From a virus: 64,000 bases of DNA. Under the pieces are notes generated by a model, which was not told where the DNA came from, did no database searches, and was given only the letters and a program-made list of their open reading frames with translations. A program made the translations under genes and the position numbers. This document shows positions 1-64,000 of the stretch, one piece after another. The DNA lies in the IMG/VR virus record IMGVR_UViG_3300029448_000003, positions 1 to 64,000 of that record. The stretch is one strand, 5' to 3'. Positions within the stretch are counted from its first letter, which is position 1, and every line of letters begins with the position of its first letter.

Positions 1-83
1 CAGGGCTTGTGCCTTTATCAAATGATGACTATGCAAAACAAGTTGATGCATTATCAACATTAAAGGAAAACAAACATGATTGA
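1..83 (+). CDS. pstS: 3' end of pstS (partial)
   Basis: Encodes GLVPLSNDDYAKQVDALSTLKENKHD*, the same as the C-terminus of 55876..56916. Confidence 0.9.
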   Translation, partial: GLVPLSNDDYAKQVDALSTLKENKHD

Positions 84-207
84 TTGGGATAAAATTAAAT
101 TTGATATGTGGAATAAAAGATTTGGTGAAGGAACAAACTTTGATTTAGATTATGGTAAGTTACTTATCATAGGTTTACTTATTTATCATATCTTCTTTCA
201 AGGCTAG
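76..207 (+). CDS. 43-aa small membrane protein (MIDWDKIKFDMW...LLIIGLLIYHIFFQG)
   Basis: Read manually; ortholog at 56909..57040 differs mostly by synonymous changes. Confidence 0.8.
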   Translation: MIDWDKIKFDMWNKRFGEGTNFDLDYGKLLIIGLLIYHIFFQG

Positions 208-209
208 TT

Positions 210-482
210 ATGGCAGCTACACTTGATAAATCTAAAATGGCTTGTAATAAGCCAAAGCGAACACCTGACCATCCTACAAAATCACATGTAGTAAAAGCAT
301 GTAAGGGTGGTAAAGAAAAAATTATTCGCTTTGGTCAGCAAGGTGTAAAAGGTGCAGGTAAAAATCCTACAAGTAAAAAAGATAAAGCACGTAAGAAATC
401 CTATTATGCTCGTCATAATGCACAAGATTCTAAACCTGATATATTTAGTGCAAGATATTGGTCACATAAAGTAAAATGGTAA
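210..482 (+). CDS. Basic conserved phage protein
   Basis: 90 aa, K-rich, RFGQQG and RKKSYYARH motifs; tightly packed in operon. Confidence 0.75.
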   Translation: MAATLDKSKMACNKPKRTPDHPTKSHVVKACKGGKEKIIRFGQQGVKGAGKNPTSKKDKARKKSYYARHNAQDSKPDIFSARYWSHKVKW

Positions 483-494
483 GGAAAAAATTTA

Positions 495-782
495 ATGGGT
501 AATGTAAAGAAAGCAAAGAAAACAATTAAGAAAGTAGTTAAAGGATTGCAAAAAGCAAGTCAGTCACATAAAAAACAAGCTAAAACTTTATCGGCATTGA
601 AACTAAGTAAAGGTAGTTCTGTCAATGCTGCAAATAATTATACAAAACCTACAATGCGTAAAAATTTATTTAATCAAATAAAAGCAGGTGGTAAAGGTGG
701 TAATCCCGGTCAATGGTCAGCTAGAAAAGCACAGCTACTAGCATCAAAATATAAAGCCAAAGGTGGGGGATATACAACATAA
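495..782 (+). CDS. Basic phage protein (DUF5872-like)
   Basis: NYTKPTMRK...GQWSARKAQLL...YKAKGGGY; ortholog 57312..57590. Confidence 0.75.
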   Translation: MGNVKKAKKTIKKVVKGLQKASQSHKKQAKTLSALKLSKGSSVNAANNYTKPTMRKNLFNQIKAGGKGGNPGQWSARKAQLLASKYKAKGGGYTT

Positions 783-1030
783 TGGGATTAGGAAAATCAC
801 AAAGGTCATTAAAAGCATGGACAAAACAAAAATGGCAAACCAAATCTGGAAAGCCCTCATCGAAAACTGGAGAAAGATACTTACCAAAGAAAGCAATAAA
901 GTCGTTGACATCTGCCCAGTATGCAGCAACGACAAAAGCCAAACGGCAAGGAACAAAGCAGGGCAAACAGTTTGTGAAACAACCGAGTTCGATTGCAAAA
1001 CAAACAGCTAAGTATAGGAGATATACATAA
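782..1030 (+). CDS. Basic phage protein (DUF5872-like)
   Basis: LKAWTKQKW...GERYLP; TAATG coupling to upstream gene; ortholog 57590..57838. Confidence 0.75.
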   Translation: MGLGKSQRSLKAWTKQKWQTKSGKPSSKTGERYLPKKAIKSLTSAQYAATTKAKRQGTKQGKQFVKQPSSIAKQTAKYRRYT

Positions 1031-1431
1031 TGTTTGGATTAAGTTCAATACTAGGACCAGTAACAAATCTTGCAGGTACGTGGTTACAGGGTAAGATGGA
1101 TAAAGCTAAAGCCGAAACAGAAGTAAAGGTTGCTCGTGCTAAAGCAGAAGCTAAAGTCTACGAGACAGAAGCTACATCTAGTATGTTAATGGAACAGAAC
1201 CTCACCAATCAAATGGCAGGTTCTTGGAAGGATGAATTTTGGACAATTATTTTTGGTGGCATTCTTGTAGCATGTTTTCTACCTTGGAGTCAGCCGTATG
1301 TAGCAGAGGGTTTTACCTTCCTAAACGAAAGTACACCACCTTGGTTTAGTACATGTTTATATATATGTATAGGTAGTAGCTTTGGATATAGGTTTGGTAA
1401 GACAGGTATGCAGTTAATGGGTAAGAAATAG
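1030..1431 (+). CDS. Putative holin
   Basis: N-terminal amphipathic helix, coiled coil, SWKDEFW then two TM segments; close to lysozyme. Confidence 0.6.
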   Translation: MFGLSSILGPVTNLAGTWLQGKMDKAKAETEVKVARAKAEAKVYETEATSSMLMEQNLTNQMAGSWKDEFWTIIFGGILVACFLPWSQPYVAEGFTFLNESTPPWFSTCLYICIGSSFGYRFGKTGMQLMGKK

Positions 1432-1433
1432 TT

Positions 1434-1688
1434 ATGGCTTGTGATGTTTGTGATGGTGATTGTAAATGTGGACAAGGTGATTTAATTCCTGATAAAATGG
1501 CATATCAGATAAACAAAAGGAGAATGGCATGGGTTTTAATTATTCTTATGGGTATTACCACTATCCTAACTTTGGCATTTCCAGACAGACTCGCAGAAGC
1601 AGAAAGTATACTTATGACACAGTATATTTCAATGTGTGGACTGGTTGGAGCATATTTCGGTTTTAGTGCAATAAGTGGAAAAAAATGA
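1434..1688 (+). CDS. Two-TM membrane protein (holin-like)
   Basis: RRMAW + TM, GLVGAYFG + TM; ortholog 58246..58497. Confidence 0.7.
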   Translation: MACDVCDGDCKCGQGDLIPDKMAYQINKRRMAWVLIILMGITTILTLAFPDRLAEAESILMTQYISMCGLVGAYFGFSAISGKK

Positions 1689-1855
1689 TTAAAGCAAACG
1701 GATGGAACAATCACGAAGATACATTTGAAGAAACTTTACGTAGAGAACTTTTAGAAGCTAAGAAAATAATATTTTTATTACAAGAAGATTTAAAACAAAT
1801 AACAGAAGCCTACTACAAGGCGATTAGCAAAAATAAAAAAAACAAGGTACATTGA
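1685..1855 (+). CDS. 56-aa coiled-coil protein (NGWNNHEDTFEETLRRE)
   Basis: Read manually; ATGA overlap with upstream stop; ortholog 58752..58919. Confidence 0.8.
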   Translation: MIKANGWNNHEDTFEETLRRELLEAKKIIFLLQEDLKQITEAYYKAISKNKKNKVH

Positions 1856-1862
1856 TGATTGT

Positions 1863-2114
1863 ATGGAAGGAATACTACAGTATTGGGAACAATTAATTTT
1901 TTTCTTGACAGCATTAGTGGTAGCTGTTAAACTACACACAGATGTTACAACACTCAAGAAAGATGTAGAAAAATTAGAATCAGATTGCCAAAAAGCAAAT
2001 GATAAAATACAAGATAACTTTGTAAGTTCTGTAAGAACTGAAAGTGCTGTAAAAGAAACCGAAAAAAAGATAGAGTCTTTATTTATATTACATAATAAAA
2101 AGAAAGAAGATTAA
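1863..2114 (+). CDS. TM + coiled-coil protein
   Basis: N-terminal TM; near-identical ortholog 58504..58746. Confidence 0.75.
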   Translation: MEGILQYWEQLIFFLTALVVAVKLHTDVTTLKKDVEKLESDCQKANDKIQDNFVSSVRTESAVKETEKKIESLFILHNKKKED

Positions 2115-2569
2115 TGGAAACATTTACTGATAGACTACGAGAGGAATTAAAAATTGATGAAGGATGCAAATACGAAGTATACTTGGACCACCTTGGACTA
2201 CCTACGTTTGGTATCGGACATCTCATTACTGAAAAAGACCCTGAACATCAAATGGGGATGGGCACACCAATTGATGAAATACGAGTCAACGAAGCGTTTG
2301 AACAAGACGTATATGTAACAATTGGTGAATGTAAAATATTATTTGATGATTGGGATAAATTACCTGAAGAAGTTAGATTGATTATAGCTAATATGATGTT
2401 TAATATGGGTAGACCACGATTATCTAAATTTAAAAAAATGATACAGGCTATTCAAGATGGCAATTGGTTAGAAGCAGGAAATCAAATGAAAGATTCCAGA
2501 TGGTACAAGCAGGTAACAAACAGAGCAGACAGACTTATATCTCGCATGAAAGCAGTAGGCTTGAGTTAG
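2114..2569 (+). CDS. Endolysin, GH24 T4-type lysozyme
   Basis: DEGCKYEVYLDHLGLPTFGIGH with E-x8-D-x5-T catalytic triad; NMMFNMG; SRWYKQV. Confidence 0.92.
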   Translation: METFTDRLREELKIDEGCKYEVYLDHLGLPTFGIGHLITEKDPEHQMGMGTPIDEIRVNEAFEQDVYVTIGECKILFDDWDKLPEEVRLIIANMMFNMGRPRLSKFKKMIQAIQDGNWLEAGNQMKDSRWYKQVTNRADRLISRMKAVGLS

Positions 2570-2647
2570 AAAAACAAAAGCATAGAGCCGAACACATAAA
2601 AAATTTAAAATTATTTTTTAAGCCAAGAAAAAGGGAGTTTATTAAAC

Positions 2648-2848
2648 ATGAGTAACGTATATACAATAGAAGCTAAATCATACACAACACCAAGTGGTGT
2701 TAATAAAGGTCAAAATGTTACATACACGCAAAGACTAAAAGAAATAGATACTGAAAAAAAGAAAAAGAAAGCTATGAAAAATATAAAAACTGCGGCAAAA
2801 AAAGCCTTTGGTCATACAGATTATATAAAAACAGGTATGTTTAGGTAA
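2648..2848 (+). CDS. Small basic hypothetical protein
   Basis: 66 aa with RBS; coupled to TerS-like gene. Confidence 0.65.
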   Translation: MSNVYTIEAKSYTTPSGVNKGQNVTYTQRLKEIDTEKKKKKAMKNIKTAAKKAFGHTDYIKTGMFR

Positions 2849-3225
2849 TGGCTAGAAAACTAACCGAACGACAGCAAAAGTTTCTTAATGCATTATTTGC
2901 AGATGCTAATGGTAGTATTAAAGATGCAAAGATTATTGCAGGTTATTCTACTTCAACTAATAACCAAGAAATAATTAAAGCATTAAAAGAAGAGATACTT
3001 GAAGCTACACAAATATTTATGGCAAGTAATGCACCTCTAGCAGCAATGGCTATGGTGGGTGGTTTGTCTGACCCAACAGAGTTAGGCATAAGAGATAAAA
3101 TGACTGCGGCAAGAGAGCTTTTAGATAGAAGTGGTCTTGTTAAAACTGAAAAGATGCAAGTCGAATCAACAGGTGGGGTAATGTTAATGCCACCTAAAAA
3201 AGCTCAAGAAGAGGAAGATAACTAA
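2848..3225 (+). CDS. Terminase small subunit-like protein
   Basis: LTERQQKF...AKIIAGYS HTH pattern, AARELLDR; upstream of TerL. Confidence 0.7.
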   Translation: MARKLTERQQKFLNALFADANGSIKDAKIIAGYSTSTNNQEIIKALKEEILEATQIFMASNAPLAAMAMVGGLSDPTELGIRDKMTAARELLDRSGLVKTEKMQVESTGGVMLMPPKKAQEEEDN

Positions 3226-3620
3226 TGGCACTAACCAAATTACTAAAAAAGGGAATAAAAAAAGTAGTAAAGAAAAAAACTACACCTAAAAAGAAACCCA
3301 TGTCTATTGAAGCAAGGAAAAAAGCAAAAGCAACTAAAAAGAAAACAAATCAACTATTAGCAGCATATAAACCTGCTGATTCTGCTGGAGGGGGAGCACG
3401 TAAACATTACGACAAGGACATTGTAAAAAAAGCTGCTGCTAATATAGCTCGTATAGCAAAAAAACGTGGTATAACACAAAGAGAATTTAGAAAAAATAAT
3501 GTAAATAATGTAAGTGTTAGAACTGTATATAATAATAATCCTAATATTGTAATACAAGATGGTGGTTTTAAACTATTTGATGAGCTTGAAGGTGACCCAA
3601 GGTACACAAATATTTATTAG
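3225..3620 (+). CDS. Lys-rich hypothetical protein (absent from B)
   Basis: 131 aa, amphipathic cationic N-terminus. Confidence 0.7.
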   Translation: MALTKLLKKGIKKVVKKKTTPKKKPMSIEARKKAKATKKKTNQLLAAYKPADSAGGGARKHYDKDIVKKAAANIARIAKKRGITQREFRKNNVNNVSVRTVYNNNPNIVIQDGGFKLFDELEGDPRYTNIY

Positions 3621-3624
3621 AAAA

Positions 3625-4041
3625 ATGACAAACAGAAAACTTGGTAGTTGGGAATTACCACAACCCATAGACATAAAAGAAGAAAATGAATGGCAGGCTA
3701 TTCCAAGAGTAGCAAAGACAGTACCTTTTGGGTATATAGTAGACCCTGAGAACGAACATATACTAAGACCAGTACCAACAGAACTTGATGCGTTAGCAAA
3801 AGCAAAAGAACATTTAAAACAATATTCGTATCGACAGGTATCTAACTGGTTATCTAAATTTACAGGGAGAAGTATATCCCATATAGGATTAATGAAAAGA
3901 GTAAAGCGTGAGCAAAAACGTAAGAACCAAGCTAGAACTCTCCGTGTCTGGGCAGAATATGCAGAAAAGGCAATCCAAGCGGCGAAAAAACTTGAAGAAG
4001 AAAGAACCGGTAGTCAAACAACAATTGCAGCCAACGGCTGA
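3625..4041 (+). CDS. Conserved protein upstream of TerL (probable DNA-binding)
   Basis: VPFGY...SYRQVSNWL...ISHIGL; ortholog 61306..61731; start placed at ATG 3625. Confidence 0.7.
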   Translation: MTNRKLGSWELPQPIDIKEENEWQAIPRVAKTVPFGYIVDPENEHILRPVPTELDALAKAKEHLKQYSYRQVSNWLSKFTGRSISHIGLMKRVKREQKRKNQARTLRVWAEYAEKAIQAAKKLEEERTGSQTTIAANG

Positions 4042-5461
4042 TTTAGTTGAAGCGTTACCACAAGAAGAACAGAATGTAGTCTTTCAACCAAACGAAGGAC
4101 CACAAACAGAGTTTCTTGCAGCAGGAGAAAGAGAAGTTTTATATGGTGGTTCAGCAGGAGGTGGAAAAAGTTATGCAATGTTGGCAGACCCTTTACGTTA
4201 CATGGGTCATCCATCATTTAGTGGCTTACTACTACGACATACTACAGAAGAATTAAGGGAACTAATATTTAAATCACAAGAGTTATATCCTCAAGTATGG
4301 AAGGGTATAAAGTGGTCAGAACGTAAGATGCAATGGTTAGCTCCATCAGGTGCTAGACTTTGGATGTCTTATCTTGATAGGGATGATGACGTTATGCGTT
4401 ATCAAGGTTTGGCATTTAGTTGGATAGGCTTTGACGAATTAACACAATGGGCATCTCCATTTGCATGGAATTACATGCGTTCACGTTTACGTTCTACTGC
4501 ACCTGACTTGCCAATCTTTATGAGAGCAACAACAAATCCGGGTGGTATAGGACATCAATGGGTTAAAAAAATGTTTATTGACCCAGCACCTTTTGGAAAA
4601 CCTTTTAATGCTACAGACATCGAAACAGGAAAAGAACTTACATACCCAACAGGACATGTTAAACAAGGCAAACCTTTATTCAAACGGAGATTTATTCCTG
4701 CAAGACTATCTGACAATCCATACCTCTCAGAAAGTGGTGACTATGAAGCAATGCTCCTCTCACTACCAGAACATCAAAGAAAACAATTACTTGAAGGTGA
4801 TTGGGATATTAAAGAAGGTGCTGCTTTCTCAGAGTTTAATAGGGATATACATGCTATTGAACCATACTCTATACCGAATAGTTGGATTAAGTTTAGGGCT
4901 TGTGACTATGGGTATGGGAGTTATTCAGCAGTTTTATGGTTTGCTGTTTCGCCAGCAGAACAATTAGTAGTATATAGAGAACTATATGTTTCTAAAGTTC
5001 TTGCTACTGATTTAGCAGATATGATACTAGACTTAGAAGCAGAAGATGGAAATATTAAGTATGGTGTTTTAGATTCTAGTCTTTGGCACAAAAGAGGTGA
5101 TACTGGACCTTCTCTTGCTGAACAGATGATACTTAAAGGATGTCGCTTTAGACCTTCTGATAGAAGTAAGGGTAGTAGAGTATCAGGTAAAAATGAAATA
5201 CATAGACGATTACAGGTTGATGAATTTACAAGTGAACCTAGATTAGTGTTTTTTAATACATGTAGTGAAACAATTTCACAACTACCTTCAATACCTTTAG
5301 ATAAAAAGAACCCTGAAGATGTAGACACAAAAGCAGAAGACCACTTGTATGATGCATTAAGATATGGTATAATGTCAAGACCAAGATTTAATATATTTGA
5401 TTACGACCCTAACTTTGCTAAAACTACATACAACCCATCAGACACAACATTTGGATATTAA
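3908..5461 (+). CDS. terL: Terminase large subunit
   Basis: Walker A GGSAGGGKS, Walker B IGFDE, coupling motif TTNPGG, nuclease ACDYG and DHLYDALRY; true start uncertain. Confidence 0.95.
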   Translation: MSKNVRTKLELSVSGQNMQKRQSKRRKNLKKKEPVVKQQLQPTADLVEALPQEEQNVVFQPNEGPQTEFLAAGEREVLYGGSAGGGKSYAMLADPLRYMGHPSFSGLLLRHTTEELRELIFKSQELYPQVWKGIKWSERKMQWLAPSGARLWMSYLDRDDDVMRYQGLAFSWIGFDELTQWASPFAWNYMRSRLRSTAPDLPIFMRATTNPGGIGHQWVKKMFIDPAPFGKPFNATDIETGKELTYPTGHVKQGKPLFKRRFIPARLSDNPYLSESGDYEAMLLSLPEHQRKQLLEGDWDIKEGAAFSEFNRDIHAIEPYSIPNSWIKFRACDYGYGSYSAVLWFAVSPAEQLVVYRELYVSKVLATDLADMILDLEAEDGNIKYGVLDSSLWHKRGDTGPSLAEQMILKGCRFRPSDRSKGSRVSGKNEIHRRLQVDEFTSEPRLVFFNTCSETISQLPSIPLDKKNPEDVDTKAEDHLYDALRYGIMSRPRFNIFDYDPNFAKTTYNPSDTTFGY

Positions 5462-5466
5462 ATTAA

Positions 5467-7596
5467 ATGGAAGAAAACGAAAACATAAATATTGAAGATA
5501 ATGCAGCAGCTTTAGATGACATTAAAGATGTATCAGATGAAGATATAGCAACACATAGCTTAGTGCGTTTTGTTACTGAAAAATTTAAAAGAGCAGAAGA
5601 TGCTAGAGATAGTGATGAAGATAGATGGTTAAGAGCCTATAGAAACTATAGAGGTATCTATGGTGCTGACGTACAATTTTCTGAAGCAGAGAAATCTAGA
5701 GTCTTTGTAAAAATAACTAAAACAAAAACACTTGCAGCCTATAGTCAAATTGTTGATGTGTTATTTGCAGGTAATAAGTTTCCAATTAGTATTGAACCTA
5801 CAGAATTACCTGAAGGTGTATCTGAAAATGTTCATATTAATATTGAACCAAATCCAATGGAAGACCAAGAAAAACCACAGGAGCTTCCGTTAGAATTTAA
5901 AGATGGTGAATTACCTAAAGGATATAGAGCAGGTATTCAACTAGGACCTTTAGAACAAAAACTTAGTCAACAAGCAGATAGTATAAAAGAAGGAGTAGGA
6001 ACATCTCCTAAGTCTGTAACATATAGTCCTTCTTTAATTGCAGCAAAATCTATGGAAAAGAAAATAATGGACCAGCTAGAGGAGTCGCATGGTACAAAAC
6101 ATTTACGTAGTACTGCATTTGAGATGGCATTGTTTGGTACTGGTGTAATGAAAGGACCTTTTGCTGTAGATAAAGAGTATCCTAATTGGGGAGAAGATGG
6201 TGAGTATGAAGCTATTGTAAAAACTGTACCTCAAGTTTCTCATGTATCGGTATGGAATTTTTATCCTGACCCTGATGCTAGTCACATGAATGATGCACAG
6301 TATGTTGTAGAACGTCATAAACTTTCTCGTTCACAATTACGAAACTTAAAGAAGCGACCTTTCTTTAGAGATAATGTTATTGAAAGTTGTATACAACAGG
6401 GTGAGTCCTATCAACGAAAAGAATGGGAAAATGATTTAGCTGATTATACAAATGATTTAGATATAGAACGATTTGAAGTATTAGAATACTGGGGTGTTGT
6501 AGATAAAGAACTATTAGAAGTTAATGACATTCCTGTACCTAAAGAATTTAAAGATATTGACGAAGTTCATGCAAATATTTGGATAGTTAATGGTAAATTA
6601 ATTCGTGCTGTATTAAATCCATTTAAACCTTCACACATTCCATACATGGCATCTCCATATGAGTTAAACCCATATTCATTTTTTGGTATTGGTATTGCTG
6701 AAAACATGGATGACACACAAACATTAATGAATGGTTTTATGCGTATGGCAGTTGACAATGCTGTATTGTCTGGAAATCTTTTAATAGAAGTAGATGAAAC
6801 TAATTTAGTTCCGGGACAAGATTTATCTGTGTATCCGGGAAAAATATTCAGGAGACAAGGTGGTGCTCCGGGACAAGCTATCTTTGGAACAAAGTTTCCA
6901 AACGTATCAAATGAAAATATGCAGTTATTTGATAAAGCTAGACAGCTATCTGATGAAAGCACAGGCTTTCCATCCTTTGCTCATGGGCAAACAGGAGTTA
7001 CAGGAGTTGGAAGAACAGCTAGTGGTATCTCAATGTTAATGAATGCTGCAAGTGGTGGTATTAAAACAGTTATTAAGAATGTTGATGACTATTTACTACG
7101 ACCTTTAGGAGAAAATCTGTTTAGATTTAATATGCAGTTTGACTTTGACCCTAAAATTAAAGGGGATTTAGAAGTAAAAGCTAGAGGAACAGAAAGTTTA
7201 ATGGCTAATGAAGTGCGTAGTCAAAGATTAATGCAATTTTTAGGTACAGCAAGCAACCCAGCACTCGCACCATTTGCAAAGTTTCAGTATATTATTAGGG
7301 AAATTGCTAAATCAATGGACTTAGACCCTGATAAAGTTACTAATAACATAGATGAAGCTATGTTACAAGCAAAAATGATGCAGGGAATGCAACAACCACA
7401 ACCTGAACAGCAAGGAAAGCCACAAGCAGGTGCTGATGCTAACGACACAAGTGGTAGTGGTGGTGGACAAGTAGGAGTAGGTCAAGCACCTACACCAAAT
7501 GAACAAGGATTTACAGGTAATGCACAAGGAGAAACAGGTACTGTCGCACCTCAAGCCGCTGGTGGACAACAAACGACTACTGGACAGCTTCAATAA
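5467..7596 (+). CDS. Portal protein (P22-like)
   Basis: 709 aa directly after TerL; FGTGVMK, FYPDP, FFGIGI, RTASGISML motifs; Q-rich tail. Confidence 0.88.
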   Translation: MEENENINIEDNAAALDDIKDVSDEDIATHSLVRFVTEKFKRAEDARDSDEDRWLRAYRNYRGIYGADVQFSEAEKSRVFVKITKTKTLAAYSQIVDVLFAGNKFPISIEPTELPEGVSENVHINIEPNPMEDQEKPQELPLEFKDGELPKGYRAGIQLGPLEQKLSQQADSIKEGVGTSPKSVTYSPSLIAAKSMEKKIMDQLEESHGTKHLRSTAFEMALFGTGVMKGPFAVDKEYPNWGEDGEYEAIVKTVPQVSHVSVWNFYPDPDASHMNDAQYVVERHKLSRSQLRNLKKRPFFRDNVIESCIQQGESYQRKEWENDLADYTNDLDIERFEVLEYWGVVDKELLEVNDIPVPKEFKDIDEVHANIWIVNGKLIRAVLNPFKPSHIPYMASPYELNPYSFFGIGIAENMDDTQTLMNGFMRMAVDNAVLSGNLLIEVDETNLVPGQDLSVYPGKIFRRQGGAPGQAIFGTKFPNVSNENMQLFDKARQLSDESTGFPSFAHGQTGVTGVGRTASGISMLMNAASGGIKTVIKNVDDYLLRPLGENLFRFNMQFDFDPKIKGDLEVKARGTESLMANEVRSQRLMQFLGTASNPALAPFAKFQYIIREIAKSMDLDPDKVTNNIDEAMLQAKMMQGMQQPQPEQQGKPQAGADANDTSGSGGGQVGVGQAPTPNEQGFTGNAQGETGTVAPQAAGGQQTTTGQLQ

Positions 7597-7744
7597 TTAT
7601 ATAGATTTACTTATTTATCAAAAACATAAAGTTCTTGAGCAGAGTAACGAATTAAATGTTGTACATAGAGCACAAGGTTCTATTGCAACATTGCGTAGAT
7701 TAAAATTATTACGAGATGAAGTAATAGGAGCAGAGAAAAAATGA
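7520..7744 (+). CDS. Small conserved protein after portal
   Basis: HRAQGSIATLRRLKLLRDEV motif typical of post-portal genes; overlaps portal 3' end. Confidence 0.7.
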   Translation: MHKEKQVLSHLKPLVDNKRLLDSFNNYIDLLIYQKHKVLEQSNELNVVHRAQGSIATLRRLKLLRDEVIGAEKK

Positions 7745-9111
7745 AAGAACAAATGAAAATATTTCAAGATGGTGGATTAGAACAAGATGGTGGCACAAAA
7801 GACCCTGTGTCTGGTAACGATGTTCCTGTTGGTTCTATGCAAGAAGAAGTTAGAGATGATGTACCTGCAATGGTATCAGAAGGTGAGTTTGTATTTCCAG
7901 CTGATGTAGTTAGATACTTAGGTTTAGAACGACTTATGAAGATGAGACAAGAAGCTAAAGCAGGTTTAAAGATGATGGAGAAAATGGGACAGATGAGTAA
8001 TGATTCTTCTGAATTACCTGATGATGTTCCTTTTACCCCTGAAGATATTATGGCTGAAGATGATGATGGCAACATGGGTGAGCTTGTTATTGTTAAAGCT
8101 AAAGATGGTCAAGACATTAAGAAAACAAATGTGTCTGAAAAATATAATCAATACATGTCTGGTACTGGAATAAAACAACAAATGTTTATTAATCCTGAAA
8201 CAGGTGACGAAATATTAGTATATAATGTAGGAGGTCAACTAATACCAGACCCCGGTCCGGGATATGTACTAAAAGGAACTGAAGTAGCTGCTGATAGTGC
8301 AATACAAGAGTCAATTCAAACAACAAGTCCAGTTGCTGAAAGAGAAGAACGAGATGGTTCTACAACAATGTTTGAAGGAAAAATTGTACCACGAGGTCAT
8401 TCAATAACTTTAGGAGCAGATAATGCAGACTTTGTAACAAAACGTGGCGATGATAAATTTATTAGAAGTATTGTTAATCCAAAAACTGCTCCTGCAGGTT
8501 GGAGTACTCAAAATCAATTTGAGATGGAACAATTACAAAAGAAAAATTATTCTGTTAAAGCTCTATGGAATGGACAAGAGTGGGATGTATACTCACCTCA
8601 ACTAGATAATTCAGCTTTTGGAACTCCCGGAAGAAGGGGACTTAAACCTAAGTATAATCTAGGTCAAGCAATTAAAGCTGGTGCAGAAGCCTTTGGTAAA
8701 GGTGAAGGAATTATGGGAGTTATTAAAGGTGCTGGATTGGGTAATCAACAAAGCTATATAGATAACTTACAAAGTGCTGAAAAGGAACTAGGCAAAGTAA
8801 AACTTGATAAAAATTTAAATCTTAAAACTAGCAAAGGTACTACACGTAATAAATCTCCTCTAGAGATAGAAGCAGAAAATAAAAATACTGCTAAAGTTGG
8901 TACTACAGCAACAAGCAGTAGTAGTAGCTCTTCTGCAAATACTGATGATAGTAATAGAGAACAAGAAAAAGCTGAAGGAAGAAGCAAAGAAGAAGTAGAC
9001 CAAGCAGAGAAAGCCTTTAAAGAAGCTACATCAGGAAAAGGAAATAAATTTGATAGTATAGGTGCTCAAGCATTTATGAAGCAAGGTGGGTTAGCTTCTA
9101 AGAAAAAATAA
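7741..9111 (+). CDS. Head-associated protein with DDVPAMVSEGEFVF domain
   Basis: 456 aa between portal and scaffold. Confidence 0.7.
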   Translation: MKEQMKIFQDGGLEQDGGTKDPVSGNDVPVGSMQEEVRDDVPAMVSEGEFVFPADVVRYLGLERLMKMRQEAKAGLKMMEKMGQMSNDSSELPDDVPFTPEDIMAEDDDGNMGELVIVKAKDGQDIKKTNVSEKYNQYMSGTGIKQQMFINPETGDEILVYNVGGQLIPDPGPGYVLKGTEVAADSAIQESIQTTSPVAEREERDGSTTMFEGKIVPRGHSITLGADNADFVTKRGDDKFIRSIVNPKTAPAGWSTQNQFEMEQLQKKNYSVKALWNGQEWDVYSPQLDNSAFGTPGRRGLKPKYNLGQAIKAGAEAFGKGEGIMGVIKGAGLGNQQSYIDNLQSAEKELGKVKLDKNLNLKTSKGTTRNKSPLEIEAENKNTAKVGTTATSSSSSSSANTDDSNREQEKAEGRSKEEVDQAEKAFKEATSGKGNKFDSIGAQAFMKQGGLASKKK

Positions 9112-9126
9112 ATAACCCATATTTGT

Positions 9127-9164
9127 TGGCTACTCATACCCCTATGACTGGCTACTTTGACCCC
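9127..9164 (+). promoter_or_regulatory. Direct repeat TGGCTACT-N3-ACCCC x2 in scaffold leader
   Basis: Copies at 9127-9142 and 9149-9164, just upstream of AAGGAG RBS. Confidence 0.6.
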
Positions 9165-9183
9165 AACAACAAGGAGAAGAAAC

Positions 9184-10056
9184 ATGGCAGAACAACAGGA
9201 AGCTATGACAAAAGAAGTAAAAATAGAAAAGAAAGCATTTATGGCAAAGCCATATAGCAGAGAAGACAAAATAAAAAAGGATGAAGAAGAATTAAAAAAG
9301 TTAAAAGCTGAACAAAAAGGTGAAACAGAAAAAGAAGAAGTAAAAGAAGAAGTTGAACCTGAAGGTGCTGAAGAAAAAACTTTTAAGAAAAGATATGGTG
9401 ATTTAAGAAAACATCAGCAACAACAGCAAAAAACTTTTGAATCTAAAATAGAAAGTCTAGAAGAACAATTAACAAAAGCTACAAAGAAAGAAATAAAATT
9501 ACCCAAGACTGAAGCAGAGATAGATGAATGGGCAAAAGAATATCCTGATGTAGCAGGCATAGTTGAAACAATAGCAATTAAAAAAGCTAGAGAACAATCA
9601 GATGTTCTTGAAGAAAAAATGAAAAAGATAAATGAGATGCAGTTAAGTGCTTCAAAAGAAAAAGCCGAAGCAGAATTATTAAAACTACATCCTGACTTTA
9701 CTGAGATTAGAGAAAGTGATGATTTCCATGATTGGGCAGAAGAGCAGCCTAGATGGGTACAAGATGCTTTATATGAAAATGATGAAGATGCAAGGTCAGC
9801 TAGTCGTGCTATCGACCTATATAAAGCAGATAAAAAAATTGAGTCAGTAAAGAAAACATCAAATAAAGATGCAGCAAAAGCTGTTAATACTCGTGGGGAA
9901 AAATCAACACCAGTAACAGACGAAAACTCAACGTATTTAAAAGAATCGGAAGTTCAAAAAATGTCAACAACTGAATATGAAAAACGTTCTGATGAAATTA
10001 TGGATGCTATCCGTTCTAAGAAATTTATATATGATTTATCTGGTTCAGCACGATAG
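9184..10056 (+). CDS. Capsid scaffolding protein
   Basis: Charged coiled coil, KKRYGDLR and HPDF...FHDW motifs; before capsid gene; RBS 9171-9176. Confidence 0.8.
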   Translation: MAEQQEAMTKEVKIEKKAFMAKPYSREDKIKKDEEELKKLKAEQKGETEKEEVKEEVEPEGAEEKTFKKRYGDLRKHQQQQQKTFESKIESLEEQLTKATKKEIKLPKTEAEIDEWAKEYPDVAGIVETIAIKKAREQSDVLEEKMKKINEMQLSASKEKAEAELLKLHPDFTEIRESDDFHDWAEEQPRWVQDALYENDEDARSASRAIDLYKADKKIESVKKTSNKDAAKAVNTRGEKSTPVTDENSTYLKESEVQKMSTTEYEKRSDEIMDAIRSKKFIYDLSGSAR

Positions 10057-10059
10057 TGC

Positions 10060-10088
10060 TTGACAAATAATATAAATTATGTATAACT
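10060..10088 (+). promoter_or_regulatory. Sigma70-like promoter for capsid gene
   Basis: TTGACA-N16-TATAAC. Confidence 0.65.
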
Positions 10089-10279
10089 AAATGTAAGCAA
10101 CACTTAGGTTGTTTACAATCTTGCAAATTCCAAATAAGACAAAGACTTACTCTTTAGTATTTGCCCGATTAGTTAACTTGATTGCAACATGTTAGTTAAT
10201 CGCACCTTATATTTATAGACCTCTCTGATATGTATATGGTATTTTGCATCTGTTTAAGTAAAAGAAAAGGAGAATTATT

Positions 10280-11377
10280 ATGGCTTTTACTAGTGCAGCA
10301 GGGCATGGAAACTTACCAAATGGTAATTTCTCTCCTGTAATCTATTCCAAACAGGTACAACTTGCATTTCGTAAGGGTTCTGTGGTGGAAGCAATAACTA
10401 ACTCAGACTACTTTGGTGAAATCGCTAACTTTGGAGACACAGTTAAGGTTATCAAAGAGCCTGAAATTACTGTCAAATCTTATTCTCGTGGTTCAACTAT
10501 TACACCACAGGATATTGACGATGAAGAATTTTCTCTTGTTATCGACAAAGCAAATTATTTTGCATTTAAAGTTGATGATATTGAGGAAGCTCATTCGCAT
10601 GTGAACTTTCAATCACTTGCATCTGATAGAGCCGCATATAGGCTCAAAGACCAGTACGACCAAGAAGTATTAGGATACTTGTCAGGTTTCAAACAGTCTG
10701 CATTACATGGTGCAGCTAATGCTGTTAATACAACAGTAAATGGAGCTAAAGCAGTAGACTCATCTTCTGATGGTGCTAACTTAGTTGGTGCAGAATTATT
10801 GGCTTCAATGTCTATTGATGCTTCTGATTTTACAAATACAAGTAATGCAGCAGGTACAGCAAATAATGCAATTGGACTTGAGCCAAGAGCAGGTGGAGCT
10901 ACTGCAGCAAAAGCTGGCACAGCAGGTAATGCATTTCCATTACAAGTTGTTGCACGTATGTCTAGACTAATGGACCAACAAAATGTAGACTCAAATAACA
11001 GATGGTTAGTTTTAGACCCTGTATTTTGTGAACTACTAAAAGACGAAGACTCTAGATTACTACAAGGTGATTGGGGTGGAAGTGGCTTACAAAATGGTTT
11101 AGTTGTAAATAACTTACATGGTTTTAAGGTATATATGTCTAACAACCTACCTTCAGTTGGTACAGGCTCTTCAACAGTAGGTGGTCAGAATACATCAAAC
11201 TATGGTGTTATTGTAGCAGGTCACTCATCAGCTATAGCAACTGCTGAACAAATCAACAAGACAGAAACTTACAGAGACCCTGATAGTTTCGCTGATATTG
11301 TTCGTGGTATGCATTTGTACGGCAGAAAGATACTTCGACCTGAAGCTATCGTAACTGCTGCTTATTGTTTAGCGTAA
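10280..11377 (+). CDS. Major capsid protein
   Basis: FSPVIYSK, GDTVKVIKEP, FKVDDIE, DIVRGMHLYGRKILRPE motifs of P22-coat-like capsids; strong RBS. Confidence 0.92.
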   Translation: MAFTSAAGHGNLPNGNFSPVIYSKQVQLAFRKGSVVEAITNSDYFGEIANFGDTVKVIKEPEITVKSYSRGSTITPQDIDDEEFSLVIDKANYFAFKVDDIEEAHSHVNFQSLASDRAAYRLKDQYDQEVLGYLSGFKQSALHGAANAVNTTVNGAKAVDSSSDGANLVGAELLASMSIDASDFTNTSNAAGTANNAIGLEPRAGGATAAKAGTAGNAFPLQVVARMSRLMDQQNVDSNNRWLVLDPVFCELLKDEDSRLLQGDWGGSGLQNGLVVNNLHGFKVYMSNNLPSVGTGSSTVGGQNTSNYGVIVAGHSSAIATAEQINKTETYRDPDSFADIVRGMHLYGRKILRPEAIVTAAYCLA

Positions 11378-11389
11378 GGAGAATAGATT

Positions 11390-11869
11390 ATGGGAACAAT
11401 ATCAACTCTATTACTACCAGCACATGGAAGTTCTTTAAGAGGAAGAAATCCATATATGGTACAAAAAACTATTGACCTTACTGCACAAGCAATTTCTTGT
11501 ACAGCAGGTGACGTAGTTGAGTGTATAACTATTCCTGCTAATACAAGACTGTTACATGCAGGTTTTCAAGTTGTATCAAGTGCAACTATGAATACAGGTG
11601 TTAACGCTACAGCAAGTCTTGGTGCTGCAGATGCTGACGAATTTGTAGCAACATTTGACATTGATGGTGCTTCAGATGGAGCTTATGCTCCTTCAGCAAC
11701 TCCAGCAGGGGATGTTACGCTTGCAACAGCAGATACACTAGATTTAACTTTTGCGGGAGATGGTGCGACCTTCACAGCAGGTAAAATCAGAGTATATGCT
11801 ATAATGATGGATGTTAGCGACCAAGGAGATTGTTCTCCTAGTGAAGTTGACAGAGATACATTAGCGTAA
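11390..11869 (+). CDS. Minor capsid/decoration protein
   Basis: Beta-rich 159 aa co-transcribed with capsid, before terminator. Confidence 0.6.
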   Translation: MGTISTLLLPAHGSSLRGRNPYMVQKTIDLTAQAISCTAGDVVECITIPANTRLLHAGFQVVSSATMNTGVNATASLGAADADEFVATFDIDGASDGAYAPSATPAGDVTLATADTLDLTFAGDGATFTAGKIRVYAIMMDVSDQGDCSPSEVDRDTLA

Positions 11870-11882
11870 CTCATACAATCTA

Positions 11883-11913
11883 AGGGGGCAGGGTAAAACT
11901 TGCCCTCTTTTTT
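11883..11913 (+). terminator. Rho-independent terminator
   Basis: AGGGGGCAGG-GTAAAA-CTTGCCCTCT then T run. Confidence 0.85.
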
Positions 11914-11929
11914 AAAAGGAATTTAACGT

Positions 11930-12286
11930 ATGACATATGAATCAAAAAGAAGAATTAATGCATTTTTAGATATTCCAACAGGAAGTGCAGGTGTATTATA
12001 TACATGTCCTACAAATAGAACAGCAGTAGTAAAAGAAATTATTGTAAGTAATGTAGATGTTAGTAATGCAAGTGCAAACCTAACAATACAGATTGTTGAT
12101 ACGTCAACAGGAAATACATTTAATTTAGTAAGTACAAAACCTGTTGCTGAAAATACATATTTAAGAATAGATAGTGCCAACATTATATTAGAGTCAGGAG
12201 ATATATTAAAGGCATTGGCAAGTGCTGCAGACGATTTAGAAGCATCAGCATTTATTGAAGAATATCCTGACCCAATGAGGAGTTAA
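11930..12286 (+). CDS. Virion structural protein
   Basis: LYTCP...IIVSNVD...ILESGDILKA; similar pattern to 16247..16618. Confidence 0.65.
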   Translation: MTYESKRRINAFLDIPTGSAGVLYTCPTNRTAVVKEIIVSNVDVSNASANLTIQIVDTSTGNTFNLVSTKPVAENTYLRIDSANIILESGDILKALASAADDLEASAFIEEYPDPMRS

Positions 12287-12290
12287 AAAA

Positions 12291-12740
12291 ATGGCTGTCG
12301 TTACATGTATGGTTAATTCATTTAAAGGTGAAATACTAAAAGAAGGACATCAATTAGAATCAGATACTTTAAAAATGGCATTAATAAAGTCTGGTGAGTC
12401 TCGTACTTATGACCATGTTATTGAAAATTATTCAGAGCTTATAGCATCAACAACTGATGAAGTAGCAAATGGTAATGGTTACACTACAGGTGGTGCAACT
12501 CTACAAAATGTTTCAGTATCTGTTGATGATACTAATGATGTAGCATTTGTAGATTTTGATGATATATCATTTACAAATGCTACAATATCAGCATCAGGTG
12601 CTTTTATTTATAATACATCCAATTCAAATAAAGCGATTGCTATTATTAGTTTTGGGGGAACAGTTGCATCTACTGCAGGTACATTTACTGTACAACTTCC
12701 TGCCGCAGCTCATAATACAGCAATTATTCGTATAGCATAG
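12291..12740 (+). CDS. Virion structural protein (tail/fiber-associated)
   Basis: NSFKGEIL...LKMAL...GYTTGG...GAFIYN...GTFTV motif set. Confidence 0.65.
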   Translation: MAVVTCMVNSFKGEILKEGHQLESDTLKMALIKSGESRTYDHVIENYSELIASTTDEVANGNGYTTGGATLQNVSVSVDDTNDVAFVDFDDISFTNATISASGAFIYNTSNSNKAIAIISFGGTVASTAGTFTVQLPAAAHNTAIIRIA

Positions 12741-12750
12741 GAAATATAAT

Positions 12751-15700
12751 ATGGCTCATGTTCTATTAGATAGAGCAAAAGTAGTTGCTACTAGTATGAG
12801 TGGCAATACGTCTAACTATACCCTAACCAATACTCCAGAAACAGGTTTTGTAGATTTTACTGGTGTGGGTGATGGTAACACTACATATTATGCAGCAATA
12901 GATAATGCAGGTAATTTTGAAATAGGCATAGGTACATTTGCTACATCAGGAGAAGTGTTAACACGAACTGACGGAAATGTTATTAAAAGTACAAATAGTA
13001 ATAACAGAGTTAGTTGGCCCTCTAATTCTACACCTACAGTTTTTATTACGCAACCTGCCGATAAAGCAGTATTTACAGATGCTAATGGTGATGCAACTTT
13101 AAAAACTTCTGATGGTGCAATATTAAATTTACAGACATCTGACACTACTATAAATAGTGGAGATATACTTGGAGCTATAAATTTTCAAGCTCCAGATGAA
13201 AGTAGTGGTGGAGATGCTATAGAAATTGCTGCTGTTATTGAAGCTAAAGCTACAAATAGTTTTAAATCAGATGTAATTGAAACAGACTTAATTTTTAAAG
13301 TAGCTAATGATGCAGCGGCTACCGAAAGAATGAGACTAACTAAGTCTGGTGCACTTAAATTGAGTAGCACTACCAACGAAGATAATCTTGTTATTCAAAC
13401 AACTTTTGGCAGTGAAACTAATTCTACTCCAGATTTAAGCCTATATAATAATTCAACCATAGCTGGAACTGATAACGCACTTGGTGTATTAAAATATCAA
13501 GCTAATACTGCAAATCATTCACACCACACATTTGCAGATGTAGTAGGAATGGCATTTTCAACTACACAAAATGCTTTAGAAGGTGGCATTAGATTTAGAT
13601 TTGCCGAAGGTAGTAGCCATTCATGGGGTGCTAATGAATACCTGAGTTTTAGACCTGAAAAAATTCAATACTATAATGGAACTTCTACAACCACTCTTGC
13701 TTTTACAACTCCTACAGCAGGAGATGTTACCCTTACACTTCCTAATACAACTGGTACAATAGCACTTACAAGTGATGGTGTAGCAGCTGATGATATTTCA
13801 ACAGGTGATGCGGCTGTCACGATAGGAACATCTTCTGGAGATATAACACTTGATACAGATGGTGATATTATACTTGATGCAAATAATGCTTCTGCTGATG
13901 GTGGTGGAATATTTTTTAAAGATAATAATAATATATTCGGACATTTTGTTTCAGATGATTTTTATGGAAATAGTTATCTTACTACTGATTTTGAACTAAG
14001 AAGTACAAATACTGGAACTCTTGCAGGACCAATACTTAACTTGTGGCGAAATAGTAATAGTCCTGCCGTTAACGATGATATTGGTCAAGTTAATTTTATT
14101 GGTGAGGATTCTGCTAGTAATAAACAAGCATATGCAGGTATTACTGGTGAAATTATAAATCCAACACACGGAAATGAAGAAGCTCAAATATATTTTATAA
14201 TTGCAAATGGAGACAATTCTGTAACAAATGGGTACACAACTACATATAAATTTGGTGCATCACGTTTATTATTAGATGGTACAACTCAATTACAGTTTGG
14301 TGATAATGGAACATACATACATCAATCGGCAGATGGTGTTTTAGATTTAGTTGCAGATACCGAACTTGAACTTAATGGTGGAATAGTAGATATTAATTCA
14401 TCTGTTGGTGATATTAATATTGGTGCTGTAGGTGGAAATACTATAATTTCTGGTGATACAGGTGCAATGACTTTGACTAATAGTGGAACTGGAAATATTA
14501 CTATTGATTCAAGTGGTAATGATACAGATATTATTTTCAAAGGTACAGATAATAATGCTGATATTACAATGCTTACTCTTGATGGTAGTGCAGCAGGAAA
14601 TGCAACATTTAATTCTAATTTAGGAGTAGGTACATCACCATCTTCTTTATGGGTAGGTCAAGTTTCTGCTAATGTAAATGCTATTGATGTATCAGGTAAA
14701 TCTGGGTTTTATGCGTATACTGGTAGTAGTGGAACTGATGGTGAAACTACAATTTCTACTAATGCTTACTTTGCTACCAATGGATGGAAAGCTAAACAAA
14801 CTGGAGAAGCTAGTGCATATTCAGCAAAACAAGATGGAACTCATACTTTTTATGGAACTAAAGGCACAAGTTCTACTATTAATACAAATATAACATTTAA
14901 TGAATTATTTAAAATAACTTCTGATGGTGCAGAAATTTATGGTAATACTGCTGGTGGGTACTTACAATTAAACTGTGAAAATAACAGTCATGGAGTAAAG
15001 CTCCAATCTCCAGACCATAGTGCAGCTCAGTCATACACTTTAAAACTTCCTGATAATCAAGTTGCAGTTAATAAAATATTAAAAGTAAAAAGTATTAGTG
15101 GTTCTGGTGCAACTGCTATAGGTCAGTTAGAATTTGCTGATGATGCTAGTGGTGGTGGTGGTAGTTCTGCTGCTGATGATATTACTACTGGTGATGCAGA
15201 AGTTACAATTGCAACATCATTTGGTCATATAATAATTGATAACCAAGCAAGTGACCAAGATATTATCTTTTATGGTACTGATGGTGGTTCTCATATAACT
15301 GCATTAAGACTTGATATGTCTGATAATGGTAAAGCAATATTTAGTGATGATATACAAGTTGGTAAAGATGTATTTTTAGAAAGTCTTGGCACAGGTACTA
15401 AACCAAAATTAGACCTTTATTGGAAAAAGTTAAGCACAACTCAATCTATTGGGCAAATTAACTTTAGGGCTTACAGAACTCCCGGTATTAATAGAACTTT
15501 TGCAACTATAGATGCATATTCTCCTAACAATTCAAATGGTTCAGAGTTAGGTTCTTTAAAGTTTGGACTTACAATAGGCAACACAACATCAACTCGTGCT
15601 GAACTTACTGCTACATCAGCTTCAGGAGGTATATTTAGACTTCACCAAGGTTTTGACCTTGCATTTAGAGGTCAATCAGGCAGTGCAGGATATACTACAT

Positions 15701-16227
15701 TAACTGTTACAAACCCCACACAAAACAATACTATAACATTACCAGATGCTACAGGTACAGTGGCATTAACATCAGACATTACTGGTGGGGGTGGTGTAAC
15801 TGTACAAGACGAAGGAGGTGCTTTATCTACAACAGGTACTACTCTTAATTTTGTAGGAGCAGGAGTTGTTGCTTCTGGAACTGGTGCTACTAAAACTATA
15901 ACAATAGCAGGTGGTGGTAGTGGTGTAACAGTGCAAGATGAAGGAAGTTCTTTGTCTACAGCAGGTACTACTCTTGACTTTGTAGGTGCAGGAGTTGTTG
16001 CTTCTGGAACTGGTGCTACTAAAACTATAACAATAGCAGGTGGTGGCAGTGGAATAACTGTTCAAGATGAAGGTAGTGCATTATCAACAGCAGGTACTAC
16101 TCTTAACTTTGTAGGTGCAGGTGTAACTGCAAGTGGTACTGGTGCTACTAAAACTGTAACCATTTCTGGTGGAGGTGGTGGAATAACCACAGGTAAAGCT
16201 ATTGCAATGGCAATGGTATTCGGATAA
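12751..16227 (+). CDS. Tail fiber / receptor-binding protein
   Basis: 1158 aa G/T/S/N-rich; modular repeats; C-terminal GKAIAMAMVFG. Confidence 0.8.
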   Translation: MAHVLLDRAKVVATSMSGNTSNYTLTNTPETGFVDFTGVGDGNTTYYAAIDNAGNFEIGIGTFATSGEVLTRTDGNVIKSTNSNNRVSWPSNSTPTVFITQPADKAVFTDANGDATLKTSDGAILNLQTSDTTINSGDILGAINFQAPDESSGGDAIEIAAVIEAKATNSFKSDVIETDLIFKVANDAAATERMRLTKSGALKLSSTTNEDNLVIQTTFGSETNSTPDLSLYNNSTIAGTDNALGVLKYQANTANHSHHTFADVVGMAFSTTQNALEGGIRFRFAEGSSHSWGANEYLSFRPEKIQYYNGTSTTTLAFTTPTAGDVTLTLPNTTGTIALTSDGVAADDISTGDAAVTIGTSSGDITLDTDGDIILDANNASADGGGIFFKDNNNIFGHFVSDDFYGNSYLTTDFELRSTNTGTLAGPILNLWRNSNSPAVNDDIGQVNFIGEDSASNKQAYAGITGEIINPTHGNEEAQIYFIIANGDNSVTNGYTTTYKFGASRLLLDGTTQLQFGDNGTYIHQSADGVLDLVADTELELNGGIVDINSSVGDINIGAVGGNTIISGDTGAMTLTNSGTGNITIDSSGNDTDIIFKGTDNNADITMLTLDGSAAGNATFNSNLGVGTSPSSLWVGQVSANVNAIDVSGKSGFYAYTGSSGTDGETTISTNAYFATNGWKAKQTGEASAYSAKQDGTHTFYGTKGTSSTINTNITFNELFKITSDGAEIYGNTAGGYLQLNCENNSHGVKLQSPDHSAAQSYTLKLPDNQVAVNKILKVKSISGSGATAIGQLEFADDASGGGGSSAADDITTGDAEVTIATSFGHIIIDNQASDQDIIFYGTDGGSHITALRLDMSDNGKAIFSDDIQVGKDVFLESLGTGTKPKLDLYWKKLSTTQSIGQINFRAYRTPGINRTFATIDAYSPNNSNGSELGSLKFGLTIGNTTSTRAELTATSASGGIFRLHQGFDLAFRGQSGSAGYTTLTVTNPTQNNTITLPDATGTVALTSDITGGGGVTVQDEGGALSTTGTTLNFVGAGVVASGTGATKTITIAGGGSGVTVQDEGSSLSTAGTTLDFVGAGVVASGTGATKTITIAGGGSGITVQDEGSALSTAGTTLNFVGAGVTASGTGATKTVTISGGGGGITTGKAIAMAMVFG
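15790..16180 (+). repeat. Three tandem 129-bp (43-aa) repeats
   Basis: VTVQDEG.ALSTAGTTLNFVGAGVVASGTGATKTITI; QDE codons at 15805, 15934, 16063. Confidence 0.95.
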
Positions 16228-16246
16228 AAGAAAGAGAGAATAAAAT

Positions 16247-16618
16247 ATGGCAAACCCAAATATAGTCAACGTAACTTCAATACTAGGTAAAACAGATTAT
16301 GATACTGATGTTGCAACTAGTGAGACAACTTTAGTAGATACAGTTGCTACAGATAAAATATTAAAAATTAATACTATTATTGCAGCTAATATTGATGGTA
16401 CAAACGATGCAGATATTACAGTTTTTGTTGCGTTAGCTAATGGCTCAGTTGCATATCATTTAGCAAAAACAGTTACAGTTCCAGCAGATTCATCTCTTGT
16501 TATCATATCAAAAGATACATCATTTTATTTAGAAGAAGGTTTAAGAATCCGTGCTAATGCTAGTGCAGCTGGTGATATTAGTTTAATGTGTTCTTACGAA
16601 GAAATGGATGATGCTTAG
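16247..16618 (+). CDS. Virion structural protein
   Basis: MANPNIVNV...IIAANIDG...VPADSSL...YLEEG. Confidence 0.65.
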   Translation: MANPNIVNVTSILGKTDYDTDVATSETTLVDTVATDKILKINTIIAANIDGTNDADITVFVALANGSVAYHLAKTVTVPADSSLVIISKDTSFYLEEGLRIRANASAAGDISLMCSYEEMDDA

Positions 16619-16620
16619 TA

Positions 16621-17481
16621 GTGGCTTTTAATTATTTTAATAACAATAGTATTATTGGCAAAAAAAGTAGTTCAAGACAAATTGAAGATTTAGATACTGC
16701 GAGAAACTTTCAAGATGAAATATTTTTAAAATCACAAGGTTCTACATCTAACGTAGGTATCAATACTTTATCTGTCAATAAAGACATGATATTTACTACA
16801 GGTAATATTGTAGTTCCTGCTGGATATAATCCTCACACCAGTGGTAGTGCGTTAACTGTAAGCAAATCAGGCTATGGTGGTAATGGTAATAGTTATCGTT
16901 GGAATGATTGGGGTGATGACTATTTTGATAGATGGGGTGATTTCTATATTTTTAATCCTGCAACAAATATTGGGTCTTCTATATATTTTTCAACTGATGA
17001 TGGACCAGACGGAACATTTTACACTGAAACTCAAACTCATCATAGTAAAACTTTTCAAATAATTCATGGATGGGCTACACAAGGAATATTTAAATTAGAT
17101 GTTGCATGCACAAGCGATGAAACCTTTTCATTTGCAGTAGGTCACTATGGAAATTTAGGCTCTGACAGTGCTACTCAACAAACTAATAGAACATATAGTG
17201 CAAGTTGGGGGACCTTACATTATACTTTTACTAGTCAAGGTAACGTCAGAGAGTATTTTTATGTACACGCAATACCAAAATTAATAACTGATAACAATGC
17301 CCTTAACCCTAACACAAGTGGTGCGTTTTTTGACCATTACGGAAATGACAACTTAGCTGTTTATGCTGGACCTTTTACTCATGGATTTACTTTTTATTAT
17401 ATAAAAGGAAGTAATAGTTCAACTGGTGCAAATTATACTTGGGTTGCAAATGATATAGCTCCCAGTGCAACATATTTTTAA
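16621..17481 (+). CDS. Hypothetical beta-rich protein, tail region
   Basis: 286 aa, aromatic/G/S/T-rich, GTG start. Confidence 0.6.
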   Translation: MAFNYFNNNSIIGKKSSSRQIEDLDTARNFQDEIFLKSQGSTSNVGINTLSVNKDMIFTTGNIVVPAGYNPHTSGSALTVSKSGYGGNGNSYRWNDWGDDYFDRWGDFYIFNPATNIGSSIYFSTDDGPDGTFYTETQTHHSKTFQIIHGWATQGIFKLDVACTSDETFSFAVGHYGNLGSDSATQQTNRTYSASWGTLHYTFTSQGNVREYFYVHAIPKLITDNNALNPNTSGAFFDHYGNDNLAVYAGPFTHGFTFYYIKGSNSSTGANYTWVANDIAPSATYF

Positions 17482-17496
17482 ATAGAGAAAAAAAAA

Positions 17497-18648
17497 ATGA
17501 AAAGAAATAGTGGGTTTATTGGGGAAATACAAAATACTACAACAACAGTAGCTAAAGGTATTCACGATTTGCATGACGTTCATATTAAAAGAGTATCAAC
17601 TAAATGGCCCAGAATGAAAAGGTTTATTTCTCTTACTCCTTCTGTAACAACTGTTACAGAGGGAAACTCTATGACATTTACACTTGCTACAGAACATGTT
17701 GAACCTGATACTACTTTATATTATACAATAGCTACTGTTTCTGGTACTACTATGGTAGATGCTGATTTTGTCGGTACAGTAGCTGGTTCATTTAATACAG
17801 CTAATTTGTTAAATCAAATAATTTTAAATACTGTTCTTACAGTTGGCTTAGTTGCAGAAGTAAGTCCGGGGGATTCAGAAAGTAATGTATTTAAATTGCA
17901 GATAAGAACAGGAAGCACATCTGGACCTATAGTTATTGAGTCTAGTGATATAACTGTAACTGATGCAGTATCATTTGGTACTGACGTTGAAAGTTCATTT
18001 TATGAAATATCAAATAGATATGTTAACCCACCTTCTAGTGCCGATTACACTGGTGCATATGACGTTGGACAGGTTCAGGTATCTTCTAGTGGCAGTAAAA
18101 GACTTTATATTGCTTTGAAATGTACTACAGCAACAACATACTATAATGACATTTGTATAGCTGCAATACAGGTATTAAATTCTTCTGATGTAGTACAACA
18201 AACTTGGAATTTTTCAGGTGGTAATCCAAGCAACTCGTGGCAAACAACTACATCAGCAATTAATGGCAGTAGTAGTTTGTTCAGTAGTTATGTTAGTCCA
18301 ACTCAAGCAGCGGCTTATACTTATAGTACTTTAACAAGTACTAATAACTCAGCTAGAATCGGTTTTACATCTAGCACAGGTAGTTCTAGTACAGGTTGTG
18401 CAGATGGAATACTTGCTACCAATACTAATTATCCAGTAGGAAATGGTACAGTAGCTCAATATACTAGCACTAATTATATTTATCGTGAAGTAAGTGGAGC
18501 AGGTAGATATTCTCATTCAGTTGCAAGAAGTCCTTCTTACACCTTTTCAACAGGCGATAAAATAAAAGTTGTACACAACATGTGTACACCTTCTAGCATG
18601 AACTCATCTATTAATGTAAATGATTCAATATGGATAGGTATTAATTAA
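17497..18648 (+). CDS. Hypothetical tail-region protein with Ig/Calx-like segment
   Basis: VTEGNSMTFT...LYYTI...E..FKLQIRTGSTSGPIV. Confidence 0.6.
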   Translation: MKRNSGFIGEIQNTTTTVAKGIHDLHDVHIKRVSTKWPRMKRFISLTPSVTTVTEGNSMTFTLATEHVEPDTTLYYTIATVSGTTMVDADFVGTVAGSFNTANLLNQIILNTVLTVGLVAEVSPGDSESNVFKLQIRTGSTSGPIVIESSDITVTDAVSFGTDVESSFYEISNRYVNPPSSADYTGAYDVGQVQVSSSGSKRLYIALKCTTATTYYNDICIAAIQVLNSSDVVQQTWNFSGGNPSNSWQTTTSAINGSSSLFSSYVSPTQAAAYTYSTLTSTNNSARIGFTSSTGSSSTGCADGILATNTNYPVGNGTVAQYTSTNYIYREVSGAGRYSHSVARSPSYTFSTGDKIKVVHNMCTPSSMNSSINVNDSIWIGIN

Positions 18649-18649
18649 T

Positions 18650-18916
18650 ATGTCACAAGATTTTAAATATAATTATTATTATTCTTATGAAAAACAATAT
18701 CCTGTAACATGGGATAAAATACCAAATAGAATAAGGTTATCGGATGGTAACACAAAAACAGACAAAGAAAGTTTTACAGAAGAAGAATTAAAAGATGCTG
18801 GATACGTGTTTACTGATGTGTACCCAAACTATAATGATGAAACGCATCTTTGTAGTTGGAACGGCACGGATTGGGTAGTTACACAATGGCATGACCCAAA
18901 TGAAGAAAAAACTTAG
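18650..18916 (+). CDS. Tail-fiber-associated small protein
   Basis: RIRLSDG.T.T...EELKDAGY...W.G..WVV. Confidence 0.55.
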   Translation: MSQDFKYNYYYSYEKQYPVTWDKIPNRIRLSDGNTKTDKESFTEEELKDAGYVFTDVYPNYNDETHLCSWNGTDWVVTQWHDPNEEKT

Positions 18917-18927
18917 AAAGTTAAAGT

Positions 18928-19980
18928 ATGTTTGGTTTTAATCCTTATTCGGCTGCTCCATTTTCTTCTGAAGGCACAATAAACGTAACAAAAATAATTG
19001 ATAATGTTACAGGTACATTTATACTAGGGTCTATATCCGTTAATGCAGGTTCTTTAATAATCCTAGACGGAGTAGAAAGTACAAGCAGTATAGGTACAGT
19101 AATACCTGTAGTCACTGAAATACTAGAAAATGTTACAGCAACAGGTGTAGTTGATAATGTTACTCTCGTTATTAGTAGCGTTGCAACAGCACAATCTCCA
19201 ATATCTATAGAAGCTACAAGTTCTATTGGAACAATTATACCAGTAGTTACAGAAGTTATTGCAGATGCAGCATTAACAATAACAACCACTGTTGAAGAAG
19301 TCATAGAATCTACAACAGAAATACTTGACAATATTACAGGAACACTTGTATTTAATACGGCAGGTATAACTGTTATTGTTACAGAGGTTATACAAAATCC
19401 TGAAGGAGTACAAGGTACAAGTAGTATAGGAACAGTAGTACCTATAATTACTGAAATACTAGAAAGTGTTACAGTAACAGGAACAGTTAATACTGCTACT
19501 CCTATTGCTAGTAGTGTTGCAACAGCACAATCTCCAACATCCATAGAAGCTATAAGTTCTGTTGGAACAGTTGTAACTACTATAACAGAAATATTAGATA
19601 GTGTTAGTGTTACAACTACAGTAGAAGAGTTTGTAGAAAATGTAACAGAAGTTGTTAGTGATGCTCCTATAACAGCAACAGGTGCAGTTAATAGTGTTAC
19701 TTTAATTATTAGTAGCACAAAAGACTTGACAAACAACACAATTCATGGTACTACTATAGTAGAAACATTAGCAGTTTCTGTTGTAGAATTTCCAACAGCA
19801 ATTACTTTAACTGCAACAGTAGAAGATGTAATTGAAGAAGCTGTTGAAATATTAAGTAATGTTACAGCTACAACTACAGTAGCTACTGATAGTAATATAA
19901 CAGCTACAGTATTTAACTTTCAAGCACATGCTGATAACTATAGTAAAAAACGTACTGTGTATATTTCAAGAGCAGCATAA
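18928..19980 (+). CDS. T/V/I/E-rich repetitive structural protein
   Basis: MFGFNPYSAAPFS start; repeated SSIGTV.P..TEIL units. Confidence 0.7.
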   Translation: MFGFNPYSAAPFSSEGTINVTKIIDNVTGTFILGSISVNAGSLIILDGVESTSSIGTVIPVVTEILENVTATGVVDNVTLVISSVATAQSPISIEATSSIGTIIPVVTEVIADAALTITTTVEEVIESTTEILDNITGTLVFNTAGITVIVTEVIQNPEGVQGTSSIGTVVPIITEILESVTVTGTVNTATPIASSVATAQSPTSIEAISSVGTVVTTITEILDSVSVTTTVEEFVENVTEVVSDAPITATGAVNSVTLIISSTKDLTNNTIHGTTIVETLAVSVVEFPTAITLTATVEDVIEEAVEILSNVTATTTVATDSNITATVFNFQAHADNYSKKRTVYISRAA

Positions 19981-20153
19981 TGTCAACAGTAAGTGAAAGA
20001 ACAATTTTAATACAAGAAGAAAATAGAAGTATTTATGTTAAGGCTGATTCTACATCAAGTCAACGAACAATTAGAATACCTGATGAAATCCGTACAATAC
20101 TAATTGAACGAACCTCTACATCAGCAGAAAGAACAATTTTAGTAAGGGAGTAA
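19980..20153 (+). CDS. 57-aa protein with repeated RT(I/V) motif
   Basis: Read manually: MSTVSERTILIQEENRSIYVKADSTSSQRTIRIPDEIRTILIERTSTSAERTILVRE; TAATG coupling. Confidence 0.7.
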   Translation: MSTVSERTILIQEENRSIYVKADSTSSQRTIRIPDEIRTILIERTSTSAERTILVRE

Positions 20154-20155
20154 CA

Positions 20156-20512
20156 ATGTCTTTTAGATGGCCCATTAAAGACCCAGATGAACGACTTGAC
20201 TACAGTATTGATTGGTCACGTTTTTTAGGTACTGCAACAATTTCAAGTACAGTTTGGTCTGTTAAATCAAATGTTTATAATACGGAAACTGTAATAGGAG
20301 ATGGTCAAACATTAACAGCAGCATCAAGTAGTGCAACAACAGATACCATATCAAAAATAGGTACAACAACTTTAGATAGTACATCACAAATTTGTACAAT
20401 ACAAATAGAAGGTGGTGTAGCTAATAGAGAATACACTTGGTTTTGTGCAATGACAGACAGCACAGGAAGTGTGGCAAAAAGAAGTATTAAATTAGCAGTA
20501 AGGGATAAATAA
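20156..20512 (+). CDS. Fiber-tail adaptor-like protein
   Basis: KDPDERLDYSIDW motif. Confidence 0.6.
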   Translation: MSFRWPIKDPDERLDYSIDWSRFLGTATISSTVWSVKSNVYNTETVIGDGQTLTAASSSATTDTISKIGTTTLDSTSQICTIQIEGGVANREYTWFCAMTDSTGSVAKRSIKLAVRDK

Positions 20513-20513
20513 A

Positions 20514-21266
20514 ATGGCATATAATTTTTTAGGTTTAGTAAATGATGTAAATAAAAGAGTTAATGAAGTACAATTAACATCATCTAATTTTGATACAGCA
20601 AAAGGTTTTTATGATTTAGGTAAAGATGCAGTTAACTCTGCTATACGATATATTAATCAGTCGGAATATGAATGGCCCTTTAATCATGTAACACAAGAAG
20701 ATATACTTACAATAGGTACAGCACGTTATCCATTTCCTGATGATGCTAAAACAATAAACTTTAAAACATTTAGAATTAAAGAAGATAGTACATTAGGTAA
20801 TTCAACAGTTAAATTAAGAGAGCTTAGTTATAATGAATATTTAGATAGGTTTGTAGACCAAGAATATAAAAGCAATCCTACACAAGGAGTACCTCGTCAC
20901 ATTATTAATGCTCCTTCTCTAGAATATATTGTTGAACCTGTATCTAAAAAAACATATACCTTAGTATATGAATATTATAGGATTGCTGTTGAGCTTTTAA
21001 ACGCTACTGATGTTCCTAATATACCTGAAAGATTTAGGCATATTGTTATAGATGGAGCGATGCATTATGCTTATTTATTTAGAGGTAATTCGCAAGATGC
21101 TATAATAGCTAAAGAAAAATTTGATGAGGGTGTTAAACATATGCGTTCACTATTAATTAATAACTATACCTATGTTCGTTCTTATATGATACCAACAGTA
21201 GCAGGTGGTAGAGGTAGAGTAGGTTCGTCTTTAACTAACTCAGGTTCATCCTTGGATTCATTATAA
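20514..21266 (+). CDS. Head-tail adaptor (tail tubular A-like)
   Basis: LVNDVNKRVNE, EWPF, P.IPERFRHIVIDGA; position. Confidence 0.7.
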   Translation: MAYNFLGLVNDVNKRVNEVQLTSSNFDTAKGFYDLGKDAVNSAIRYINQSEYEWPFNHVTQEDILTIGTARYPFPDDAKTINFKTFRIKEDSTLGNSTVKLRELSYNEYLDRFVDQEYKSNPTQGVPRHIINAPSLEYIVEPVSKKTYTLVYEYYRIAVELLNATDVPNIPERFRHIVIDGAMHYAYLFRGNSQDAIIAKEKFDEGVKHMRSLLINNYTYVRSYMIPTVAGGRGRVGSSLTNSGSSLDSL

Positions 21267-21267
21267 T

Positions 21268-23607
21268 ATGGCTGATGCATGGAAAACATATCCATTACCA
21301 TTTAAAGGTGGGTTAATTTCTAATCTTTCACCACTACAGCATGGTATGCAAAAACCTAGTAGTGCAAGAATACTCAGTAACTTTGAACCTTCAGTTCAAG
21401 GTGGGTATAGAAGAATAGAAGGCTATAGTAAATTTGATGATAACATCATTCCTTACTATGGTGAGCCTATAATTTTTGAAGAAGAAGCAGCAAGCTCGAC
21501 TGCAATTACATTAGCTAATATAGATATAGCTCCAACACAAGGTGATACATTTAAAATTGCAGGAGACAACACAATATACACAGTAGGAACTGTAACACCT
21601 ACAGATTTAGCAACAAAGAAACGAGTTACTTTTAATGTATCTCCAAACATTGCATCTACGGCTGCAACAAAAGCAGCTGTAACTTTCCAAACAGGTTCAG
21701 GTGATATAGAAGGATTACTAGCTTTTGAAGATACAGCAATTGCTTGTCGTGGAAATAATATATGGAACTCAGCAGGTGCAGCATCAGGCTGGACACGTAT
21801 TAATGTGCCCTCATATGGAACTGTAACTGCTAATGGTACTAACAATTCAAGTGCAAGTAGTATTAGTATGGCTGGATTATCAGCTAAACCACAAGCTGGT
21901 GATACATTTACTATTGCAGGTATTGCTAAAGTATATACAGTAACATCAAGTGCAACAGGAACAGGGACACAAACAATTAGTATAGACCCTAATTTAGCTG
22001 CAGCAGTAAGTAGTAACCAAGCTATTACATTCTTATCATGCAGTAGAAGTTCAATGACTAGGCATAGATTTGCTACATTTAATTTTGCAGGAACAGAAAC
22101 TGCAATAGGTGTTGATGGTGCTAATGCTCCTTTTAAGTATGATGGTTCAGTATTTACAGTTTTAAATGATGCACCTAGTGATGTTATAGGTAGTTCACAT
22201 GTTGTGAACTTTAAGAATAGAATATTTTATGGTAAAGGTTCTACATTAACTTATACAACAGATTTTGATGAAACAAATTTTACTGCAGCATCTGGTGCTG
22301 GAACTATTAATGTTGGTGGTGTTATTACCGGACTAGTAGTTTTTCGTGAGCAGTTAATTATTTTTACTGAAAGAAGTATTCTTAGATTAGTAGGTTCATC
22401 AGAATCTGATTTTAATTTACAGCCTATTACATTAGATATAGGATGTATACATGAAGATACCATACAAGAAATTGGTGGTGATATATTATTTCTAGGACCT
22501 GATGGCATTCGTTCATTAAGTGGTACAGATAAAATTGGAGACTTTGGTTTAGCTGTAGTATCAAAAGAAGTACAAGATGAGGTAATTAATTTTGTTAATA
22601 GAAATCAAACTTTTTCAAGTTTAGTTGTACGAGAAAAAAGTCAATACAGAATTTTTGGTTTTAATACAAGTATTACAGAATCATCTGCACAAGGTTTACT
22701 TGCTACACAATTACAAGAAGGTTTAGCATGGGGTGAGCTAAGAGGTATAAGAGCAAAGGAAGCATCTAGTAATTTAAATAGTGGTGCAGAACTTGCTATC
22801 TTTGGTAATACAGATGGATACATTTATAGAATGGAAAGTGGAAATAGTTTTGATAATAAAAATATAATTGCAACATTTGCTACTCCTTTTCTTCCTATTA
22901 CTGACCCAAGAGTAAGAAAGACATTATATAAAATGCATCTTTATACTGACCCTCAAGGAAGTTTTAATTCTAACTTTCAATTAAAATATGATTTTAGTAG
23001 TACTAATGTAGTACAACCCCCAACGATTATACTAAGTAATGCATCTGAATCAAATACACAGCCTATATTTGGCAATGTACAGTTTCTTCATGGTGGTTTA
23101 GTAAACAACGGAAGTAACTATGCAGCAAGTGGGAATGTATCTAAAATTGCTGTAGATAATCTTTCAAGTATATCAGGACTATTAGCAGGTGATACATTTC
23201 AAATAAGTAAATATAAATATAATGCAGATGGTACAACAACTGCTGTAGATAATGCAGATTTACATGGAACAGGTTCAGGTGCAAACTTTGTACCACAAGC
23301 ATACACACTAACAAGTTTTGGAACAGACGGAAATGGAACTAATGGCTTAATAAGTAGTAATGCTACTAATCTTGTTTTTACTCCAAACCTTGTGTCTGAC
23401 TTAGACGATAACACACATTTAACATTCACTAAAGTTGGTGATGTTCCTCAAATAACATATGGTGGGGAGTCATTACAGAGTATATTTGAAGAGCAAACTA
23501 CAGGTTCAGGATTTACTGCATCTCTACAATTTGATTCAGAATCACAAGATGCACCTTATTCATTTGATGCTGTAACATTAGAGTTTACAGAACATGCACA
23601 TTCATAA
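21268..23607 (+). CDS. Tail nozzle (tail tubular B / P22 gp10-like)
   Basis: FKGGL...NFEP...GGYRRIEG; DIGC...TIQE.GGDILFL..DG. Confidence 0.75.
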   Translation: MADAWKTYPLPFKGGLISNLSPLQHGMQKPSSARILSNFEPSVQGGYRRIEGYSKFDDNIIPYYGEPIIFEEEAASSTAITLANIDIAPTQGDTFKIAGDNTIYTVGTVTPTDLATKKRVTFNVSPNIASTAATKAAVTFQTGSGDIEGLLAFEDTAIACRGNNIWNSAGAASGWTRINVPSYGTVTANGTNNSSASSISMAGLSAKPQAGDTFTIAGIAKVYTVTSSATGTGTQTISIDPNLAAAVSSNQAITFLSCSRSSMTRHRFATFNFAGTETAIGVDGANAPFKYDGSVFTVLNDAPSDVIGSSHVVNFKNRIFYGKGSTLTYTTDFDETNFTAASGAGTINVGGVITGLVVFREQLIIFTERSILRLVGSSESDFNLQPITLDIGCIHEDTIQEIGGDILFLGPDGIRSLSGTDKIGDFGLAVVSKEVQDEVINFVNRNQTFSSLVVREKSQYRIFGFNTSITESSAQGLLATQLQEGLAWGELRGIRAKEASSNLNSGAELAIFGNTDGYIYRMESGNSFDNKNIIATFATPFLPITDPRVRKTLYKMHLYTDPQGSFNSNFQLKYDFSSTNVVQPPTIILSNASESNTQPIFGNVQFLHGGLVNNGSNYAASGNVSKIAVDNLSSISGLLAGDTFQISKYKYNADGTTTAVDNADLHGTGSGANFVPQAYTLTSFGTDGNGTNGLISSNATNLVFTPNLVSDLDDNTHLTFTKVGDVPQITYGGESLQSIFEEQTTGSGFTASLQFDSESQDAPYSFDAVTLEFTEHAHS

Positions 23608-23619
23608 AGGAAAGAAACT

Positions 23620-25707
23620 ATGGCAGGATACATAAGAAATGATACAACAAATAATATAGCAGATGGTAATATTATTAATGCTGCAGACTTAGATGGAGAG
23701 TTTGATGCCATTGCATCAGCCTTTACACAAGGTGGACATAACCATGATGGTACTGCACAACAAGGTGGAGCAGTATCTAAGATAGGACCAGCACAACAAA
23801 TAGAAGTTACTGCAAATACAATGCAACCAAAAACAAACAATACTACAGACTTAGGTACTCTTGGTTTAAGGTTTAACGATTTATTTATGCACGATAACAA
23901 TGTTATTAACTTAGGCAATGATAGTGATGTAACAATTGGCTATGATGAAGCAACAACAGACTCATTAAAAATAGCCGCAAAAGATGGTGCAGGATTAGCT
24001 ATTACATTAATGGCTGATAGAGGAGATGATGCAGGTGATGAATGGAAACTAAATGTAGCTGATGGTGGTGTAGTAACATTTGGTAATGATATAGCAAGTG
24101 CAGGAACATATGTGACACATTTAACTTTAACTCCAGATGCAACAGTTGCTGAGTCTAAACTAGATTTAGCAGGTGTGTTACAATTGTCAAATGGTACAGC
24201 AGCAATTCCATCATTAACAGCAACGACTGACCCTGACACTGGTTTTTTCTTTGGTGGAGGTGGTACAAATGCTTTATCTTTTGCATCAGGTGGTGTTGCA
24301 CAGTTTACTATGATAGATGGTGCTATCACTCCCTTGACAACTAGTGATATAGATTTAGGTACAAACCTTTTATACTTTAAAGATGCATTTATTGACAAGA
24401 TTACAACATCAGGTGTTATTGAACTAGGACATGCAGACCAAACTACATTGTCAGGTAGTAGTGGTGTTCTTTCTGTAGAAGGTGTAGCTGTTCTTGTAGC
24501 AGGAGCACAGACAGGTCTTACAACAGATTTTAATGTTGGTAGAAAAGTTGGTAGAGATGCAGATAACGTAGTTGATTTTGCTACAACAGACGATGAAATA
24601 CAGTTTGTTGCTGCGGGTACAAAAAGAGTAACCATAGATGCAGGTGGACTAACAGTTGATTCAGGGAGTATTGAAACAGCCACTATAGATTACATTGATG
24701 GTGATTTAGCTATGACTATAGCAGATGGTGGAGGAGTAACATTTGCTCAAGGTGTAACAATTACAGGTGACTTAACAGTTAATGGTGCTACAACAACAGT
24801 TAATACAGCTACCTTATCCGTTGAAGACCCATTAATTATACTAGCTAAAGCTAACGATTCTTCTGATACACTTGATATAGGTTTTTATGGATTGTATGAT
24901 AGCACAGGTTCACAAGATTTATATGCAGGTTTGTTTAGAGATGCTACTGATGGAAAGTTTAGATTATTTAAAGATTTACAAGATGCACCTACTACTACAG
25001 TTGATACTAGTGGAACAGGTTATGCTGTAGGTACACTTGTTGCAAATATAGAAGGTGCAACAACAGTTACAAGTACAACATTAATTGGTAAGTTAAAAAA
25101 GACAGCAAGTGATACAGAGTTTACTTTGCCTGCAGCCGATGGAAGTGCTAATCATGTTTTAACAACTGCTGGAAATGGTACTCTTTCATTTGCTGGAATA
25201 AACAACAATAGTTGGAATGGAGCAGATTTAGCTGTAGGAAATGGTGGTACAGGAGCTTCTGATGCAGCAGGTGCAAGAAATAATTTAGGGCTAGATACAG
25301 ATGATGATGTACGCTTTGATTCATTTGGTGTAGGCACAGGAGCAAGTGGTACAACAGGTGAGATTAGAGCAACCAATAATATTACTGCTTACTATTCATC
25401 TGACCAAAGGCTAAAAGAAAACATTGTAAATATACCAAATGCACTTGACAAAGTGATGGACATAAATGGTGTAGAGTTTGATTGGTCAACTGAATATATG
25501 GAAGCTCATGGTGGCGAAGATGATTTATTTAATCGTCAACATCAAGTGGGTGTTATAGCTCAAGAGGTAGAAAAGGTATTACCAGAAGTTGTAGCAGATA
25601 GACCTGATGGTTATAAAGCAGTTAGATATGAACAGTTAGTTCCACTTTTAATTGAAGCAATTAAAGAACTTAAAACAGAATTAGATGAACTAAAAAAGGG
25701 TGAGTAG
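23620..25707 (+). CDS. Tail fiber/spike with C-terminal intramolecular chaperone (peptidase S74)
   Basis: SSDQRLKENI...GVIAQEVEKVLPEVV...LLIEAIKEL. Confidence 0.88.
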   Translation: MAGYIRNDTTNNIADGNIINAADLDGEFDAIASAFTQGGHNHDGTAQQGGAVSKIGPAQQIEVTANTMQPKTNNTTDLGTLGLRFNDLFMHDNNVINLGNDSDVTIGYDEATTDSLKIAAKDGAGLAITLMADRGDDAGDEWKLNVADGGVVTFGNDIASAGTYVTHLTLTPDATVAESKLDLAGVLQLSNGTAAIPSLTATTDPDTGFFFGGGGTNALSFASGGVAQFTMIDGAITPLTTSDIDLGTNLLYFKDAFIDKITTSGVIELGHADQTTLSGSSGVLSVEGVAVLVAGAQTGLTTDFNVGRKVGRDADNVVDFATTDDEIQFVAAGTKRVTIDAGGLTVDSGSIETATIDYIDGDLAMTIADGGGVTFAQGVTITGDLTVNGATTTVNTATLSVEDPLIILAKANDSSDTLDIGFYGLYDSTGSQDLYAGLFRDATDGKFRLFKDLQDAPTTTVDTSGTGYAVGTLVANIEGATTVTSTTLIGKLKKTASDTEFTLPAADGSANHVLTTAGNGTLSFAGINNNSWNGADLAVGNGGTGASDAAGARNNLGLDTDDDVRFDSFGVGTGASGTTGEIRATNNITAYYSSDQRLKENIVNIPNALDKVMDINGVEFDWSTEYMEAHGGEDDLFNRQHQVGVIAQEVEKVLPEVVADRPDGYKAVRYEQLVPLLIEAIKELKTELDELKKGE

Positions 25708-25709
25708 AT

Positions 25710-26390
25710 ATGGCATTACCAGCTAGTGGAAATCCAATAAGCATGGGTCAAATGCGAACTGAGTTTGGCATAGTAGGTGCTATATCTATGAATCAATTAT
25801 ATAGAGGTGGTGGTGAAGTTCCTAGTACACAAACAACAACATCAACACAAAATCAAGGTGGAACAATAACAAAAGCTGCATTAGGAGGGGGTGGAACTTT
25901 AGGTCAAAATGGTTCTTATAACACAACAACTGTTGAAGCACTGCCAACAACACTTGCATCAGGCGATACAGTAGCAACTAACTCTAATATATTATCTACT
26001 ATTTCTGTAGCAAACACTGGTGGTTTTGCAGGAGGTGCTACTAATATATTCTTTTCAAACTCAAGTGGAACAAGAGTTGGAAATTATTTAGCATCACACG
26101 CATATAGTGTAAATACAAATGCAACAGTTACTTCTAATAAAAGTTTTTCTGGAACAATTGCTTCTAATCAAATAGGTGCAACACATTTAGCTTATCAAGT
26201 AAATGGTGGTGGAGCACAGTTTCAACAAGAAAATACAACTATTTCTTCTAGTTTAGCACAAGGCAGTATAACTTCTGTTCAAAACAGACAAGTATCAAGT
26301 ACATCAAACATAAATGCTACTGTTCCTACAGGGGGTGGTGGTGATACAGAATTTGAATTCTCTGATATGTACGGAGCATTTGATGTTTAA
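25710..26390 (+). CDS. Tail-fiber-associated protein
   Basis: MALPASGNPISM...EFG...LYRGG; C-terminal FSDMYG. Confidence 0.6.
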   Translation: MALPASGNPISMGQMRTEFGIVGAISMNQLYRGGGEVPSTQTTTSTQNQGGTITKAALGGGGTLGQNGSYNTTTVEALPTTLASGDTVATNSNILSTISVANTGGFAGGATNIFFSNSSGTRVGNYLASHAYSVNTNATVTSNKSFSGTIASNQIGATHLAYQVNGGGAQFQQENTTISSSLAQGSITSVQNRQVSSTSNINATVPTGGGGDTEFEFSDMYGAFDV

Positions 26391-26411
26391 TACAAATAAG
26401 GAAAACGCATA

Positions 26412-26645
26412 GTGGAAATAAACCCTATACTATTTTGGAATGGAATACTTACAGTTGTAATAGCTCCTGCTATATGGGTTTTTCGTGGTATGTTTGTAGA
26501 AATAAAAAGACTTGACATACTATTAAATAAAACAAGAGAAGAGTATGCAAAACGTGATGACGTTAAAGAAGATATGCATACTGTAATGGATGCTCTTCAA
26601 AGACTAGAAGACAAGTTAGATAAAATAATAATAGGAAATAAATAA
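26412..26645 (+). CDS. Small TM + coiled-coil protein
   Basis: N-terminal TM, LLNKTREEYA, RLEDKLDK. Confidence 0.65.
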   Translation: MEINPILFWNGILTVVIAPAIWVFRGMFVEIKRLDILLNKTREEYAKRDDVKEDMHTVMDALQRLEDKLDKIIIGNK

Positions 26646-28237
26646 TGGCACAGTTTAAAGCATTTAAACCAGAAGCAATGGAAAAGATTGCTCGTTCAAT
26701 GGGTCATCAAGGTGACATGAATACATTTCAACAGTTCCTTGTATCAAATCCAAATAAAAAAAGCATGATGGATACATATGAATTACAAGCAAAGTACATG
26801 GCATTAGGTGGTGTAGTTAGAAAAATGCAAGAAGGTGGAGACACTACCGAAGGAGATAATACTGAAGGTGGTGGTCTTATGGATGATACTATTGATAATA
26901 TTAACAACCCACAAGCTCCTAACAATACAGAGTTAAATCCTAAAAAACTTGGAGACTCAGATGATGATAGTCAAACAATGAAAAAGGGAACAGGAGATAT
27001 AGATAAAGATGTTAATATTGAAACTAAACAAGGGGACACAGAAACAGCTGCTGACGCAGGTAAAATATATGCTGAAACATATGAAGCCACACAAGTAAAA
27101 GATAAAACTCCTAAAGCAGAAACAAAAACAACAAGTGTATCTGATGAAATGCTAGTAAAGGCTGCTCAAGGAAAACTCACAGATGAAGAAAGAGCAACGT
27201 ATGAAGCGGCATTAAAGGCTGGACAAGCAGAAGTAACACGTAAGGCTACAGTTCAAGGTCAACTTGAAGAGATGAATAAAAATATAGAAGATGGTTCAAT
27301 ACCTTCTTACGCTACTGCTGCAGTAAGAGCGGCAATGAATGCAATGGCATCTCGTGGTTTAGGTGCAAGTAGCATGGCTACTGGTGCTATGATAAATGCA
27401 ATTATGGAATCATCTATTCCAATAGCTAAAGCAGATGCTGATACGTACAAAGAGTTTGGATTACAGAATGCAACCAATGCTCAGATGGCTACACTTGCTA
27501 AAGCTGCTGCTTTATCATCACTTAATATTACTAATTTAAATAATAGACAACAAGCTGTAGTAGAAAATGCAAAAACATTTTTAAAGGTTGACCTTGCTAA
27601 TTTAACTAATGCTCAACAGACAGAACTAACAAATGTTCATAACATGGTGCAGACACTTTTATCAGACCAAGCTGCAGACAACGCATCAAAACAATTTAAT
27701 GCTACTTCAGAAAACCAAGTCAATCAATTTATGGCTTCTCTTGTAAGCAACATTGAACAGTTTAATGCATCACAGTTAAACGCTATGGAAACATTTAATG
27801 TTGGTGAAGAAAATGCTATGGAAAAATTTGTAGAAGAACAAGAAAGTTTACGTGAGCAGTTTGAAACAAAGAACCAATTATTAATAGAACAATTTAATGC
27901 TACATGGAAACAACAAATAGTTACAACAGATACAGCAGCTGAAAACTATTCAAACGAATTTAACGCAAAAGCATTACTAGATATATCAAACACAGCCTAT
28001 GCTAATATGTGGTCACATATGAGTGACATGATGGAATGGGCATGGACTAGTGGTGAGAGTGGCAAAGATAGAGTACATGAAATAACGTTAGCTAACATTG
28101 ATGCTAAACTAAGAACAGAACTAAAACATCTTGACCTTGATGCAGGTGCATGGGGTGACATCGGAGAGTTTGTATCTAAGATGATGTTTAGTTCATCAAG
28201 TAATACAATGTTTAGTAAAATATTTAGTTTTTTTTAA
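26645..28237 (+). CDS. Internal virion / ejection protein
   Basis: 530 aa helical A/Q/N-rich; position after tail genes. Confidence 0.65.
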   Translation: MAQFKAFKPEAMEKIARSMGHQGDMNTFQQFLVSNPNKKSMMDTYELQAKYMALGGVVRKMQEGGDTTEGDNTEGGGLMDDTIDNINNPQAPNNTELNPKKLGDSDDDSQTMKKGTGDIDKDVNIETKQGDTETAADAGKIYAETYEATQVKDKTPKAETKTTSVSDEMLVKAAQGKLTDEERATYEAALKAGQAEVTRKATVQGQLEEMNKNIEDGSIPSYATAAVRAAMNAMASRGLGASSMATGAMINAIMESSIPIAKADADTYKEFGLQNATNAQMATLAKAAALSSLNITNLNNRQQAVVENAKTFLKVDLANLTNAQQTELTNVHNMVQTLLSDQAADNASKQFNATSENQVNQFMASLVSNIEQFNASQLNAMETFNVGEENAMEKFVEEQESLREQFETKNQLLIEQFNATWKQQIVTTDTAAENYSNEFNAKALLDISNTAYANMWSHMSDMMEWAWTSGESGKDRVHEITLANIDAKLRTELKHLDLDAGAWGDIGEFVSKMMFSSSSNTMFSKIFSFF

Positions 28238-28250
28238 ATAGGAGAAATAT

Positions 28251-28505
28251 ATGTTTGGAAAATCAAAGGCTGCTGAGATAGCTTATCAAAAACTAGTAGC
28301 TATAAAGGCACAGCAATATACGGACTTAAATCCTTCTGATGATTTTAGTGTTGAAAACATGAGAGGATTAGGAAGTAAAAGAATAAAGACTCGTAATCAA
28401 AAAGTCAAACAAAATAAAAAACAAGATGAAATGTTACGTATGGCAAAATTAGCACAACAAATAGAACAAGGATTTAAAAATGGTAATGCAACAACAGATG
28501 GCTAA
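28251..28505 (+). CDS. Hypothetical virion protein
   Basis: 84 aa with AGGAG RBS. Confidence 0.6.
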   Translation: MFGKSKAAEIAYQKLVAIKAQQYTDLNPSDDFSVENMRGLGSKRIKTRNQKVKQNKKQDEMLRMAKLAQQIEQGFKNGNATTDG

Positions 28506-28989
28506 TAAACCTGAGATAAGACCAACAGGTGCAATTCCCGGACAAGGAATGACAGCAGAAAAACATTCAAGACCTTGGTTAAATCCACCTAAATTAAATA
28601 GTGTTGAAGATACATTAGAGTTTTATCTTGAAAGAATGTTACAAGAAGAAGCAACAATGTCTATGTTGTCTATCATAAAAAGAAAAATGCCGATATCTTT
28701 ATTGGCAGAGTCAATGACTACTGGTGGTGTTATGCAGGGTATACACACTATAGATATAGCTATTCTAGTAAACCCTATTCTTATGGAGTTTATGAAGGGT
28801 ATGGCTGAGAGAGCTAACATTGAATATGTATTAGATTCAAGTATACCTAAAAAAGAAAGAACTAACTTTACTGCTCTTAGAGAAATTATGAATGAAAAAC
28901 TAGAAGCTAGTGAAGAGAAGATAGAAGAGGTTGGAGAAGAAATAAAAAGTCAAGGCTTAATGTCTAGACCAAAGGAGAATATGGAATGA
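28480..28989 (+). CDS. Internal virion protein
   Basis: IPGQGMT...RPW.NPP; GIHTID; C-terminal GLMSR. Confidence 0.65.
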   Translation: MVMQQQMANKPEIRPTGAIPGQGMTAEKHSRPWLNPPKLNSVEDTLEFYLERMLQEEATMSMLSIIKRKMPISLLAESMTTGGVMQGIHTIDIAILVNPILMEFMKGMAERANIEYVLDSSIPKKERTNFTALREIMNEKLEASEEKIEEVGEEIKSQGLMSRPKENME

Positions 28990-31250
28990 GTTTTTTAAAG
29001 TTTGCAGGTGGATTTGCTAGAGGTGCATCCCAAGAAATGGATGAGCGTGACCAAAGGTCAAAGTTAATTGCTGATAGAGCAGTACAACGTTATCTAAATA
29101 AATACGATGAGTGGGAAAAGAATTATAATACAGATGTTAAAGACTATAAAAAGGCTGATACTCAATTAAAATCTGATGCATCTTTTTTAAGTGATGAGCA
29201 AAGAGAAATGGTTCTTGCCGCAGGTCCAGATGGTGTGACTAAATTTTTGGCAGCACTTAAAAGTGATTATACTAAACAACAAAATGCATATCTTGCTAAA
29301 CCTAAAACAGTTGGAAGACCGGGAACTATAGAAAAAAGACCTGCGTTTGACTACACACCTGAAATGAAAGAAGCATTTGTTAATAGAACTTTTACACGTA
29401 CTAATGAATACCTAGAAGCAAAGAAGAATGGTAATCTAGATACACAAATGTATTTAGCAAAAGATTTAGACACACAAGCAAAACTATATGCTCAAGACTT
29501 AAATCCATTTACACCACTAGATAGAGATATTGATGTGATGACAAAGACAATGGAAGAACAATCAGGTGGCATTGGAGTTCCAGTACAATATGTACAGTCT
29601 CAAGTTAGAACACAACTTGCTAATCTTGGTGTAACAAATCCTGAAGTTATAGAGGGAACACTAGGTGGTGGATTAGGTTATAATGCTCCTATATATGAGG
29701 TTATGACTACAAAAGAAATGATACAAAATAAAATGAACTTTCTAAGTATGGTTAATACAGAGACAGACCTAGAGATAAAGAAAGAAGATTATAAATGGAT
29801 GCAAAAACTAAAGCCACTTGAATTTAGTTTACTAAATAAACAAATAAGAAATGCTAATACTCAAGAAGATATAAATCAAATAAGAATACAATCTGAAAAG
29901 ATAGAACTTGAGTATAATAAAATTTTAAAAAGTAAAGATTATGCAACAAAAATAAAGGATTTAGATTTAAGTATTAGAGAACAGCAATTTAATATTAATG
30001 AAGCACAAGAAAAAAGAGCCGTATCTGAATTTAATTCCACTGAAATAGATAGAATATATAATACAGCGTTAGCTACATCAGCTGCATTAACAGTGGAGAT
30101 AGAGCAACTTGCCACAAACCCTAATTCAAACATGGAAGCAATTAAAGAAAAAAGATTACAACTTGCTAACGCTAGAGAAATAATTAAGTCGGTAACAGTA
30201 ACTAAATTATTTGTAGATAATTATGGACAAGATGCTCTTCAAAACGAAACAGATTTAAATGAATATCTTAGTACTCAAGTAGAAGAAAAATTACAAGAAA
30301 GTTTTCACAATACTGCCGAATCAGAAATTACAAACATGGATGGAGCTACTCCTGTAACAACTACAACAGCAAATCCATACTTTATGGTGCGAGATGCAAA
30401 TGGTGAAATGAGAAATGTTTACAAGAATGAAGATACACGGGAATACCAAGAGATAAGAAACAACATAGTAAAAGAAGTTGAGTATGAATTTTTAGCTAGA
30501 TTTGCTAACATATCTGAAGATGGTAAAACAGTAGAGATTAAAGAAGAACATCAATTTAATGAATCGTTAGTAGCAAAAGTACAACAAGTTGCTAGAAAGT
30601 TTATTGGTGAAGGAAATCTTATAGATTTAAATGAGTTTAAAGATAGTCTTATTACATCTAAGATAGATGACTTAGGACCTATTGTTAAACAAATGATTTT
30701 TAATAATGAAAATAAAACAGAAGTAGTAGAAGAGCTAGATACATTTACAAATAATCATAGCGATAGTATAAGGGTATATGATATTTTAAAAATAGATGTA
30801 GAAAGAGAAAGAGAAAAAGGTCAGTTCGGACCTTCAGAAATAATAACTCAGGCAGAGAAAAAAGATGAAGATACTACTATTGCTCAAACTGTACCAAAAA
30901 ACACTAACCTAATAGATAAAGATGAGTTAACTGCATTTCAAAATGATGTAAGAAATCTTTTTGCAGAAAATAACATTGCTACAGCCGTAAGTAGAATTAG
31001 AACAGCGTTAGCTACAGGTTCAGATGGTACTCTTGGTGTTTCTCCGTTGGCTAGATTATATGGGTATTTTGCAGATAATAAAGAAGAGCAAGAGATGAGG
31101 GCTAAAAATAAAGTAGCCTTTGATTGGTGGAACTCTAACAAATCTTCATCACATTTTTTAGATGAAGCTACAAAGGAAGAGTTTGAAGATGCTATCAACG
31201 ACCCAATTAATTACTACTATAATAAGATAGCTACAAAAGAGCAAGAATAA
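28986..31250 (+). CDS. Internal virion / ejection protein
   Basis: 754 aa, N-terminal FAGGFARG, coiled coil. Confidence 0.65.
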   Translation: MSFLKFAGGFARGASQEMDERDQRSKLIADRAVQRYLNKYDEWEKNYNTDVKDYKKADTQLKSDASFLSDEQREMVLAAGPDGVTKFLAALKSDYTKQQNAYLAKPKTVGRPGTIEKRPAFDYTPEMKEAFVNRTFTRTNEYLEAKKNGNLDTQMYLAKDLDTQAKLYAQDLNPFTPLDRDIDVMTKTMEEQSGGIGVPVQYVQSQVRTQLANLGVTNPEVIEGTLGGGLGYNAPIYEVMTTKEMIQNKMNFLSMVNTETDLEIKKEDYKWMQKLKPLEFSLLNKQIRNANTQEDINQIRIQSEKIELEYNKILKSKDYATKIKDLDLSIREQQFNINEAQEKRAVSEFNSTEIDRIYNTALATSAALTVEIEQLATNPNSNMEAIKEKRLQLANAREIIKSVTVTKLFVDNYGQDALQNETDLNEYLSTQVEEKLQESFHNTAESEITNMDGATPVTTTTANPYFMVRDANGEMRNVYKNEDTREYQEIRNNIVKEVEYEFLARFANISEDGKTVEIKEEHQFNESLVAKVQQVARKFIGEGNLIDLNEFKDSLITSKIDDLGPIVKQMIFNNENKTEVVEELDTFTNNHSDSIRVYDILKIDVEREREKGQFGPSEIITQAEKKDEDTTIAQTVPKNTNLIDKDELTAFQNDVRNLFAENNIATAVSRIRTALATGSDGTLGVSPLARLYGYFADNKEEQEMRAKNKVAFDWWNSNKSSSHFLDEATKEEFEDAINDPINYYYNKIATKEQE

Positions 31251-31251
31251 T

Positions 31252-34200
31252 ATGGGAGCATTGTTAGATAAATATCTAGGAAAAACTACAGAGTCACAGA
31301 CACCTCTTATTAATTCATATAAGATGAAACAGTCATCTAATCTTTACAGTGATAAGCCTATATCAAGTATAGGAGAATGGGCAAATGACGATGAGCGTAT
31401 GGGTAGGTTGTCTACCTATATGACATCTCGCTTTGGAGAGAATGGTGACAAAAGAGAGAATGAATCAAACGAAGACTATGTTAAAAGATTTCTAACACAT
31501 ATGCGTAAGATGGAGTTTAATAGTATAGGTATTATGGGTCAGATAGACTACTTACGTGGAGCAGATGAAGAAAAGCGTAGACGTTTTGGTTCTCTTATGG
31601 ATGACTATAACAGCCTTCCCGGAATGGGGAAACAAGGTGGTGATACTGTAGCTAAAACTACTTGGGATGTTACAAAAGCAATAGCACTTGACCCTATTAA
31701 TCTTTTAGGTTTTGGATTTGCAAAACTTGGAACTGCTTTAGTAGGAAGAGTAGCTGCTAAAGAAGGATTAAAAAGATTTATACCTAAGAATGCTATGAGT
31801 AAATCCATGTTTAAAAAACTTCCTGCCATTAAGGGTGCAACCGGTGGTGCAACTATTGGTGCTATTGATAGTGCAATGTATAATTTAGGTGGGCAAGAGA
31901 TAACAAGAAAATCCTATGCAACAGACATATATACAGGTGAACAAAAAACACCAGAGTCTGAGATTGATATGGCATCTGTAGCATTTGATACTGTACTAGG
32001 TGCAGGTATAGGTGGTGCTTTTGGTGCAGGTATTGGTACTTTAGTAGGGAAACAAGCTAGGAAAAGTAAATACAAATCTATCTTACAGCAACGTGCTAAC
32101 AGAGCAATGGATGATGCAGACAATGAAGCTACGGATGCAATCAAAGGACCTATCACAGATGCAGAAAGAAACTGGCTAAATGGTTTAGAAAAGTATGACC
32201 CTAAAAAAGGTAAGGATATACTACAGCAACAGATTAAAGTAGGTAAGAATGCTTATGTAGATGCAAGAGTATTACTAGATGTAAGTAGAAAGATGGTTAA
32301 GGTTGTTGAAAATGTTACAAGAGAGCAAGCTGCTATTGGTGCTCCTATTACTCTTATAACACGAACAGCTAACAATCAGAAGGTAAGTGATACAGTTTTT
32401 AATATTATTAATAATGTTGATACTATAGATAAAGATGTATTACAAAAAGCCTTACGTAAAAGTAAGGTAAAAGAAAAGAATTTCTTAGAGTTCCTTGCAA
32501 GTAATGAAGAGTTTGCACATGCTCAAAAGAAATCTCTTAGTGATGCAGCTAAAGAGATGGCAGGGTATAGTAATCTAGGTAAGTTGAAAAAACAATTACT
32601 AGAGATAGACCCAAGTATTAAGAAAAGAATGGAAGAATTATTTGGTGAAACAGATGATGTAACAAGTAATATAGGTTCATTTTATAAAATGTTTCAACGT
32701 CTTGATAGAGAACGTAGAGCATTGATGGTGACACAGGTAGCTACAACTGCACGTAACGTTGCTACAGGTTTAGCTGTAATTACTTTTGAAACACTTGCCA
32801 ATACATTAGAGTCTACCATAATGCATGGTGGTAAAGCATTTAAATCTTTATTAACAGAGGGTGGTTCAAGTAAAGGATTTCAAAAGGGATTAGAAAATTG
32901 GACAAAGGATAGCTTTGGTCTTATAGAATTATTAGCTAGACAAAATAAATCAGGTGAAATGTCTCAGCTAATGTTGAAAGATAACCCTCGTCTTAACAGT
33001 ATACTGTTTCGTCAGCTTCAAGAGGTTGGAGCAGATGAAGTTCAAACACTATCTTCTTTTAGTAAGATGATGAACATTTTAAATATAACACAAGATGCTG
33101 TATTTAGAAGAGCTTTCTTTTCATATGACATGGATAAGAAACTACGTAGGGCAGGTTATTCTTTTGAAGATATGGCTACTGAAGGTAAAGGTTTAACAGT
33201 TAAAGAAATGCGTGGTAGTATGGAGTATGCATTAAAGAATACTTTTGCTATGATGCCAAGAAGTGGACCAGCCTATCACTTTGTAAAGTTTGTTGAATCA
33301 TTTCCAATGGTCCCAGTAATTGGTACAGGTGAATTTCCTTTCGCAAGATTTATGGCAAACGCAATGGCATTTCAATTAAAGTATAGTCCATTGAATGGTG
33401 CTTATGGATTGTATCAAGGTTCAGTAGCAACTGTAATGAAAGGATTGGGAAAAGAAGTTAGTCCTGCACAATGGTTAGAAGTTAGGGATAGACTATCAAA
33501 AGGTATGGTAGGTACAGCAGCTCTTATGTCAGCCATTCATTATAGAGAAAAGAATCAAGACACAGAGTGGTATAATATAAAGGCATCAGATGGTAGAACA
33601 ATTGACATGCGACCATTCTTTCCTGCCGCACCATACTTTATTGTAGCAGATATGATTGTCAAAGAGGGCAATGGTGAGCTTGATAAGATGTCAGGTAGAG
33701 ATTTTATTGATGGGTTTACTGGTGCTCAGTTTAGAGCAGGAGCTGCATCATATACTGTGGATAAGTTTTATGAGATAATGGGTTCAGAAGAAGGACTAGA
33801 AGGTGTAAGTGGTGAGAGATTAGGAGAGCTTGTTGGTGGATATGTTGGTGAGTTAACTGGTGGTTATCTAACTCCTCTTCGTGTTACTAAAGATATAGTT
33901 GCTGCCTTTGATGAAGAAGAAGCTATTGTTAGAGACTCGTCTATGGTAGAGGGACAAGGATGGAAAGAACGTGGTGTTCATGCCTTTCTAAATAAAATAC
34001 AAAAGGGTGTTCCTTTTTGGTCACAATCAATGCCTGAGTTTGAATCTCCTGTAAGAGGAGATAAGGCAATGACACAATCTCCTATACTTGGACAGATGTT
34101 AGGTCTACGATTTAGAGAACGTGCTAACCCAGCTGAATCTGAACTAGTAAGACTAGGGTATAAAACCTTTGAGATTCAACCTTCAACAGGTGATAAAGCT

Positions 34201-34575
34201 GCAGATATGTATGTTAAACGTGAGCTAGGTCCTCTTGTAGAAACATATATTGGTAACTTAATTGAGTCAGACCAATATAAAAATGCATCAGAGCCAAAGA
34301 AACTTGCTCTTGCTAAAAACTATTTGAAAGAGTTACGTTCTATTGCAAAAGAGTTTGGAGCATTCAATGCTAAACAAGATGCTCAAATAGAAGGGAAAGC
34401 CTTTACTCCATTTGATAGAACACAATGGCTAAGACTTCCCCGTAATGCACGTAAACTAGCTAATCAATGGTTTAAGAAAAAGAACAATGGTAAAACTGTA
34501 GAAGAGCTAGGTCAATATAGAAAGGGAGCTTATATAGGAAGACTCCTTGCTAGGAAACCACAGCTATCAAAGTAG
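31252..34575 (+). CDS. Large internal virion / ejection protein
   Basis: 1107 aa, DPINLLG + G/A-rich membrane-like segment, FPFARF; last late gene. Confidence 0.7.
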   Translation: MGALLDKYLGKTTESQTPLINSYKMKQSSNLYSDKPISSIGEWANDDERMGRLSTYMTSRFGENGDKRENESNEDYVKRFLTHMRKMEFNSIGIMGQIDYLRGADEEKRRRFGSLMDDYNSLPGMGKQGGDTVAKTTWDVTKAIALDPINLLGFGFAKLGTALVGRVAAKEGLKRFIPKNAMSKSMFKKLPAIKGATGGATIGAIDSAMYNLGGQEITRKSYATDIYTGEQKTPESEIDMASVAFDTVLGAGIGGAFGAGIGTLVGKQARKSKYKSILQQRANRAMDDADNEATDAIKGPITDAERNWLNGLEKYDPKKGKDILQQQIKVGKNAYVDARVLLDVSRKMVKVVENVTREQAAIGAPITLITRTANNQKVSDTVFNIINNVDTIDKDVLQKALRKSKVKEKNFLEFLASNEEFAHAQKKSLSDAAKEMAGYSNLGKLKKQLLEIDPSIKKRMEELFGETDDVTSNIGSFYKMFQRLDRERRALMVTQVATTARNVATGLAVITFETLANTLESTIMHGGKAFKSLLTEGGSSKGFQKGLENWTKDSFGLIELLARQNKSGEMSQLMLKDNPRLNSILFRQLQEVGADEVQTLSSFSKMMNILNITQDAVFRRAFFSYDMDKKLRRAGYSFEDMATEGKGLTVKEMRGSMEYALKNTFAMMPRSGPAYHFVKFVESFPMVPVIGTGEFPFARFMANAMAFQLKYSPLNGAYGLYQGSVATVMKGLGKEVSPAQWLEVRDRLSKGMVGTAALMSAIHYREKNQDTEWYNIKASDGRTIDMRPFFPAAPYFIVADMIVKEGNGELDKMSGRDFIDGFTGAQFRAGAASYTVDKFYEIMGSEEGLEGVSGERLGELVGGYVGELTGGYLTPLRVTKDIVAAFDEEEAIVRDSSMVEGQGWKERGVHAFLNKIQKGVPFWSQSMPEFESPVRGDKAMTQSPILGQMLGLRFRERANPAESELVRLGYKTFEIQPSTGDKAADMYVKRELGPLVETYIGNLIESDQYKNASEPKKLALAKNYLKELRSIAKEFGAFNAKQDAQIEGKAFTPFDRTQWLRLPRNARKLANQWFKKKNNGKTVEELGQYRKGAYIGRLLARKPQLSK

Positions 34576-34588
34576 GTAGTACTACCTA
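34573..34588. terminator. Perfect palindrome at convergence of the two transcription units
   Basis: TAGGTAGTACTACCTA containing both stop codons. Confidence 0.5.
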
Positions 34589-34956
34589 TTATCTCCACTA
34601 CCACCTAACACACCTCTTTTCTTTCTAGACTGTAATTTTTCTAAATTGTTTTCCATTATCTTACCCAAATCAGAATCTAAGTAATCAGCTAACATAGCAC
34701 AGTACCATAACACATCACCTATTTCATTTGGTAAATCAGTTTTCCAATTAGAAGATGGTATATTATCCCTAATAATTTTCTTTATTTTATTGGCAATCTC
34801 GCCAGACTCCCCCACCAAACCTAACGATAAATATTCTAAGGCTTTATCTCTTGGAAATATTGCAGTCTCTTTTGCTTTTGATTGATACGTACTTGCCATA
34901 ATAGTGCTTTTGTTTTTATTTTCCATAAATTTATTTACTTCTTCCTCTAGTTTCAT
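34582..34956 (-). CDS. mazG: MazG-like nucleotide pyrophosphohydrolase
   Basis: LGLVGESGEIANKIKK...EIGDVLWY...NLEKLQSR...GSGDNR. Confidence 0.9.
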   Translation of the reverse strand: MKLEEEVNKFMENKNKSTIMASTYQSKAKETAIFPRDKALEYLSLGLVGESGEIANKIKKIIRDNIPSSNWKTDLPNEIGDVLWYCAMLADYLDSDLGKIMENNLEKLQSRKKRGVLGGSGDNR

Positions 34957-35143
34957 AGTGTTTAACCTTTTTGAGTTGGGCATAAAATGCCGAATCAAAT
35001 CCTCGTTGCCATTCTCTATGTTGCATAGTGTTTAAATGGTAAGGTGTTCTTGTATAGCCACGATAGAATGCACCTCTACCCTTGTTAAATTGGATAGGTA
35101 AAGGTGCATCGTATTTAGACAGTCCGTACTTACGCTTTGCCAT
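34931..35143 (-). CDS. Hypothetical protein
   Basis: 70 aa, REWQRGF motif; overlapping neighbours. Confidence 0.65.
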   Translation of the reverse strand: MAKRKYGLSKYDAPLPIQFNKGRGAFYRGYTRTPYHLNTMQHREWQRGFDSAFYAQLKKVKHYETRGRSK

Positions 35144-35387
35144 CTTTTTTCTCTTCGGCTTTAGGTTCAGCAGGTGGTTGAAAGTATCGTTGAATACAGC
35201 CTATCTTATCATGGTAGTCTGCTATCTTACCCAACTCTACTTCAATGGCTTCTTGAATATCTTGGTGATTGTCAGCGACACCACCTATGCCAGCAGGATT
35301 AGTAAGCAATACTTCTACGTTAGCTACGTGTTTGTTTAGCATACCTGTGTAGTATGCTAATTGTGCGTTAAGCAATAATTTTCTCAT
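35130..35387 (-). CDS. Conserved phage hypothetical protein
   Basis: HVANVEVLLTNPAGIG...HQDIQEAIE.EL. Confidence 0.7.
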   Translation of the reverse strand: MRKLLLNAQLAYYTGMLNKHVANVEVLLTNPAGIGGVADNHQDIQEAIEVELGKIADYHDKIGCIQRYFQPPAEPKAEEKKDGKA

Positions 35388-35808
35388 TTGTTTTTCCTTT
35401 CTCTGAAAATGCTTTTATTACGTCTGATGAAAACAATTGTTTTATATTTAGTAGATACATCTTAGATGCTAGATGGTCTCCACCACGAACTGTTTTCTTA
35501 TAATCTAAATTGTTAATAATAGATTTTAGATTATCTGTTTTAAAGACAAGAGTTGCAAATGTATCTTCACCAATGCATAGGTTATGAAACCAATAGTCTG
35601 CTTCCGTACTACTGATGCCACTTGGTTTTCCATAAGACTCATACTCAATTGCAATATTGCCAGTCTTTTGCCATATATCTCTTTCACTTTTTACCTCAAT
35701 CTTTTTATCTTGTAACATATCTAATATTAATTTTTCCCGTACTTGTCCATACTGTAAATCAATATCAAACTTTTTTCTATCCTCTGTTTTGGGTTGCGTT
35801 GTATTCAT
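35368..35808 (-). CDS. PD-(D/E)XK-like conserved phage protein
   Basis: FDIDL..G...E; IEVKSE; TGNIAIE; PSGI..TEADYW. Confidence 0.6.
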   Translation of the reverse strand: MNTTQPKTEDRKKFDIDLQYGQVREKLILDMLQDKKIEVKSERDIWQKTGNIAIEYESYGKPSGISSTEADYWFHNLCIGEDTFATLVFKTDNLKSIINNLDYKKTVRGGDHLASKMYLLNIKQLFSSDVIKAFSEKGKTNEKIIA

Positions 35809-35809
35809 A

Positions 35810-37732
35810 TTAACTCCTTTCTAAATCAACGACTTCACATACACCTGCAGTACAAGCTAGTTCCTTGTGACCTGTAGTGTTATCGTCTTTTTCGTAGTTA
35901 GATAGTTTAGACCAATCAATATCACTTGTTGGCATTGCTTTAAGAAACTTCGTGTACTCTTCTTTTGAAATTTCTTGGTATGGTGCTTGTGCATATGTAT
36001 GGTCACTGTGTGGTAAAAAACTAATGCCTGAAATATCATCAAAGTTTTTATACACCCAAGCTCCTACATCTAACCATTCATTATCTCTTACAGTTATTGT
36101 AACAGATGGTTTATGCTCACACCAATGCTCTTGATATACCTTCCATATTTCTAAATGTTCTATGGCTGATAATTCATTTCTTGTAATTGCACCCTTTGGT
36201 GCTTTCATTGGAAAGCTGAAGACAGTTGTACTGTCAGGCTTTGTAATGTCAGGTTCGTTTGGAATACCTTCGTCTTTCATTAACTGTGTTAGTGGGTCTT
36301 TGTTATCAGCACGAACAGTACGTATGTAGTATTTACTATGTCGAGGATGAATACCACTTGCACTATCCACAAGCTGCGAAACTGTTCCACTAGGTTTAAC
36401 ACAAGTAATAGCTGTTGATTGGTTAATGCCAAACTTTTCTGCCCATATTTTATTTGTTTCGACTGCTGTTTGTTTTAACTCTTCTAAAAGTTTTGGTACA
36501 GTTTTAAGATTATACATGCTAACATTATCCATTATACCGGTAAGTGAAACACCTAACAAACGTTCTTCTACTGTGTTGTGTTGCCATATCTTACGTAGGT
36601 ATTTGAAATCTGTTAATGTAGATTGATACGTACCCAGTATTGTAGCTATCTTTATTTTATCCTTTATCATTTCAATTGTATCATCACTACGAACAACTAC
36701 TTCAGTAAGGTTACAGAATTGGCTAGGTCTTAGTATGATTTCGGAACAAGGGTTACACCCAAACTCATGGGCTGTATCTCGTCTACCTGATTTACCAGCT
36801 TGTTTCAATGCTGAACTTCTATTGAAGATACCTCGTTCCCCTGATTTACTTTCAACTAAAGATAACCATTCACGCATAAATGTCTCCATCTGTGGCTTAC
36901 TTTTGTAGGCTACACTATTATTAGACAATGCTCTATGTCCATCTGTCTCCCACCATTGACCAGCTTTTGCGTGTCTCATTTGGTCATCATTTAAATTTGA
37001 AAGACTGATGAGGGCAGAACGTCTTACCCCACCAACGACCACTACCTCACCAATCTTACACATTATGTCATGGCATTCAATAGGATAAAGCCTTCTCCCC
37101 CTTGCATTCTTAAATACCCTAACACAAAACTTATATAAATCTATTAATGGTGCAGGTCCAGATGCCCTACCACCAAACGTTTTTAACCTTGCACCTGCAG
37201 GTCTAACAGCTTCTACATCTAACGTAGGTATCTGACCTACAGATAACATAGCAAGTAACTCTCGTAATGCTCTTGCCCAACCTGAACGTGAGTCTGCAAC
37301 TTTAATTACTGTATTACTCTTTTCAAAATGTTCATTAATTGCAGGTATCTTATCTACATTATAGCGTTCAACACTAAAACCTACACCTGTTCCACACATA
37401 AGAATATACATTGCTTCGTCAAAAGCACGTAGGTCATCTACTACCAAGTAGGAACAATTATAACCTGCAACATTACACTTATCCAATGCTTTACCTGAAG
37501 TCATTAAGGCTCTCATGCTTGGCATAACTTTTAGTGTCTTAATATAATTAGCAATCTTGGGAGTAATATAACTAAGACTATTACTTGTACGAAACAATTT
37601 AGGATACTTGTTAATCATATTGTCAACGTATCTATTGACAGTTTCATCCCAAGTTTCTCTTCTGTTTTCTTCCTCAAGCCACCTTGTGTAGCGTGATGTA
37701 GCTATAAAATTTTGATAATTATCCATCGTCAT
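35810..37732 (-). CDS. nrdJ: Class II (adenosylcobalamin-dependent) ribonucleotide reductase
   Basis: YNCS, NPCSEI, FCNLTE, TCVKPSGTVSQL, C-terminal CTAGVC; no beta-subunit gene seen. Confidence 0.9.
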   Translation of the reverse strand: MTMDNYQNFIATSRYTRWLEEENRRETWDETVNRYVDNMINKYPKLFRTSNSLSYITPKIANYIKTLKVMPSMRALMTSGKALDKCNVAGYNCSYLVVDDLRAFDEAMYILMCGTGVGFSVERYNVDKIPAINEHFEKSNTVIKVADSRSGWARALRELLAMLSVGQIPTLDVEAVRPAGARLKTFGGRASGPAPLIDLYKFCVRVFKNARGRRLYPIECHDIMCKIGEVVVVGGVRRSALISLSNLNDDQMRHAKAGQWWETDGHRALSNNSVAYKSKPQMETFMREWLSLVESKSGERGIFNRSSALKQAGKSGRRDTAHEFGCNPCSEIILRPSQFCNLTEVVVRSDDTIEMIKDKIKIATILGTYQSTLTDFKYLRKIWQHNTVEERLLGVSLTGIMDNVSMYNLKTVPKLLEELKQTAVETNKIWAEKFGINQSTAITCVKPSGTVSQLVDSASGIHPRHSKYYIRTVRADNKDPLTQLMKDEGIPNEPDITKPDSTTVFSFPMKAPKGAITRNELSAIEHLEIWKVYQEHWCEHKPSVTITVRDNEWLDVGAWVYKNFDDISGISFLPHSDHTYAQAPYQEISKEEYTKFLKAMPTSDIDWSKLSNYEKDDNTTGHKELACTAGVCEVVDLERS

Positions 37733-37904
37733 ACTCTCCCTTTTGTTGTGTTATTCTTAATGTTTTAACTTGCATTCCATTAATATCGTGTATATATTCT
37801 CGTAATGCATCTTCAATTTCCTCTCTTACATCGCCATCAGATGGTACAGCATACTCATCCGGGTCAACTAAAATATCTATCCACACTTTAACTTGTATTG
37901 CCAT
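37719..37904 (-). CDS. Hypothetical protein
   Basis: 61 aa, VDPDEYAVPSDG; overlapping neighbours. Confidence 0.65.
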   Translation of the reverse strand: MAIQVKVWIDILVDPDEYAVPSDGDVREEIEDALREYIHDINGMQVKTLRITQQKGEYDDG

Positions 37905-38211
37905 CTTGCTTCTCTATCTCTTGTTCCAATCTAGCTAAGTACCATTTAGCTTTACCTAAATCTTCTAGCTTCTTTCCTTTATAACCATATCTCCATACAT
38001 ACTTTTGTACATTTCCTTTTAAGTAACCACAAAATTCTATATCAGACATGGATGCTTGTATTGCATCTATGCATTCAATGCCGTGTTTATTATAATGTGG
38101 TGGGCTATTAACCATGTCTTCATCTTTTGAAGAAAAGAAATCAATTCCTGTTGTTCTTGTAAACAAGCCATCTACTTTTTTAGTTTTATTCATTATCTTT
38201 TTGTACGACAT
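37888..38211 (-). CDS. DUF3310 / T7 gp1.7-like nucleotide kinase
   Basis: VNSPPHY...IECIDAI...KGNVQKYVWR...EDL.KAKWYL. Confidence 0.85.
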   Translation of the reverse strand: MSYKKIMNKTKKVDGLFTRTTGIDFFSSKDEDMVNSPPHYNKHGIECIDAIQASMSDIEFCGYLKGNVQKYVWRYGYKGKKLEDLGKAKWYLARLEQEIEKQDGNTS

Positions 38212-38212
38212 A

Positions 38213-38569
38213 TTATGCACTCCCTTCTGTTTCTGTTTTAAAATCAATCTTTATTAGATTACCCTCTTTACTTACAACTGTCAACTCTTTTTTAGTATCT
38301 TTGTTTTTTATAGTATCTATGCTTCCATATTCATGTGCTAAATCGTGTACTTCTGCAGCTAAATCTGGATACATCTCTAAAAAAGGTATCATACTTGCCA
38401 TCATACAGCAAAGATTATATACTTGTTTATTATCTGTTGCTCTTAGAGGATTGCTATTAGATGAAAGTATATTAATATTTACTCCACCAGTCCAGCGGTT
38501 TTTGTTTGTAATATCTGGGCGAACTTGTATAAGAAAGTCCTGCGGTTTAATGTGTTTTATATACTCCAT
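38213..38569 (-). CDS. Hypothetical protein
   Basis: 118 aa with RBS; C-terminal GNLIKIDF.T.TEGSA. Confidence 0.65.
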   Translation of the reverse strand: MEYIKHIKPQDFLIQVRPDITNKNRWTGGVNINILSSNSNPLRATDNKQVYNLCCMMASMIPFLEMYPDLAAEVHDLAHEYGSIDTIKNKDTKKELTVVSKEGNLIKIDFKTETEGSA

Positions 38570-38570
38570 A

Positions 38571-39026
38571 CTAACTCCTTTTTATTTTCTTACCTTTAAA
38601 TACAATAAAGGTATCTGTTATGGGCTTACCCTTTTTCTTAATCCAAGATTGTGGTATAACTCTATCAGCATAAGGAATGCCATACTTAATACACCACTCA
38701 CCATATGTAGACTTTGCATTCTTTCGTAACTTTTTGTTACTATTTGTAAACACAAATCTTATGTCTAACTTTGGGTGTTGTTTCTTTATACACATATGTT
38801 TACGTCTATCCATTACTGTAAACAAACCTTTGGTTTCAATAATAATTCCATTATGTAGTATAAAGTCTGGGGTATAGGTGCGATAAGACAAGTCTTCCCA
38901 CTCAATTTTAATAGTTTCATATCCATATGAAATCTTTAAATCGTTTAGGTGGGATGCAACTTGGTCTTCTAAACCACTCCTATACCCATTCTTACGTGCT
39001 AAATAACGAGCACTATATCTAGACAT
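38571..39026 (-). CDS. Endonuclease I (T7 gp3-like resolvase)
   Basis: YRSGLE, YTPDF, IIETKG, LDIRFVF. Confidence 0.9.
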   Translation of the reverse strand: MSRYSARYLARKNGYRSGLEDQVASHLNDLKISYGYETIKIEWEDLSYRTYTPDFILHNGIIIETKGLFTVMDRRKHMCIKKQHPKLDIRFVFTNSNKKLRKNAKSTYGEWCIKYGIPYADRVIPQSWIKKKGKPITDTFIVFKGKKIKRS

Positions 39027-39879
39027 TTTTATATTCTTCTTTTAAATATACATAAGATACAATCTTTGGCTCTTTTGCTTGCGACATAACGGCAGGCTTT
39101 TCTTCTAAACCTTCCCAACATGCATGACGAAAATCGCAGAACGTGCAACTCTTACCTAATACTTTATTCCCAGTAAGTTTACCTCTGAATGTTTCATCTA
39201 CAGCATCAAAGCATCTTTCAAATTTATTCTTATCAAGACGTTCAAACTTATCTTTTAATACAGTATATTCTTTTTTAATGTCAAGTTCTTTTGCAGAAAC
39301 ATATTTAAACTCTGCATTATTTTTATTGATAACCCACCAGCCACCAACATTTTTCTTGGATGCTTTAGCATACCCAGCTAACTGTCCTACGTAACCAAAG
39401 CTATCTCCATCTTTTACTGTTTCAAAGTCTCTAAACTTATTTGTGTAAGACCACGTAGATGCAGATTTAATATCGTCTACATGGTCATCTATTACAAGGT
39501 CATACGTTCCTTTTATCTTATTACCTTTGACGTTAAGGGATACTTCCTTACTATCGGTATATGATACACCAGCTTCAGTTAGTACACCCTTAAAAACAGC
39601 TTCAACAATATCACCCAGCATCATAAGCATTACACGATTAGCTGATGGTCTTATTGCAGTCTCTGGTCTATTCTTTTGAAACCATAGTTGACAGTAAGGT
39701 CTGCCGATATTTGACATACGTAATCGAAACTTCTCTTCTCTAGGAGAGAATTGTTTCTTTAATGCATCACGTATGTGAGACACAACCTGTTCGATTGTGT
39801 CATCACTCATACCGACAAGACCCCTTGTCGCTTTATCAAGGTAACTGTATACCTGTAATTCAGCTTTAGATGAAGCCAT
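39019..39879 (-). CDS. Cas4-like PD-(D/E)XK exonuclease
   Basis: LRMSNIGRPYCQLW, G.YD, DIKS, GY.GQL, C..C.F...CW. Confidence 0.8.
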   Translation of the reverse strand: MASSKAELQVYSYLDKATRGLVGMSDDTIEQVVSHIRDALKKQFSPREEKFRLRMSNIGRPYCQLWFQKNRPETAIRPSANRVMLMMLGDIVEAVFKGVLTEAGVSYTDSKEVSLNVKGNKIKGTYDLVIDDHVDDIKSASTWSYTNKFRDFETVKDGDSFGYVGQLAGYAKASKKNVGGWWVINKNNAEFKYVSAKELDIKKEYTVLKDKFERLDKNKFERCFDAVDETFRGKLTGNKVLGKSCTFCDFRHACWEGLEEKPAVMSQAKEPKIVSYVYLKEEYKNV

Positions 39880-40781
39880 TAAAATGGAATTTCATCATCT
39901 AATGTTTTGTCTACCTTAACAAAGTCTTCAACTAATTGTGAGTCCTCATTAGATAGTTCGGCAGGTTTAGCTTTATCTTTCCACGCACCAAAAACATATA
40001 TATTATAATTCTCAATCCATTGCATAAAGTCACCAAACCTTTCTTGCACTTCATCTGTTACCTCATTTACATCTTTACCCAATGTACCTGATGGTAAGTA
40101 GAACGTACCAATATTTCCTTTGCGTTCAGTAGAACCTAAAGCAATTTCATATTGGACAGGAAGATGTTTCAAACTTCCTACTTTACTAATAGGCTCACCC
40201 ATAATCTTAAAGGCATCCCTATTATCAATCTCCCAAATAAATGGAAGGTCAACTACATCCTCAAGTTCTGAACCATCTTCTCCTAAAACATTTTTAGCAG
40301 TAAGAGTACCTATAAAAACACGTACACGTTTAATACTCTTTAGTAGTTTCTTAGTACTATCAGGTAAAGCGTTATAGTCTTTAATCCAACCTGCAGGTTT
40401 ACCACAATTAAATCCACCTGCATTATCTTTAAGGTCAGTATTTAAATTGTCAGCCATTACAGTCTTAACATAGAAAGCTCTACCACTTGAGTTATCAAAC
40501 TTCTTGTACATAAATCTTTGTACGTAAGGTCTAATCGTTACCTCTTCTGAATAGAATGTAGCATCATTAGCAATGTCCTCTATTTTATAAGAGCCACCAT
40601 TTACTATGGCAGCTTGGGTTTTCTTACCCTTTACTTCTACTTCACCCATAATTGGTGAGTGTTGTAGTTTAAGTCTAGCTAATTGTAGTGTAGCTTTCTT
40701 AGTAGTTAAATCGGCATTCATACCCATAGCTTGAGCCATGCCATTAAAGTTATTTATATCAATTGTATTTACATTATTCAT
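39879..40781 (-). CDS. Single-stranded DNA-binding protein (putative)
   Basis: Adjacent to Pol; acidic tail ending DDEIPF. Confidence 0.7.
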   Translation of the reverse strand: MNNVNTIDINNFNGMAQAMGMNADLTTKKATLQLARLKLQHSPIMGEVEVKGKKTQAAIVNGGSYKIEDIANDATFYSEEVTIRPYVQRFMYKKFDNSSGRAFYVKTVMADNLNTDLKDNAGGFNCGKPAGWIKDYNALPDSTKKLLKSIKRVRVFIGTLTAKNVLGEDGSELEDVVDLPFIWEIDNRDAFKIMGEPISKVGSLKHLPVQYEIALGSTERKGNIGTFYLPSGTLGKDVNEVTDEVQERFGDFMQWIENYNIYVFGAWKDKAKPAELSNEDSQLVEDFVKVDKTLDDEIPF

Positions 40782-40813
40782 AAATTATACTCCTTTCGTG
40801 AGTTGTTAATATA

Positions 40814-42835
40814 TTAAGCAACGTCTTTGGTGTCAAGCCAATTGTCACCAATCTTTGCTTCAAGTAATAATGGTACATTAAAACATACTTTAAAATGTTT
40901 GTCAACAAGTTTTTTTAATTTACCATTAATATTTTTAATGACCCCCAACACAACATTGATTTCAGTTGGATGTACATCAATAACAATACTATCATGTACT
41001 GTATTCACTATACATGATTGATATTGTTGTAATTCCCTATCCATTTCTAACAGAGTTATTGGTACAATATCTGCTGTAGCAAAACTTTGAACCGGGAAAT
41101 TCTTTATCTGCGTAAAATAACTAACTGTACCATTAGACCTACGTTCTACATTTGGAAATGAAAACTGTCTGCCTGATGGTGTTGTAATCTTACGTTCTTC
41201 TATAGCTTCTTTAGCCAATCTGGCATGCCAAAGTGCGATTCCTTTATACTTTTTCGTGAACTGTTTATAATACGTTGCTTCAGCAACTGACCTCCCAAAC
41301 CCCGTAGCTCCGTAGAGTGGTGCAAAGGTGTGGGCTTTAGCTTCTTGCCTACTAATCTTTTGACCACCCTCAGTAATAACTTTGGCAGTGTAGTTATGTA
41401 CGTCAAATCCATTATCTATCTCCTTCATTGCTGTTTCATCTTGTGCTAAATATGCAGCAGTTCTAAACTCTAACTGTGCAAAGTCTGCTTCTAATATCTT
41501 GCCACCTTCCCAACGTGAAATAAATACACGCTTTACAGGAAACGTACCACCTCTTGGCATGTTCTGCATGTTAGGGTCTGCTCCACTAAATCTACCTGTA
41601 GCTGTTCGATGTTGTAATAATCGTACATGTAGTTTATTATCTGATTTTATGTTGGTCTTTATCCCATCAACAAAAGACGATAGGTAACTATCCAATGCTG
41701 ACAACCTAATAACCTTAGATAAAAACTCATGTGCTTTGTCCATACCTTTTTGTTTAGCTACACTAGATAGAAAAGCAAGGTTGCTTTTGCTTGTGCTCCA
41801 CCCATGTGCTGAAATCCATTTAGAAGTAGGTGCAGTAAACTTCATACCTGCAATCTCCTTCGTAGGAATAAACAAGTATCCTTGAGCATTACAGCTAATA
41901 CACCTTGACTCTTTAGCAAAAGGAGAACCATCCTTTTTAATCTTTCGTATCTTACCACTACCATAACAAGTCTTACATTGTACGGCATTTGTTTTATATA
42001 AAACTGTAGAGTGTTCTCTGATGCTACGTTTGTATTCTGTATCTCCCATGTAAGGACTAAATATAATGGGCCATTCCTGCTTGTTCATAGGCTTACGACT
42101 ATAGATTAACCATGATAGTTGTTCAGGACTATTTAAATTAATAGGAGTGTCACCCATAAAATCTTTAACTTCCTTCTGTAAAAACTTTTCTATGTCCATC
42201 TTCTCTTGAGTAAATTCTTTTCTTACTATTTCAAGTGCATCATTATTTACTGCAAAACCACGTTGATATATATGTGCCAAACAGATAGCAACACGATTGG
42301 TTAGTAGTACACTACTGACAAGACCTCTTAGTTCTCTCTTCTTTAATCGTTCACATATCTTTGTGGCAAGTTCTTCGGTAGCATGTAGGTCACTCTTTAA
42401 ATATGAAACCAATTCATCATGTGGTATCTCATCTACACCTACTCCTTTCTTTAGATATTCTTTCATTGTGTCTTGCTTCTTAGTATTTAATTGGTATCGT
42501 TCAGCACATGCTTCCAATGAGAGAGGTTCTTTCTGTCCACATTGTAGTATGTATTCACCTAACATGGTATCAAATACATTGCCATCATATTTAAAACCAC
42601 ACTCCCATAACCACAATAAATCGTGAACAATATTGTGTCCAATCATACATGTAGTCTTATCAAGTATAGGTTGCAAGGCATCCCAGTTATCATACTCATC
42701 TGACATAATCATTGTGTTACCTTGCTCGTCAATACAACCAACCATAACAAGTTTATTTGTAGGTTCAAATGGGTCTAAGTGTAGCTTGTCATTGCGTTTA
42801 GTAACAGTATTCTCTACATCTAACACCAATCTCAT
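40814..42835 (-). CDS. polA: Family A DNA polymerase with 3'-5' exonuclease and DnaJ-like Zn insert
   Basis: LDVE, GHNI..D exo motifs; TATGRFS, DFAQLE, RQEAKAHTFAPLYG, VHDS; CKTCYGSG...CISCNAQG insert. Confidence 0.95.
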   Translation of the reverse strand: MRLVLDVENTVTKRNDKLHLDPFEPTNKLVMVGCIDEQGNTMIMSDEYDNWDALQPILDKTTCMIGHNIVHDLLWLWECGFKYDGNVFDTMLGEYILQCGQKEPLSLEACAERYQLNTKKQDTMKEYLKKGVGVDEIPHDELVSYLKSDLHATEELATKICERLKKRELRGLVSSVLLTNRVAICLAHIYQRGFAVNNDALEIVRKEFTQEKMDIEKFLQKEVKDFMGDTPINLNSPEQLSWLIYSRKPMNKQEWPIIFSPYMGDTEYKRSIREHSTVLYKTNAVQCKTCYGSGKIRKIKKDGSPFAKESRCISCNAQGYLFIPTKEIAGMKFTAPTSKWISAHGWSTSKSNLAFLSSVAKQKGMDKAHEFLSKVIRLSALDSYLSSFVDGIKTNIKSDNKLHVRLLQHRTATGRFSGADPNMQNMPRGGTFPVKRVFISRWEGGKILEADFAQLEFRTAAYLAQDETAMKEIDNGFDVHNYTAKVITEGGQKISRQEAKAHTFAPLYGATGFGRSVAEATYYKQFTKKYKGIALWHARLAKEAIEERKITTPSGRQFSFPNVERRSNGTVSYFTQIKNFPVQSFATADIVPITLLEMDRELQQYQSCIVNTVHDSIVIDVHPTEINVVLGVIKNINGKLKKLVDKHFKVCFNVPLLLEAKIGDNWLDTKDVA

Positions 42836-44055
42836 ACAGTATACCTCGCTAGTCTATAGTCAAGTTCACAATGTACACTACCATGCCAACCTGATAATTT
42901 ATTTTTAACTATATTAAGATGTCTTTGTGCATCCTCTTCATCTTGTCCTTCTACTTGTGGGTTCTTTGCTATAAGAACCATTAGGTCTGCTTCAGCAGCC
43001 TTACCAGTTCTACTACCTTCCATCATACTCTGATTAAGTACCACCTTGCCCTCTGCTTCAGCACTTAACTGTGACATATATAATACTGCACATTCATATT
43101 GCTTTGCAATCTGTCTTGCATGTATAGCACAGGCTTTAAGTGCTTCGTCTGGTCTAGTAAACCCTTTGAACGTAGCAAACTTATCACCCATATCTAATAC
43201 AACAATATCAGGCTTAACAGATTTAACTGCTGACTCAACCCAATTCATGTCACTCATTGTGACATCTTTAATACGTATCTTGTCCTTAACCTTTTGATAG
43301 ATTGAGTGTGCTTTGGTTGGGTCTTGTTTTACTTGAGGTAAGGTAAGACCTGTTGCAGCTGTAAGGTAACGAGCAGCTACTCTGTGATAGCTTTCTTCAT
43401 TACATAATACAATACAGTTTGCACCTTGTTCTGCAAACCCACCCGGACCTGCTATCAATGATGCATGAAAAGATGTTTTACCTGTGTTAGGTCTAGCACC
43501 TATCTCTATTAGATGTCCTGCATTAATACCTTCTACTCGTCTACACAATGAGGGTATATTAAATGTCCACCTTGCTTCCAAATCATTCTTTGCAAGAAGA
43601 GTTTCAATTGTAATATCATCCCATTCAATATTCATGTTGGGAGTAAAGTCATCTGCATATTGCTCCAAGAGATTACGCAAAGGCTCAAGTGAACTCTTTG
43701 CACCATTAACATAATCAAACCCTAAGTTTGCTATGTCTTCTCCAATAACTTGTTGGAATAACTTTGACAACACTTCTTGTGCTACATCACTACCCATAGG
43801 TTTCTCTTTCTTTATTTGCATAAAGAGAGAACCATATGCATTCTTCTGTGCCGTACTCATTGAGGGATTACTTGCTATAAATAATGCTTCAACCTCATCA
43901 GGCGATACAGTACGGCTATATCTATCCATCGCCTTATCTAATGTTTGTTTTATCTTTTGTACATCCTTACTAAATAATCTGTTAGGACATCTTGAACCTC
44001 TATGCTCATCATAGAATGATTTGTCCATAAGACTTCTTACTAATGATAGTTCCAT
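42832..44055 (-). CDS. SF4 (DnaB-like) helicase
   Basis: GARPNTGKT, CNEE, VVLD, MSQL, EAD, IVKNK. Confidence 0.9.
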   Translation of the reverse strand: MELSLVRSLMDKSFYDEHRGSRCPNRLFSKDVQKIKQTLDKAMDRYSRTVSPDEVEALFIASNPSMSTAQKNAYGSLFMQIKKEKPMGSDVAQEVLSKLFQQVIGEDIANLGFDYVNGAKSSLEPLRNLLEQYADDFTPNMNIEWDDITIETLLAKNDLEARWTFNIPSLCRRVEGINAGHLIEIGARPNTGKTSFHASLIAGPGGFAEQGANCIVLCNEESYHRVAARYLTAATGLTLPQVKQDPTKAHSIYQKVKDKIRIKDVTMSDMNWVESAVKSVKPDIVVLDMGDKFATFKGFTRPDEALKACAIHARQIAKQYECAVLYMSQLSAEAEGKVVLNQSMMEGSRTGKAAEADLMVLIAKNPQVEGQDEEDAQRHLNIVKNKLSGWHGSVHCELDYRLARYTV

Positions 44056-44831
44056 ACCATCTCCTTTAAGTTGTTAATATCGGTTTCTTTTCTATACTTT
44101 AAGTCATCAGTTATACGCAAAACTTTTACTTTGTCAACCCATCCTCTTAATTCTTTTGCAATTTGCAAATTCTTTTTAAGAGCATCGGGGTCAAGTGCCA
44201 CGATAACTTTTTTATAATGACTTAAAAAATCTTTGTGTTCGTGTAGTAGGCTTGTACCCAATAGGGCTACACCTGCCATACCATACTCTGAAACAACACA
44301 TGCACTTATACAATCTTCTACTACAACACATGTATCATTACGTTCATTCGTTAGGGAATTGTAAACTCCTGATACAAAAGGTACTTTACTTTTACCATAA
44401 CGTTTCCATTTAGGAAGTCTGCTTCCTATGCTTCTACCAACGGCATCTATTACCATGCCCTCGTCATTAAATATTTTAAAGACTGCTCTATTTTCCCGGA
44501 CATCATGCATACAATAGTTTTCATATATATATTTATATTCATTATTATGTAACACACCATGTTTAAAATCCACAATGTATTCAGGAAAACTAAATGTCGT
44601 TCCTTCGACTTGCCTTTTATTAAATGCAGAACGTATCTGTTCTATTGACATGTTCACTTTAACTGAACCACCTACAGAACAACCAGCTTTGTAACAGTTG
44701 TACAATACTTGTCCCATATTTGTGGACACAGTAAATGTATGCTTACCACCACATGATGGACAGTCCATACGTTTTGTGCTGTCATAAGATAGCTCGTCTG
44801 CAATTTCGTTTACATATTTCTGTATATCCAT
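44040..44831 (-). CDS. DNA primase (Zn finger + TOPRIM)
   Basis: CPSC...C...C; VVED; ALLGT; ALDPDA. Confidence 0.9.
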   Translation of the reverse strand: MDIQKYVNEIADELSYDSTKRMDCPSCGGKHTFTVSTNMGQVLYNCYKAGCSVGGSVKVNMSIEQIRSAFNKRQVEGTTFSFPEYIVDFKHGVLHNNEYKYIYENYCMHDVRENRAVFKIFNDEGMVIDAVGRSIGSRLPKWKRYGKSKVPFVSGVYNSLTNERNDTCVVVEDCISACVVSEYGMAGVALLGTSLLHEHKDFLSHYKKVIVALDPDALKKNLQIAKELRGWVDKVKVLRITDDLKYRKETDINNLKEMVWNYH

Positions 44832-44852
44832 GTTTCACACCTTATCATATTT

Positions 44853-45212
44853 TTAGGAATAAAGCAAGTACCTTACTTTTAAAGTACTCCTAATTCCAGT
44901 GCATTCATTTATAATTCTACGACAAACTTTAGAAAATCTGTACTTGGAGTAGGGAATGTATGTGCCTTTATGTGGTCTTATTTGTGGTGCAATATACTCT
45001 TGGAATCCAAAGTCTTTCTTCTGTTTATCTAACAGAATCAATATGTTATTGTCCCAAGTTAAGTCAACATCACACCACTTCAATAAAAAGATTTCTTTAT
45101 ATTGTTGCCGCAATTCATAGGCAAGTTGAATTATTATTCCTATGTTCCTATATTCAAATTTACTGTATGAGTGTGACAAAAATGCAACGATTTCTTTTTT
45201 GTTCCACTTCAT
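44853..45212 (-). pseudogene. Truncated/degenerate tyrosine integrase
   Basis: IIIQLAYELRQQYKEIFLLKWCDVDL resembles box I without the catalytic R; only 119 aa; in the usual integrase position upstream of primase. Confidence 0.55.
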
Positions 45213-45487
45213 CTTTTTCTCCTCTTCATTGGTTTAAAGTTACCCTCTTGCCAATCAACTCTCATACTCTGCCACTTCTCATTAGTCCAATGAGGTAGCA
45301 GATTAAAGTTTGCAATAGACATTTTATGTACATCTCTGTACACATTACCTGCTTCACGTATCCAAACCCATTTACGTTTGGTTAGTACCCAAGTCTTTCT
45401 GTATCCACTACGTGGAAGTTTGCCTTGCCAATACACTTCATATAGCTCGGCATCCTGCCACCTCTTTGCCTTTGGTTTAGTCCACAT
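45209..45487 (-). CDS. Hypothetical protein
   Basis: 92 aa, W-rich, basic. Confidence 0.6.
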   Translation of the reverse strand: MWTKPKAKRWQDAELYEVYWQGKLPRSGYRKTWVLTKRKWVWIREAGNVYRDVHKMSIANFNLLPHWTNEKWQSMRVDWQEGNFKPMKRRKR

Positions 45488-45765
45488 TAAAAATGTCCCA
45501 TGTCATTTTTCCAAGCAAGTTCGTCTGACTCTAGTACATAAGCATCATACCACTTAGACCCATGTCCATCATCACTCTTTTGTGGTACAAACTTTAGTGA
45601 GCTATGTAGATGACACAATAGTTCATCTAACATGGACACTTCTGACAGTCGTATATCATGGCATTCTGACACGTACTCTAGTGCTTCCTTCAATTTGTTG
45701 TGTAGTGTGAGGAACTTTAATCTTTGTTCCCCTGTAATTAATATATCTTCATTTACTTCTGGCAT
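45487..45765 (-). CDS. Hypothetical protein
   Basis: 92 aa, coupled to neighbours. Confidence 0.6.
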   Translation of the reverse strand: MPEVNEDILITGEQRLKFLTLHNKLKEALEYVSECHDIRLSEVSMLDELLCHLHSSLKFVPQKSDDGHGSKWYDAYVLESDELAWKNDMGHF

Positions 45766-46027
45766 AATCGTACTCCTTTATGTAGTTAAATGTTATGTTT
45801 GCACTAGGATATTGTGACTGTGTAAAGTCCAGTGCATAGTTAATAGGGTCAACTTCAACACCATGTTTTTTGAGATGCTCATTTAGAAATCGCATCCTTG
45901 TAGGCTGCCCATCTACGGACATACCTACTTCATACTCAAACATTGTGCTGTCAGTAACTTCAATAGACTTTACTCTTGGTTCATTCTTACCTTTAGTAGT
46001 CCACGTTTCATAAAATTCATTTCTCAT
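45749..46027 (-). CDS. Hypothetical protein
   Basis: 92 aa, coupled to neighbours. Confidence 0.6.
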   Translation of the reverse strand: MRNEFYETWTTKGKNEPRVKSIEVTDSTMFEYEVGMSVDGQPTRMRFLNEHLKKHGVEVDPINYALDFTQSQYPSANITFNYIKEYDYARSK

Positions 46028-46431
46028 TATGCACTCTCCATTTCTATAAATTCTGTTAAGGGTTTTGTGTAGTCCCTTTCAAAGCCTACACCTGCGACTT
46101 TCCACTTACTGTGGTAAGAGGGTAATACATTTTTTGTATTGAACGTAAACAGTTCCACTACATCATTAACAGATGTAGACCTATGCTTACCCACTCTAAT
46201 ACCTATAATCTTTTTAGGGTCATAGTTACTCCCCCAGTATTGGCTTATCGTGTTTGTAGTTTTATAAACATCTTCAAGTATCTCATGCACTACAGACAGA
46301 TTATTAATTGTAGGATACCTAAGTGCTCGTGGCACTCTAATGGTTGCTACCCAATAGTATCGTAGGTTATTAGCTTCAGCAAACATATCAACTGCGTGAT
46401 ACACTCTTGCTTCATAAAAAATAGTTGTCAT
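46027..46431 (-). CDS. Hypothetical protein
   Basis: 134 aa, RSTSVND motif, GAGGAG RBS. Confidence 0.6.
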   Translation of the reverse strand: MTTIFYEARVYHAVDMFAEANNLRYYWVATIRVPRALRYPTINNLSVVHEILEDVYKTTNTISQYWGSNYDPKKIIGIRVGKHRSTSVNDVVELFTFNTKNVLPSYHSKWKVAGVGFERDYTKPLTEFIEMESA

Positions 46432-46435
46432 ATTG

Positions 46436-46588
46436 TTACTCCTCTAGTTGTTCATTGTATAAGTAAAGACCAAAATCATAGCCTTGTTTGTATGCATCAG
46501 ATAATTTACCATTTTTTCTTTTACCTTTTAGTAAACCATCTGTAACCCCATCTTTAAAATCTTGTAGGTTTATTACTGTATCATTCAT
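46436..46588 (-). CDS. 50-aa hypothetical protein (FKDGVTDGLL...YKQGYDFG)
   Basis: Read manually; fills the gap with RBS. Confidence 0.6.
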   Translation of the reverse strand: MNDTVINLQDFKDGVTDGLLKGKRKNGKLSDAYKQGYDFGLYLYNEQLEE

Positions 46589-46769
46589 TGTTTATTAACT
46601 CCTCTGCCGTTTGTAATAAAACTTCTCTAAATGCACCATCTATTGTTGGGTTCTCTTCAGGATAGTGTTTTAAATTGTATAGGTACATATTTGTAACTCT
46701 TTCTATAAAATCAGATAATTTTAATTCATTTATGTCGTAAATATATCCATAAGGTTTGTTACTAATCAT
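46581..46769 (-). CDS. Hypothetical protein
   Basis: Start placed at MISNKPY. Confidence 0.5.
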   Translation of the reverse strand: MISNKPYGYIYDINELKLSDFIERVTNMYLYNLKHYPEENPTIDGAFREVLLQTAEELINNE

Positions 46770-47193
46770 AATTAATATCCCATCTGTAAAATATGTGGTC
46801 ATCTATTCTTGCTATGTATGTCTTGGTGCTTGCCCAAGATGGTGTAACATAGTATGCATGGTAGTGTGTAGCACCCTCAACAAAGTCATCAAGGTTGCCA
46901 TGATATACTCCATGTGCCACGAGCATTGACTGCTCCCATGCATCCATATCTCTAGGTGCATCACTCTTGCCATCACAGTACCAGCTAAACTGACATCTGT
47001 TTTTAACAGGGTAGTCAGGCTTCCAACTGTAGGTAGGTCCTTGCTCCACCACTTCACATACTGTGTTAGGGTATCGCTCATCATACACTCTGTTCATCAC
47101 GACCTGTGCTACTGCTACCTGCCCTATTAAGGATTGGTTCTTAGCTTCGTGATACACATTGAGTGCTAAACATAATAATGTTTCAGCTATCAT
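46762..47193 (-). CDS. SleB-like cell wall hydrolase
   Basis: CLALNVYHEA...AVAQVVMNRV...CQFSWYCDG...GATHYHA...HIFY. Confidence 0.92.
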   Translation of the reverse strand: MIAETLLCLALNVYHEAKNQSLIGQVAVAQVVMNRVYDERYPNTVCEVVEQGPTYSWKPDYPVKNRCQFSWYCDGKSDAPRDMDAWEQSMLVAHGVYHGNLDDFVEGATHYHAYYVTPSWASTKTYIARIDDHIFYRWDINYD

Positions 47194-47213
47194 ATTCTTC
47201 TCCTTTCGTTATG

Positions 47214-47630
47214 TTATATATAAACTCTTGGGTGTGGTTCGGATTCACTATTATGGACAAGTTCCATAACAATATTACCCATCCAACTAGGGTCTAAGTC
47301 TTTCCATCTGTTAAGATGTCTGTTATTTACTTTAAAATAATCATCTTCATATGGGTTATATCTAACCCTATTCCAACCAAAGTTTTCTATAGGTGGGTAT
47401 GAGATAAACGGAGATGCCAACATACCTACTGCAAATGCATGTACATTTTTCTTTCCTTGTTCTCGCACTCTCTTCTGTCCACCCTTTCGCACCACAAACT
47501 TTGCTTCAGACAGAACAACATGGTTGTCATGCCCAATAACTTTATTTGTTTTAGTGCTTTGAATACTCCAAAGTTTTTTGTGTAAGTTCCAGTATACACG
47601 AACTCTAAGTGTAAGATATTTCATATCCAT
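47214..47630 (-). CDS. Conserved phage hypothetical protein
   Basis: VYWNLHKKLWSI...RVREQGKKNVHAF...YNPY. Confidence 0.7.
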   Translation of the reverse strand: MDMKYLTLRVRVYWNLHKKLWSIQSTKTNKVIGHDNHVVLSEAKFVVRKGGQKRVREQGKKNVHAFAVGMLASPFISYPPIENFGWNRVRYNPYEDDYFKVNNRHLNRWKDLDPSWMGNIVMELVHNSESEPHPRVYI

Positions 47631-47632
47631 AA

Positions 47633-48805
47633 TTATTTTACTCCTTCAAATATGTGGGCAATCACATCTACTGTCCACCCATTGCCTAACATCTTATAAC
47701 GTTGGGTGTTGGAGATGGTATCCCACTCTTGTTTTTTATCATTATATTTTCCAAACTGTGTGTAATTATCAGGCACAGTTTGTAGTCTTTCACACTCCAA
47801 TGGTGTTAGCTTTCTATATAATTCTTTCTGTACTACAACATTGTCCTTGTGGACAGTTGTCAAACAGTTTGACTTATCGCTATCACTTACTTCTAACTGT
47901 CGTGTAAATGGTAGTTCAAGTTGGTCATCCTTTCGTACTCCATTCTTATCAAGCCTACGATTAACAAGCCTACCAATGGCTACCTTTGGTTGTCTATGCC
48001 CACCCTGCATAGTCGTGAGTGTAGGACTCTTCCCATTAGGTGAGTATACTCGCTTGATAATGTCGTACCCCTTGATGTTGGTAGCATTACCTACTTGTAT
48101 GGGTTTCTTTACATAGGTAGGTATCTGTCCTTTGTACATAGATGCAGTAAGACAGTTAGCCTTTGGGTCATCAACAGACTTTACCATATCACCTCTACGT
48201 CTACCACACCATTCATTCTCAAGATAGTTTGGTATCTTGTGGAAAGGTAGGTTTTCAAGTATGTCACTAATAACAATGCCCTTGTCCTCTATCTGTGGTA
48301 TAGGTATCTGCTCGTACTCCTTTGATTCATTTAAGAATCCAAACCAATATAGCCTATGTCTATTCTGTGCTGATGCATCAGCAGAGTTAATCATCTGTGG
48401 TTCAAAGCCAATGAACTCTGATATAACATCTTGAGATTCTTTTTTCATGCGAACATTCTCCAAGAGAATATACTTTGGTTGTAGCATATCTCGTATACGT
48501 ATGAACTCAAAGAATAGTTTACTGCGTGGGTCATCAAAGTTTAACTGTTTGCCTGCAAAACTAAAACCTTGACATGGCGAACCACCCATAAGCAAGTCAC
48601 ACTCTATATCCCATTTACTTGCCGTACTAGAAGTAAACTTTGTAACGTCACCTAGTTGTACTGTGTTTGGATAGTTTTTCTGTGCCACTTGCATTGGATA
48701 GTTTTCTATCTCGCAAGCATAATAATTCCTATAGTCAATGCCCACTCTATTGAGTGCAATCTGACCACAAGACATACCATCAAATAAACTGACTACATCT
48801 TTCAT
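47633..48805 (-). CDS. C5 cytosine DNA methyltransferase
   Basis: SLFDG, GGSPCQGFS, LLENV, Q.R.R, ERLQ, RYKMLGNGW. Confidence 0.93.
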   Translation of the reverse strand: MKDVVSLFDGMSCGQIALNRVGIDYRNYYACEIENYPMQVAQKNYPNTVQLGDVTKFTSSTASKWDIECDLLMGGSPCQGFSFAGKQLNFDDPRSKLFFEFIRIRDMLQPKYILLENVRMKKESQDVISEFIGFEPQMINSADASAQNRHRLYWFGFLNESKEYEQIPIPQIEDKGIVISDILENLPFHKIPNYLENEWCGRRRGDMVKSVDDPKANCLTASMYKGQIPTYVKKPIQVGNATNIKGYDIIKRVYSPNGKSPTLTTMQGGHRQPKVAIGRLVNRRLDKNGVRKDDQLELPFTRQLEVSDSDKSNCLTTVHKDNVVVQKELYRKLTPLECERLQTVPDNYTQFGKYNDKKQEWDTISNTQRYKMLGNGWTVDVIAHIFEGVK

Positions 48806-49369
48806 TTACTTCTCCTCTATGTAAACACGTAAGTGTGTTGACTGTTGTATGTTCTGCCCATGTGCCGTAGCACCAGTGCCTTTGTACTCGTCTTTAACAT
48901 GCTGACCTAACACCCTCATTTTGTATCTGCTTCTGTTGAAATATTTTCTTGCATCATCAACAAACCTTTGACCATCACAGTCATTAGGTATCTCGCTGAA
49001 TACATAACGTGGTGCTGTCACTTCTCTGTAAGACTTTTCCTCAAGCCTTTTGTGTAAGTCTTGATTACGTTCTTTGAGATTTTCATATACATCTATACTA
49101 ACAGAGTTGTTACAATGCTTTTTATACTGTTCAATTTCTTGGGTTAACTCAGCTACCTTACCCTCTTGTGTATCTCTTCGCACCTCTTCATTTAGTTGTG
49201 TGTTGTATTTTATAAATGCTCTGACAAAATGTACAAAGTCCATGTCCTCTAATGCATAATCCTTTTCTTGTGACTTGGATTCATAAAGAATATTATCTAA
49301 TTCTTTTATGTCTGATGGTACAAAACCATCAACTGTTTCAAGTATTTTTACTATCTGTTTTATCTTCAT
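48806..49369 (-). CDS. Hypothetical protein with coiled coil
   Basis: 187 aa; DMDFVHFVRAF and IPND..G...YKMRV.GQ. Confidence 0.65.
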   Translation of the reverse strand: MKIKQIVKILETVDGFVPSDIKELDNILYESKSQEKDYALEDMDFVHFVRAFIKYNTQLNEEVRRDTQEGKVAELTQEIEQYKKHCNNSVSIDVYENLKERNQDLHKRLEEKSYREVTAPRYVFSEIPNDCDGQRFVDDARKYFNRSRYKMRVLGQHVKDEYKGTGATAHGQNIQQSTHLRVYIEEK

Positions 49370-49524
49370 TGCATTTCTCCTATAATATTATTGTAATAAT
49401 ATGATACGTCATCATAACTTTCATCTTCAGATGCACCAGCACAATCCAAACACACTATACCCTCGTCAGTTTCGTGGCTAACCCAATCATTTTTAGTGGG
49501 TTCATTACATATAATACAATGCAT
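49366..49524 (-). CDS. Small zinc-finger protein
   Basis: CIIC...CLDC; GAGGAG RBS. Confidence 0.6.
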   Translation of the reverse strand: MHCIICNEPTKNDWVSHETDEGIVCLDCAGASEDESYDDVSYYYNNIIGEMQ

Positions 49525-49525
49525 A

Positions 49526-49675
49526 TTATGCACTCCTCTTTTTGTTGTTGTGTAATTGTTTAAGCAAATCATTTACAAACCATAGCTTTGTATTGTCTAC
49601 ATTTTTTCTTTGGTTACGTCTTTCCATTTGCCTTATAGTTTTATCAGCTTTCAGCTTTCTCTTCTCTTTCGACAT
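49526..49675 (-). CDS. 49-aa basic protein
   Basis: Read manually: MSKEKRKLKADKTIRQMERRNQRK... Confidence 0.5.
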   Translation of the reverse strand: MSKEKRKLKADKTIRQMERRNQRKNVDNTKLWFVNDLLKQLHNNKKRSA

Positions 49676-49781
49676 CTTTCTTTTCCTTTTTTCTATTATA
49701 TTTTTTCTTGTCCTTCACAACCCTATGCTTGTACTGCTCAAGTTGCAGAGATTTAGCAATAGGGTTGCGAGGTTTTTGCAT
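49644..49781 (-). CDS. 45-aa ArfA-like basic peptide
   Basis: Read manually: MQKPRNPIAKSLQLEQYKHRVVKDKKKYNRKKEKKDVEREEKAES. Confidence 0.55.
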   Translation of the reverse strand: MQKPRNPIAKSLQLEQYKHRVVKDKKKYNRKKEKKDVEREEKAES

Positions 49782-49786
49782 GACAC

Positions 49787-50008
49787 CTAGCCTGCAAAGT
49801 GCCTTAACTTTGGGTTGGACACCTTTCTTTCAAAGGCTACAGTAAATTTCCCAAAGTGAAATTGTCTAAAGGTGTCACCTACATTGGTAGTAAACCAACC
49901 CCTAGATGTATGTTTACGTTTACGAGCAAAACCTTTTTGCCCTAATAAGTTAAAACGAAAACCTTTAGTGCCATCATTCAATGACTTTGTTGCTAAAATT
50001 AAAAACAT
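49787..50008 (-). CDS. Hypothetical protein
   Basis: 73 aa, LNDGTKGFRFN; AAAGGA RBS. Confidence 0.65.
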   Translation of the reverse strand: MFLILATKSLNDGTKGFRFNLLGQKGFARKRKHTSRGWFTTNVGDTFRQFHFGKFTVAFERKVSNPKLRHFAG

Positions 50009-50027
50009 AATGTTTTTCCTTTCTATA

Positions 50028-50050
50028 AGTGTCCTATATGGGACAGTTTA
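50028..50050. repeat. 23-bp element with TGTCC-N6-GGACA palindrome (copy 1)
   Basis: AGTGTCCTATATGGGACAGTTTA, identical at 51238-51260. Confidence 0.9.
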
Positions 50051-50296
50051 TTGTGTAACATTATTGTTACTCAATTTCTTTTTCAGTAACTTCATTGCAG
50101 TTACTAATAGTTTGTGACTATCTTCTCCACCATATCCACCATAGCTTGTGTTACCATGCCATATGTAATGTGTTGTTTCATCACCCCAATGCTCATAATT
50201 ACCTATGTAACCCTTAGAATACTCGTCACCTAGTAATTCCATTACTATTTCAAGTGCTTGTTTGTTTGTATCTTCCACAATAAAACGTTTCAGCAT
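50048..50296 (-). CDS. Hypothetical early protein
   Basis: 82 aa with RBS; flanked by hairpin and palindrome. Confidence 0.65.
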   Translation of the reverse strand: MLKRFIVEDTNKQALEIVMELLGDEYSKGYIGNYEHWGDETTHYIWHGNTSYGGYGGEDSHKLLVTAMKLLKKKLSNNNVTQ

Positions 50297-50315
50297 TTTG
50301 TTTTCCTTTCTGTTA

Positions 50316-50362
50316 ATAGTTATATGTTACTTTTATATACATTTCAAGTAACATCTAACTAT
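50316..50362 (-). promoter_or_regulatory. Conserved-loop hairpin H1 overlapping TTGAAA-N17-TATAAC promoter
   Basis: 17-bp stem (1 mismatch) closing loop GAAATGTATATAA. Confidence 0.75.
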
Positions 50363-50371
50363 ATTTTATTT

Positions 50372-51013
50372 TTAGTGTTGCAAATATGCAACATCTTTTA
50401 CGTTACTATCCCAACACATACGGCAATCAAGGCACTTGTTGCCTTGCTTTGAGCTAGGACACATTTTGTCTACAACTAAATCCTCGCTAGTCACGACTGT
50501 ACTACTGTGCTTGTGGAACTTATGTGGTAAACCATTAATCATGGTTGCACTAATTCTAACCACAAGATTGCTAGGAAAATCCCCAAACAATTTCTTGTAC
50601 TCTTGCACTATGCTCACCTCTCGTGTGGGCAGCCAATGCCTAACACTAGGTGTATGTTTAGCAATCGTAACAATCATAGTTAAGTGTTCAATGCTTTGCA
50701 AGTCACCACTATCGTGCCACCTAAAGACCTTAGTCTTTGCACAATAGTGCAAGATAAGAAATACCATAGCATCAACCCATTTAGGGTTGTTCATTAGCTT
50801 GTCCATTCTCCTATCCAATGCTTCTTGTACATTGGGGAATGTGTACCTACCTTTGAGTGCATAGCAATCAGCACAAGTAGACATCAAAACTTTACGAAGT
50901 TTACTGCCTACTTTGCATTTAAATGCACTCAATGAATAGCCAAAAGATGGCATCTTAGATGGCTTGGATAAGCCACCTACCTCACTCCATGCTTCTTTAA
51001 CTGTGTTAAACAT
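50372..51013 (-). CDS. GP88-family Cys-rich protein
   Basis: SKMP, C..CYA, FRWHDSGD, HWLPTRE, CP...C..C..CW. Confidence 0.75.
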   Translation of the reverse strand: MFNTVKEAWSEVGGLSKPSKMPSFGYSLSAFKCKVGSKLRKVLMSTCADCYALKGRYTFPNVQEALDRRMDKLMNNPKWVDAMVFLILHYCAKTKVFRWHDSGDLQSIEHLTMIVTIAKHTPSVRHWLPTREVSIVQEYKKLFGDFPSNLVVRISATMINGLPHKFHKHSSTVVTSEDLVVDKMCPSSKQGNKCLDCRMCWDSNVKDVAYLQH

Positions 51014-51018
51014 TATAC

Positions 51019-51213
51019 TTACTCTCCAAAAGTTTCGTTCCATTCGTGTGCAGGAATGCCACTCTTAATGAACTCACGTTCATCCTCCGACAAGTTCGGC
51101 ATAGCATTCTGTATGAGTTCTCCCCCATACCACGCATCAATCTGTGATTGAGTAACGTCAATATCCATTGTGTTTGTTTCACCACTAAATGGTGATGTCT
51201 TTGTTATTATCAT
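51019..51213 (-). CDS. Conserved phage hypothetical protein
   Basis: LIQNAMPNLS.DEREFIKSG. Confidence 0.7.
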   Translation of the reverse strand: MIITKTSPFSGETNTMDIDVTQSQIDAWYGGELIQNAMPNLSEDEREFIKSGIPAHEWNETFGE

Positions 51214-51237
51214 ATTTAACTCCTTTAGTTAAATGTT

Positions 51238-51260
51238 AGTGTCCTATATGGGACAGTTTA
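51238..51260. repeat. 23-bp palindromic element (copy 2)
   Basis: Identical to 50028-50050. Confidence 0.9.
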
Positions 51261-51566
51261 AGTTAGCTTTATTAATAAGAGTGCTAACTCTTCAGTTGGT
51301 AGGTATCCCTTTACCCCACCTTCAAAAGTGCCATCATCTACATAGTTATAATCACTATCTAGAATTGCGACCTCTACTCGTTCTGCGTAGTCACCATACC
51401 TACCACCTATACTATCATAAGGTGCATTCTTATCGTTCTGAACGATAGATATGTAACGATTACCTTTAATAGGTAATACGATTTGATTTGCAGTTTCATC
51501 TCCAAAGTTTTTCTGAAACTTTTTGTTAATTAAATCAGCGAAAGTATAATCCATTTTCATTTTCAA
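51258..51566 (-). CDS. Hypothetical early protein
   Basis: 102 aa; ISIVQ...YG...EVAIL; flanked by hairpin and palindrome. Confidence 0.65.
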   Translation of the reverse strand: MKMKMDYTFADLINKKFQKNFGDETANQIVLPIKGNRYISIVQNDKNAPYDSIGGRYGDYAERVEVAILDSDYNYVDDGTFEGGVKGYLPTEELALLLIKLT

Positions 51567-51576
51567 ACTCCTTATA

Positions 51577-51640
51577 AGTTACATATAAATAAATAAAACA
51601 CTTTTATATACATTTCAAGTGTTTTATTTATTATGTAACT
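51577..51640 (-). promoter_or_regulatory. Conserved-loop hairpin H2
   Basis: 24-bp stem with 3-nt bulge; loop identical to H1. Confidence 0.75.
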
Positions 51641-51642
51641 AA

Positions 51643-51831
51643 TTACTTCTTACACAACGGAATGGCAAGAACACAAACCATACCAAACACTATTAACATA
51701 GTGCCAATTATGGTCAATATCATAGGCTGTACGTTTACATTCCATGCTACATCTATGGATAAACATACAAGTGAAATAGTACCAAGTACTATTGTAAAAT
51801 TACAGATAAAGTTATGTATAATGTTATACAT
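51643..51831 (-). CDS. Two-TM small membrane protein
   Basis: 62 aa hydrophobic. Confidence 0.6.
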   Translation of the reverse strand: MYNIIHNFICNFTIVLGTISLVCLSIDVAWNVNVQPMILTIIGTMLIVFGMVCVLAIPLCKK

Positions 51832-52112
51832 TATAAAGTCTCCAAAAAGTTTGTAAGAATGTTAATACATTCTTCTGTTTCAGTTGGTTGTGTAAACAAC
51901 CCTTTGCTCCCATGACTATACAAAGCCATAGGCTTCATGTCAACGTTCATCTCTTCCTTCTCATATTCCGAAGGAAAGCTAGATGTTACACTAGATGGGT
52001 AATCTAGATTAAAGTTACGATTGCCCTTCTTGGAACAAGAAGTCTTACCCCATCTACGATTGTAAAACAATCTAGGGTCAGGTGGACACTTAGTTACAGA
52101 TACATGAGTCAT
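51831..52112 (-). CDS. Hypothetical early protein
   Basis: 93 aa, AAGGAG RBS. Confidence 0.6.
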   Translation of the reverse strand: MTHVSVTKCPPDPRLFYNRRWGKTSCSKKGNRNFNLDYPSSVTSSFPSEYEKEEMNVDMKPMALYSHGSKGLFTQPTETEECINILTNFLETL

Positions 52113-52139
52113 ATAAAATCTCCTTTTGAGAAAGTAGCG

Positions 52140-52772
52140 TTAAGCTACTTCCTCAGATGTTAACATTTTGATTTGCTCTATAAGAGCATTGATAAGTTCC
52201 TTGTGAGGAACTTGGTGAGTATCAGCTTGAACTAGCATTTCCAATGCTATGTCATCTGCTGATAGTTTCTTCTTAGAAACTTGAAACTGTCCAATATGGG
52301 ACACTTCAGATGATTTATCATCTGTTGTTTCAGTTGTTTTAGATGCTTTAGCATCTGTCTTAGGCTTGTCAGCTTTAGCTGATTCCGTGTCTACTTGCTC
52401 TTGGCTTGGCAAGGTATCTTTGTAATGTTTTCTCATTGCATTTTGCAATGAACCAATATTAGTTCCTTTGAAACCAACCTTCTTAATGAAGGTAGACACA
52501 GTTTCACTGTGTTCAATAAGCCATTCAGATTCAGACGTTCTACGTCTGTCAATAGGTGGAAAGTTGTATTTATCCTTTATCGTTTTACTTAAAACGGATA
52601 CATTTTCAACAGCCTTAATCTGTTTGATTAAGTTTCCAATTCTGTAGTCCAATCCACCATCCTTAATGGATTTAGCAAAACTTCTTTGTTCTGTTTTGAC
52701 GGCTTTCGTCAGAGCTTGTCCTTCATTCTGAAGGGAAGAGATTTGTGATTTGTTGTTTTCGATTTTTGTCAT
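52140..52772 (-). CDS. First early protein (hypothetical)
   Basis: 210 aa, IDRRRTSE..W; first minus-strand gene after strand switch. Confidence 0.7.
   Translation of the reverse strand: MTKIENNKSQISSLQNEGQALTKAVKTEQRSFAKSIKDGGLDYRIGNLIKQIKAVENVSVLSKTIKDKYNFPPIDRRRTSESEWLIEHSETVSTFIKKVGFKGTNIGSLQNAMRKHYKDTLPSQEQVDTESAKADKPKTDAKASKTTETTDDKSSEVSHIGQFQVSKKKLSADDIALEMLVQADTHQVPHKELINALIEQIKMLTSEEVA
52288..52303. repeat. Palindromic element copy 3 (inverted, intragenic)
   Basis: AAAC-TGTCCAATATGGGACA-CT. Confidence 0.75.
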
Positions 52773-52779
52773 GTTAATT

Positions 52780-52839
52780 ACTCCATATATTTTTAAACAC
52801 TTCTCATAAACATTCGAAGTGCTTTAAAAATATTGGAGT
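52780..52839 (-). promoter_or_regulatory. Hairpin H3 sequestering the RBS of the 52772 gene
   Basis: About 22-bp stem including GGAG/CTCC; loop CGAATGTTTATGAG closed by ACTT/AAGT. Confidence 0.7.
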
Positions 52840-52860
52840 TATAATGCTGTTGGTTTTTGG

Positions 52861-52876
52861 TGTCCCATATCGGACA
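52861..52876. repeat. Palindromic element copy 4
   Basis: G-TGTCCCATATCGGACA-GTTT. Confidence 0.75.
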
Positions 52877-52969
52877 GTTTTGTACTCCAACGTAGTTGGG
52901 AACGTCATTTCCTCATAATCATCACTATGTGATGGCATAGGTGACGGCAACTGTGCTTCTTTGCGTGTG

Positions 52970-53055
52970 TCCGGGCATAATGCCTGCCCAAGCGAGAGGG
53001 TAGGGCGAGGGACACCCCCCTGTGGGGGGGTATTGTGTATGAATATATACACAGA
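52970..53055. other. GC-rich G-run/hairpin block at strand switch; candidate genome terminus/packaging site
   Basis: GGGTAGGGCGAGGGACACCCCCCTGTGGGGGGG followed by TGTGTAT-N6-ATACACA. Confidence 0.5.
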
Positions 53056-53144
53056 TTAGGAATAAGGTTGGTAACCACTTACAGAATAAGCGTATACTGT
53101 TGCAAAAGTATCACACCTTTGTACATATTTTTACACAAAGGGGG

Positions 53145-53173
53145 TTGACATAAATATAAAAGTTTGGTATAAT
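53145..53173 (+). promoter_or_regulatory. Consensus sigma70 promoter
   Basis: TTGACA-N17-TATAAT with extended TGn. Confidence 0.9.
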
Positions 53174-53290
53174 TACTACATTAAAGTGTTACACTAAATA
53201 AATAAAGAAACAGTTAGAAGTGTAACATATAAGAAGTATTAGATTTTCTTTTTAACTCATTAATATGATACTTCTGTACTAAAATAATTC

Positions 53291-53319
53291 TTGACAATGA
53301 CTAAAAAATCCGTAAAACT
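53291..53319 (+). promoter_or_regulatory. Second promoter-like motif matching the capsid promoter
   Basis: CTTGACAA-N14-GTAAAACTAA. Confidence 0.5.
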
Positions 53320-53506
53320 AAACTATGACGATAATATTCTTCATAAAACTTATAACTCTGTGCTAAAACATGGAGACCTACGTGCTGTACATATACCACA
53401 TTCATCTGTACATTACATTAGAGCACTCATAGAACGTGATACAGGAGTGCGTTATTCTCTATCTCATGTAGAGAATGCCATGAAAGCCGAAGGCTGGACA
53501 GAATAA
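53297..53506 (+). CDS. Conserved hypothetical protein
   Basis: HIPHSSVHYIRALIE..TG..YSL.HVE.AM..EG. Confidence 0.65.
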   Translation: MTKKSVKLNYDDNILHKTYNSVLKHGDLRAVHIPHSSVHYIRALIERDTGVRYSLSHVENAMKAEGWTE

Positions 53507-53520
53507 GGGAGACCCAAACG

Positions 53521-54201
53521 ATGGCATTTATAAAATTACTAACAAAGGCTGCAAAAAAAGGTGTTAAATCAGCCACTAAAAAAGAAGCAGCTAAAGTAGC
53601 AAATAGATTACAGAAAACTACAAGCTCTGTCGCAGCATCAAAAGGTGTTAAAAGTATGCAAAAGACACTTACGATGGCATTTATAAATAAACAACCACCT
53701 GCTGTAAGAAAAGAACTTATGAAAAGAAGAAAAAAGTTTCTTGCTGATAGAGCAGCTGCAGCAGAAAGCAGAAAAAAAGTTATAGCTAATGCTAAAGCCA
53801 CTGGTAAAAAACTACCTAAATTAAAAGGCAGAGGTATGTCCTTTGAATCTGTTCCAACTAAAAGAGACAAAAGAATAGAAGGTTCAGGTTCACAATCATC
53901 TAGACCTCCGGGTTCTAAGGGTAAAGCTAGTGTAAAATCTGACTCACCTAGAGGAAGTGTAGCAGGTCTGTCAATGGCTGATGCAAGAAAAGCACAGGCT
54001 CGTAAAAATAAACCGGGTAACATTAAAAGTAAAACAGTAGCGACAGCACGAAAATACGATGACTTAATGGTTGGAGTAAAGCGAAGAGCAGTTGCTGCAT
54101 TACGTGCAGGTGACAGAGACAAAGCAAGAAAGATACTTTCAGGCACTGGAATATCAGTTAGTGATTTTATATCCGTAATAAGGCAAAGGGGGAAAATGTA
54201 A
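53521..54201 (+). CDS. Highly basic K/A/S-rich protein
   Basis: 226 aa; MAFI motif repeated at DNA level (CGATGGCATTTATAAA twice). Confidence 0.7.
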   Translation: MAFIKLLTKAAKKGVKSATKKEAAKVANRLQKTTSSVAASKGVKSMQKTLTMAFINKQPPAVRKELMKRRKKFLADRAAAAESRKKVIANAKATGKKLPKLKGRGMSFESVPTKRDKRIEGSGSQSSRPPGSKGKASVKSDSPRGSVAGLSMADARKAQARKNKPGNIKSKTVATARKYDDLMVGVKRRAVAALRAGDRDKARKILSGTGISVSDFISVIRQRGKM

Positions 54202-54608
54202 TGCCACATAAAAAAGGACACACAAAAATAACAAAAAGCGACATGATGAATAAAAAAATTTTAGATAAGATGAATCCTGATATGATTATGAAATATCTTG
54301 TAAAGTTTGGACTCATAGACCCTAAAAAAGATTTTAAGTATGGTGGAAGTGTACAGAAAAAAGCACCTGTTAAATCCGTAACCTACAAAAGGGGTGGAGT
54401 AGTAAAAGCTAAAGATGGTATTTTAATTAATAAACAAACCGATAAAAAAATTGATAGGGGTTTAAAACTTGCGGCACTAAAGAAAAATAGTGACTTAGCA
54501 AAAAGTTCATTAAAAAAACTTCAGTCTAAAAATTTAGTGAAGAATAAAAAGTTATCATCAAATAAAAGTATGCCAATAAAAAAAGGAAGAATGGGCAGAA
54601 AAAAATAA
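54201..54608 (+). CDS. Basic protein with xxGG motifs
   Basis: FKYGGSV, YKRGGVVKAKDG. Confidence 0.7.
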   Translation: MPHKKGHTKITKSDMMNKKILDKMNPDMIMKYLVKFGLIDPKKDFKYGGSVQKKAPVKSVTYKRGGVVKAKDGILINKQTDKKIDRGLKLAALKKNSDLAKSSLKKLQSKNLVKNKKLSSNKSMPIKKGRMGRKK

Positions 54609-54754
54609 TGAGACTGACTGTTACTCGTATAACTCCTTTAACAAAAACAAAAGCGAGACAGCTATGGCTTATCAATAAAAATAAAAAGAAGAAAAAAAAG
54701 CCAGCGAATAAAAAAGCTGTAAATAAAAAAAAGATACGTAATGTAGGTAGTTAA
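54608..54754 (+). CDS. 48-aa Lys-rich peptide
   Basis: Read manually; TAATG coupling. Confidence 0.55.
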   Translation: MRLTVTRITPLTKTKARQLWLINKNKKKKKKPANKKAVNKKKIRNVGS

Positions 54755-54931
54755 ATGTTAAAACGAAAACCAAAAAAAGCAAAGAAAAAAACTGTCAATG
54801 AAATAATGGATATATTAAACAATCCAAATAAATATTCAAAGGCAGTTTACCAATCGGCTATTCGTTCTTTTGGAACTATGCAAAGAAAAACTTTTGCCAA
54901 CAAAGGAAAATTAATTAGGAAAAAGAAGTAA
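54755..54931 (+). CDS. 58-aa Lys-rich peptide
   Basis: Read manually: MLKRKPKKAKKKTVNEIMDIL...FANKGKLIRKKK. Confidence 0.55.
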   Translation: MLKRKPKKAKKKTVNEIMDILNNPNKYSKAVYQSAIRSFGTMQRKTFANKGKLIRKKK

Positions 54932-54975
54932 CTACAGGAGACTGGTTAAACTAAATATAGAAAGACACCCCAACC

Positions 54976-55467
54976 ATGATTGACCCCATTACAGCATTGA
55001 CAGCTGCTAGTTCTGCTTACAGTCTTATTAAAAAAGGTTTTGCCGCAGGTCGTGAGATTGAATCTATGACAGGCGATTTAGCAAAATGGATGGGTGCTAT
55101 TTCAGACATTAAGCATGTCGAAAAGCAAGCTAAGAACCCACCACTATTTAAAAAACTCTTTAGTGGTTCTTCTGTAGAACAGGAAGCTATGGATGCTTTT
55201 GCTGCAAAGAAAAAAGCAGAAGCAATGGAAGAAGAGTTACGTAACTGGATTAACTTAACACATGGACCTAATGCATGGTCTGACCTTTTAAAGATGCAGG
55301 CTAAGATTAGGAAGGATAGACAAGAGCAAATATATGCTCAACAGGAAGCTAGAAAAAAAGTTATGAATGTTATAGGTATTGTATTGGCTTCTATCGTATT
55401 AGCCGTGGCTGTTTCTATTTTATTCTATGTTATAGTGACAGGAGTACAAGCAGACCCTAAAGTGTGA
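54976..55467 (+). CDS. Conserved phage protein with C-terminal TM
   Basis: MIDPITAL...IKKG...GREIE; C-terminal TM. Confidence 0.7.
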   Translation: MIDPITALTAASSAYSLIKKGFAAGREIESMTGDLAKWMGAISDIKHVEKQAKNPPLFKKLFSGSSVEQEAMDAFAAKKKAEAMEEELRNWINLTHGPNAWSDLLKMQAKIRKDRQEQIYAQQEARKKVMNVIGIVLASIVLAVAVSILFYVIVTGVQADPKV

Positions 55468-55471
55468 TAAA

Positions 55472-55654
55472 ATGTTATGGATGCTATTTGTAATACTAAA
55501 CGGAACGGATATACAAGAGAATGTCTACTTCAATGATTTGGATACGTGCCTTGAATATGCACAAAAAATGCAACAACAAGATTTACACCAGCGACAAGCA
55601 GGTGATAAAATTTACCTCAAGGTTTATTGCATACCTAAAAATGCAACTGATTAG
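55472..55654 (+). CDS. Small Cys-pair protein
   Basis: F..LD.C..YA...YCIP. Confidence 0.6.
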   Translation: MLWMLFVILNGTDIQENVYFNDLDTCLEYAQKMQQQDLHQRQAGDKIYLKVYCIPKNATD

Positions 55655-55669
55655 AGGAAAGAAAATAAT

Positions 55670-55879
55670 ATGTGGATTCCAGTAATAACAATACTATGGG
55701 CATTAGGTGAAAATGCTACGTGGGTAAATTTTCCAATGGTAAATTTTCCATTTACAACACAAGATAGATGTCAAGAATATGTAGCAAGGGTTAGAAGTAG
55801 TATAACTAAAGACCCTCAATATTTAGAAGGGTATAGTGTATGTGTAGAGATACCTAGTAAAAAAGGAGAAGCAACATGA
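55670..55879 (+). CDS. Small Cys-pair protein
   Basis: F.T.DRC.....G.SVCV. Confidence 0.6.
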   Translation: MWIPVITILWALGENATWVNFPMVNFPFTTQDRCQEYVARVRSSITKDPQYLEGYSVCVEIPSKKGEAT

Positions 55880-56916
55880 ATAAAATGATTTATACATTTA
55901 GTATATTTTTAACTTTAGTAGGCACTATATCTAGTGCTGTCGCAAGAGAACAAATAAGGATAGTCGGTTCTAGTACTGTTTATCCATTTTCAACAATCGT
56001 TGCAGAGAAATTTGCACAACAAGGAAATCCAGCTCCTATTGTAGAATCAACAGGTTCAGGTGGTGGAATGAAATTATTTTGTGCTGGTGTAGGTTTAGAA
56101 CATCCAGATATTACAAACGCATCAAGAGCAATTAAAGATAAAGAAGCTACAACTTGTAAGAAAAATGGTGTTGCATTTACAGAGTTTGTTGTAGGTAATG
56201 ATGGACTTGCATTTGCAAATTCAAACGAAGGACAAAAATTTAGTATTTCTATTGCACATATAGCAGCGGCACTTGCAAAAGAACTCCCTAAAGATGGGTC
56301 TATGCAAGATAATTTTTTGATGACTTGGGATGAAGTAGATGCTTATGTGCATAAACAAATGGGTCATCCGATTTTAAATTTACCAAATCAAAAGATTGCA
56401 ATTATGATACCACCACCAACCTCTGGAACAAGAGATGCAATGGGTTCTTTGTTTATGAAGAATGGTTGGAAGAAACTAGGGTTATATTCTGGTGACACGA
56501 AAGGTGGATATAAAGTATTAAGAGAAGATGGTGTTGCAATAGAGATGGGCGAAAACGATAATTTAATAGTAGAAAAATTAGTTGCAGATTCAAATTTATT
56601 TGGTGTTTTTGGTTATTCCTTTTTTGACCAAAATAGAGATAAAGTCCAATCCTCTATAATTGATAATATAGAATTAACTTTTGATAATATTGCATCATAT
56701 CAATATCCGGGTGCTAGACCATTATTCTTTTATGTAAAGAATGACCATATTTATGCAATACCAAACATGTTAAGTTATGTTGAAGAATTTGTGTCAGAGA
56801 GGGCTATGAGTATTAATGGATATTTATTTCCAGCAGGGCTTGTGCCTTTATCAAATGATGACTATGCAAAACAAGTTGATGCATTATCAACATTAAAGGA
56901 AAACAAACATGATTAA
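55876..56916 (+). CDS. pstS: Phosphate ABC transporter substrate-binding protein (auxiliary metabolic gene)
   Basis: Signal peptide; IRIVGSSTVYPF, ESTGSGGG.K.FC, DITNASR, SGTRD, END, YP.ARPLFFY. Confidence 0.93.
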   Translation: MNKMIYTFSIFLTLVGTISSAVAREQIRIVGSSTVYPFSTIVAEKFAQQGNPAPIVESTGSGGGMKLFCAGVGLEHPDITNASRAIKDKEATTCKKNGVAFTEFVVGNDGLAFANSNEGQKFSISIAHIAAALAKELPKDGSMQDNFLMTWDEVDAYVHKQMGHPILNLPNQKIAIMIPPPTSGTRDAMGSLFMKNGWKKLGLYSGDTKGGYKVLREDGVAIEMGENDNLIVEKLVADSNLFGVFGYSFFDQNRDKVQSSIIDNIELTFDNIASYQYPGARPLFFYVKNDHIYAIPNMLSYVEEFVSERAMSINGYLFPAGLVPLSNDDYAKQVDALSTLKENKHD

Positions 56917-57040
56917 TTGGGATAAAATTAAATTTGATATGTGGAATAAAAGATTTGGCGAAGGAACTAATTTTGATTTAGACTATGGTAAGTTACTTAT
57001 TATAGGTCTATTAGTGTATCACATCTTTTTTCAAGGTTAG
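56909..57040 (+). CDS. 43-aa membrane protein (B ortholog of 76..207)
   Basis: Read manually. Confidence 0.8.
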   Translation: MINWDKIKFDMWNKRFGEGTNFDLDYGKLLIIGLLVYHIFFQG

Positions 57041-57042
57041 CT

Positions 57043-57315
57043 ATGGTTTTAAAAAGACATCAAAATCCTTCTGGTGGTTTAAACGCTGCAGGTCGAGCAC
57101 ACTTTAAAAAGAAAGACGGCAGTAATCTTAAACCACCTGTAAAAGCAGGAGTTAATCCTAGAAGAGTTTCTTTTGCTGCACGATTTGCAGGTATGAAAGG
57201 ACCTATGAAAAAACCTAATGGTGAACCTACACGTAAGGCATTAGCGTTAAAAGCATGGGGTTTTCGTAATGAGCAATCAGCGAGAAATTTCGCAAACAGG
57301 CACAAAAAAACATGA
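57043..57315 (+). CDS. Basic phage protein (DUF6321-like)
   Basis: NPSGGLNAAGR...NLKPP...RR.SF.ARF.GM. Confidence 0.7.
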   Translation: MVLKRHQNPSGGLNAAGRAHFKKKDGSNLKPPVKAGVNPRRVSFAARFAGMKGPMKKPNGEPTRKALALKAWGFRNEQSARNFANRHKKT

Positions 57316-57590
57316 CAAACGCAAAAAAAGTAATTAAAAAAGTAGTTAAGGGATTAAAAAAAGCTAGTAAATCTCATGCAGGTCAAGCTAAATCATTAGC
57401 GTCTTTAAAATTAAATAAAGGTGGTAGTACTGTAAATAAAGCAGGTAACTATACAAAACCTACTATGCGTAAGAGTTTATTTAATTCTATTAAAGCAGGT
57501 GGTAAGGGTGGTAATCCGGGACAATGGTCTGGAAGAAAAGCTCAAATGTTAGCCAAACAATATAAAGCTAAAGGTGGGGGATACCGATAG
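57312..57590 (+). CDS. Basic protein (B ortholog of 495..782)
   Basis: Alignment by eye. Confidence 0.8.
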   Translation: MTNAKKVIKKVVKGLKKASKSHAGQAKSLASLKLNKGGSTVNKAGNYTKPTMRKSLFNSIKAGGKGGNPGQWSGRKAQMLAKQYKAKGGGYR

Positions 57591-57838
57591 TGGCATTAGC
57601 TAAACCACAAAGGTCTTTAAAAGCATGGGGAAAACAGAAGTGGCGAACAAAATCAGGGAAGCCATCCAAGCAAACAGGAGAAAGATACTTGCCTACAGCG
57701 GCAATAAAAGCTCTAACACCTGCCCAGTATGCGGCAACGACAAAAGCAAAACGGCAAGGAACAAAAAAGGGCAAACAAGCTGTGAAGCAACCGAAGTCAG
57801 TTGCAAGACAAACAGCAAAATATAGGAGATTTACATAG
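57590..57838 (+). CDS. Basic protein (B ortholog of 782..1030)
   Basis: Alignment by eye; GTG start. Confidence 0.8.
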   Translation: MALAKPQRSLKAWGKQKWRTKSGKPSKQTGERYLPTAAIKALTPAQYAATTKAKRQGTKKGKQAVKQPKSVARQTAKYRRFT

Positions 57839-58242
57839 TGCTTGGACTAAGTTCATTATTAGGACCTATTGCTAATATAGCAGGAACGTATATACAAGGA
57901 AAAGTAGACAAGGCAAAAGCCGAAACAGAAGTAAAAGTTGCTCGTGCAAAAGCTGAAGCAAAAGTTTATGAAACAGAAGCAACCTCAAGTATGTTGAATG
58001 AGCAAAGCCTTACTCAACAAATGGCAGGAAGTTGGAAAGATGAATTTTGGACTTTAATCTTTGGAGGGATATTAGTATGTTGTTTTTTACCTTGGACACA
58101 AGAGTATGTTAAAGAGGGGTTTCTTTTCCTCGAAGAAAATACTCCTAATTGGTTTTCTACTTGCCTATATATTTGTATTGGCAGTAGTTTTGGATATAGG
58201 TTCGGTAAGACAGGTCTTCAATTAATAAATAAGAAGGGGTAA
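57838..58242 (+). CDS. Putative holin (B)
   Basis: Ortholog of 1030..1431. Confidence 0.6.
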   Translation: MLGLSSLLGPIANIAGTYIQGKVDKAKAETEVKVARAKAEAKVYETEATSSMLNEQSLTQQMAGSWKDEFWTLIFGGILVCCFLPWTQEYVKEGFLFLEENTPNWFSTCLYICIGSSFGYRFGKTGLQLINKKG

Positions 58243-58245
58243 TCT

Positions 58246-58497
58246 ATGTCTTGTGAGTGTGGAAATGAAAATTGTAAATGTGATGGTGACTTAGTTCCAG
58301 ATAAATTAGCATACCAAGTAAACAAAAGGAGAATGGCATGGGTTTTAATTATTCTTATGGGTATTACTACTATCCTAACTTTGGCTTACCCAAACAGACT
58401 AGCCGAAGCAGAAAGTATACTTATGACACAATATATTTCGATGTGTGGACTGGTTGGAGCATATTTCGGATTTAGTGCATTGAGTGGTAAAAAATAA
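58246..58497 (+). CDS. Two-TM protein (B)
   Basis: Ortholog of 1434..1688. Confidence 0.7.
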   Translation: MSCECGNENCKCDGDLVPDKLAYQVNKRRMAWVLIILMGITTILTLAYPNRLAEAESILMTQYISMCGLVGAYFGFSALSGKK

Positions 58498-58503
58498 TGG
58501 CTT

Positions 58504-58746
58504 ATGGAAGGTATCTTACAATATTGGGAACAGTTAATTTTTTTCTTGACAGCACTTGTAGTAGCTGTTAAACTACACACAGATGTTACAACACTCAAGA
58601 AAGATGTAGAAAAACTAGAAGCCGATTGCCAAAAGGCAAACGATAAGATACAGGATAACTTTGTAAGTTCGGTAAGAACTGAAAGTGCCGTAAAAGAAAC
58701 AGAGAAAAAAATTGAATCTCTATTTCAGTTACATAACAAAGATTAA
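58504..58746 (+). CDS. TM + coiled-coil protein (B)
   Basis: Ortholog of 1863..2114. Confidence 0.75.
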   Translation: MEGILQYWEQLIFFLTALVVAVKLHTDVTTLKKDVEKLEADCQKANDKIQDNFVSSVRTESAVKETEKKIESLFQLHNKD

Positions 58747-58751
58747 AGTTT

Positions 58752-58919
58752 ATGAAAAATGGTTGGGATAACCACGAAGATACTTTTGAAGAAACATTAC
58801 GTAGAGAAATGTTAAAATGGAAAAAGTTATATTTTCTTCTACAAGATGATATGAAAGAATTAACAAAAGCATATTACAAAGTTCTCAAAGAGAATGAACA
58901 ATTAAAAAGGAAACACTAA
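58752..58919 (+). CDS. 55-aa HEDTFEETLRRE protein (B)
   Basis: Read manually; ortholog of 1685..1855. Confidence 0.8.
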   Translation: MKNGWDNHEDTFEETLRREMLKWKKLYFLLQDDMKELTKAYYKVLKENEQLKRKH

Positions 58920-58920
58920 T

Positions 58921-59364
58921 ATGGGCATAGCAAGTAAACTAGCAAGAGCAATAGCAAAAAAAATACCTAAGAAAAAAGTAGATTCAAAAGGTAATACTAA
59001 AAGCATATTTAGAGGGCAGAGTACTAATCAAGCAAAGACACAAAAACCTACAGAAAAACAAAGAAGATACAGAGTTGGACAAGCAAAGGGATTTCTTGCT
59101 GGTGCAGGTACTGTGTTAACTGTTGGTTCAGCCGTGGCTCTGTATAAAAAAGATGCAACTTTTAGATCACGTTTAGATGCAGCACAGAAAGCAGGGAAAG
59201 CTACAGTTAATTATAAAGGAAGTACCTATAAAGTACCAAAAAATAAAATACCTCTACCTGTTTCAAAACCCAAAACAACACCTAGTAAGCTTAAAAAGGG
59301 TAGCAGGATTAGTTATGCTGAAAGATTTAAAGAAATAGAAGATGAAAAAAAAGGAAAGAATTAA
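58921..59364 (+). CDS. Basic protein unique to B
   Basis: 147 aa, cationic amphipathic N-terminus. Confidence 0.7.
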   Translation: MGIASKLARAIAKKIPKKKVDSKGNTKSIFRGQSTNQAKTQKPTEKQRRYRVGQAKGFLAGAGTVLTVGSAVALYKKDATFRSRLDAAQKAGKATVNYKGSTYKVPKNKIPLPVSKPKTTPSKLKKGSRISYAERFKEIEDEKKGKN

Positions 59365-59819
59365 TGGAAACACTTACAGATAGATTAAGAGAAGAGTTAA
59401 AAACAGATGAAGGTTGTAAGTATGAAGTATATTTAGATCACTTAGGTTTACCCACATTTGGTATCGGACATTTAATTACTGACAAAGACCCAGAACACCA
59501 AATGGGAATGGGAACACCTGTCGATGAAATAAGAGTTAATGAAGCATTTGAACAAGATGTGCATGTAACATTAGATGAATGTAGAAAGCTATTTAATGAT
59601 TGGGATAATTTACCTGAAGAAGTAAAACTAATTACAGCTAACATGATGTTTAATATGGGTAGACCTAGATTATCAGGTTTTAAAAAAATGATACAGGCTA
59701 TTAGCGATGGTGATTGGTTAGAAGCAGCAATTCAAATGAAAGATTCTAGATGGTACAAGCAAGTAACAAACAGAGCCGACAGGCTAATAAGCAGAATGAA
59801 AGCTGTAAATTTACAGTAA
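59364..59819 (+). CDS. GH24 lysozyme (B)
   Basis: Ortholog of 2114..2569. Confidence 0.92.
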   Translation: METLTDRLREELKTDEGCKYEVYLDHLGLPTFGIGHLITDKDPEHQMGMGTPVDEIRVNEAFEQDVHVTLDECRKLFNDWDNLPEEVKLITANMMFNMGRPRLSGFKKMIQAISDGDWLEAAIQMKDSRWYKQVTNRADRLISRMKAVNLQ

Positions 59820-59913
59820 GCGAAATTGAAAAACAAAAAAATAGAGAACGGCATAAGCATAATTTGCGTAAATTATTTAAGCCTATTAGTAGACAATTTA
59901 AAGGGAGTAGCAC

Positions 59914-60942
59914 ATGGCAGAAATGCCCTATAACAACAACCAAGAGCCAACAGGTGAACAACTAGGTATTCCGACACCACCTAGACCTCCTATGGGTACG
60001 GCTACACCAGATGCTGTAGCACCAACACCTGTAGCAACACCTATGCCAGATCAAATGCAAACAGTATCAACACCTAGAGAACAAACAGCCGTTGCAACAC
60101 GAGATTGGCAAGCAGAAATTAATGACTTAAAAAGCCGTATGGAAGAGCAAAAAGCACAGTATATAATGCAGATTGAAATGCTAAAAGCTCAATTACAAGC
60201 TCAACAGAAACCAGCACCTGTTCAAGATGTAGAAGCTGTTCAAGAAGTTGTAACACCAATGCCAACACAACCTGTACAGCCACCACGACAAGGACCTACT
60301 GCTGATCCTAGACCGGCTGTAACACCAATGCCAGCAAAGCCTATCATGCCAATGCTACCAACACTACCTGTACAGCCTAATCCTAGAACTACTGGACAGC
60401 TAGAACTTCTTAAAAAGAAACTTGCTGAACAAAGAAAAACATTTGGAACTATGACACCAGAGCAAAGACGTAATTTTTCTGCTAATCAGAGTATACAAAA
60501 AATAATGTCTAACACTATGCTAGACCCAGTAGAACAAAGAAAAAGAGTACGGCAGGTTAAACTAGATTTAGCACATGCAAGACAAATAGAGCAAATGAGA
60601 AAACAAAATGTGCCACCTACAGTTATTATGGATAGATCATTTAGATACAACCTACAAAAAGCTAGACGTAATGCCGTACCCAATGAGCAAATAAGATTAA
60701 TGATTATGCAACATCAACACAGAAAAAAAATGTTTAGGGCACAAAAAGCAGGTGTGTCACGTAAAGAACTAATGAATATGCAAGCTAGTTTTCAAGTAGA
60801 TGTGCTAAACTATAAAAACCGATTAGCGATGGCAACTAAAAAAATGGATGCACGTACACGTAACAGAGATAGGTATAGGTCAATGTATGAGAGATGGAAA
60901 CAGCAAAGAGCACAGGCAAATAGACCAAGGAATGTAAGATGA
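59914..60942 (+). CDS. Pro/Gln/Met/Arg-rich protein unique to B
   Basis: 342 aa; GGGAG RBS; ATGA overlap with TerS-like gene. Confidence 0.75.
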   Translation: MAEMPYNNNQEPTGEQLGIPTPPRPPMGTATPDAVAPTPVATPMPDQMQTVSTPREQTAVATRDWQAEINDLKSRMEEQKAQYIMQIEMLKAQLQAQQKPAPVQDVEAVQEVVTPMPTQPVQPPRQGPTADPRPAVTPMPAKPIMPMLPTLPVQPNPRTTGQLELLKKKLAEQRKTFGTMTPEQRRNFSANQSIQKIMSNTMLDPVEQRKRVRQVKLDLAHARQIEQMRKQNVPPTVIMDRSFRYNLQKARRNAVPNEQIRLMIMQHQHRKKMFRAQKAGVSRKELMNMQASFQVDVLNYKNRLAMATKKMDARTRNRDRYRSMYERWKQQRAQANRPRNVR

Positions 60943-61316
60943 GTAGACAACTAACAGAAAGACAACAAAAATTTATGGATGCCTTATTTAATGATGCTAA
61001 TGGTAATATTACAAATGCTAAAATAATTGCAGGGTATTCTACAAAAACAAATAATCAAGAAATTATTAAGACTTTAAAAGATGAAATAATGGAAGCAACA
61101 CAACTGTATATGGCAAGTAATGCTCCACGAGCTGCTGTAGCAATAGCTGATAGTTTAGATAACCCAACAGAGTTAGGTATTAAAGACAAGATGATTGCTG
61201 CAAAAGAACTGTTAGATAGAACAGGTTTAATAAAAACAGAAAAGGTACAAGTAGAAGCATCAGGTGGTGTAATGCTTATGCCGACTAAGAAACCAATAGA
61301 GGATAATGACGAGTAG
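60939..61316 (+). CDS. Terminase small subunit-like (B)
   Basis: Ortholog of 2848..3225. Confidence 0.7.
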   Translation: MSRQLTERQQKFMDALFNDANGNITNAKIIAGYSTKTNNQEIIKTLKDEIMEATQLYMASNAPRAAVAIADSLDNPTELGIKDKMIAAKELLDRTGLIKTEKVQVEASGGVMLMPTKKPIEDNDE

Positions 61317-61731
61317 AAGTATAGGTAAATGGGATTTACCACAACCACTAGACATGAAAGAACAAAATGAATGGATTGCGATACCAAGAATTGCAAGAAC
61401 TGTTCCTTTTGGTTATGAAATAGACCCTGAAAATGAATACATTCTTAGACCCATACCTCGTGAGTTAGATGCTTTAGAAAAAGCAAAAGAACACTTAAAA
61501 CAGTATTCATATAGACAGGTCGCAAATTGGTTAAGTACTTTTACTGAAAGGTACATTTCCCACATAGGATTAATGAAAAGAGTAAGACGTGAGCAAAAAC
61601 GTAAGAACAAAGCTAGAACTCTCCGTGTCTGGTCAGAATATGCAGAAAAGGCAATACAAACAGCGAAAGAAGAAGCAAAAAGACTTGAAAACCAAAGAAC
61701 AGGTAGTCAGCAAAGTATTAGCTACGGATAG
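61306..61731 (+). CDS. Conserved protein upstream of TerL (B)
   Basis: Ortholog of 3625..4041. Confidence 0.7.
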   Translation: MTSRSIGKWDLPQPLDMKEQNEWIAIPRIARTVPFGYEIDPENEYILRPIPRELDALEKAKEHLKQYSYRQVANWLSTFTERYISHIGLMKRVRREQKRKNKARTLRVWSEYAEKAIQTAKEEAKRLENQRTGSQQSISYG

Positions 61732-63160
61732 TAGTATAGATTATATAGAACCTGTACAAGAAGCAGAGCAAAATGTAGTATTTAAACCTAATGATGGACC
61801 TCAAACAGAGTTTCTTGCTGCAAGCGAAAGAGAAGTTTTATATGGTGGTTCAGCAGGTGGTGGCAAGTCGTTTGCTATGTTAGCTGACCCTCTTAGGTAT
61901 ATGGGTCATTCTTCATTTAGTGGCTTACTATTACGACACACAACAGAAGAGTTAAGAGAACTTATATTTAAGTCACAAGAATTATATCCTAAAGTTTGGA
62001 AGGGTATAAAGTGGTATGAAAGAAAAATGCAATGGGTTGCACCGTCAGGTGCAAGATTGTGGATGTCATACCTTGATAGAGATGAAGATGTGATGCGATA
62101 CCAAGGTTTAGCTTTTAGTTGGATAGGTTTTGACGAATTAACACAATGGGCAACCCCTTTTGCATGGAACTATATGCGTTCACGTTTACGTTCTGTAGCA
62201 TCGGATTTACCTATCTTTATGAGGGCTACAACAAACCCCGGTGGTATAGGACATCAATGGGTTAAGAAAATGTTTATTGACCCTGCACCTTATGGAAAAG
62301 AGTTTGATGCAACAGATATTGAAACAGGAGAAGTCCTTAAATACCCAGCAGGACATAGAAAGGCTGGAAAATCTTTATTCAAACGGAGATTTATTCCTGC
62401 AAGACTATCTGACAATCCATACCTCTCAGAAAGTGGTGACTATGAAGCAATGCTCTTATCCCTTCCTGAACAACAGCGTAAACAGCTTTTGGATGGCGAT
62501 TGGGATATTAAAGAAGGTGCTGCTTTTACCGAGTTTAACAGGGATATACACGTTGTTGAACCTTTTGCTATACCTAATAGTTGGATTAAGTTCCGTGCTT
62601 GTGATTACGGCTACGGAAGTTATTCAGGGGTTCTTTGGTTTGCTGTATCGCCTTCTGAACAGTTGGTGGTATATCGTGAACTTTACGTATCAAAAGTTCT
62701 TGCAACGGACTTAGCAGATAGGATACTAGAGTTAGAAGCTGAAGATGGTAATCTTAAATATGGCATACTAGATTCTAGTTTATGGCACAAAAGAGGTGAC
62801 ACAGGACCTTCTCTAGCAGAACAAATGACTATGAGAGGTTGTCGATTTAGACCATCAGATAGAAGTAAAGGTTCTCGTGTATCAGGTAAAAATGAAGTAC
62901 ACAGACGATTACAAATAGACGATTTTACAAAGGAATCAAGGTTAGTGTTTTTTAACACCTGTACAGAAATAATTGCACAGTTACCTTCTATTCCGTTAGA
63001 TAAAAAAAATCCAGAGGATGTAGATACAAAAGCAGAAGATCACTTGTATGATGCTTTAAGATATGGTATAATGTCAAGACCAAGGTTTAATATATTTGAT
63101 TATGACCCACATATACCAAAAGCAACATTTAAACCTGCAGATTCTACGTTTGGATATTAA
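61589..63160 (+). CDS. terL: Terminase large subunit (B)
   Basis: Same motifs as 3908..5461. Confidence 0.95.
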   Translation: MSKNVRTKLELSVSGQNMQKRQYKQRKKKQKDLKTKEQVVSKVLATDSSIDYIEPVQEAEQNVVFKPNDGPQTEFLAASEREVLYGGSAGGGKSFAMLADPLRYMGHSSFSGLLLRHTTEELRELIFKSQELYPKVWKGIKWYERKMQWVAPSGARLWMSYLDRDEDVMRYQGLAFSWIGFDELTQWATPFAWNYMRSRLRSVASDLPIFMRATTNPGGIGHQWVKKMFIDPAPYGKEFDATDIETGEVLKYPAGHRKAGKSLFKRRFIPARLSDNPYLSESGDYEAMLLSLPEQQRKQLLDGDWDIKEGAAFTEFNRDIHVVEPFAIPNSWIKFRACDYGYGSYSGVLWFAVSPSEQLVVYRELYVSKVLATDLADRILELEAEDGNLKYGILDSSLWHKRGDTGPSLAEQMTMRGCRFRPSDRSKGSRVSGKNEVHRRLQIDDFTKESRLVFFNTCTEIIAQLPSIPLDKKNPEDVDTKAEDHLYDALRYGIMSRPRFNIFDYDPHIPKATFKPADSTFGY

Positions 63161-63169
63161 AGGAAAGTT

Positions 63170-64000
63170 ATGGCAGAAGAAGAAAATACAGAAAATGTAG
63201 TTGAAGACCAGTCTATGCATTTAGAAGATGTTAGCTCTATTGATAAAGAAGAACCTTCTTCAGCTAGTATTGCTATTTTTGTAAAAGATAAGTATAAGAA
63301 AGCAGAAGATGCTAGACGAACAGATGAGCAAAGATGGTTACGTTCATATAGAAATTATAGAGGTTTGTATGGTCCAGATGTTCAGTTTTCAGAAGCAGAA
63401 AAATCTAGAGTATTTATCAAGATAACTAAAACTAAAACTTTGGCTGCGTATAGTCAAATTGTTGACGTTTTATTTGCAGGTAATAAATTTCCTATTAGCG
63501 TTGAGCCAACAGAATTACCTGATGGTGTATCTGAAGATGTACATATAGATATAGAAAAACCAAACAAAGAAGATGAGCAACAACAACCTGAATTAGAGTT
63601 TTCAGGAGATGGTACACCTTTACCTAAAGGGTATCGTTCAGGAGTACAACTAGGTCCTATCGAAGAAAAAATAGCTAAGATGGAAAACGTTACTGTGCAA
63701 GAAGGTCCGGGAACTAAGCCAAAGACAGTAACCTATAGCCCTGCTATGATTGCAGCTAAAAAGATGGAAAAGAAGATCATGGATCAACTTGAAGAATCTA
63801 GTGCTTCTAAACATCTACGTAGCACAGCTTTTGAGATGGCATTGTTTGGCACAGGTGTAATGAAAGGTCCTTTTGCTCTAGATAAAGAATACCCTAATTG
63901 GGAAGAAAATGGTGAATACAATCCTGTATTTAAAACAATACCACAGGTATCTAACGTATCTGTTTGGAATTTTTATCCTGATCCAGATTCAAATAACATG
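63170..64000 (+). CDS. Portal protein (B), 5' partial
   Basis: MAEEENTE...RWLRSYRNYRG...FYPDPD; runs off window end. Confidence 0.9.
   Translation, partial: MAEEENTENVVEDQSMHLEDVSSIDKEEPSSASIAIFVKDKYKKAEDARRTDEQRWLRSYRNYRGLYGPDVQFSEAEKSRVFIKITKTKTLAAYSQIVDVLFAGNKFPISVEPTELPDGVSEDVHIDIEKPNKEDEQQQPELEFSGDGTPLPKGYRSGVQLGPIEEKIAKMENVTVQEGPGTKPKTVTYSPAMIAAKKMEKKIMDQLEESSASKHLRSTAFEMALFGTGVMKGPFALDKEYPNWEENGEYNPVFKTIPQVSNVSVWNFYPDPDSNNM

Follow-up and report, generated by a model that had tools for sequence, protein, structure and literature searches.

Do the hairpins and palindromes that recur in the early region of this phage genome serve to move small genes, or do they control the expression of those genes? 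The preliminary description of the locus had favoured the former and regarded each succession of hairpin, ribosome-binding site, single gene and palindrome as a standardised, exchangeable cassette for a host-takeover gene. Phages of the HMO-2011 type rank among the most abundant viruses of the sea, and the literature yielded nothing on early-gene timing in this group. The window (i.e., the whole stretch of 64,000 nucleotides that was analysed) contains an HMO-2011-type podovirus genome (genome A, positions 1-56832) joined to a second, related genome (genome B), and the whole record of 110.9 kb consists of two related genomes of ~55 kb in a head-to-tail join. Genome A is assigned to this type by its DNA polymerase (62% identical). 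Its early block contains three long AT-rich hairpins with a conserved loop of 12-13 nt (here referred to as LH) and four copies of a 14-16-bp dyad (here referred to as SL). The hairpins, palindromes and TAA overlaps initially described are all present (Table 1), including the third hairpin with its upstream and gene-internal palindromes, although the internal copy has to be corrected to an inverted one. It is proposed here, with a probability of roughly one half, that LH and SL jointly make up an early-gene control module, of which each is one half, in one HMO-2011-type clade.

Table 1. Coordinates of the elements, genes and promoter-like sequence in the window
Feature	Position	Strand	Remarks
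Integrase-homologue ORF	44853..45212		matches middle third of HMO-2011-type integrase
SL copy 4	50028..50050	-	23-bp element identical to copy 3; holds TAA of 82-aa gene
82-aa gene, family F19	50048..50296	-	between H1 and SL copy 4
LH H1	50316..50362	-	17-bp arms, 1 mismatch, 13-nt loop GAAATGTATATAA
GP88-family gene (PF17338)	50372..51043	-	anchor gene for relatives
SL copy 3	51238..51260	-	23-bp element; holds TAA of 100-aa gene
100-aa orphan gene	51258..51566	-	own SD; between H2 and SL copy 3
LH H2	51577..51640	-	24 pairs, 3-nt bulge; longest hairpin
First early gene, family F02, 210 aa	52140..52772	-	carries internal SL
SL copy 2	52284..52306	+	inside first early gene; inverted relative to other copies, flanks included
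LH H3	52780..52839	-	ahead of first early gene; loop GAATGTTTATGA, related to H1/H2 loop
SL copy 1	52858..52880	-	core TGTCCGATATGGGACA, 52861-52876; at end of conserved non-coding block, 20 nt upstream of H3
Divergent promoter sequence, perfect sigma-70 consensus	53145..53173	+	TTGACA, 17 nt, TATAAT, with TG

Occurrence of the elements in related phages

Relatives were sought with the GP88-family gene as the anchor and were found only at the protein level; a blastn comparison of the region with cultured phages gave no match, and an Rfam search over 49.5-53.6 kb (E <= 1) returned nothing meaningful. LH-SL is known from three cultured phages (HMO-2011, CRP-1, and CRP-345) and more than 100 environmental contigs, the exact loop cores being present in 93 and 26 IMG/VR viral contigs. 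Both elements are family-wide, i.e., they occur in these three phages and in six close uncultured relatives, in line with the conservation that had been expected for HMO-2011-type genomes. The exact SL pattern was also matched in 17 IMG/VR contigs, but these were rejected as relatives: the matches mostly represent one conserved coding sequence of unrelated phages and are due to chance. Genome B was rejected as a comparator since neither LH nor SL is present in the covered part of its early region.

The long hairpins

H1, H2 and H3 have RNA folding energies of -14.5, -22.5 and -23.8 kcal/mol, respectively (z = -4.5, -6.1 and -7.0 versus shuffles), and covariance-model scores of 45.5, 47.1 and 44.6 bits. 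An identical 21-nt core, ACTTGAAATGTATATAAAAGT, is shared by H1 and H2 and is found only twice in the whole 110.9-kb record. Across 16 copies from 8 genomes, 88% of the cells pair in the stems versus 54% in shuffles, and double changes are seen at 14/14 pairs; LH is a selected structure. When applied to whole genomes, the covariance model places LH only in the early region and only on the sense strand, and it recovered a copy in CRP-1 on which it had not been trained.

Promoter-like boxes are embedded in these hairpins. Of 17 copies, 12-13 have TTGAnn at the edge of the loop. Among 136 independent copies, 69 show TANAWC (mostly TATAAC) at a distance of 16-17 nt downstream, and these comprise 32 distinct 3' arms. 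In H1, for example, a -35-like TTGAAA is found where stem and loop meet, the 3' arm contains TATAAC 17 nt further downstream, and the ATG of the 82-aa gene follows after another 19 nt. At the sequence level, the boxes match the RpoD consensus of Caulobacter, TTGaCgS / GCtANAWC (PMC8144410). The putative LH promoters were not called by an E. coli-type promoter scan because the last -10 position is not a T. The divergent consensus promoter of genome A agrees with the H1 loop and 3' arm at 25/34 positions, including the spacer word ATATAAAAGT, and is, on this match, a paralogue of it.

The preferred reading of LH is that of a putative promoter for the host RNA polymerase wrapped in a long AT-rich inverted repeat, with the -35 (TTGAnn) at the 5' edge of the loop and an alphaproteobacterial-type -10 (TANAWC) in the 3' arm. 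The 5' arm would be missing from transcripts initiated at LH; those reading through from upstream would carry the whole hairpin and might be attenuated or processed, by the same logic as in the promoter/stem-loop elements (PeSLs) of T4-type phages.

That LH and SL both act at the level of RNA is a possible but less probable alternative. LH would then be a hairpin in a 5'-UTR or between cistrons, serving as an RNase III-type processing site or as a protein-bound stem-loop with a loop that is read by a factor. This is consistent with the sense-strand location of every LH copy, with the conservation of the whole 12-13-nt loop beyond its -35-like part, and with the SD in the stem base of H3, where GGAG is paired with CTCC. 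Moreover, the first LH of the relative L040 (786-827) has a loop without TTGA and lies just downstream of a separate TTGACA-17-TATATT promoter, so that the conservation of the loop's 3' half (..TRTGA) must have another cause, possibly a role at the RNA level. However, the RNA reading leaves the recurrence of TATAAC at a fixed distance unexplained. RNase III sites of the T7 type are hairpins of about two helical turns that separate early genes and immediately precede the following SD; H2 and H3 have 23-24 pairs, but LH stems range from 9 to 24 bp across family members, and those at the lower end are not long enough for RNase III. No U-tract follows the LH stem-loop.

The SL dyad

The SL consensus is the dyad GTCC-N-A-NN-T-N-GGAC, with lineage-specific arms. 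GTCC and GGAC are invariant in 35 copies, and the symmetric A6 and T9, unable to pair in a hairpin, are yet conserved in 34/35 and 29/35 copies, respectively. Symmetric double changes (TTCCG..CGGAA, CCCC..GGGG) are found among the variants. The sequence AACTGTCCnATATnGGACAC occurs at four sites in the record (50029, 51239, 52286, and 52860), compared with 0.04 expected by chance, and copies 3 and 4 are identical over a 23-bp element, TAAACTGTCCCATATAGGACACT, that in both cases includes the stop codon of the upstream ORF. Each genome has 3-7 copies, none of them beyond the first 3-4.5 kb of the early region, and an SD and start lie within 35 nt of 27 of 43 copies versus 24% at random. Copy 3 is located 26 nt upstream of the ATG of a 64-aa gene (phrog_20898 family), which is preceded by SL in L040, L043 and L045 as well, and copy 4 is located 21 nt upstream of the ATG of a 73-aa gene. 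A copy equivalent to the internal one is present within the first early gene in eight genomes. The right arm of copy 1, GGGACA, is 17 nt from a TATAAC, and this pair may constitute a further promoter.

In the control module as proposed, SL is the half that lies 15-37 nt past LH and about 13-34 nt before the start codon; further copies are found where the early region begins and within its first gene. SL would most likely be bound by a phage-encoded dimeric regulator and act as an operator or roadblock of early transcription. If SL instead acts in RNA, it would be a short 5'-proximal stem-loop that controls translation as an operator, acts as a stabiliser, or mediates boxB-like antitermination through a lineage-specific phage protein. 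Its tie to the SD and its near-constant distance from the start codon, its overlap with the AUG of the GP88-family gene in L043 and L045, and the unrelated GC hairpins at the same place in more distant GP88 phages (L053 and L102) fit such an RNA-level role; more weakly, one contig from an RNA library ends at the SL centre. Action on DNA is nevertheless what we infer, since the arms pair over only 4-6 bp (-5.8 to -9.5 kcal/mol), the dyad reaches positions that are unable to pair around a 2-nt centre, the internal copy of genome A is inverted together with its flanks, and one SL of L040 lies upstream of the only recognisable promoter. The lambdoid nut site (boxA + boxB) contains an RNA hairpin with a GNRA-like pentaloop that is bound by an N-type protein. 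SL resembles boxB in its lineage-specific arms but, with a dyad reaching the 2-nt centre, it has no fixed pentaloop, and no N-like protein was identified.

Several other identities of SL were considered and rejected. Its sense strand lacks the U-tract of an intrinsic terminator, a weak GTTT tail being present on the antisense strand only, in genome A; and of the pho box, CcrM site and alphaproteobacterial LexA box, none fits the dyad.

Module layout and gene content

LH, a gap of 15-37 nt, SL, SD and ATG form a conserved unit in 61 of 94 independent LH copies, versus 11 of 94 for the order hairpin-gene-palindrome that was originally taken as the unit. This layout is present twice in HMO-2011, and also in CRP-1, L040, L030 and L042. 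The dyad is thus a 5' feature of the gene that follows it, and its overlap with TAA stops in genome A is incidental. Genome A looks like a series of cassettes because two small genes sit between LH and SL.

Different genes do occupy this position, as had been suspected: at least four to six gene families are found in the slot between LH and SL. Two clean single-gene indels are located exactly there, in independent pairs, namely, the 100-aa gene of genome A versus L042, in which H2 abuts SL, and gp03 of CRP-345 versus CRP-1. The 100-aa gene is flanked by a 7-nt direct repeat, TAACTTA, at the indel junctions. The F19 gene has the same position in L042, and in L030 it lies ~600 nt further downstream, without these elements. 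The LH-SL spacer may be viewed, within the control module, as an expression-permissive slot in which single genes with their own SD would be repeatedly gained and lost, probably by microhomology or illegitimate recombination and not by a dedicated recombinase.

It is unlikely that LH and SL are recombination sites, either PeSL-like homologous or site-specific, that actively excise, take up and shuffle single host-takeover genes. Beyond the indels, the variety of slot families and the relocation of F19, such shuffling could account for H2 being 98.6% identical over 70 nt between genome A and L042 amid flanks that are ~75% identical or unrelated, for loop types that are swapped between close pairs, and for one X8 contig that diverges from genome A just downstream of H2; the architecture of SL (short inverted arms, 2-6-bp centre) also resembles recombinase core sites. 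However, synteny breaks are not enriched at the elements (19/28 junctions with elements versus 101/133 without, Fisher p = 0.47). The insertion in genome A is bounded by the 7-nt microhomology and not by two copies of one element, the empty LH-SL module is the dominant arrangement, and selection by itself would lead one to expect insertion at one of the few sites that are both non-coding and close to a promoter. The excised circles or deletions between 50028 and 51238 that were anticipated in reads were not seen as joints between the direct SL copies in the contigs of four metagenome runs, in which rare forms can be missed; RNA libraries contributed just two short contigs. Nothing in these data points to a dedicated system for moving cassettes.

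A link to the recombinase ORF at 44853..45212, left undecided in the preliminary description, is likewise rejected. This ORF is kept as a short ORF in three genomes, and the truncated phage-integrase homologue lies 5 kb downstream of the elements in A, L030 and L042. The elements occur with a full-length integrase or, in these three genomes, with the truncated homologue only, and genome B combines an intact integrase with the lack of both elements in the covered part of its early region; they do not track an intact integrase. The suggested likeness to integron attC sites finds no counterpart either. These sites carry R''/L''-L'/R' boxes (RYYYAAC / GTTRRRY) at the 3' end of promoterless cassettes and operate with IntI, attI and Pc. 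Folded imperfect palindromes with variable stems at gene boundaries are common to both, but IntI, attI and Pc are absent here, the elements lie 5' of genes as a putative promoter and operator, most modules are empty, and R/L boxes are not formed by the SL flanks; none of the attC features is present.

Candidate regulators

No SL-binding protein was identified among the candidates, F02 and a 71-aa weak-wHTH protein. The latter was rejected as a specific SL binder, being present in CRP-2 and CRP-207, which lack SL. F02 and the elements co-occur in 8/9 genomes. The protein comprises a helical N-terminal domain, a disordered linker, in which the internal SL is located, and a small helical C-terminal domain. 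It matched no Pfam or PHROG family and no PDB sequence, Foldseek gave nothing at E <= 0.001, and an Atlas lead to DUF3102 reached only 0.92. A VIA-wide fold comparison gave only weak matches (best Z 4.9), in which the KorB DNA-binding domain (Z 4.8) was tied with unrelated helical proteins, and the N-terminal domain may be said to resemble KorB/ParB DNA-binding domains weakly.

A rather unlikely extension of the control module is that LH-SL forms the cis part of a clade-wide early regulon, in which a phage dimeric regulator, maybe F02 (an SL is always present in its gene), reads the SLs and the gap is a docking slot. If true, one regulator would read the lineage-specific SL dyads at every hairpin-wrapped early promoter, the 15-37-nt gap would be a standard slot through which co-infecting relatives gain, lose and swap small host-takeover genes, and LH-SL would do the work of a cassette platform without an integrase. 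The motif is in any case a handle by which early promoters can be mapped in SAR116 and Roseobacter hosts, a bait for the regulator, and a mark of early regions in metagenomic contigs.

Comparison with known systems

LH-SL is best read as a module for regulated early promoters, with PeSL and ESAS/SAS as its analogues. PeSLs belong to the cassettes of T4-type myoviruses (Arbiol et al. 2010, PMC2839356; Comeau et al. 2014, PMC4122927), and the likeness drawn to them in the preliminary description is apt. In both systems the intergenic element is composite, with sigma-70-like early promoter boxes, a stem-loop that overlaps the -35/-10 region, and an SD followed by a start codon. Both recur across an early region that is hypervariable and contains many small orphan genes, and in both single-gene indels adjoin the elements. 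The sigma-70-like boxes of LH, as read from its sequence, are TTGAnn at the loop edge and TANAWC or a TA-starting hexamer 16-17 nt downstream. However, LH-SL is found in HMO-2011-type podoviruses of marine Alphaproteobacteria, PeSL stems are short and G/C-rich whereas the long LH stems are rich in AT and enclose a conserved loop of 12-13 nt that holds the -35-like box, and the downstream dyad has no equivalent in PeSL. Neither mini-circles nor element-to-element recombination was seen here, the indel junction being the 7-nt microhomology. By this comparison LH-SL is an analogue of PeSL and not a member. As a second, independent system beside the PeSLs of T4, it bears on whether regulatory repeats channel gene flux or mark tolerated insertion spots.

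Cluster K mycobacteriophages contain start-associated sequences (SAS) together with, in a subset, extended inverted repeats (ESAS), which are imperfect 17-bp inverted repeats with a 4-13-bp spacer and have no function in print (Pope et al. 2011, PMC3203893). Like SL and LH, they form a two-part system with a short repeat just upstream of many starts and inverted repeats before a subset of these; only one orientation is used, and a gene family keeps its elements from one genome to the next. The SD is part of the asymmetric SAS (consensus GGGATAGGAGCCC) but lies downstream of SL, which is a dyad of unrelated sequence; ESAS, unlike LH, lacks a conserved loop and promoter-like boxes, and the hosts are actinobacteria.

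Short operator-like sites in multiple copies are also known from mycobacteriophages. Stoperators of L5 (Cluster A), as outlined in PMC3203893, are asymmetric, number about 30 per genome and block elongation when bound by repressor, and Cluster O phages have a 17-bp palindrome (7-bp arms around 3 bp) in >30 copies genome-wide (Cresawn et al. 2015, PMC4351075). Both resemble SL in being many such sites in short intergenic gaps within operons, and the Cluster O palindrome shares with SL its invariant arms and variable centre. SL differs from both by its 3-7 copies in the first 3-4.5 kb and by its coupling to a hairpin promoter.

Two related genomes in one record

The record totals 110,914 bp, of which the window is the first 64 kb, and consists of two collinear, related phage genomes placed head to tail, namely, A (1-56832) and B (56833-110914). 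Nucleotides 1-213 of A recur at 56834-57046 with 93% identity, synteny between A and B holds at ~70-80% identity (blastn), and the join falls within the pstS (PBP_like_2) gene. The two-genome record is rated 100% complete in IMG/VR, each genome being ~55 kb; its PstS phosphate-binding protein (PF12849, E = 8e-35) is encoded by an auxiliary metabolic gene in this HMO-2011-type phage. B is truncated by the record end and has an early region non-homologous to that of A. Since the DNA polymerase of A shares 62% identity with its counterparts in Puniceispirillum phage HMO-2011 and in the Roseobacter phages CRP-345 and CRP-1, the label HMO-2011-type used in the preliminary description is correct. 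Near-identical early-region DNA was found in marine metagenome runs from 10 studies (2014-2025). The phage is widespread.

The elements under study lie at the head of the minus-strand block of A, which starts at ~52.9 kb, reads leftwards and carries small early genes and genes for C5 methylase, primase, helicase, DNA polymerase and ribonucleotide reductase. Facing the other way is a perfect sigma-70 consensus promoter, and the first gene behind it encodes a 71-aa protein that is conserved (46-76% identity) in HMO-2011, CRP-1, CRP-2, CRP-207, CRP-345 and uncultured relatives, with the ATG two codons past the TTG probably being its true start. A conserved non-coding block, common to A and the uncultured relatives L042, L030 and L040, has no Rfam match and may be a packaging/terminus site or a leader RNA. 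Its 5' part is invariant (…AATCTGTGTA..TAT.CA…), as is GGAGTACAAAA directly before the first palindrome, and its middle is variable and G+C-rich.

Features of the early region of A and of related genomes (L numbers, uncultured viral relatives; L121, CRP-1; L120, CRP-345)
Feature	Genome	Position	Strand	Remark
Long hairpin H1	A	50316-50362	minus	
Long hairpin H2	A	51577-51640	minus	
Long hairpin H3	A	52780-52839	minus	
12-bp hairpin	A	52125-52157	minus	GAAGTAGC..GCTACTTTC; overlaps F02 stop codon, abuts SD of next gene
First early gene, F02	A	52140-52772	minus	
Conserved non-coding block	A	52880-53110	minus	upstream of F02, between divergent transcription units
C-run/G-run hairpin	A	53014-53031		middle of non-coding block
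Perfect sigma-70 consensus promoter	A	53145-53173	opposite to early block	promoter scan
71-aa protein gene	A	53291-53506	plus	
pstS	A/B join	55876-56916	plus	
Metatranscriptome contig	A	49788-50039		73-aa gene
Truncated recombinase ORF	A	44853-45212	minus	~120 aa
Truncated recombinase ORF	L030	12901-13242		~120 aa
Truncated recombinase ORF	L042	10724-11089		~120 aa
Loop-type swap	L121 / L120	989-1028 / 817-856		
Loop-type swap	L043 / L045	3529-3569 / 7733-7773		
Variant palindrome	L121	6868-6881		TGTCCAAGGTTGGACG; integrase gene, 3' part
Variant palindrome	L120	7079-7092		TGTCCAAGGTTGGACG; integrase gene, 3' part
G+C-rich hairpins	L053	5541-6170		
G+C-rich hairpins	L102	6097-7400		
G+C-rich hairpins	L111	2541-5115		

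Conservation and layout of the hairpin and palindrome elements

The three long hairpins with a conserved loop (LH) were found where the preliminary description had placed them and rank with the longest hairpins of the entire record. Their RNA folding energies are -14.5, -22.5 and -23.8 kcal/mol for H1, H2 and H3 (z = -4.5 to -7.0 against dinucleotide shuffles). One 21-nt core is common to H1 and H2 without any difference and has no further occurrence in the 110.9 kb; the loop of H3 is closely similar to it. The short palindrome (SL) was likewise confirmed, with four copies against 0.04 expected, all inside 50.0-52.9 kb; each of two identical 23-bp copies includes the TAA stop of its upstream gene, and the copy within F02 is inverted, including its flanks. 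At the position equivalent to the 12-bp hairpin of A, L030 carries a conserved-loop LH.

Relatives were collected via the neighbouring GP88-family gene and supplemented with cultured phages. As anticipated, the elements are conserved among HMO-2011-type relatives, LH in nine genomes (A, L042, L030, L040, L043, L045, HMO-2011, CRP-345 and CRP-1) and SL in every close relative, with lineage-specific arms: TGTCC-N6-GGACA in A, TGTCCAACATTGGACA in L042, AGTCCGATGTCGGACA in L030, AGTCC-N6-GGACT in L043, L044, L045 and HMO-2011, GTCCAAnnTTGGAC in CRP-1 and CRP-345, and TTCCG-N5/6-CGGAA in L040. Neither element was found in CRP-2, CRP-207, HTVC033P, or the early region of B as far as the record extends. 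LH stems are unrelated among genomes, the loop follows the consensus GAAT.T.T.TGA, usually closed by CTT/AAG, and the stems covary strongly (pairing in 88% of cells vs 54% in shuffles, with double changes at 14/14 pairs). In whole genomes, a covariance model trained on 16 LHs matches in the early region only and on the sense strand only. An exact-match search with 18-19-nt loop cores of two types hit 93 and 26 IMG/VR contigs, and the 136 LH copies from this search form a largely independent set. Identical loop types are also present in distant genomes, and loop types do not track phylogeny.

The preliminary description had proposed a unit of hairpin, gene and palindrome, an order seen in only 11/94 non-redundant hairpin-bearing copies of the independent set; a gene without a following SL accounts for 21/94, whereas LH, SL, SD and ATG follow one another in 61/94, with 15-37 nt from LH end to SL. 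SL is therefore an element of the next gene's 5' side. The same succession, with a short spacer, is present in HMO-2011 and L040 (twice each), CRP-1, L030, L042, L043 and L045. Across ten genomes, 27 of 43 SL copies have an SD and start within 35 nt downstream, compared with 24% of random positions (p = 5e-8), and the 64-aa phrog_20898 gene, GP88 and family F10 retain their SL across genomes. One SL always lies within F02 in eight genomes, read in one common frame (TCC = Ser, GGA = Gly) as part of a disordered linker, and a further SL ends the non-coding block upstream of F02.

LH as a putative promoter

A (C)TTGAnn motif is located at the stem/loop junction in 12-13 of 17 LH copies, and the 3' arm contains, 16-17 nt further downstream, a TA-starting hexamer, which reads TANAWC (mostly TATAAC) in 69/136 independent copies representing 32 distinct arm sequences. 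A terminal C is unusual in the -10 element of E. coli, which is why a simple scan of the E. coli type calls no LH sites. The known hosts of the HMO-2011-type phage group are Alphaproteobacteria. For Caulobacter RpoD, however, the -10 consensus does end in C and matches (GCtANAWC, with TTGaCgS at -35; PMC8144410). Moreover, the canonical promoter of A at 53145 matches the loop and 3' arm of H1 at 25/34 positions, spacer included. Given this motif spacing, the Caulobacter consensus and the likeness of H1 to the 53145 promoter, LH is most likely a promoter embedded in an inverted repeat. Transcripts from its own promoter would lack the 5' arm, and read-through transcripts would contain the full hairpin. 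An RNA-level role of the loop is possible as well, because its 3' half is also conserved and the first LH of L040 has no TTGA and lies downstream of a separate TTGACA-17-TATATT promoter. The folded H3 hairpin also pairs the SD.

SL as a candidate operator

GTCC and GGAC are invariant in 35 aligned SL copies, and the symmetric A6 (34/35) and T9 (29/35), which flank the 2-nt centre and are unable to pair in a hairpin, are conserved too. These positions, together with variants in which a change in one arm is mirrored in the other (TTCCG..CGGAA; CCCC..GGGG), the inverted orientation of the SL inside F02 in A and an SL upstream of the only recognisable promoter of L040, favour a duplex-DNA site recognised by a dimer, as operator or roadblock, as the most likely reading, at odds of roughly 45:35 over an RNA operator. 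The latter, a somewhat less probable alternative, would fit the fairly constant spacing from SL to start codon, the overlap with the GP88 AUG in L043 and L045, and the unrelated GC hairpins in place of SL in more distant GP88 phages.

In the distant GP88-carrying contigs, AACAC precedes the repeated hairpins (CCGGGG…CCCCGG; GTGGG…CCCAC), and the SDs of successive small genes come within ~10 nt after them, a layout like that of SL with a different sequence. At contig level, a marine metatranscriptome contig spans exactly the 73-aa gene and ends at the SL centre, as a hint only.

No SL-binding protein was found among the candidates F02 and the 71-aa protein. F02 is helical and gave no significant structural match (best Z 4.9; the KorB DNA-binding domain, at Z 4.8, tied with unrelated entries). 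The 71-aa protein was not supported as a specific SL binder, its wHTH hit being sub-threshold (E = 0.0012) and the protein being present in SL-less phages too.

As a duplex-DNA operator or roadblock, SL would resemble the internal operators of lac and gal and the L5 stoperators; the latter and the 17-bp palindrome of Cluster O phages (PMC4351075) are the analogues of SL taken alone. For the pair, the closest functional analogue is PeSL of T4-type phages (PMC2839356, PMC4122927), and the closest architectural one ESAS plus SAS of Cluster K mycobacteriophages (PMC3203893). A literature search found no published description of LH or SL motifs for HMO-2011-type phages; the two-part, clade-wide LH-SL version is new.

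Gene insertion between LH and SL

The proposal that the elements delimit exchangeable gene cassettes holds in part. Compared with L042, A has an additional 100-aa gene, equipped with an SD of its own, that lies precisely in the interval from H2 to SL and is bordered by the 7-nt direct repeat TAACTTA; set against CRP-1, gp03 of CRP-345 is an insertion at an equivalent site. Different genes do occupy the same frame, with at least four gene families filling the slot in the independent set and the 82-aa gene family F19 lying between H1 and SL in A and L042 and elsewhere in L030; the dominant LH-SL module, however, has no gene between its parts (61/94). The LH-SL spacer is, in our view, an expression-permissive slot into which genes have been inserted repeatedly, for which selection and illegitimate recombination would suffice as explanation.

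A dedicated shuffling mechanism at LH or SL is possible but unsupported. Besides the two insertions and the range of families in the slot, it could draw on the 98.6% identity of H2 in A and L042, compared with ~75% for the flanks, and on close pairs that carry different discrete loop types on the same stems (GATACTTTAGTGA vs GAATATTTGTGA or GAAATGTATATGA). However, breaks in adjacent-gene synteny are not concentrated at the elements, affecting 19/28 junctions with and 101/133 without them (Fisher p = 0.47, with crude ORF calls); the entire early region is hypervariable. At the junction of the A indel there is a microhomology rather than a pair of copies of the same element, and integron features are absent. 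Excised circles or deletions between 50028 and 51238 did not appear either, as no joint linking the two direct SL copies occurs in the contigs of four metagenome runs, although rare forms can be lost from contigs. One DNA-run contig matches A through H2 and departs at ~51557, the start of the 100-aa gene, a contig-level hint.

A possible link to the recombinase was not borne out: the elements occur alike with a full-length integrase (HMO-2011, CRP-1, CRP-345, L040, L043-45) or with a truncated homologue only (A, L030, L042), and B has an integrase and no elements in its early region as far as the record extends. The truncated ORF is homologous to HMO-2011 integrase residues ~100-235 and, because it is kept short in three genomes, may represent a retained form rather than recent decay. 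In CRP-1 and CRP-345, a slightly variant SL is found inside the integrase gene, at the same place in both.

Follow-up and report, generated by a model that had tools for sequence, protein, structure and literature searches.

The promoter-early stem-loops (PeSLs) of T4-type phages, described in RB49/phi1, PST/T4 and nt-1/KVP40, are elements in which a stop codon and an AT-rich tract are followed by a sigma-70 promoter, over which a stem-loop extends, and then by the SD; their functions have been assayed by means of reporters (Arbiol et al. 2010, PMC2839356; Comeau et al. 2014, PMC4122927). Early genes transcribed by the host polymerase are also separated by hairpins, roughly two helical turns long, at the RNase III sites of T7 and T3 (R0.3-R1.3) and in the lambda N leader, and in lambda N and T7 1.1/1.2 their cleavage unmasks a ribosome-binding site. 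The early promoters of phage N4 link an inverted repeat in early DNA to promoter function through a template-strand hairpin with a 5-7-bp stem and a 3-nt loop, used by a virion RNA polymerase of ~3500 aa together with host SSB and gyrase.

HMO-2011-type phages rank with the most abundant viruses of the surface ocean, and their hosts belong to the SAR116, Roseobacter and SAR11 lineages. A text search of papers on this group (PMC6918029, PMC9038755) found no mention of a promoter, hairpin or palindrome, and the searchable literature contained nothing on transcription in these phages. Here we characterize three hairpins, H1 to H3, in an HMO-2011-type podovirus whose DNA polymerase is 62% identical to the enzymes of CRP-345 and HMO-2011; they lie in a window of 64,000 nucleotides, corresponding to positions 1 to 64,000 of IMG/VR record IMGVR_UViG_3300029448_000003.

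The closest known system is the PeSL, of whose design H1-H3 would most likely be a variant. Both have a composite intergenic layout of stop codon, AT-rich tract, sigma-70-like early promoter with a stable stem-loop, and SD plus ATG, the promoter boxes being recognized here as motif matches that are best in H1 and weaker in H2 and H3. In both cases small orphan genes lie on either side within a variable early region, at indel and replacement junctions where relatives gain, lose and swap single genes. The elements differ from PeSLs in several respects: the whole predicted promoter is enclosed, with the -35 box in the loop and the -10 box in the 3' arm, whereas in a PeSL the stem-loop is adjacent to one box or covers part of it; instead of G/C tracts, the stems have long, perfect, AT-rich arms; there are 1-5 copies per genome; the phage is a 55-kb podovirus with marine alphaproteobacterial hosts; a companion palindrome, GTCC-N6-GGAC, is present; and PeSLs were assayed with reporters, whereas the present elements are known from sequence alone. 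Since this is an HMO-2011-type podovirus rather than a T4-type myovirus, and its elements have no sequence homology to the described PeSLs, the likeness is one of design and not of descent.

Three hairpins at the head of the early operon

The leftward early operon opens with a tract of eight small, mostly orphan genes (49787..52772, minus strand), punctuated by H1-H3, each in an intergenic gap of its own, and by the palindrome. Across the eight genes, Pfam gave a match for a GP88-like gene (50372-51013) only, and PHROGs matched only this gene (phrog_1392) and a 64-aa gene at 51019-51213 (phrog_20898), both as families of unassigned function. H1 (50316..50362, minus strand) pairs arms 50316-50332 and 50346-50362 over 17 bp, with one G.A mismatch, around a 13-nt loop, GAAATGTATATAA; its gap is bounded by the stop of the GP88-like gene (50372) on one side and by the SD and ATG of an 82-aa orphan gene (50296) on the other. 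H2 (51577..51640, minus strand) begins 2 nt past the stop of a 62-aa gene and finishes 5 nt ahead of the SD of a 100-aa gene; its 24-bp stem has a 3-nt bulge and an inner segment of 16 perfect bp (51588-51603/51617-51632), closed by a loop with no differences from that of H1. H3 (52780..52839, minus strand) has a 24-bp stem with one bulge and the loop GAATGTTTATGA at 52815-52804, counting an extra C-G pair as stem. The 21-nt core ACTT-GAAATGTATATAA-AAGT is the same in H1 and H2 and has no other copy in the contig, and an exact search of IMG/VR with this core gave no match. None of 50,697 phage records matched the 5-kb region in a near-identity search, and an Rfam scan produced only sub-threshold chance matches, no curated RNA model fitting the elements.

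All three structures, which had been described in an initial annotation as long minus-strand hairpins, were recovered as such. RNA fold energies of -14.5, -22.5 and -23.8 kcal/mol for H1, H2 and H3 correspond to z-scores of -4.5, -6.1 and about -6.6 (overall -4.5 to -6.7), none of 200 shuffles folded as well as any of the three, and DNA parameters led to a similar outcome. In the entire 110,914-bp contig, 12 or more matched pairs occur in only four hairpins, H1 and H2 among these; block shuffles of the contig yielded 1.95 +/- 1.4 such hairpins, and 16 matches were never reached. Moreover, H1-H3 are confined to the leftward operon, with three inside 2.5 kb and none in the other operon.

A hairpin family in HMO-2011-type phages

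H1-H3 belong to a conserved hairpin family of HMO-2011-type marine phages. The same element, with very diverse stems, is present in HMO-2011, CRP-1, CRP-345 and ~60 marine metagenome contigs. H1 is matched by the family covariance model with 53.7 bits; this model was used in place of MAFFT alignments, in which some hairpins were misaligned. The second genome (B) in the contig gave no covariance-model match, its early arm being unrelated or lost at the contig end. All copies are oriented as the early operon and are situated between a stop codon and an SD, and stem lengths are mostly 14-27 bp across the family, with ~55 bp in one relative, L003.

The retention of pairing in stems of different sequence had initially been read as selection on structure, to be checked by covariation among relatives, and compensatory changes are indeed present in the homologues. 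In 13 copies from 10 sources, double (compensatory) changes occur at 12 of 14 stem pairs, and pairing is present in 95.6% of cells, versus 72% in shuffled and 32-54% in slid controls, a count biased by the picking of these members through hairpin scans. A cleaner sample is provided by 95 metagenome matches chosen with a 19-nt loop pattern alone: ~60 of them have 9-27-bp stems, which represent at least nine classes, and the remaining ~35 are stemless chance matches. No G.U pair occurs among the 12 stem mismatches in 40 distinct hairpins, and these few mismatches thus carry no RNA-specific signature.

That a conserved loop is borne on unrelated stems, as first noted, holds within this genome; it fails across relatives, in which the stem GTTATATAACACTT bears at least eight different loop interiors. 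An identical 13-nt loop, GAAATGTATATGA, is found on at least nine stem classes, and the loop GATACTTTAGTGA is common to HMO-2011 and CRP-1 on differing stems. Family-wide, only the loop ends, GA...TGA, and the length of 12-13 nt are constant. Reading the loop as part of a promoter gives no account of its conserved 3' end, (T)GA.

Predicted promoters and possible roles of the stem

A predicted sigma-70-type promoter, TTGAAA-N17-TATAAC, lies within H1 (50319..50347, minus strand), as the initial annotation had noted. Its -35 box (50347-50342) places two bases in the stem and four in the loop, its -10 box (50324-50319) lies within the 3' arm beyond a 17-nt spacer, and the predicted transcription start falls just beyond the hairpin. 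Matches are weak in the other two elements: H2 has TTGAAA (51618-51613), N17 and TATTTA (51595-51590), and H3 has an interrupted -35-like box, TTCGAA, with a -10-like box, TAAAAA, from which a start would land within or past the SD. The H3 orthologues of L003 and a further relative, L004, retain the hairpin and have no TTGA, from which it follows that not every hairpin is a promoter.

In this AT-rich DNA, consensus-like promoter matches overall are not above chance. In favour of a promoter, the pattern TTGA[ACT][ACT]-N16-17-TA.A[AT][TC] occurs at 27 contig sites versus 18 +/- 3.8 in shuffles, with six of the 27 in intergenic DNA, which makes up 5.5% of the contig. Further evidence for a promoter comes from placement and conservation. 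TTGAnn-N16/17-TATAAC also occurs at the conserved intergenic sites 10060, 69591 and 100218, as well as at 44110, and the version with TTGACA is found at orthologous intergenic sites in both genomes of the contig (10060/69591, and 100218 opposite 40808); at 10060 the -10 box is likewise paired with an upstream arm. The H1 orthologues of relatives L002 and L004 keep both TATAAC and the 17-nt spacing, although L004 has a loop shorter by 1 nt, compensated by an arm segment 1 nt longer; such trade-offs between loop and arm lengths hold the spacer constant at 16-17 nt. By hand count, TA stands at the -10 position of the 3' arm in 10 of 13 distinct stem classes. As a comparator, the divergent rightward operon has a perfect TTGACA-N17-TATAAT (53145..53173, plus strand) outside any hairpin, with a TTGACA box conserved in six phages and a spacer that has ATATAAAAGT in common with the H1/H2 loop; in CRP-345 and CRP-1 the divergent promoter reads TTGACA-N16/17-TAAAAC. 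A loop that is constant at 12-13 nt, with an interior free to vary on one stem, is as expected of a promoter spacer. The conserved loop, together with the 3' arm, thus most likely reads as a host-type early promoter set in a stem-loop, and the conservation of the loop would stem from the location there of the -35 box and spacer of the predicted promoter.

Evidence at the RNA level is clearest at H3, where ACTCC at the base of the stem pairs with the SD, GGAG (52784-52781), of the first early gene (gene 1), in agreement with the earlier observation that this hairpin buries a ribosome-binding site. The same anti-SD/SD pairing occurs in the orthologues of L002 and L003, making three phages in all, which indicates that at least H3 should act as RNA. 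A metatranscriptome with 9% of the words yielded only two short contigs (49788-50039 and 50599-50759), and contigs cannot show ends.

Our preferred interpretation, to which we give somewhat better than even credence, is that H1-H3 are composite early regulatory cassettes that combine a DNA promoter, a read-through RNA hairpin and a swap junction; both the promoter activity and a specific role of the stem in RNA are what we infer from the motif matches, spacing and pairing described. Each element would provide a host sigma-70-type promoter to a podophage without an RNA polymerase of its own. The -35 box (TTGAnn) would begin in the uppermost stem pairs and run into the start of the loop; the remaining loop bases and the uppermost part of the 3' arm would make up the 16-17-nt spacer, with the -10 box, either TATAAC or a variant of the form TAnnnN, further along that arm. 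Transcripts initiated from an element would start just past the hairpin, and their short leader would leave the SD free. Read-through transcripts would contain both arms and form a 14-27-bp hairpin situated between the stop codon and the next SD, which could insulate the read-through message or process it, whether by attenuation, by protection of the 3' end or by RNase III cutting, and which, at H3, would mask the ribosome-binding site of gene 1. The same elements would double as recombination junctions for the exchange of orphan genes.

A competing explanation, which we judge possible but on the whole unlikely, is that the hairpins act only in RNA, as processing or stability signals in one long early transcript of the host polymerase that is cut by host RNase III into separate messages, in the manner of the T7 early R sites or the lambda N leader, with the SD of H3 freed in the process, the likeness to promoters being a by-product of AT-rich sequence. 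Such an explanation accords with the perfect stems of 14-27 bp (~55 bp in L003), the strict sense-strand orientation, the SD masking kept in three phages and the H3 orthologues in which the hairpin persists without a -35 box; in addition, sheared G.A pairing between the GA...UGA loop ends would be possible on the sense strand alone. It fits poorly, however, with the distance of 16-17 nt between TTGAnn and TATAAC, which is fixed in independent stem classes through compensating length changes, and with the lack of any G.U pair among the 12 mismatches, and numerous stems are just 14-17 bp long. Nor was the required promoter found upstream of H3, where a conserved block, TGTGGTTAMC...CTRATCTGTGTA, contains no convincing leftward -35/-10 pair. 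RNase III processing, among the suggestions of the initial annotation, is a possible RNA-level role of the hairpins, and at H3 it could unmask the ribosome-binding site as in lambda N and T7 1.1/1.2. T7 sites differ, being irregular hairpins of ~20 bp or more in which an internal loop receives a single cut and no promoter lies within; here the stems run uninterrupted apart from a single mismatch or bulge at most, lack internal loops of the T7 kind, and end in large apical loops of 12-13 nt.

More speculative, and in our estimation improbable, is an elaboration of the cassette into a two-state switch, in which the 45-65-nt element would be a promoter as DNA and, in read-through RNA, a self-masking hairpin whose GA...UGA loop is read by a dedicated factor or nuclease. 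If so, each swappable orphan gene would be expressed only from its own promoter, with the upstream message silenced or cut, and the hairpins and GTCC-N6-GGAC palindromes would constitute a two-part punctuation specific to HMO-2011-type marine phages.

We regard as quite improbable a reading of the stem-borne GA...(U)GA loop as a recognition site for a phage or host factor, which might be a translational repressor, an antisense "kissing" partner or an antiterminator of the N/boxB kind, with joint control of the genes that follow the copies as the outcome; a protein-bound RNA loop had been among the initial suggestions. The occurrence of GAAATGTATATGA on at least nine stem classes, the sharing of GATACTTTAGTGA between HMO-2011 and CRP-1 on different stems, and the persistence of the loop termini even where TTGA is lost would all suit a bound loop, but the eight interior variants on the constant stem GTTATATAACACTT would not. 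Lambda nut sites have a short boxB with a GNRA-like pentaloop and a boxA, one per operon. Here the loops measure 12-13 nt, inspection of the flanks of the copies examined showed no boxA-like partner, no candidate binder was found and the neighbouring genes lack domain matches; three copies in one 2.5-kb stretch of operon and none in the other operon are likewise unlike nut-type logic.

Very improbable, in turn, is a promoter gated by DNA structure, in which a cruciform or single-strand hairpin with its -10 box in the stem and its -35 box in the loop would respond to supercoiling or to a structure-specific polymerase like that of N4. Cruciform-gated promoters comparable to those of N4 had been suggested in the initial annotation, and among the initial suggestions the promoter is the one best supported, though not in its N4 form. 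The perfect Watson-Crick, very AT-rich arms, with no G.T among the mismatches, the division of the boxes between loop and stem, and the pairing of the -10 box at 10060 with an upstream arm would be compatible with such gating. A central spacer of 12-13 nt is nonetheless known to work against extrusion, the SD masking at H3 suggests action in RNA, and the loop termini are strand-specific. The N4 type itself we reject, as stems of 14-27 bp, loops of 12-13 nt and sigma-70-like boxes differ from the 5-7-bp stems and 3-nt loops of N4, and no phage RNA polymerase, in the virion or otherwise, was detected by Pfam, PHROGs, a catalytic-motif scan or the protein atlas, in keeping with the initial observation, three large virion proteins being unannotated. 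Least credible is the proposal that each hairpin does no more than end or damp transcription of its upstream gene: every hairpin lies immediately past a stop codon, and in a reporter assay one PeSL stem-loop terminated transcription strongly (PMC2839356), but the stems are AU-rich, no copy has a U-tract 3' of the stem, which makes classical intrinsic termination unlikely, and three terminators within 2.5 kb of an operon that runs on for a further 18 kb would starve the replication genes.

Further candidates were tried and rejected. Terminators on the antisense strand would need a plus-strand T-run, which follows H1 alone; an ORF starting at the loop ATG is contradicted by changes to ATA or GTA and by frames that vary among copies; a single-stranded -10 box in the loop, or a second -35 box at its 3' end, has no consistent partner 15-19 nt away; an invertible promoter would need a longer segment than the 13 nt that separate the repeats; and an integron attC-like element is at odds with a genome that shows no integrase and with the missing R/L box layout.

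Gene exchange and companion palindromes

Early genes are gained, lost or replaced one at a time among relatives, and these changes occur at the elements. Over 70 nt, H2 and its counterpart in L002 share 98.6% identity, with flanks that are ~75% identical or non-homologous, and one H2-type stem, found at 13 loci, is followed by three different downstream sequences. The gene at 51258-51560 is missing in L002 and is also gone from a metagenome variant, in which 51258 is joined to 51575; further indel or replacement joints connect 51645 to 51825 and 51024 to 51229. No tRNA or tmRNA genes are present. Because the elements are common to otherwise unrelated neighbours, we propose that they may also serve as recombination junctions for swaps of single orphan genes. 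Neither this role nor the kinship with PeSLs had figured in the initial annotation.

The P palindrome, with the core GTCC-N6-GGAC, is a companion punctuation element of the hairpins. One copy, ACTGTCCGATATGGGACAC (52860..52878), lies 20 nt upstream of H3, and another, in reverse orientation (52286..52305), lies within gene 1; ACTGTCCCATATAGGACAC (51239..51257) is located immediately past the stop of the 100-aa gene, and an identical copy (50029..50047) immediately past that of the 82-aa gene.

Together these features map the early control region of HMO-2011-type phages in testable form, as putative host-type TATAAC promoters, hairpin wrappers and a companion palindrome. If the elements are indeed a variant of the PeSL, as is most likely, the design that combines a promoter, a stem-loop and a gene-exchange junction would extend beyond the T4-type phages.

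Hairpins at the head of the early operon

Three long hairpins occupy intergenic gaps on the minus strand: H1 (50316-50362), H2 (51577-51640) and H3 (52780-52839), the last with a loop related to those of H1 and H2. All three fall within the opening 2.5 kb of a leftward operon for early functions and replication (34582-52772, minus strand), immediately inward of a divergent control region of 450 bp. The initial annotation had reported all three, and their coordinates, fold z-scores and shuffles confirm them: RNA folding gave z-scores of -4.5 (H1), -6.1 (H2) and -6.6 (H3), with none of 200 shuffles as good, and DNA parameters gave -5.6 to -6.7. In the 111 kb, just four hairpins reach 12 or more matched pairs, H1 and H2 among them; shuffles yielded about two and never reached 16 matches. 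H1 and H2 share an identical 21-nt core, ACTT-GAAATGTATATAA-AAGT, which no other part of the contig has. No Rfam family was matched by the hairpins.

A crude gene map and self-comparison indicate that the 110,914-bp contig, whose first 64 kb form the window, is made up of two related phage genomes of ~55 kb, head to tail, with 65-97% (mostly 70-80%) nucleotide identity across aligned segments; it probably represents a chimeric or concatemeric assembly, not a single 111-kb phage. Contig positions 1-213 match 56834-57046 at 93%, and the genome junction lies near 53-57 kb. The DNA polymerase (40814-42835, minus strand) shares 61-63% identity with its counterparts in Roseobacter phages CRP-345 and CRP-1 and Puniceispirillum phage HMO-2011, and the replication module comprises a T7-like primase, a DnaB-like helicase, a family A polymerase and a class II ribonucleotide reductase; the hairpins therefore belong to an HMO-2011-type podophage. 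Since searches with Pfam, PHROGs, a catalytic-motif scan and a protein atlas found no phage RNA polymerase, the host polymerase must serve the phage. Among the small rightward early genes, a PstS-like phosphate-binding gene (55876-56916, plus strand; PBP_like_2, E = 8e-35) is an auxiliary metabolic gene.

Pairing in unrelated stems

Relatives fetched via a GP88-like early protein and a primase profile bear hairpins with different stems at equivalent positions, including CRP-345 (817-856 of its record), HMO-2011 (3-43) and CRP-1 (988-1029). Copies found by covariance model occur in the early-operon orientation only, apart from weaker hits to those sites on the reverse strand. Across 13 copies, 95.6% of cells were paired, versus 72% in column shuffles and 32-54% with slid partners. 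Because these copies had been found by hairpin scans, a second sample was drawn by loop sequence alone, comprising 95 metagenome matches to CTTGAAATGTATATRAAAG, a pattern that imposes three pairs. About 60 of these have stems of 9-27 bp and about 35 show no pairing past the three imposed, a clean split that places stem pairing under selection. The selection on structure proposed initially is thus upheld, both by changes on the two sides of 12 of the 14 stem pairs in the 13 copies and by the unrelated stem classes, at least nine, in the loop-only sample. The accompanying description of a conserved loop on unrelated stems holds within this genome, but the GTTATATAACACTT stem carries at least eight different loop interiors across relatives; the general loop traits are a length of 12-13 nt and the ends GA...TGA.

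Promoter-like sequences and the role of the hairpin

Read as double-stranded DNA, the stem top and loop start with a -35 box (TTGAAA, TTGAAT, TTGACT or TTGATA), followed 16 or 17 nt later by a -10-like box in the 3' arm. This box is TATAAC in H1, its orthologues in related loci L002 and L004, CRP-345, CRP-1, loci L037 and L074, and three metagenome stem classes; other copies have TATATA, TATATT, TATTTA or TATTAC. In Alphaproteobacteria, -10 boxes with a final C are usual, as in the Caulobacter consensus GCTANAWC. TATAAC appears to be a working -10 form in these phages, because both genomes have TTGACA-N16/17-TATAAC at orthologous positions between genes (10060/69591, and 100218 opposite 40808). 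A regular expression of the promoter form has 27 matches in the contig, six of them within the intergenic 5.5%. In L004 the loss of one base from the loop is offset by an extra base in the arm ahead of TATAAC, leaving the spacer at 17. The loop interior varies freely in sequence but not in length, as a promoter spacer would. Judged from sequence, these controls lift the promoter reading above pattern-matching. The picture is not so simple, however: the promoter match is weak in H2 and H3, and TTGA is lost in the H3 orthologues of L003 and L004.

Rightward promoters are predicted at 53145-53173 (plus strand; a perfect TTGACA-N17-TATAAT, the divergent promoter of this phage) and, in tandem, at 53291-53318 (plus strand; TTGACA-N16-TAAAAC), and each of the six aligned phages keeps TTGACA at both. 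In CRP-345 and CRP-1 the divergent promoter reads TTGACA-N16/17-TAAAAC. Another predicted promoter, intergenic (10025-10087, plus strand; TTGACA-N16-TATAAC), precedes a 365-aa gene (10280-11377); its -10 region forms 15 pairs, of which two are G.U, with an arm near -50 to -65, and its second-genome orthologue (69591) is without this arm pairing.

A transcript from the hairpin promoter would start a few bases past the 3' arm and never include the hairpin, so that pairing would matter either in DNA or in read-through RNA from upstream. We favour an action in RNA over DNA, as the copies share one orientation and H3 pairs a ribosome-binding site (SD) with an anti-SD. The initial annotation had H3 burying a GGAG SD, and this is seen in the ACTCC/GGAGT pairing at the SD of gene 1, the first early gene; the H3 orthologue of L002 pairs CTCTCCA/TGGAGAG, and that of L003, a hairpin of ~55 bp with the base GACTCCGTTTG/CAAACGGAGTC, also pairs its SD. 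The L003 element (2488-2615, ~125 nt) has GANTC sites (GACTC/GAGTC) together with the masked SD at its base. Also in favour of RNA, it is only on the sense strand that sheared G.A pairs could form between the purine ends of the loop.

The fold in read-through RNA would form in the gap between a stop codon and the SD that follows. Since no U-run lies 3' of the stem at any copy, intrinsic termination is less likely than processing, protection of ends, or attenuation of a non-classical kind; RNase III cutting, as first suggested, would fit the stem lengths and the precedent of the lambda N leader. Two results count against a simple story: the search upstream of H3 found no promoter feeding RNA across it, and none of the 12 stem mismatches among 40 distinct hairpins is G.U. 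An N4-type hairpin promoter, also raised initially, was rejected on both defining tests, the hairpin geometry being wrong and a virion polymerase not found.

Companion palindromes, gene exchange and known elements

The 2.9 kb around H1-H3 also contain four copies of a 14-16-bp palindrome with the core GTCC-N6-GGAC (50029-50047, 51239-51257, 52286-52305 and 52860-52878). Related HMO-2011-type loci, L002, L003, L008, L009 and L093-L095 among them, total 1.4 Mb and contain 247 copies. Covariation of its inner bases keeps the symmetry of a DNA palindrome (AAYRTT or GAYRTC), and both orientations are found. Copies are frequently placed either 15-40 nt downstream from a hairpin, within the predicted 5' leader, or immediately behind a stop codon. 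The palindrome is probably where a dimeric protein binds the DNA. In the control regions of CRP-345 (L093, 880-990) and CRP-1 (L094, 915-1005), a further palindrome, TTGTGATCACAA, occurs twice in each and adjoins a GTCC-N6-GGAC site; absent from the window, it resembles an operator. A non-coding block, TGTGGTTAMC...CTRATCTGTGTA (52960-53100, minus strand), resembles a DnaA box (TGTGGATAA); behind it comes C-rich sequence that includes a CCCCCC/GGGGGG hairpin. Six phages (the one in the window, L093, L094 and L002-L004) keep the block ahead of the early operon, and it may serve as an origin or a packaging site, or mark a genome end.

The hairpins also mark points of gene replacement. H2 is 98.6% identical over 70 nt between the window and L002, and its flanks are ~75% identical or unrelated; in L002 the gene upstream of H2 is replaced and the downstream gene (51258-51560) absent. 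The latter gene is also missing from a metagenome variant of the same phage, where the joint (51258 to 51575) spans from the palindrome edge to the foot of H2, and other variants lack single genes at 51645-51825 and 51024-51229. In 13 loci with the H2-type stem, a constant upstream flank is joined to three different downstream sequences. The flanked genes have no Pfam match save one GP88-like protein, and PHROGs matched only the GP88-like gene and a 64-aa gene, both families being of unknown function.

The promoter-early stem-loops (PeSLs) of T4-type phages flank orphan genes, mediate their shuffling, and have promoter and terminator activity in reporter assays (PMC2839356; PMC4122927). H1-H3 match them in layout and behaviour but differ in five respects: the promoter lies entirely inside the hairpin; the arms pair into long, perfect stems rich in A and T; copies are few; a palindrome accompanies them; and the phage group and hosts are others. 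The two share no sequence, and the likeness is one of design. In the HMO-2011-group literature, "promoter" and "hairpin" are absent from the text of PMC6918029 and PMC9038755, and "palindrome" from that of PMC9038755. The initial observation is confirmed and its interpretation supported in part; on balance, and by a modest degree, we lean towards host-type early promoters wrapped in stem-loops, which would also punctuate read-through RNA and serve as junctions for gene swapping.
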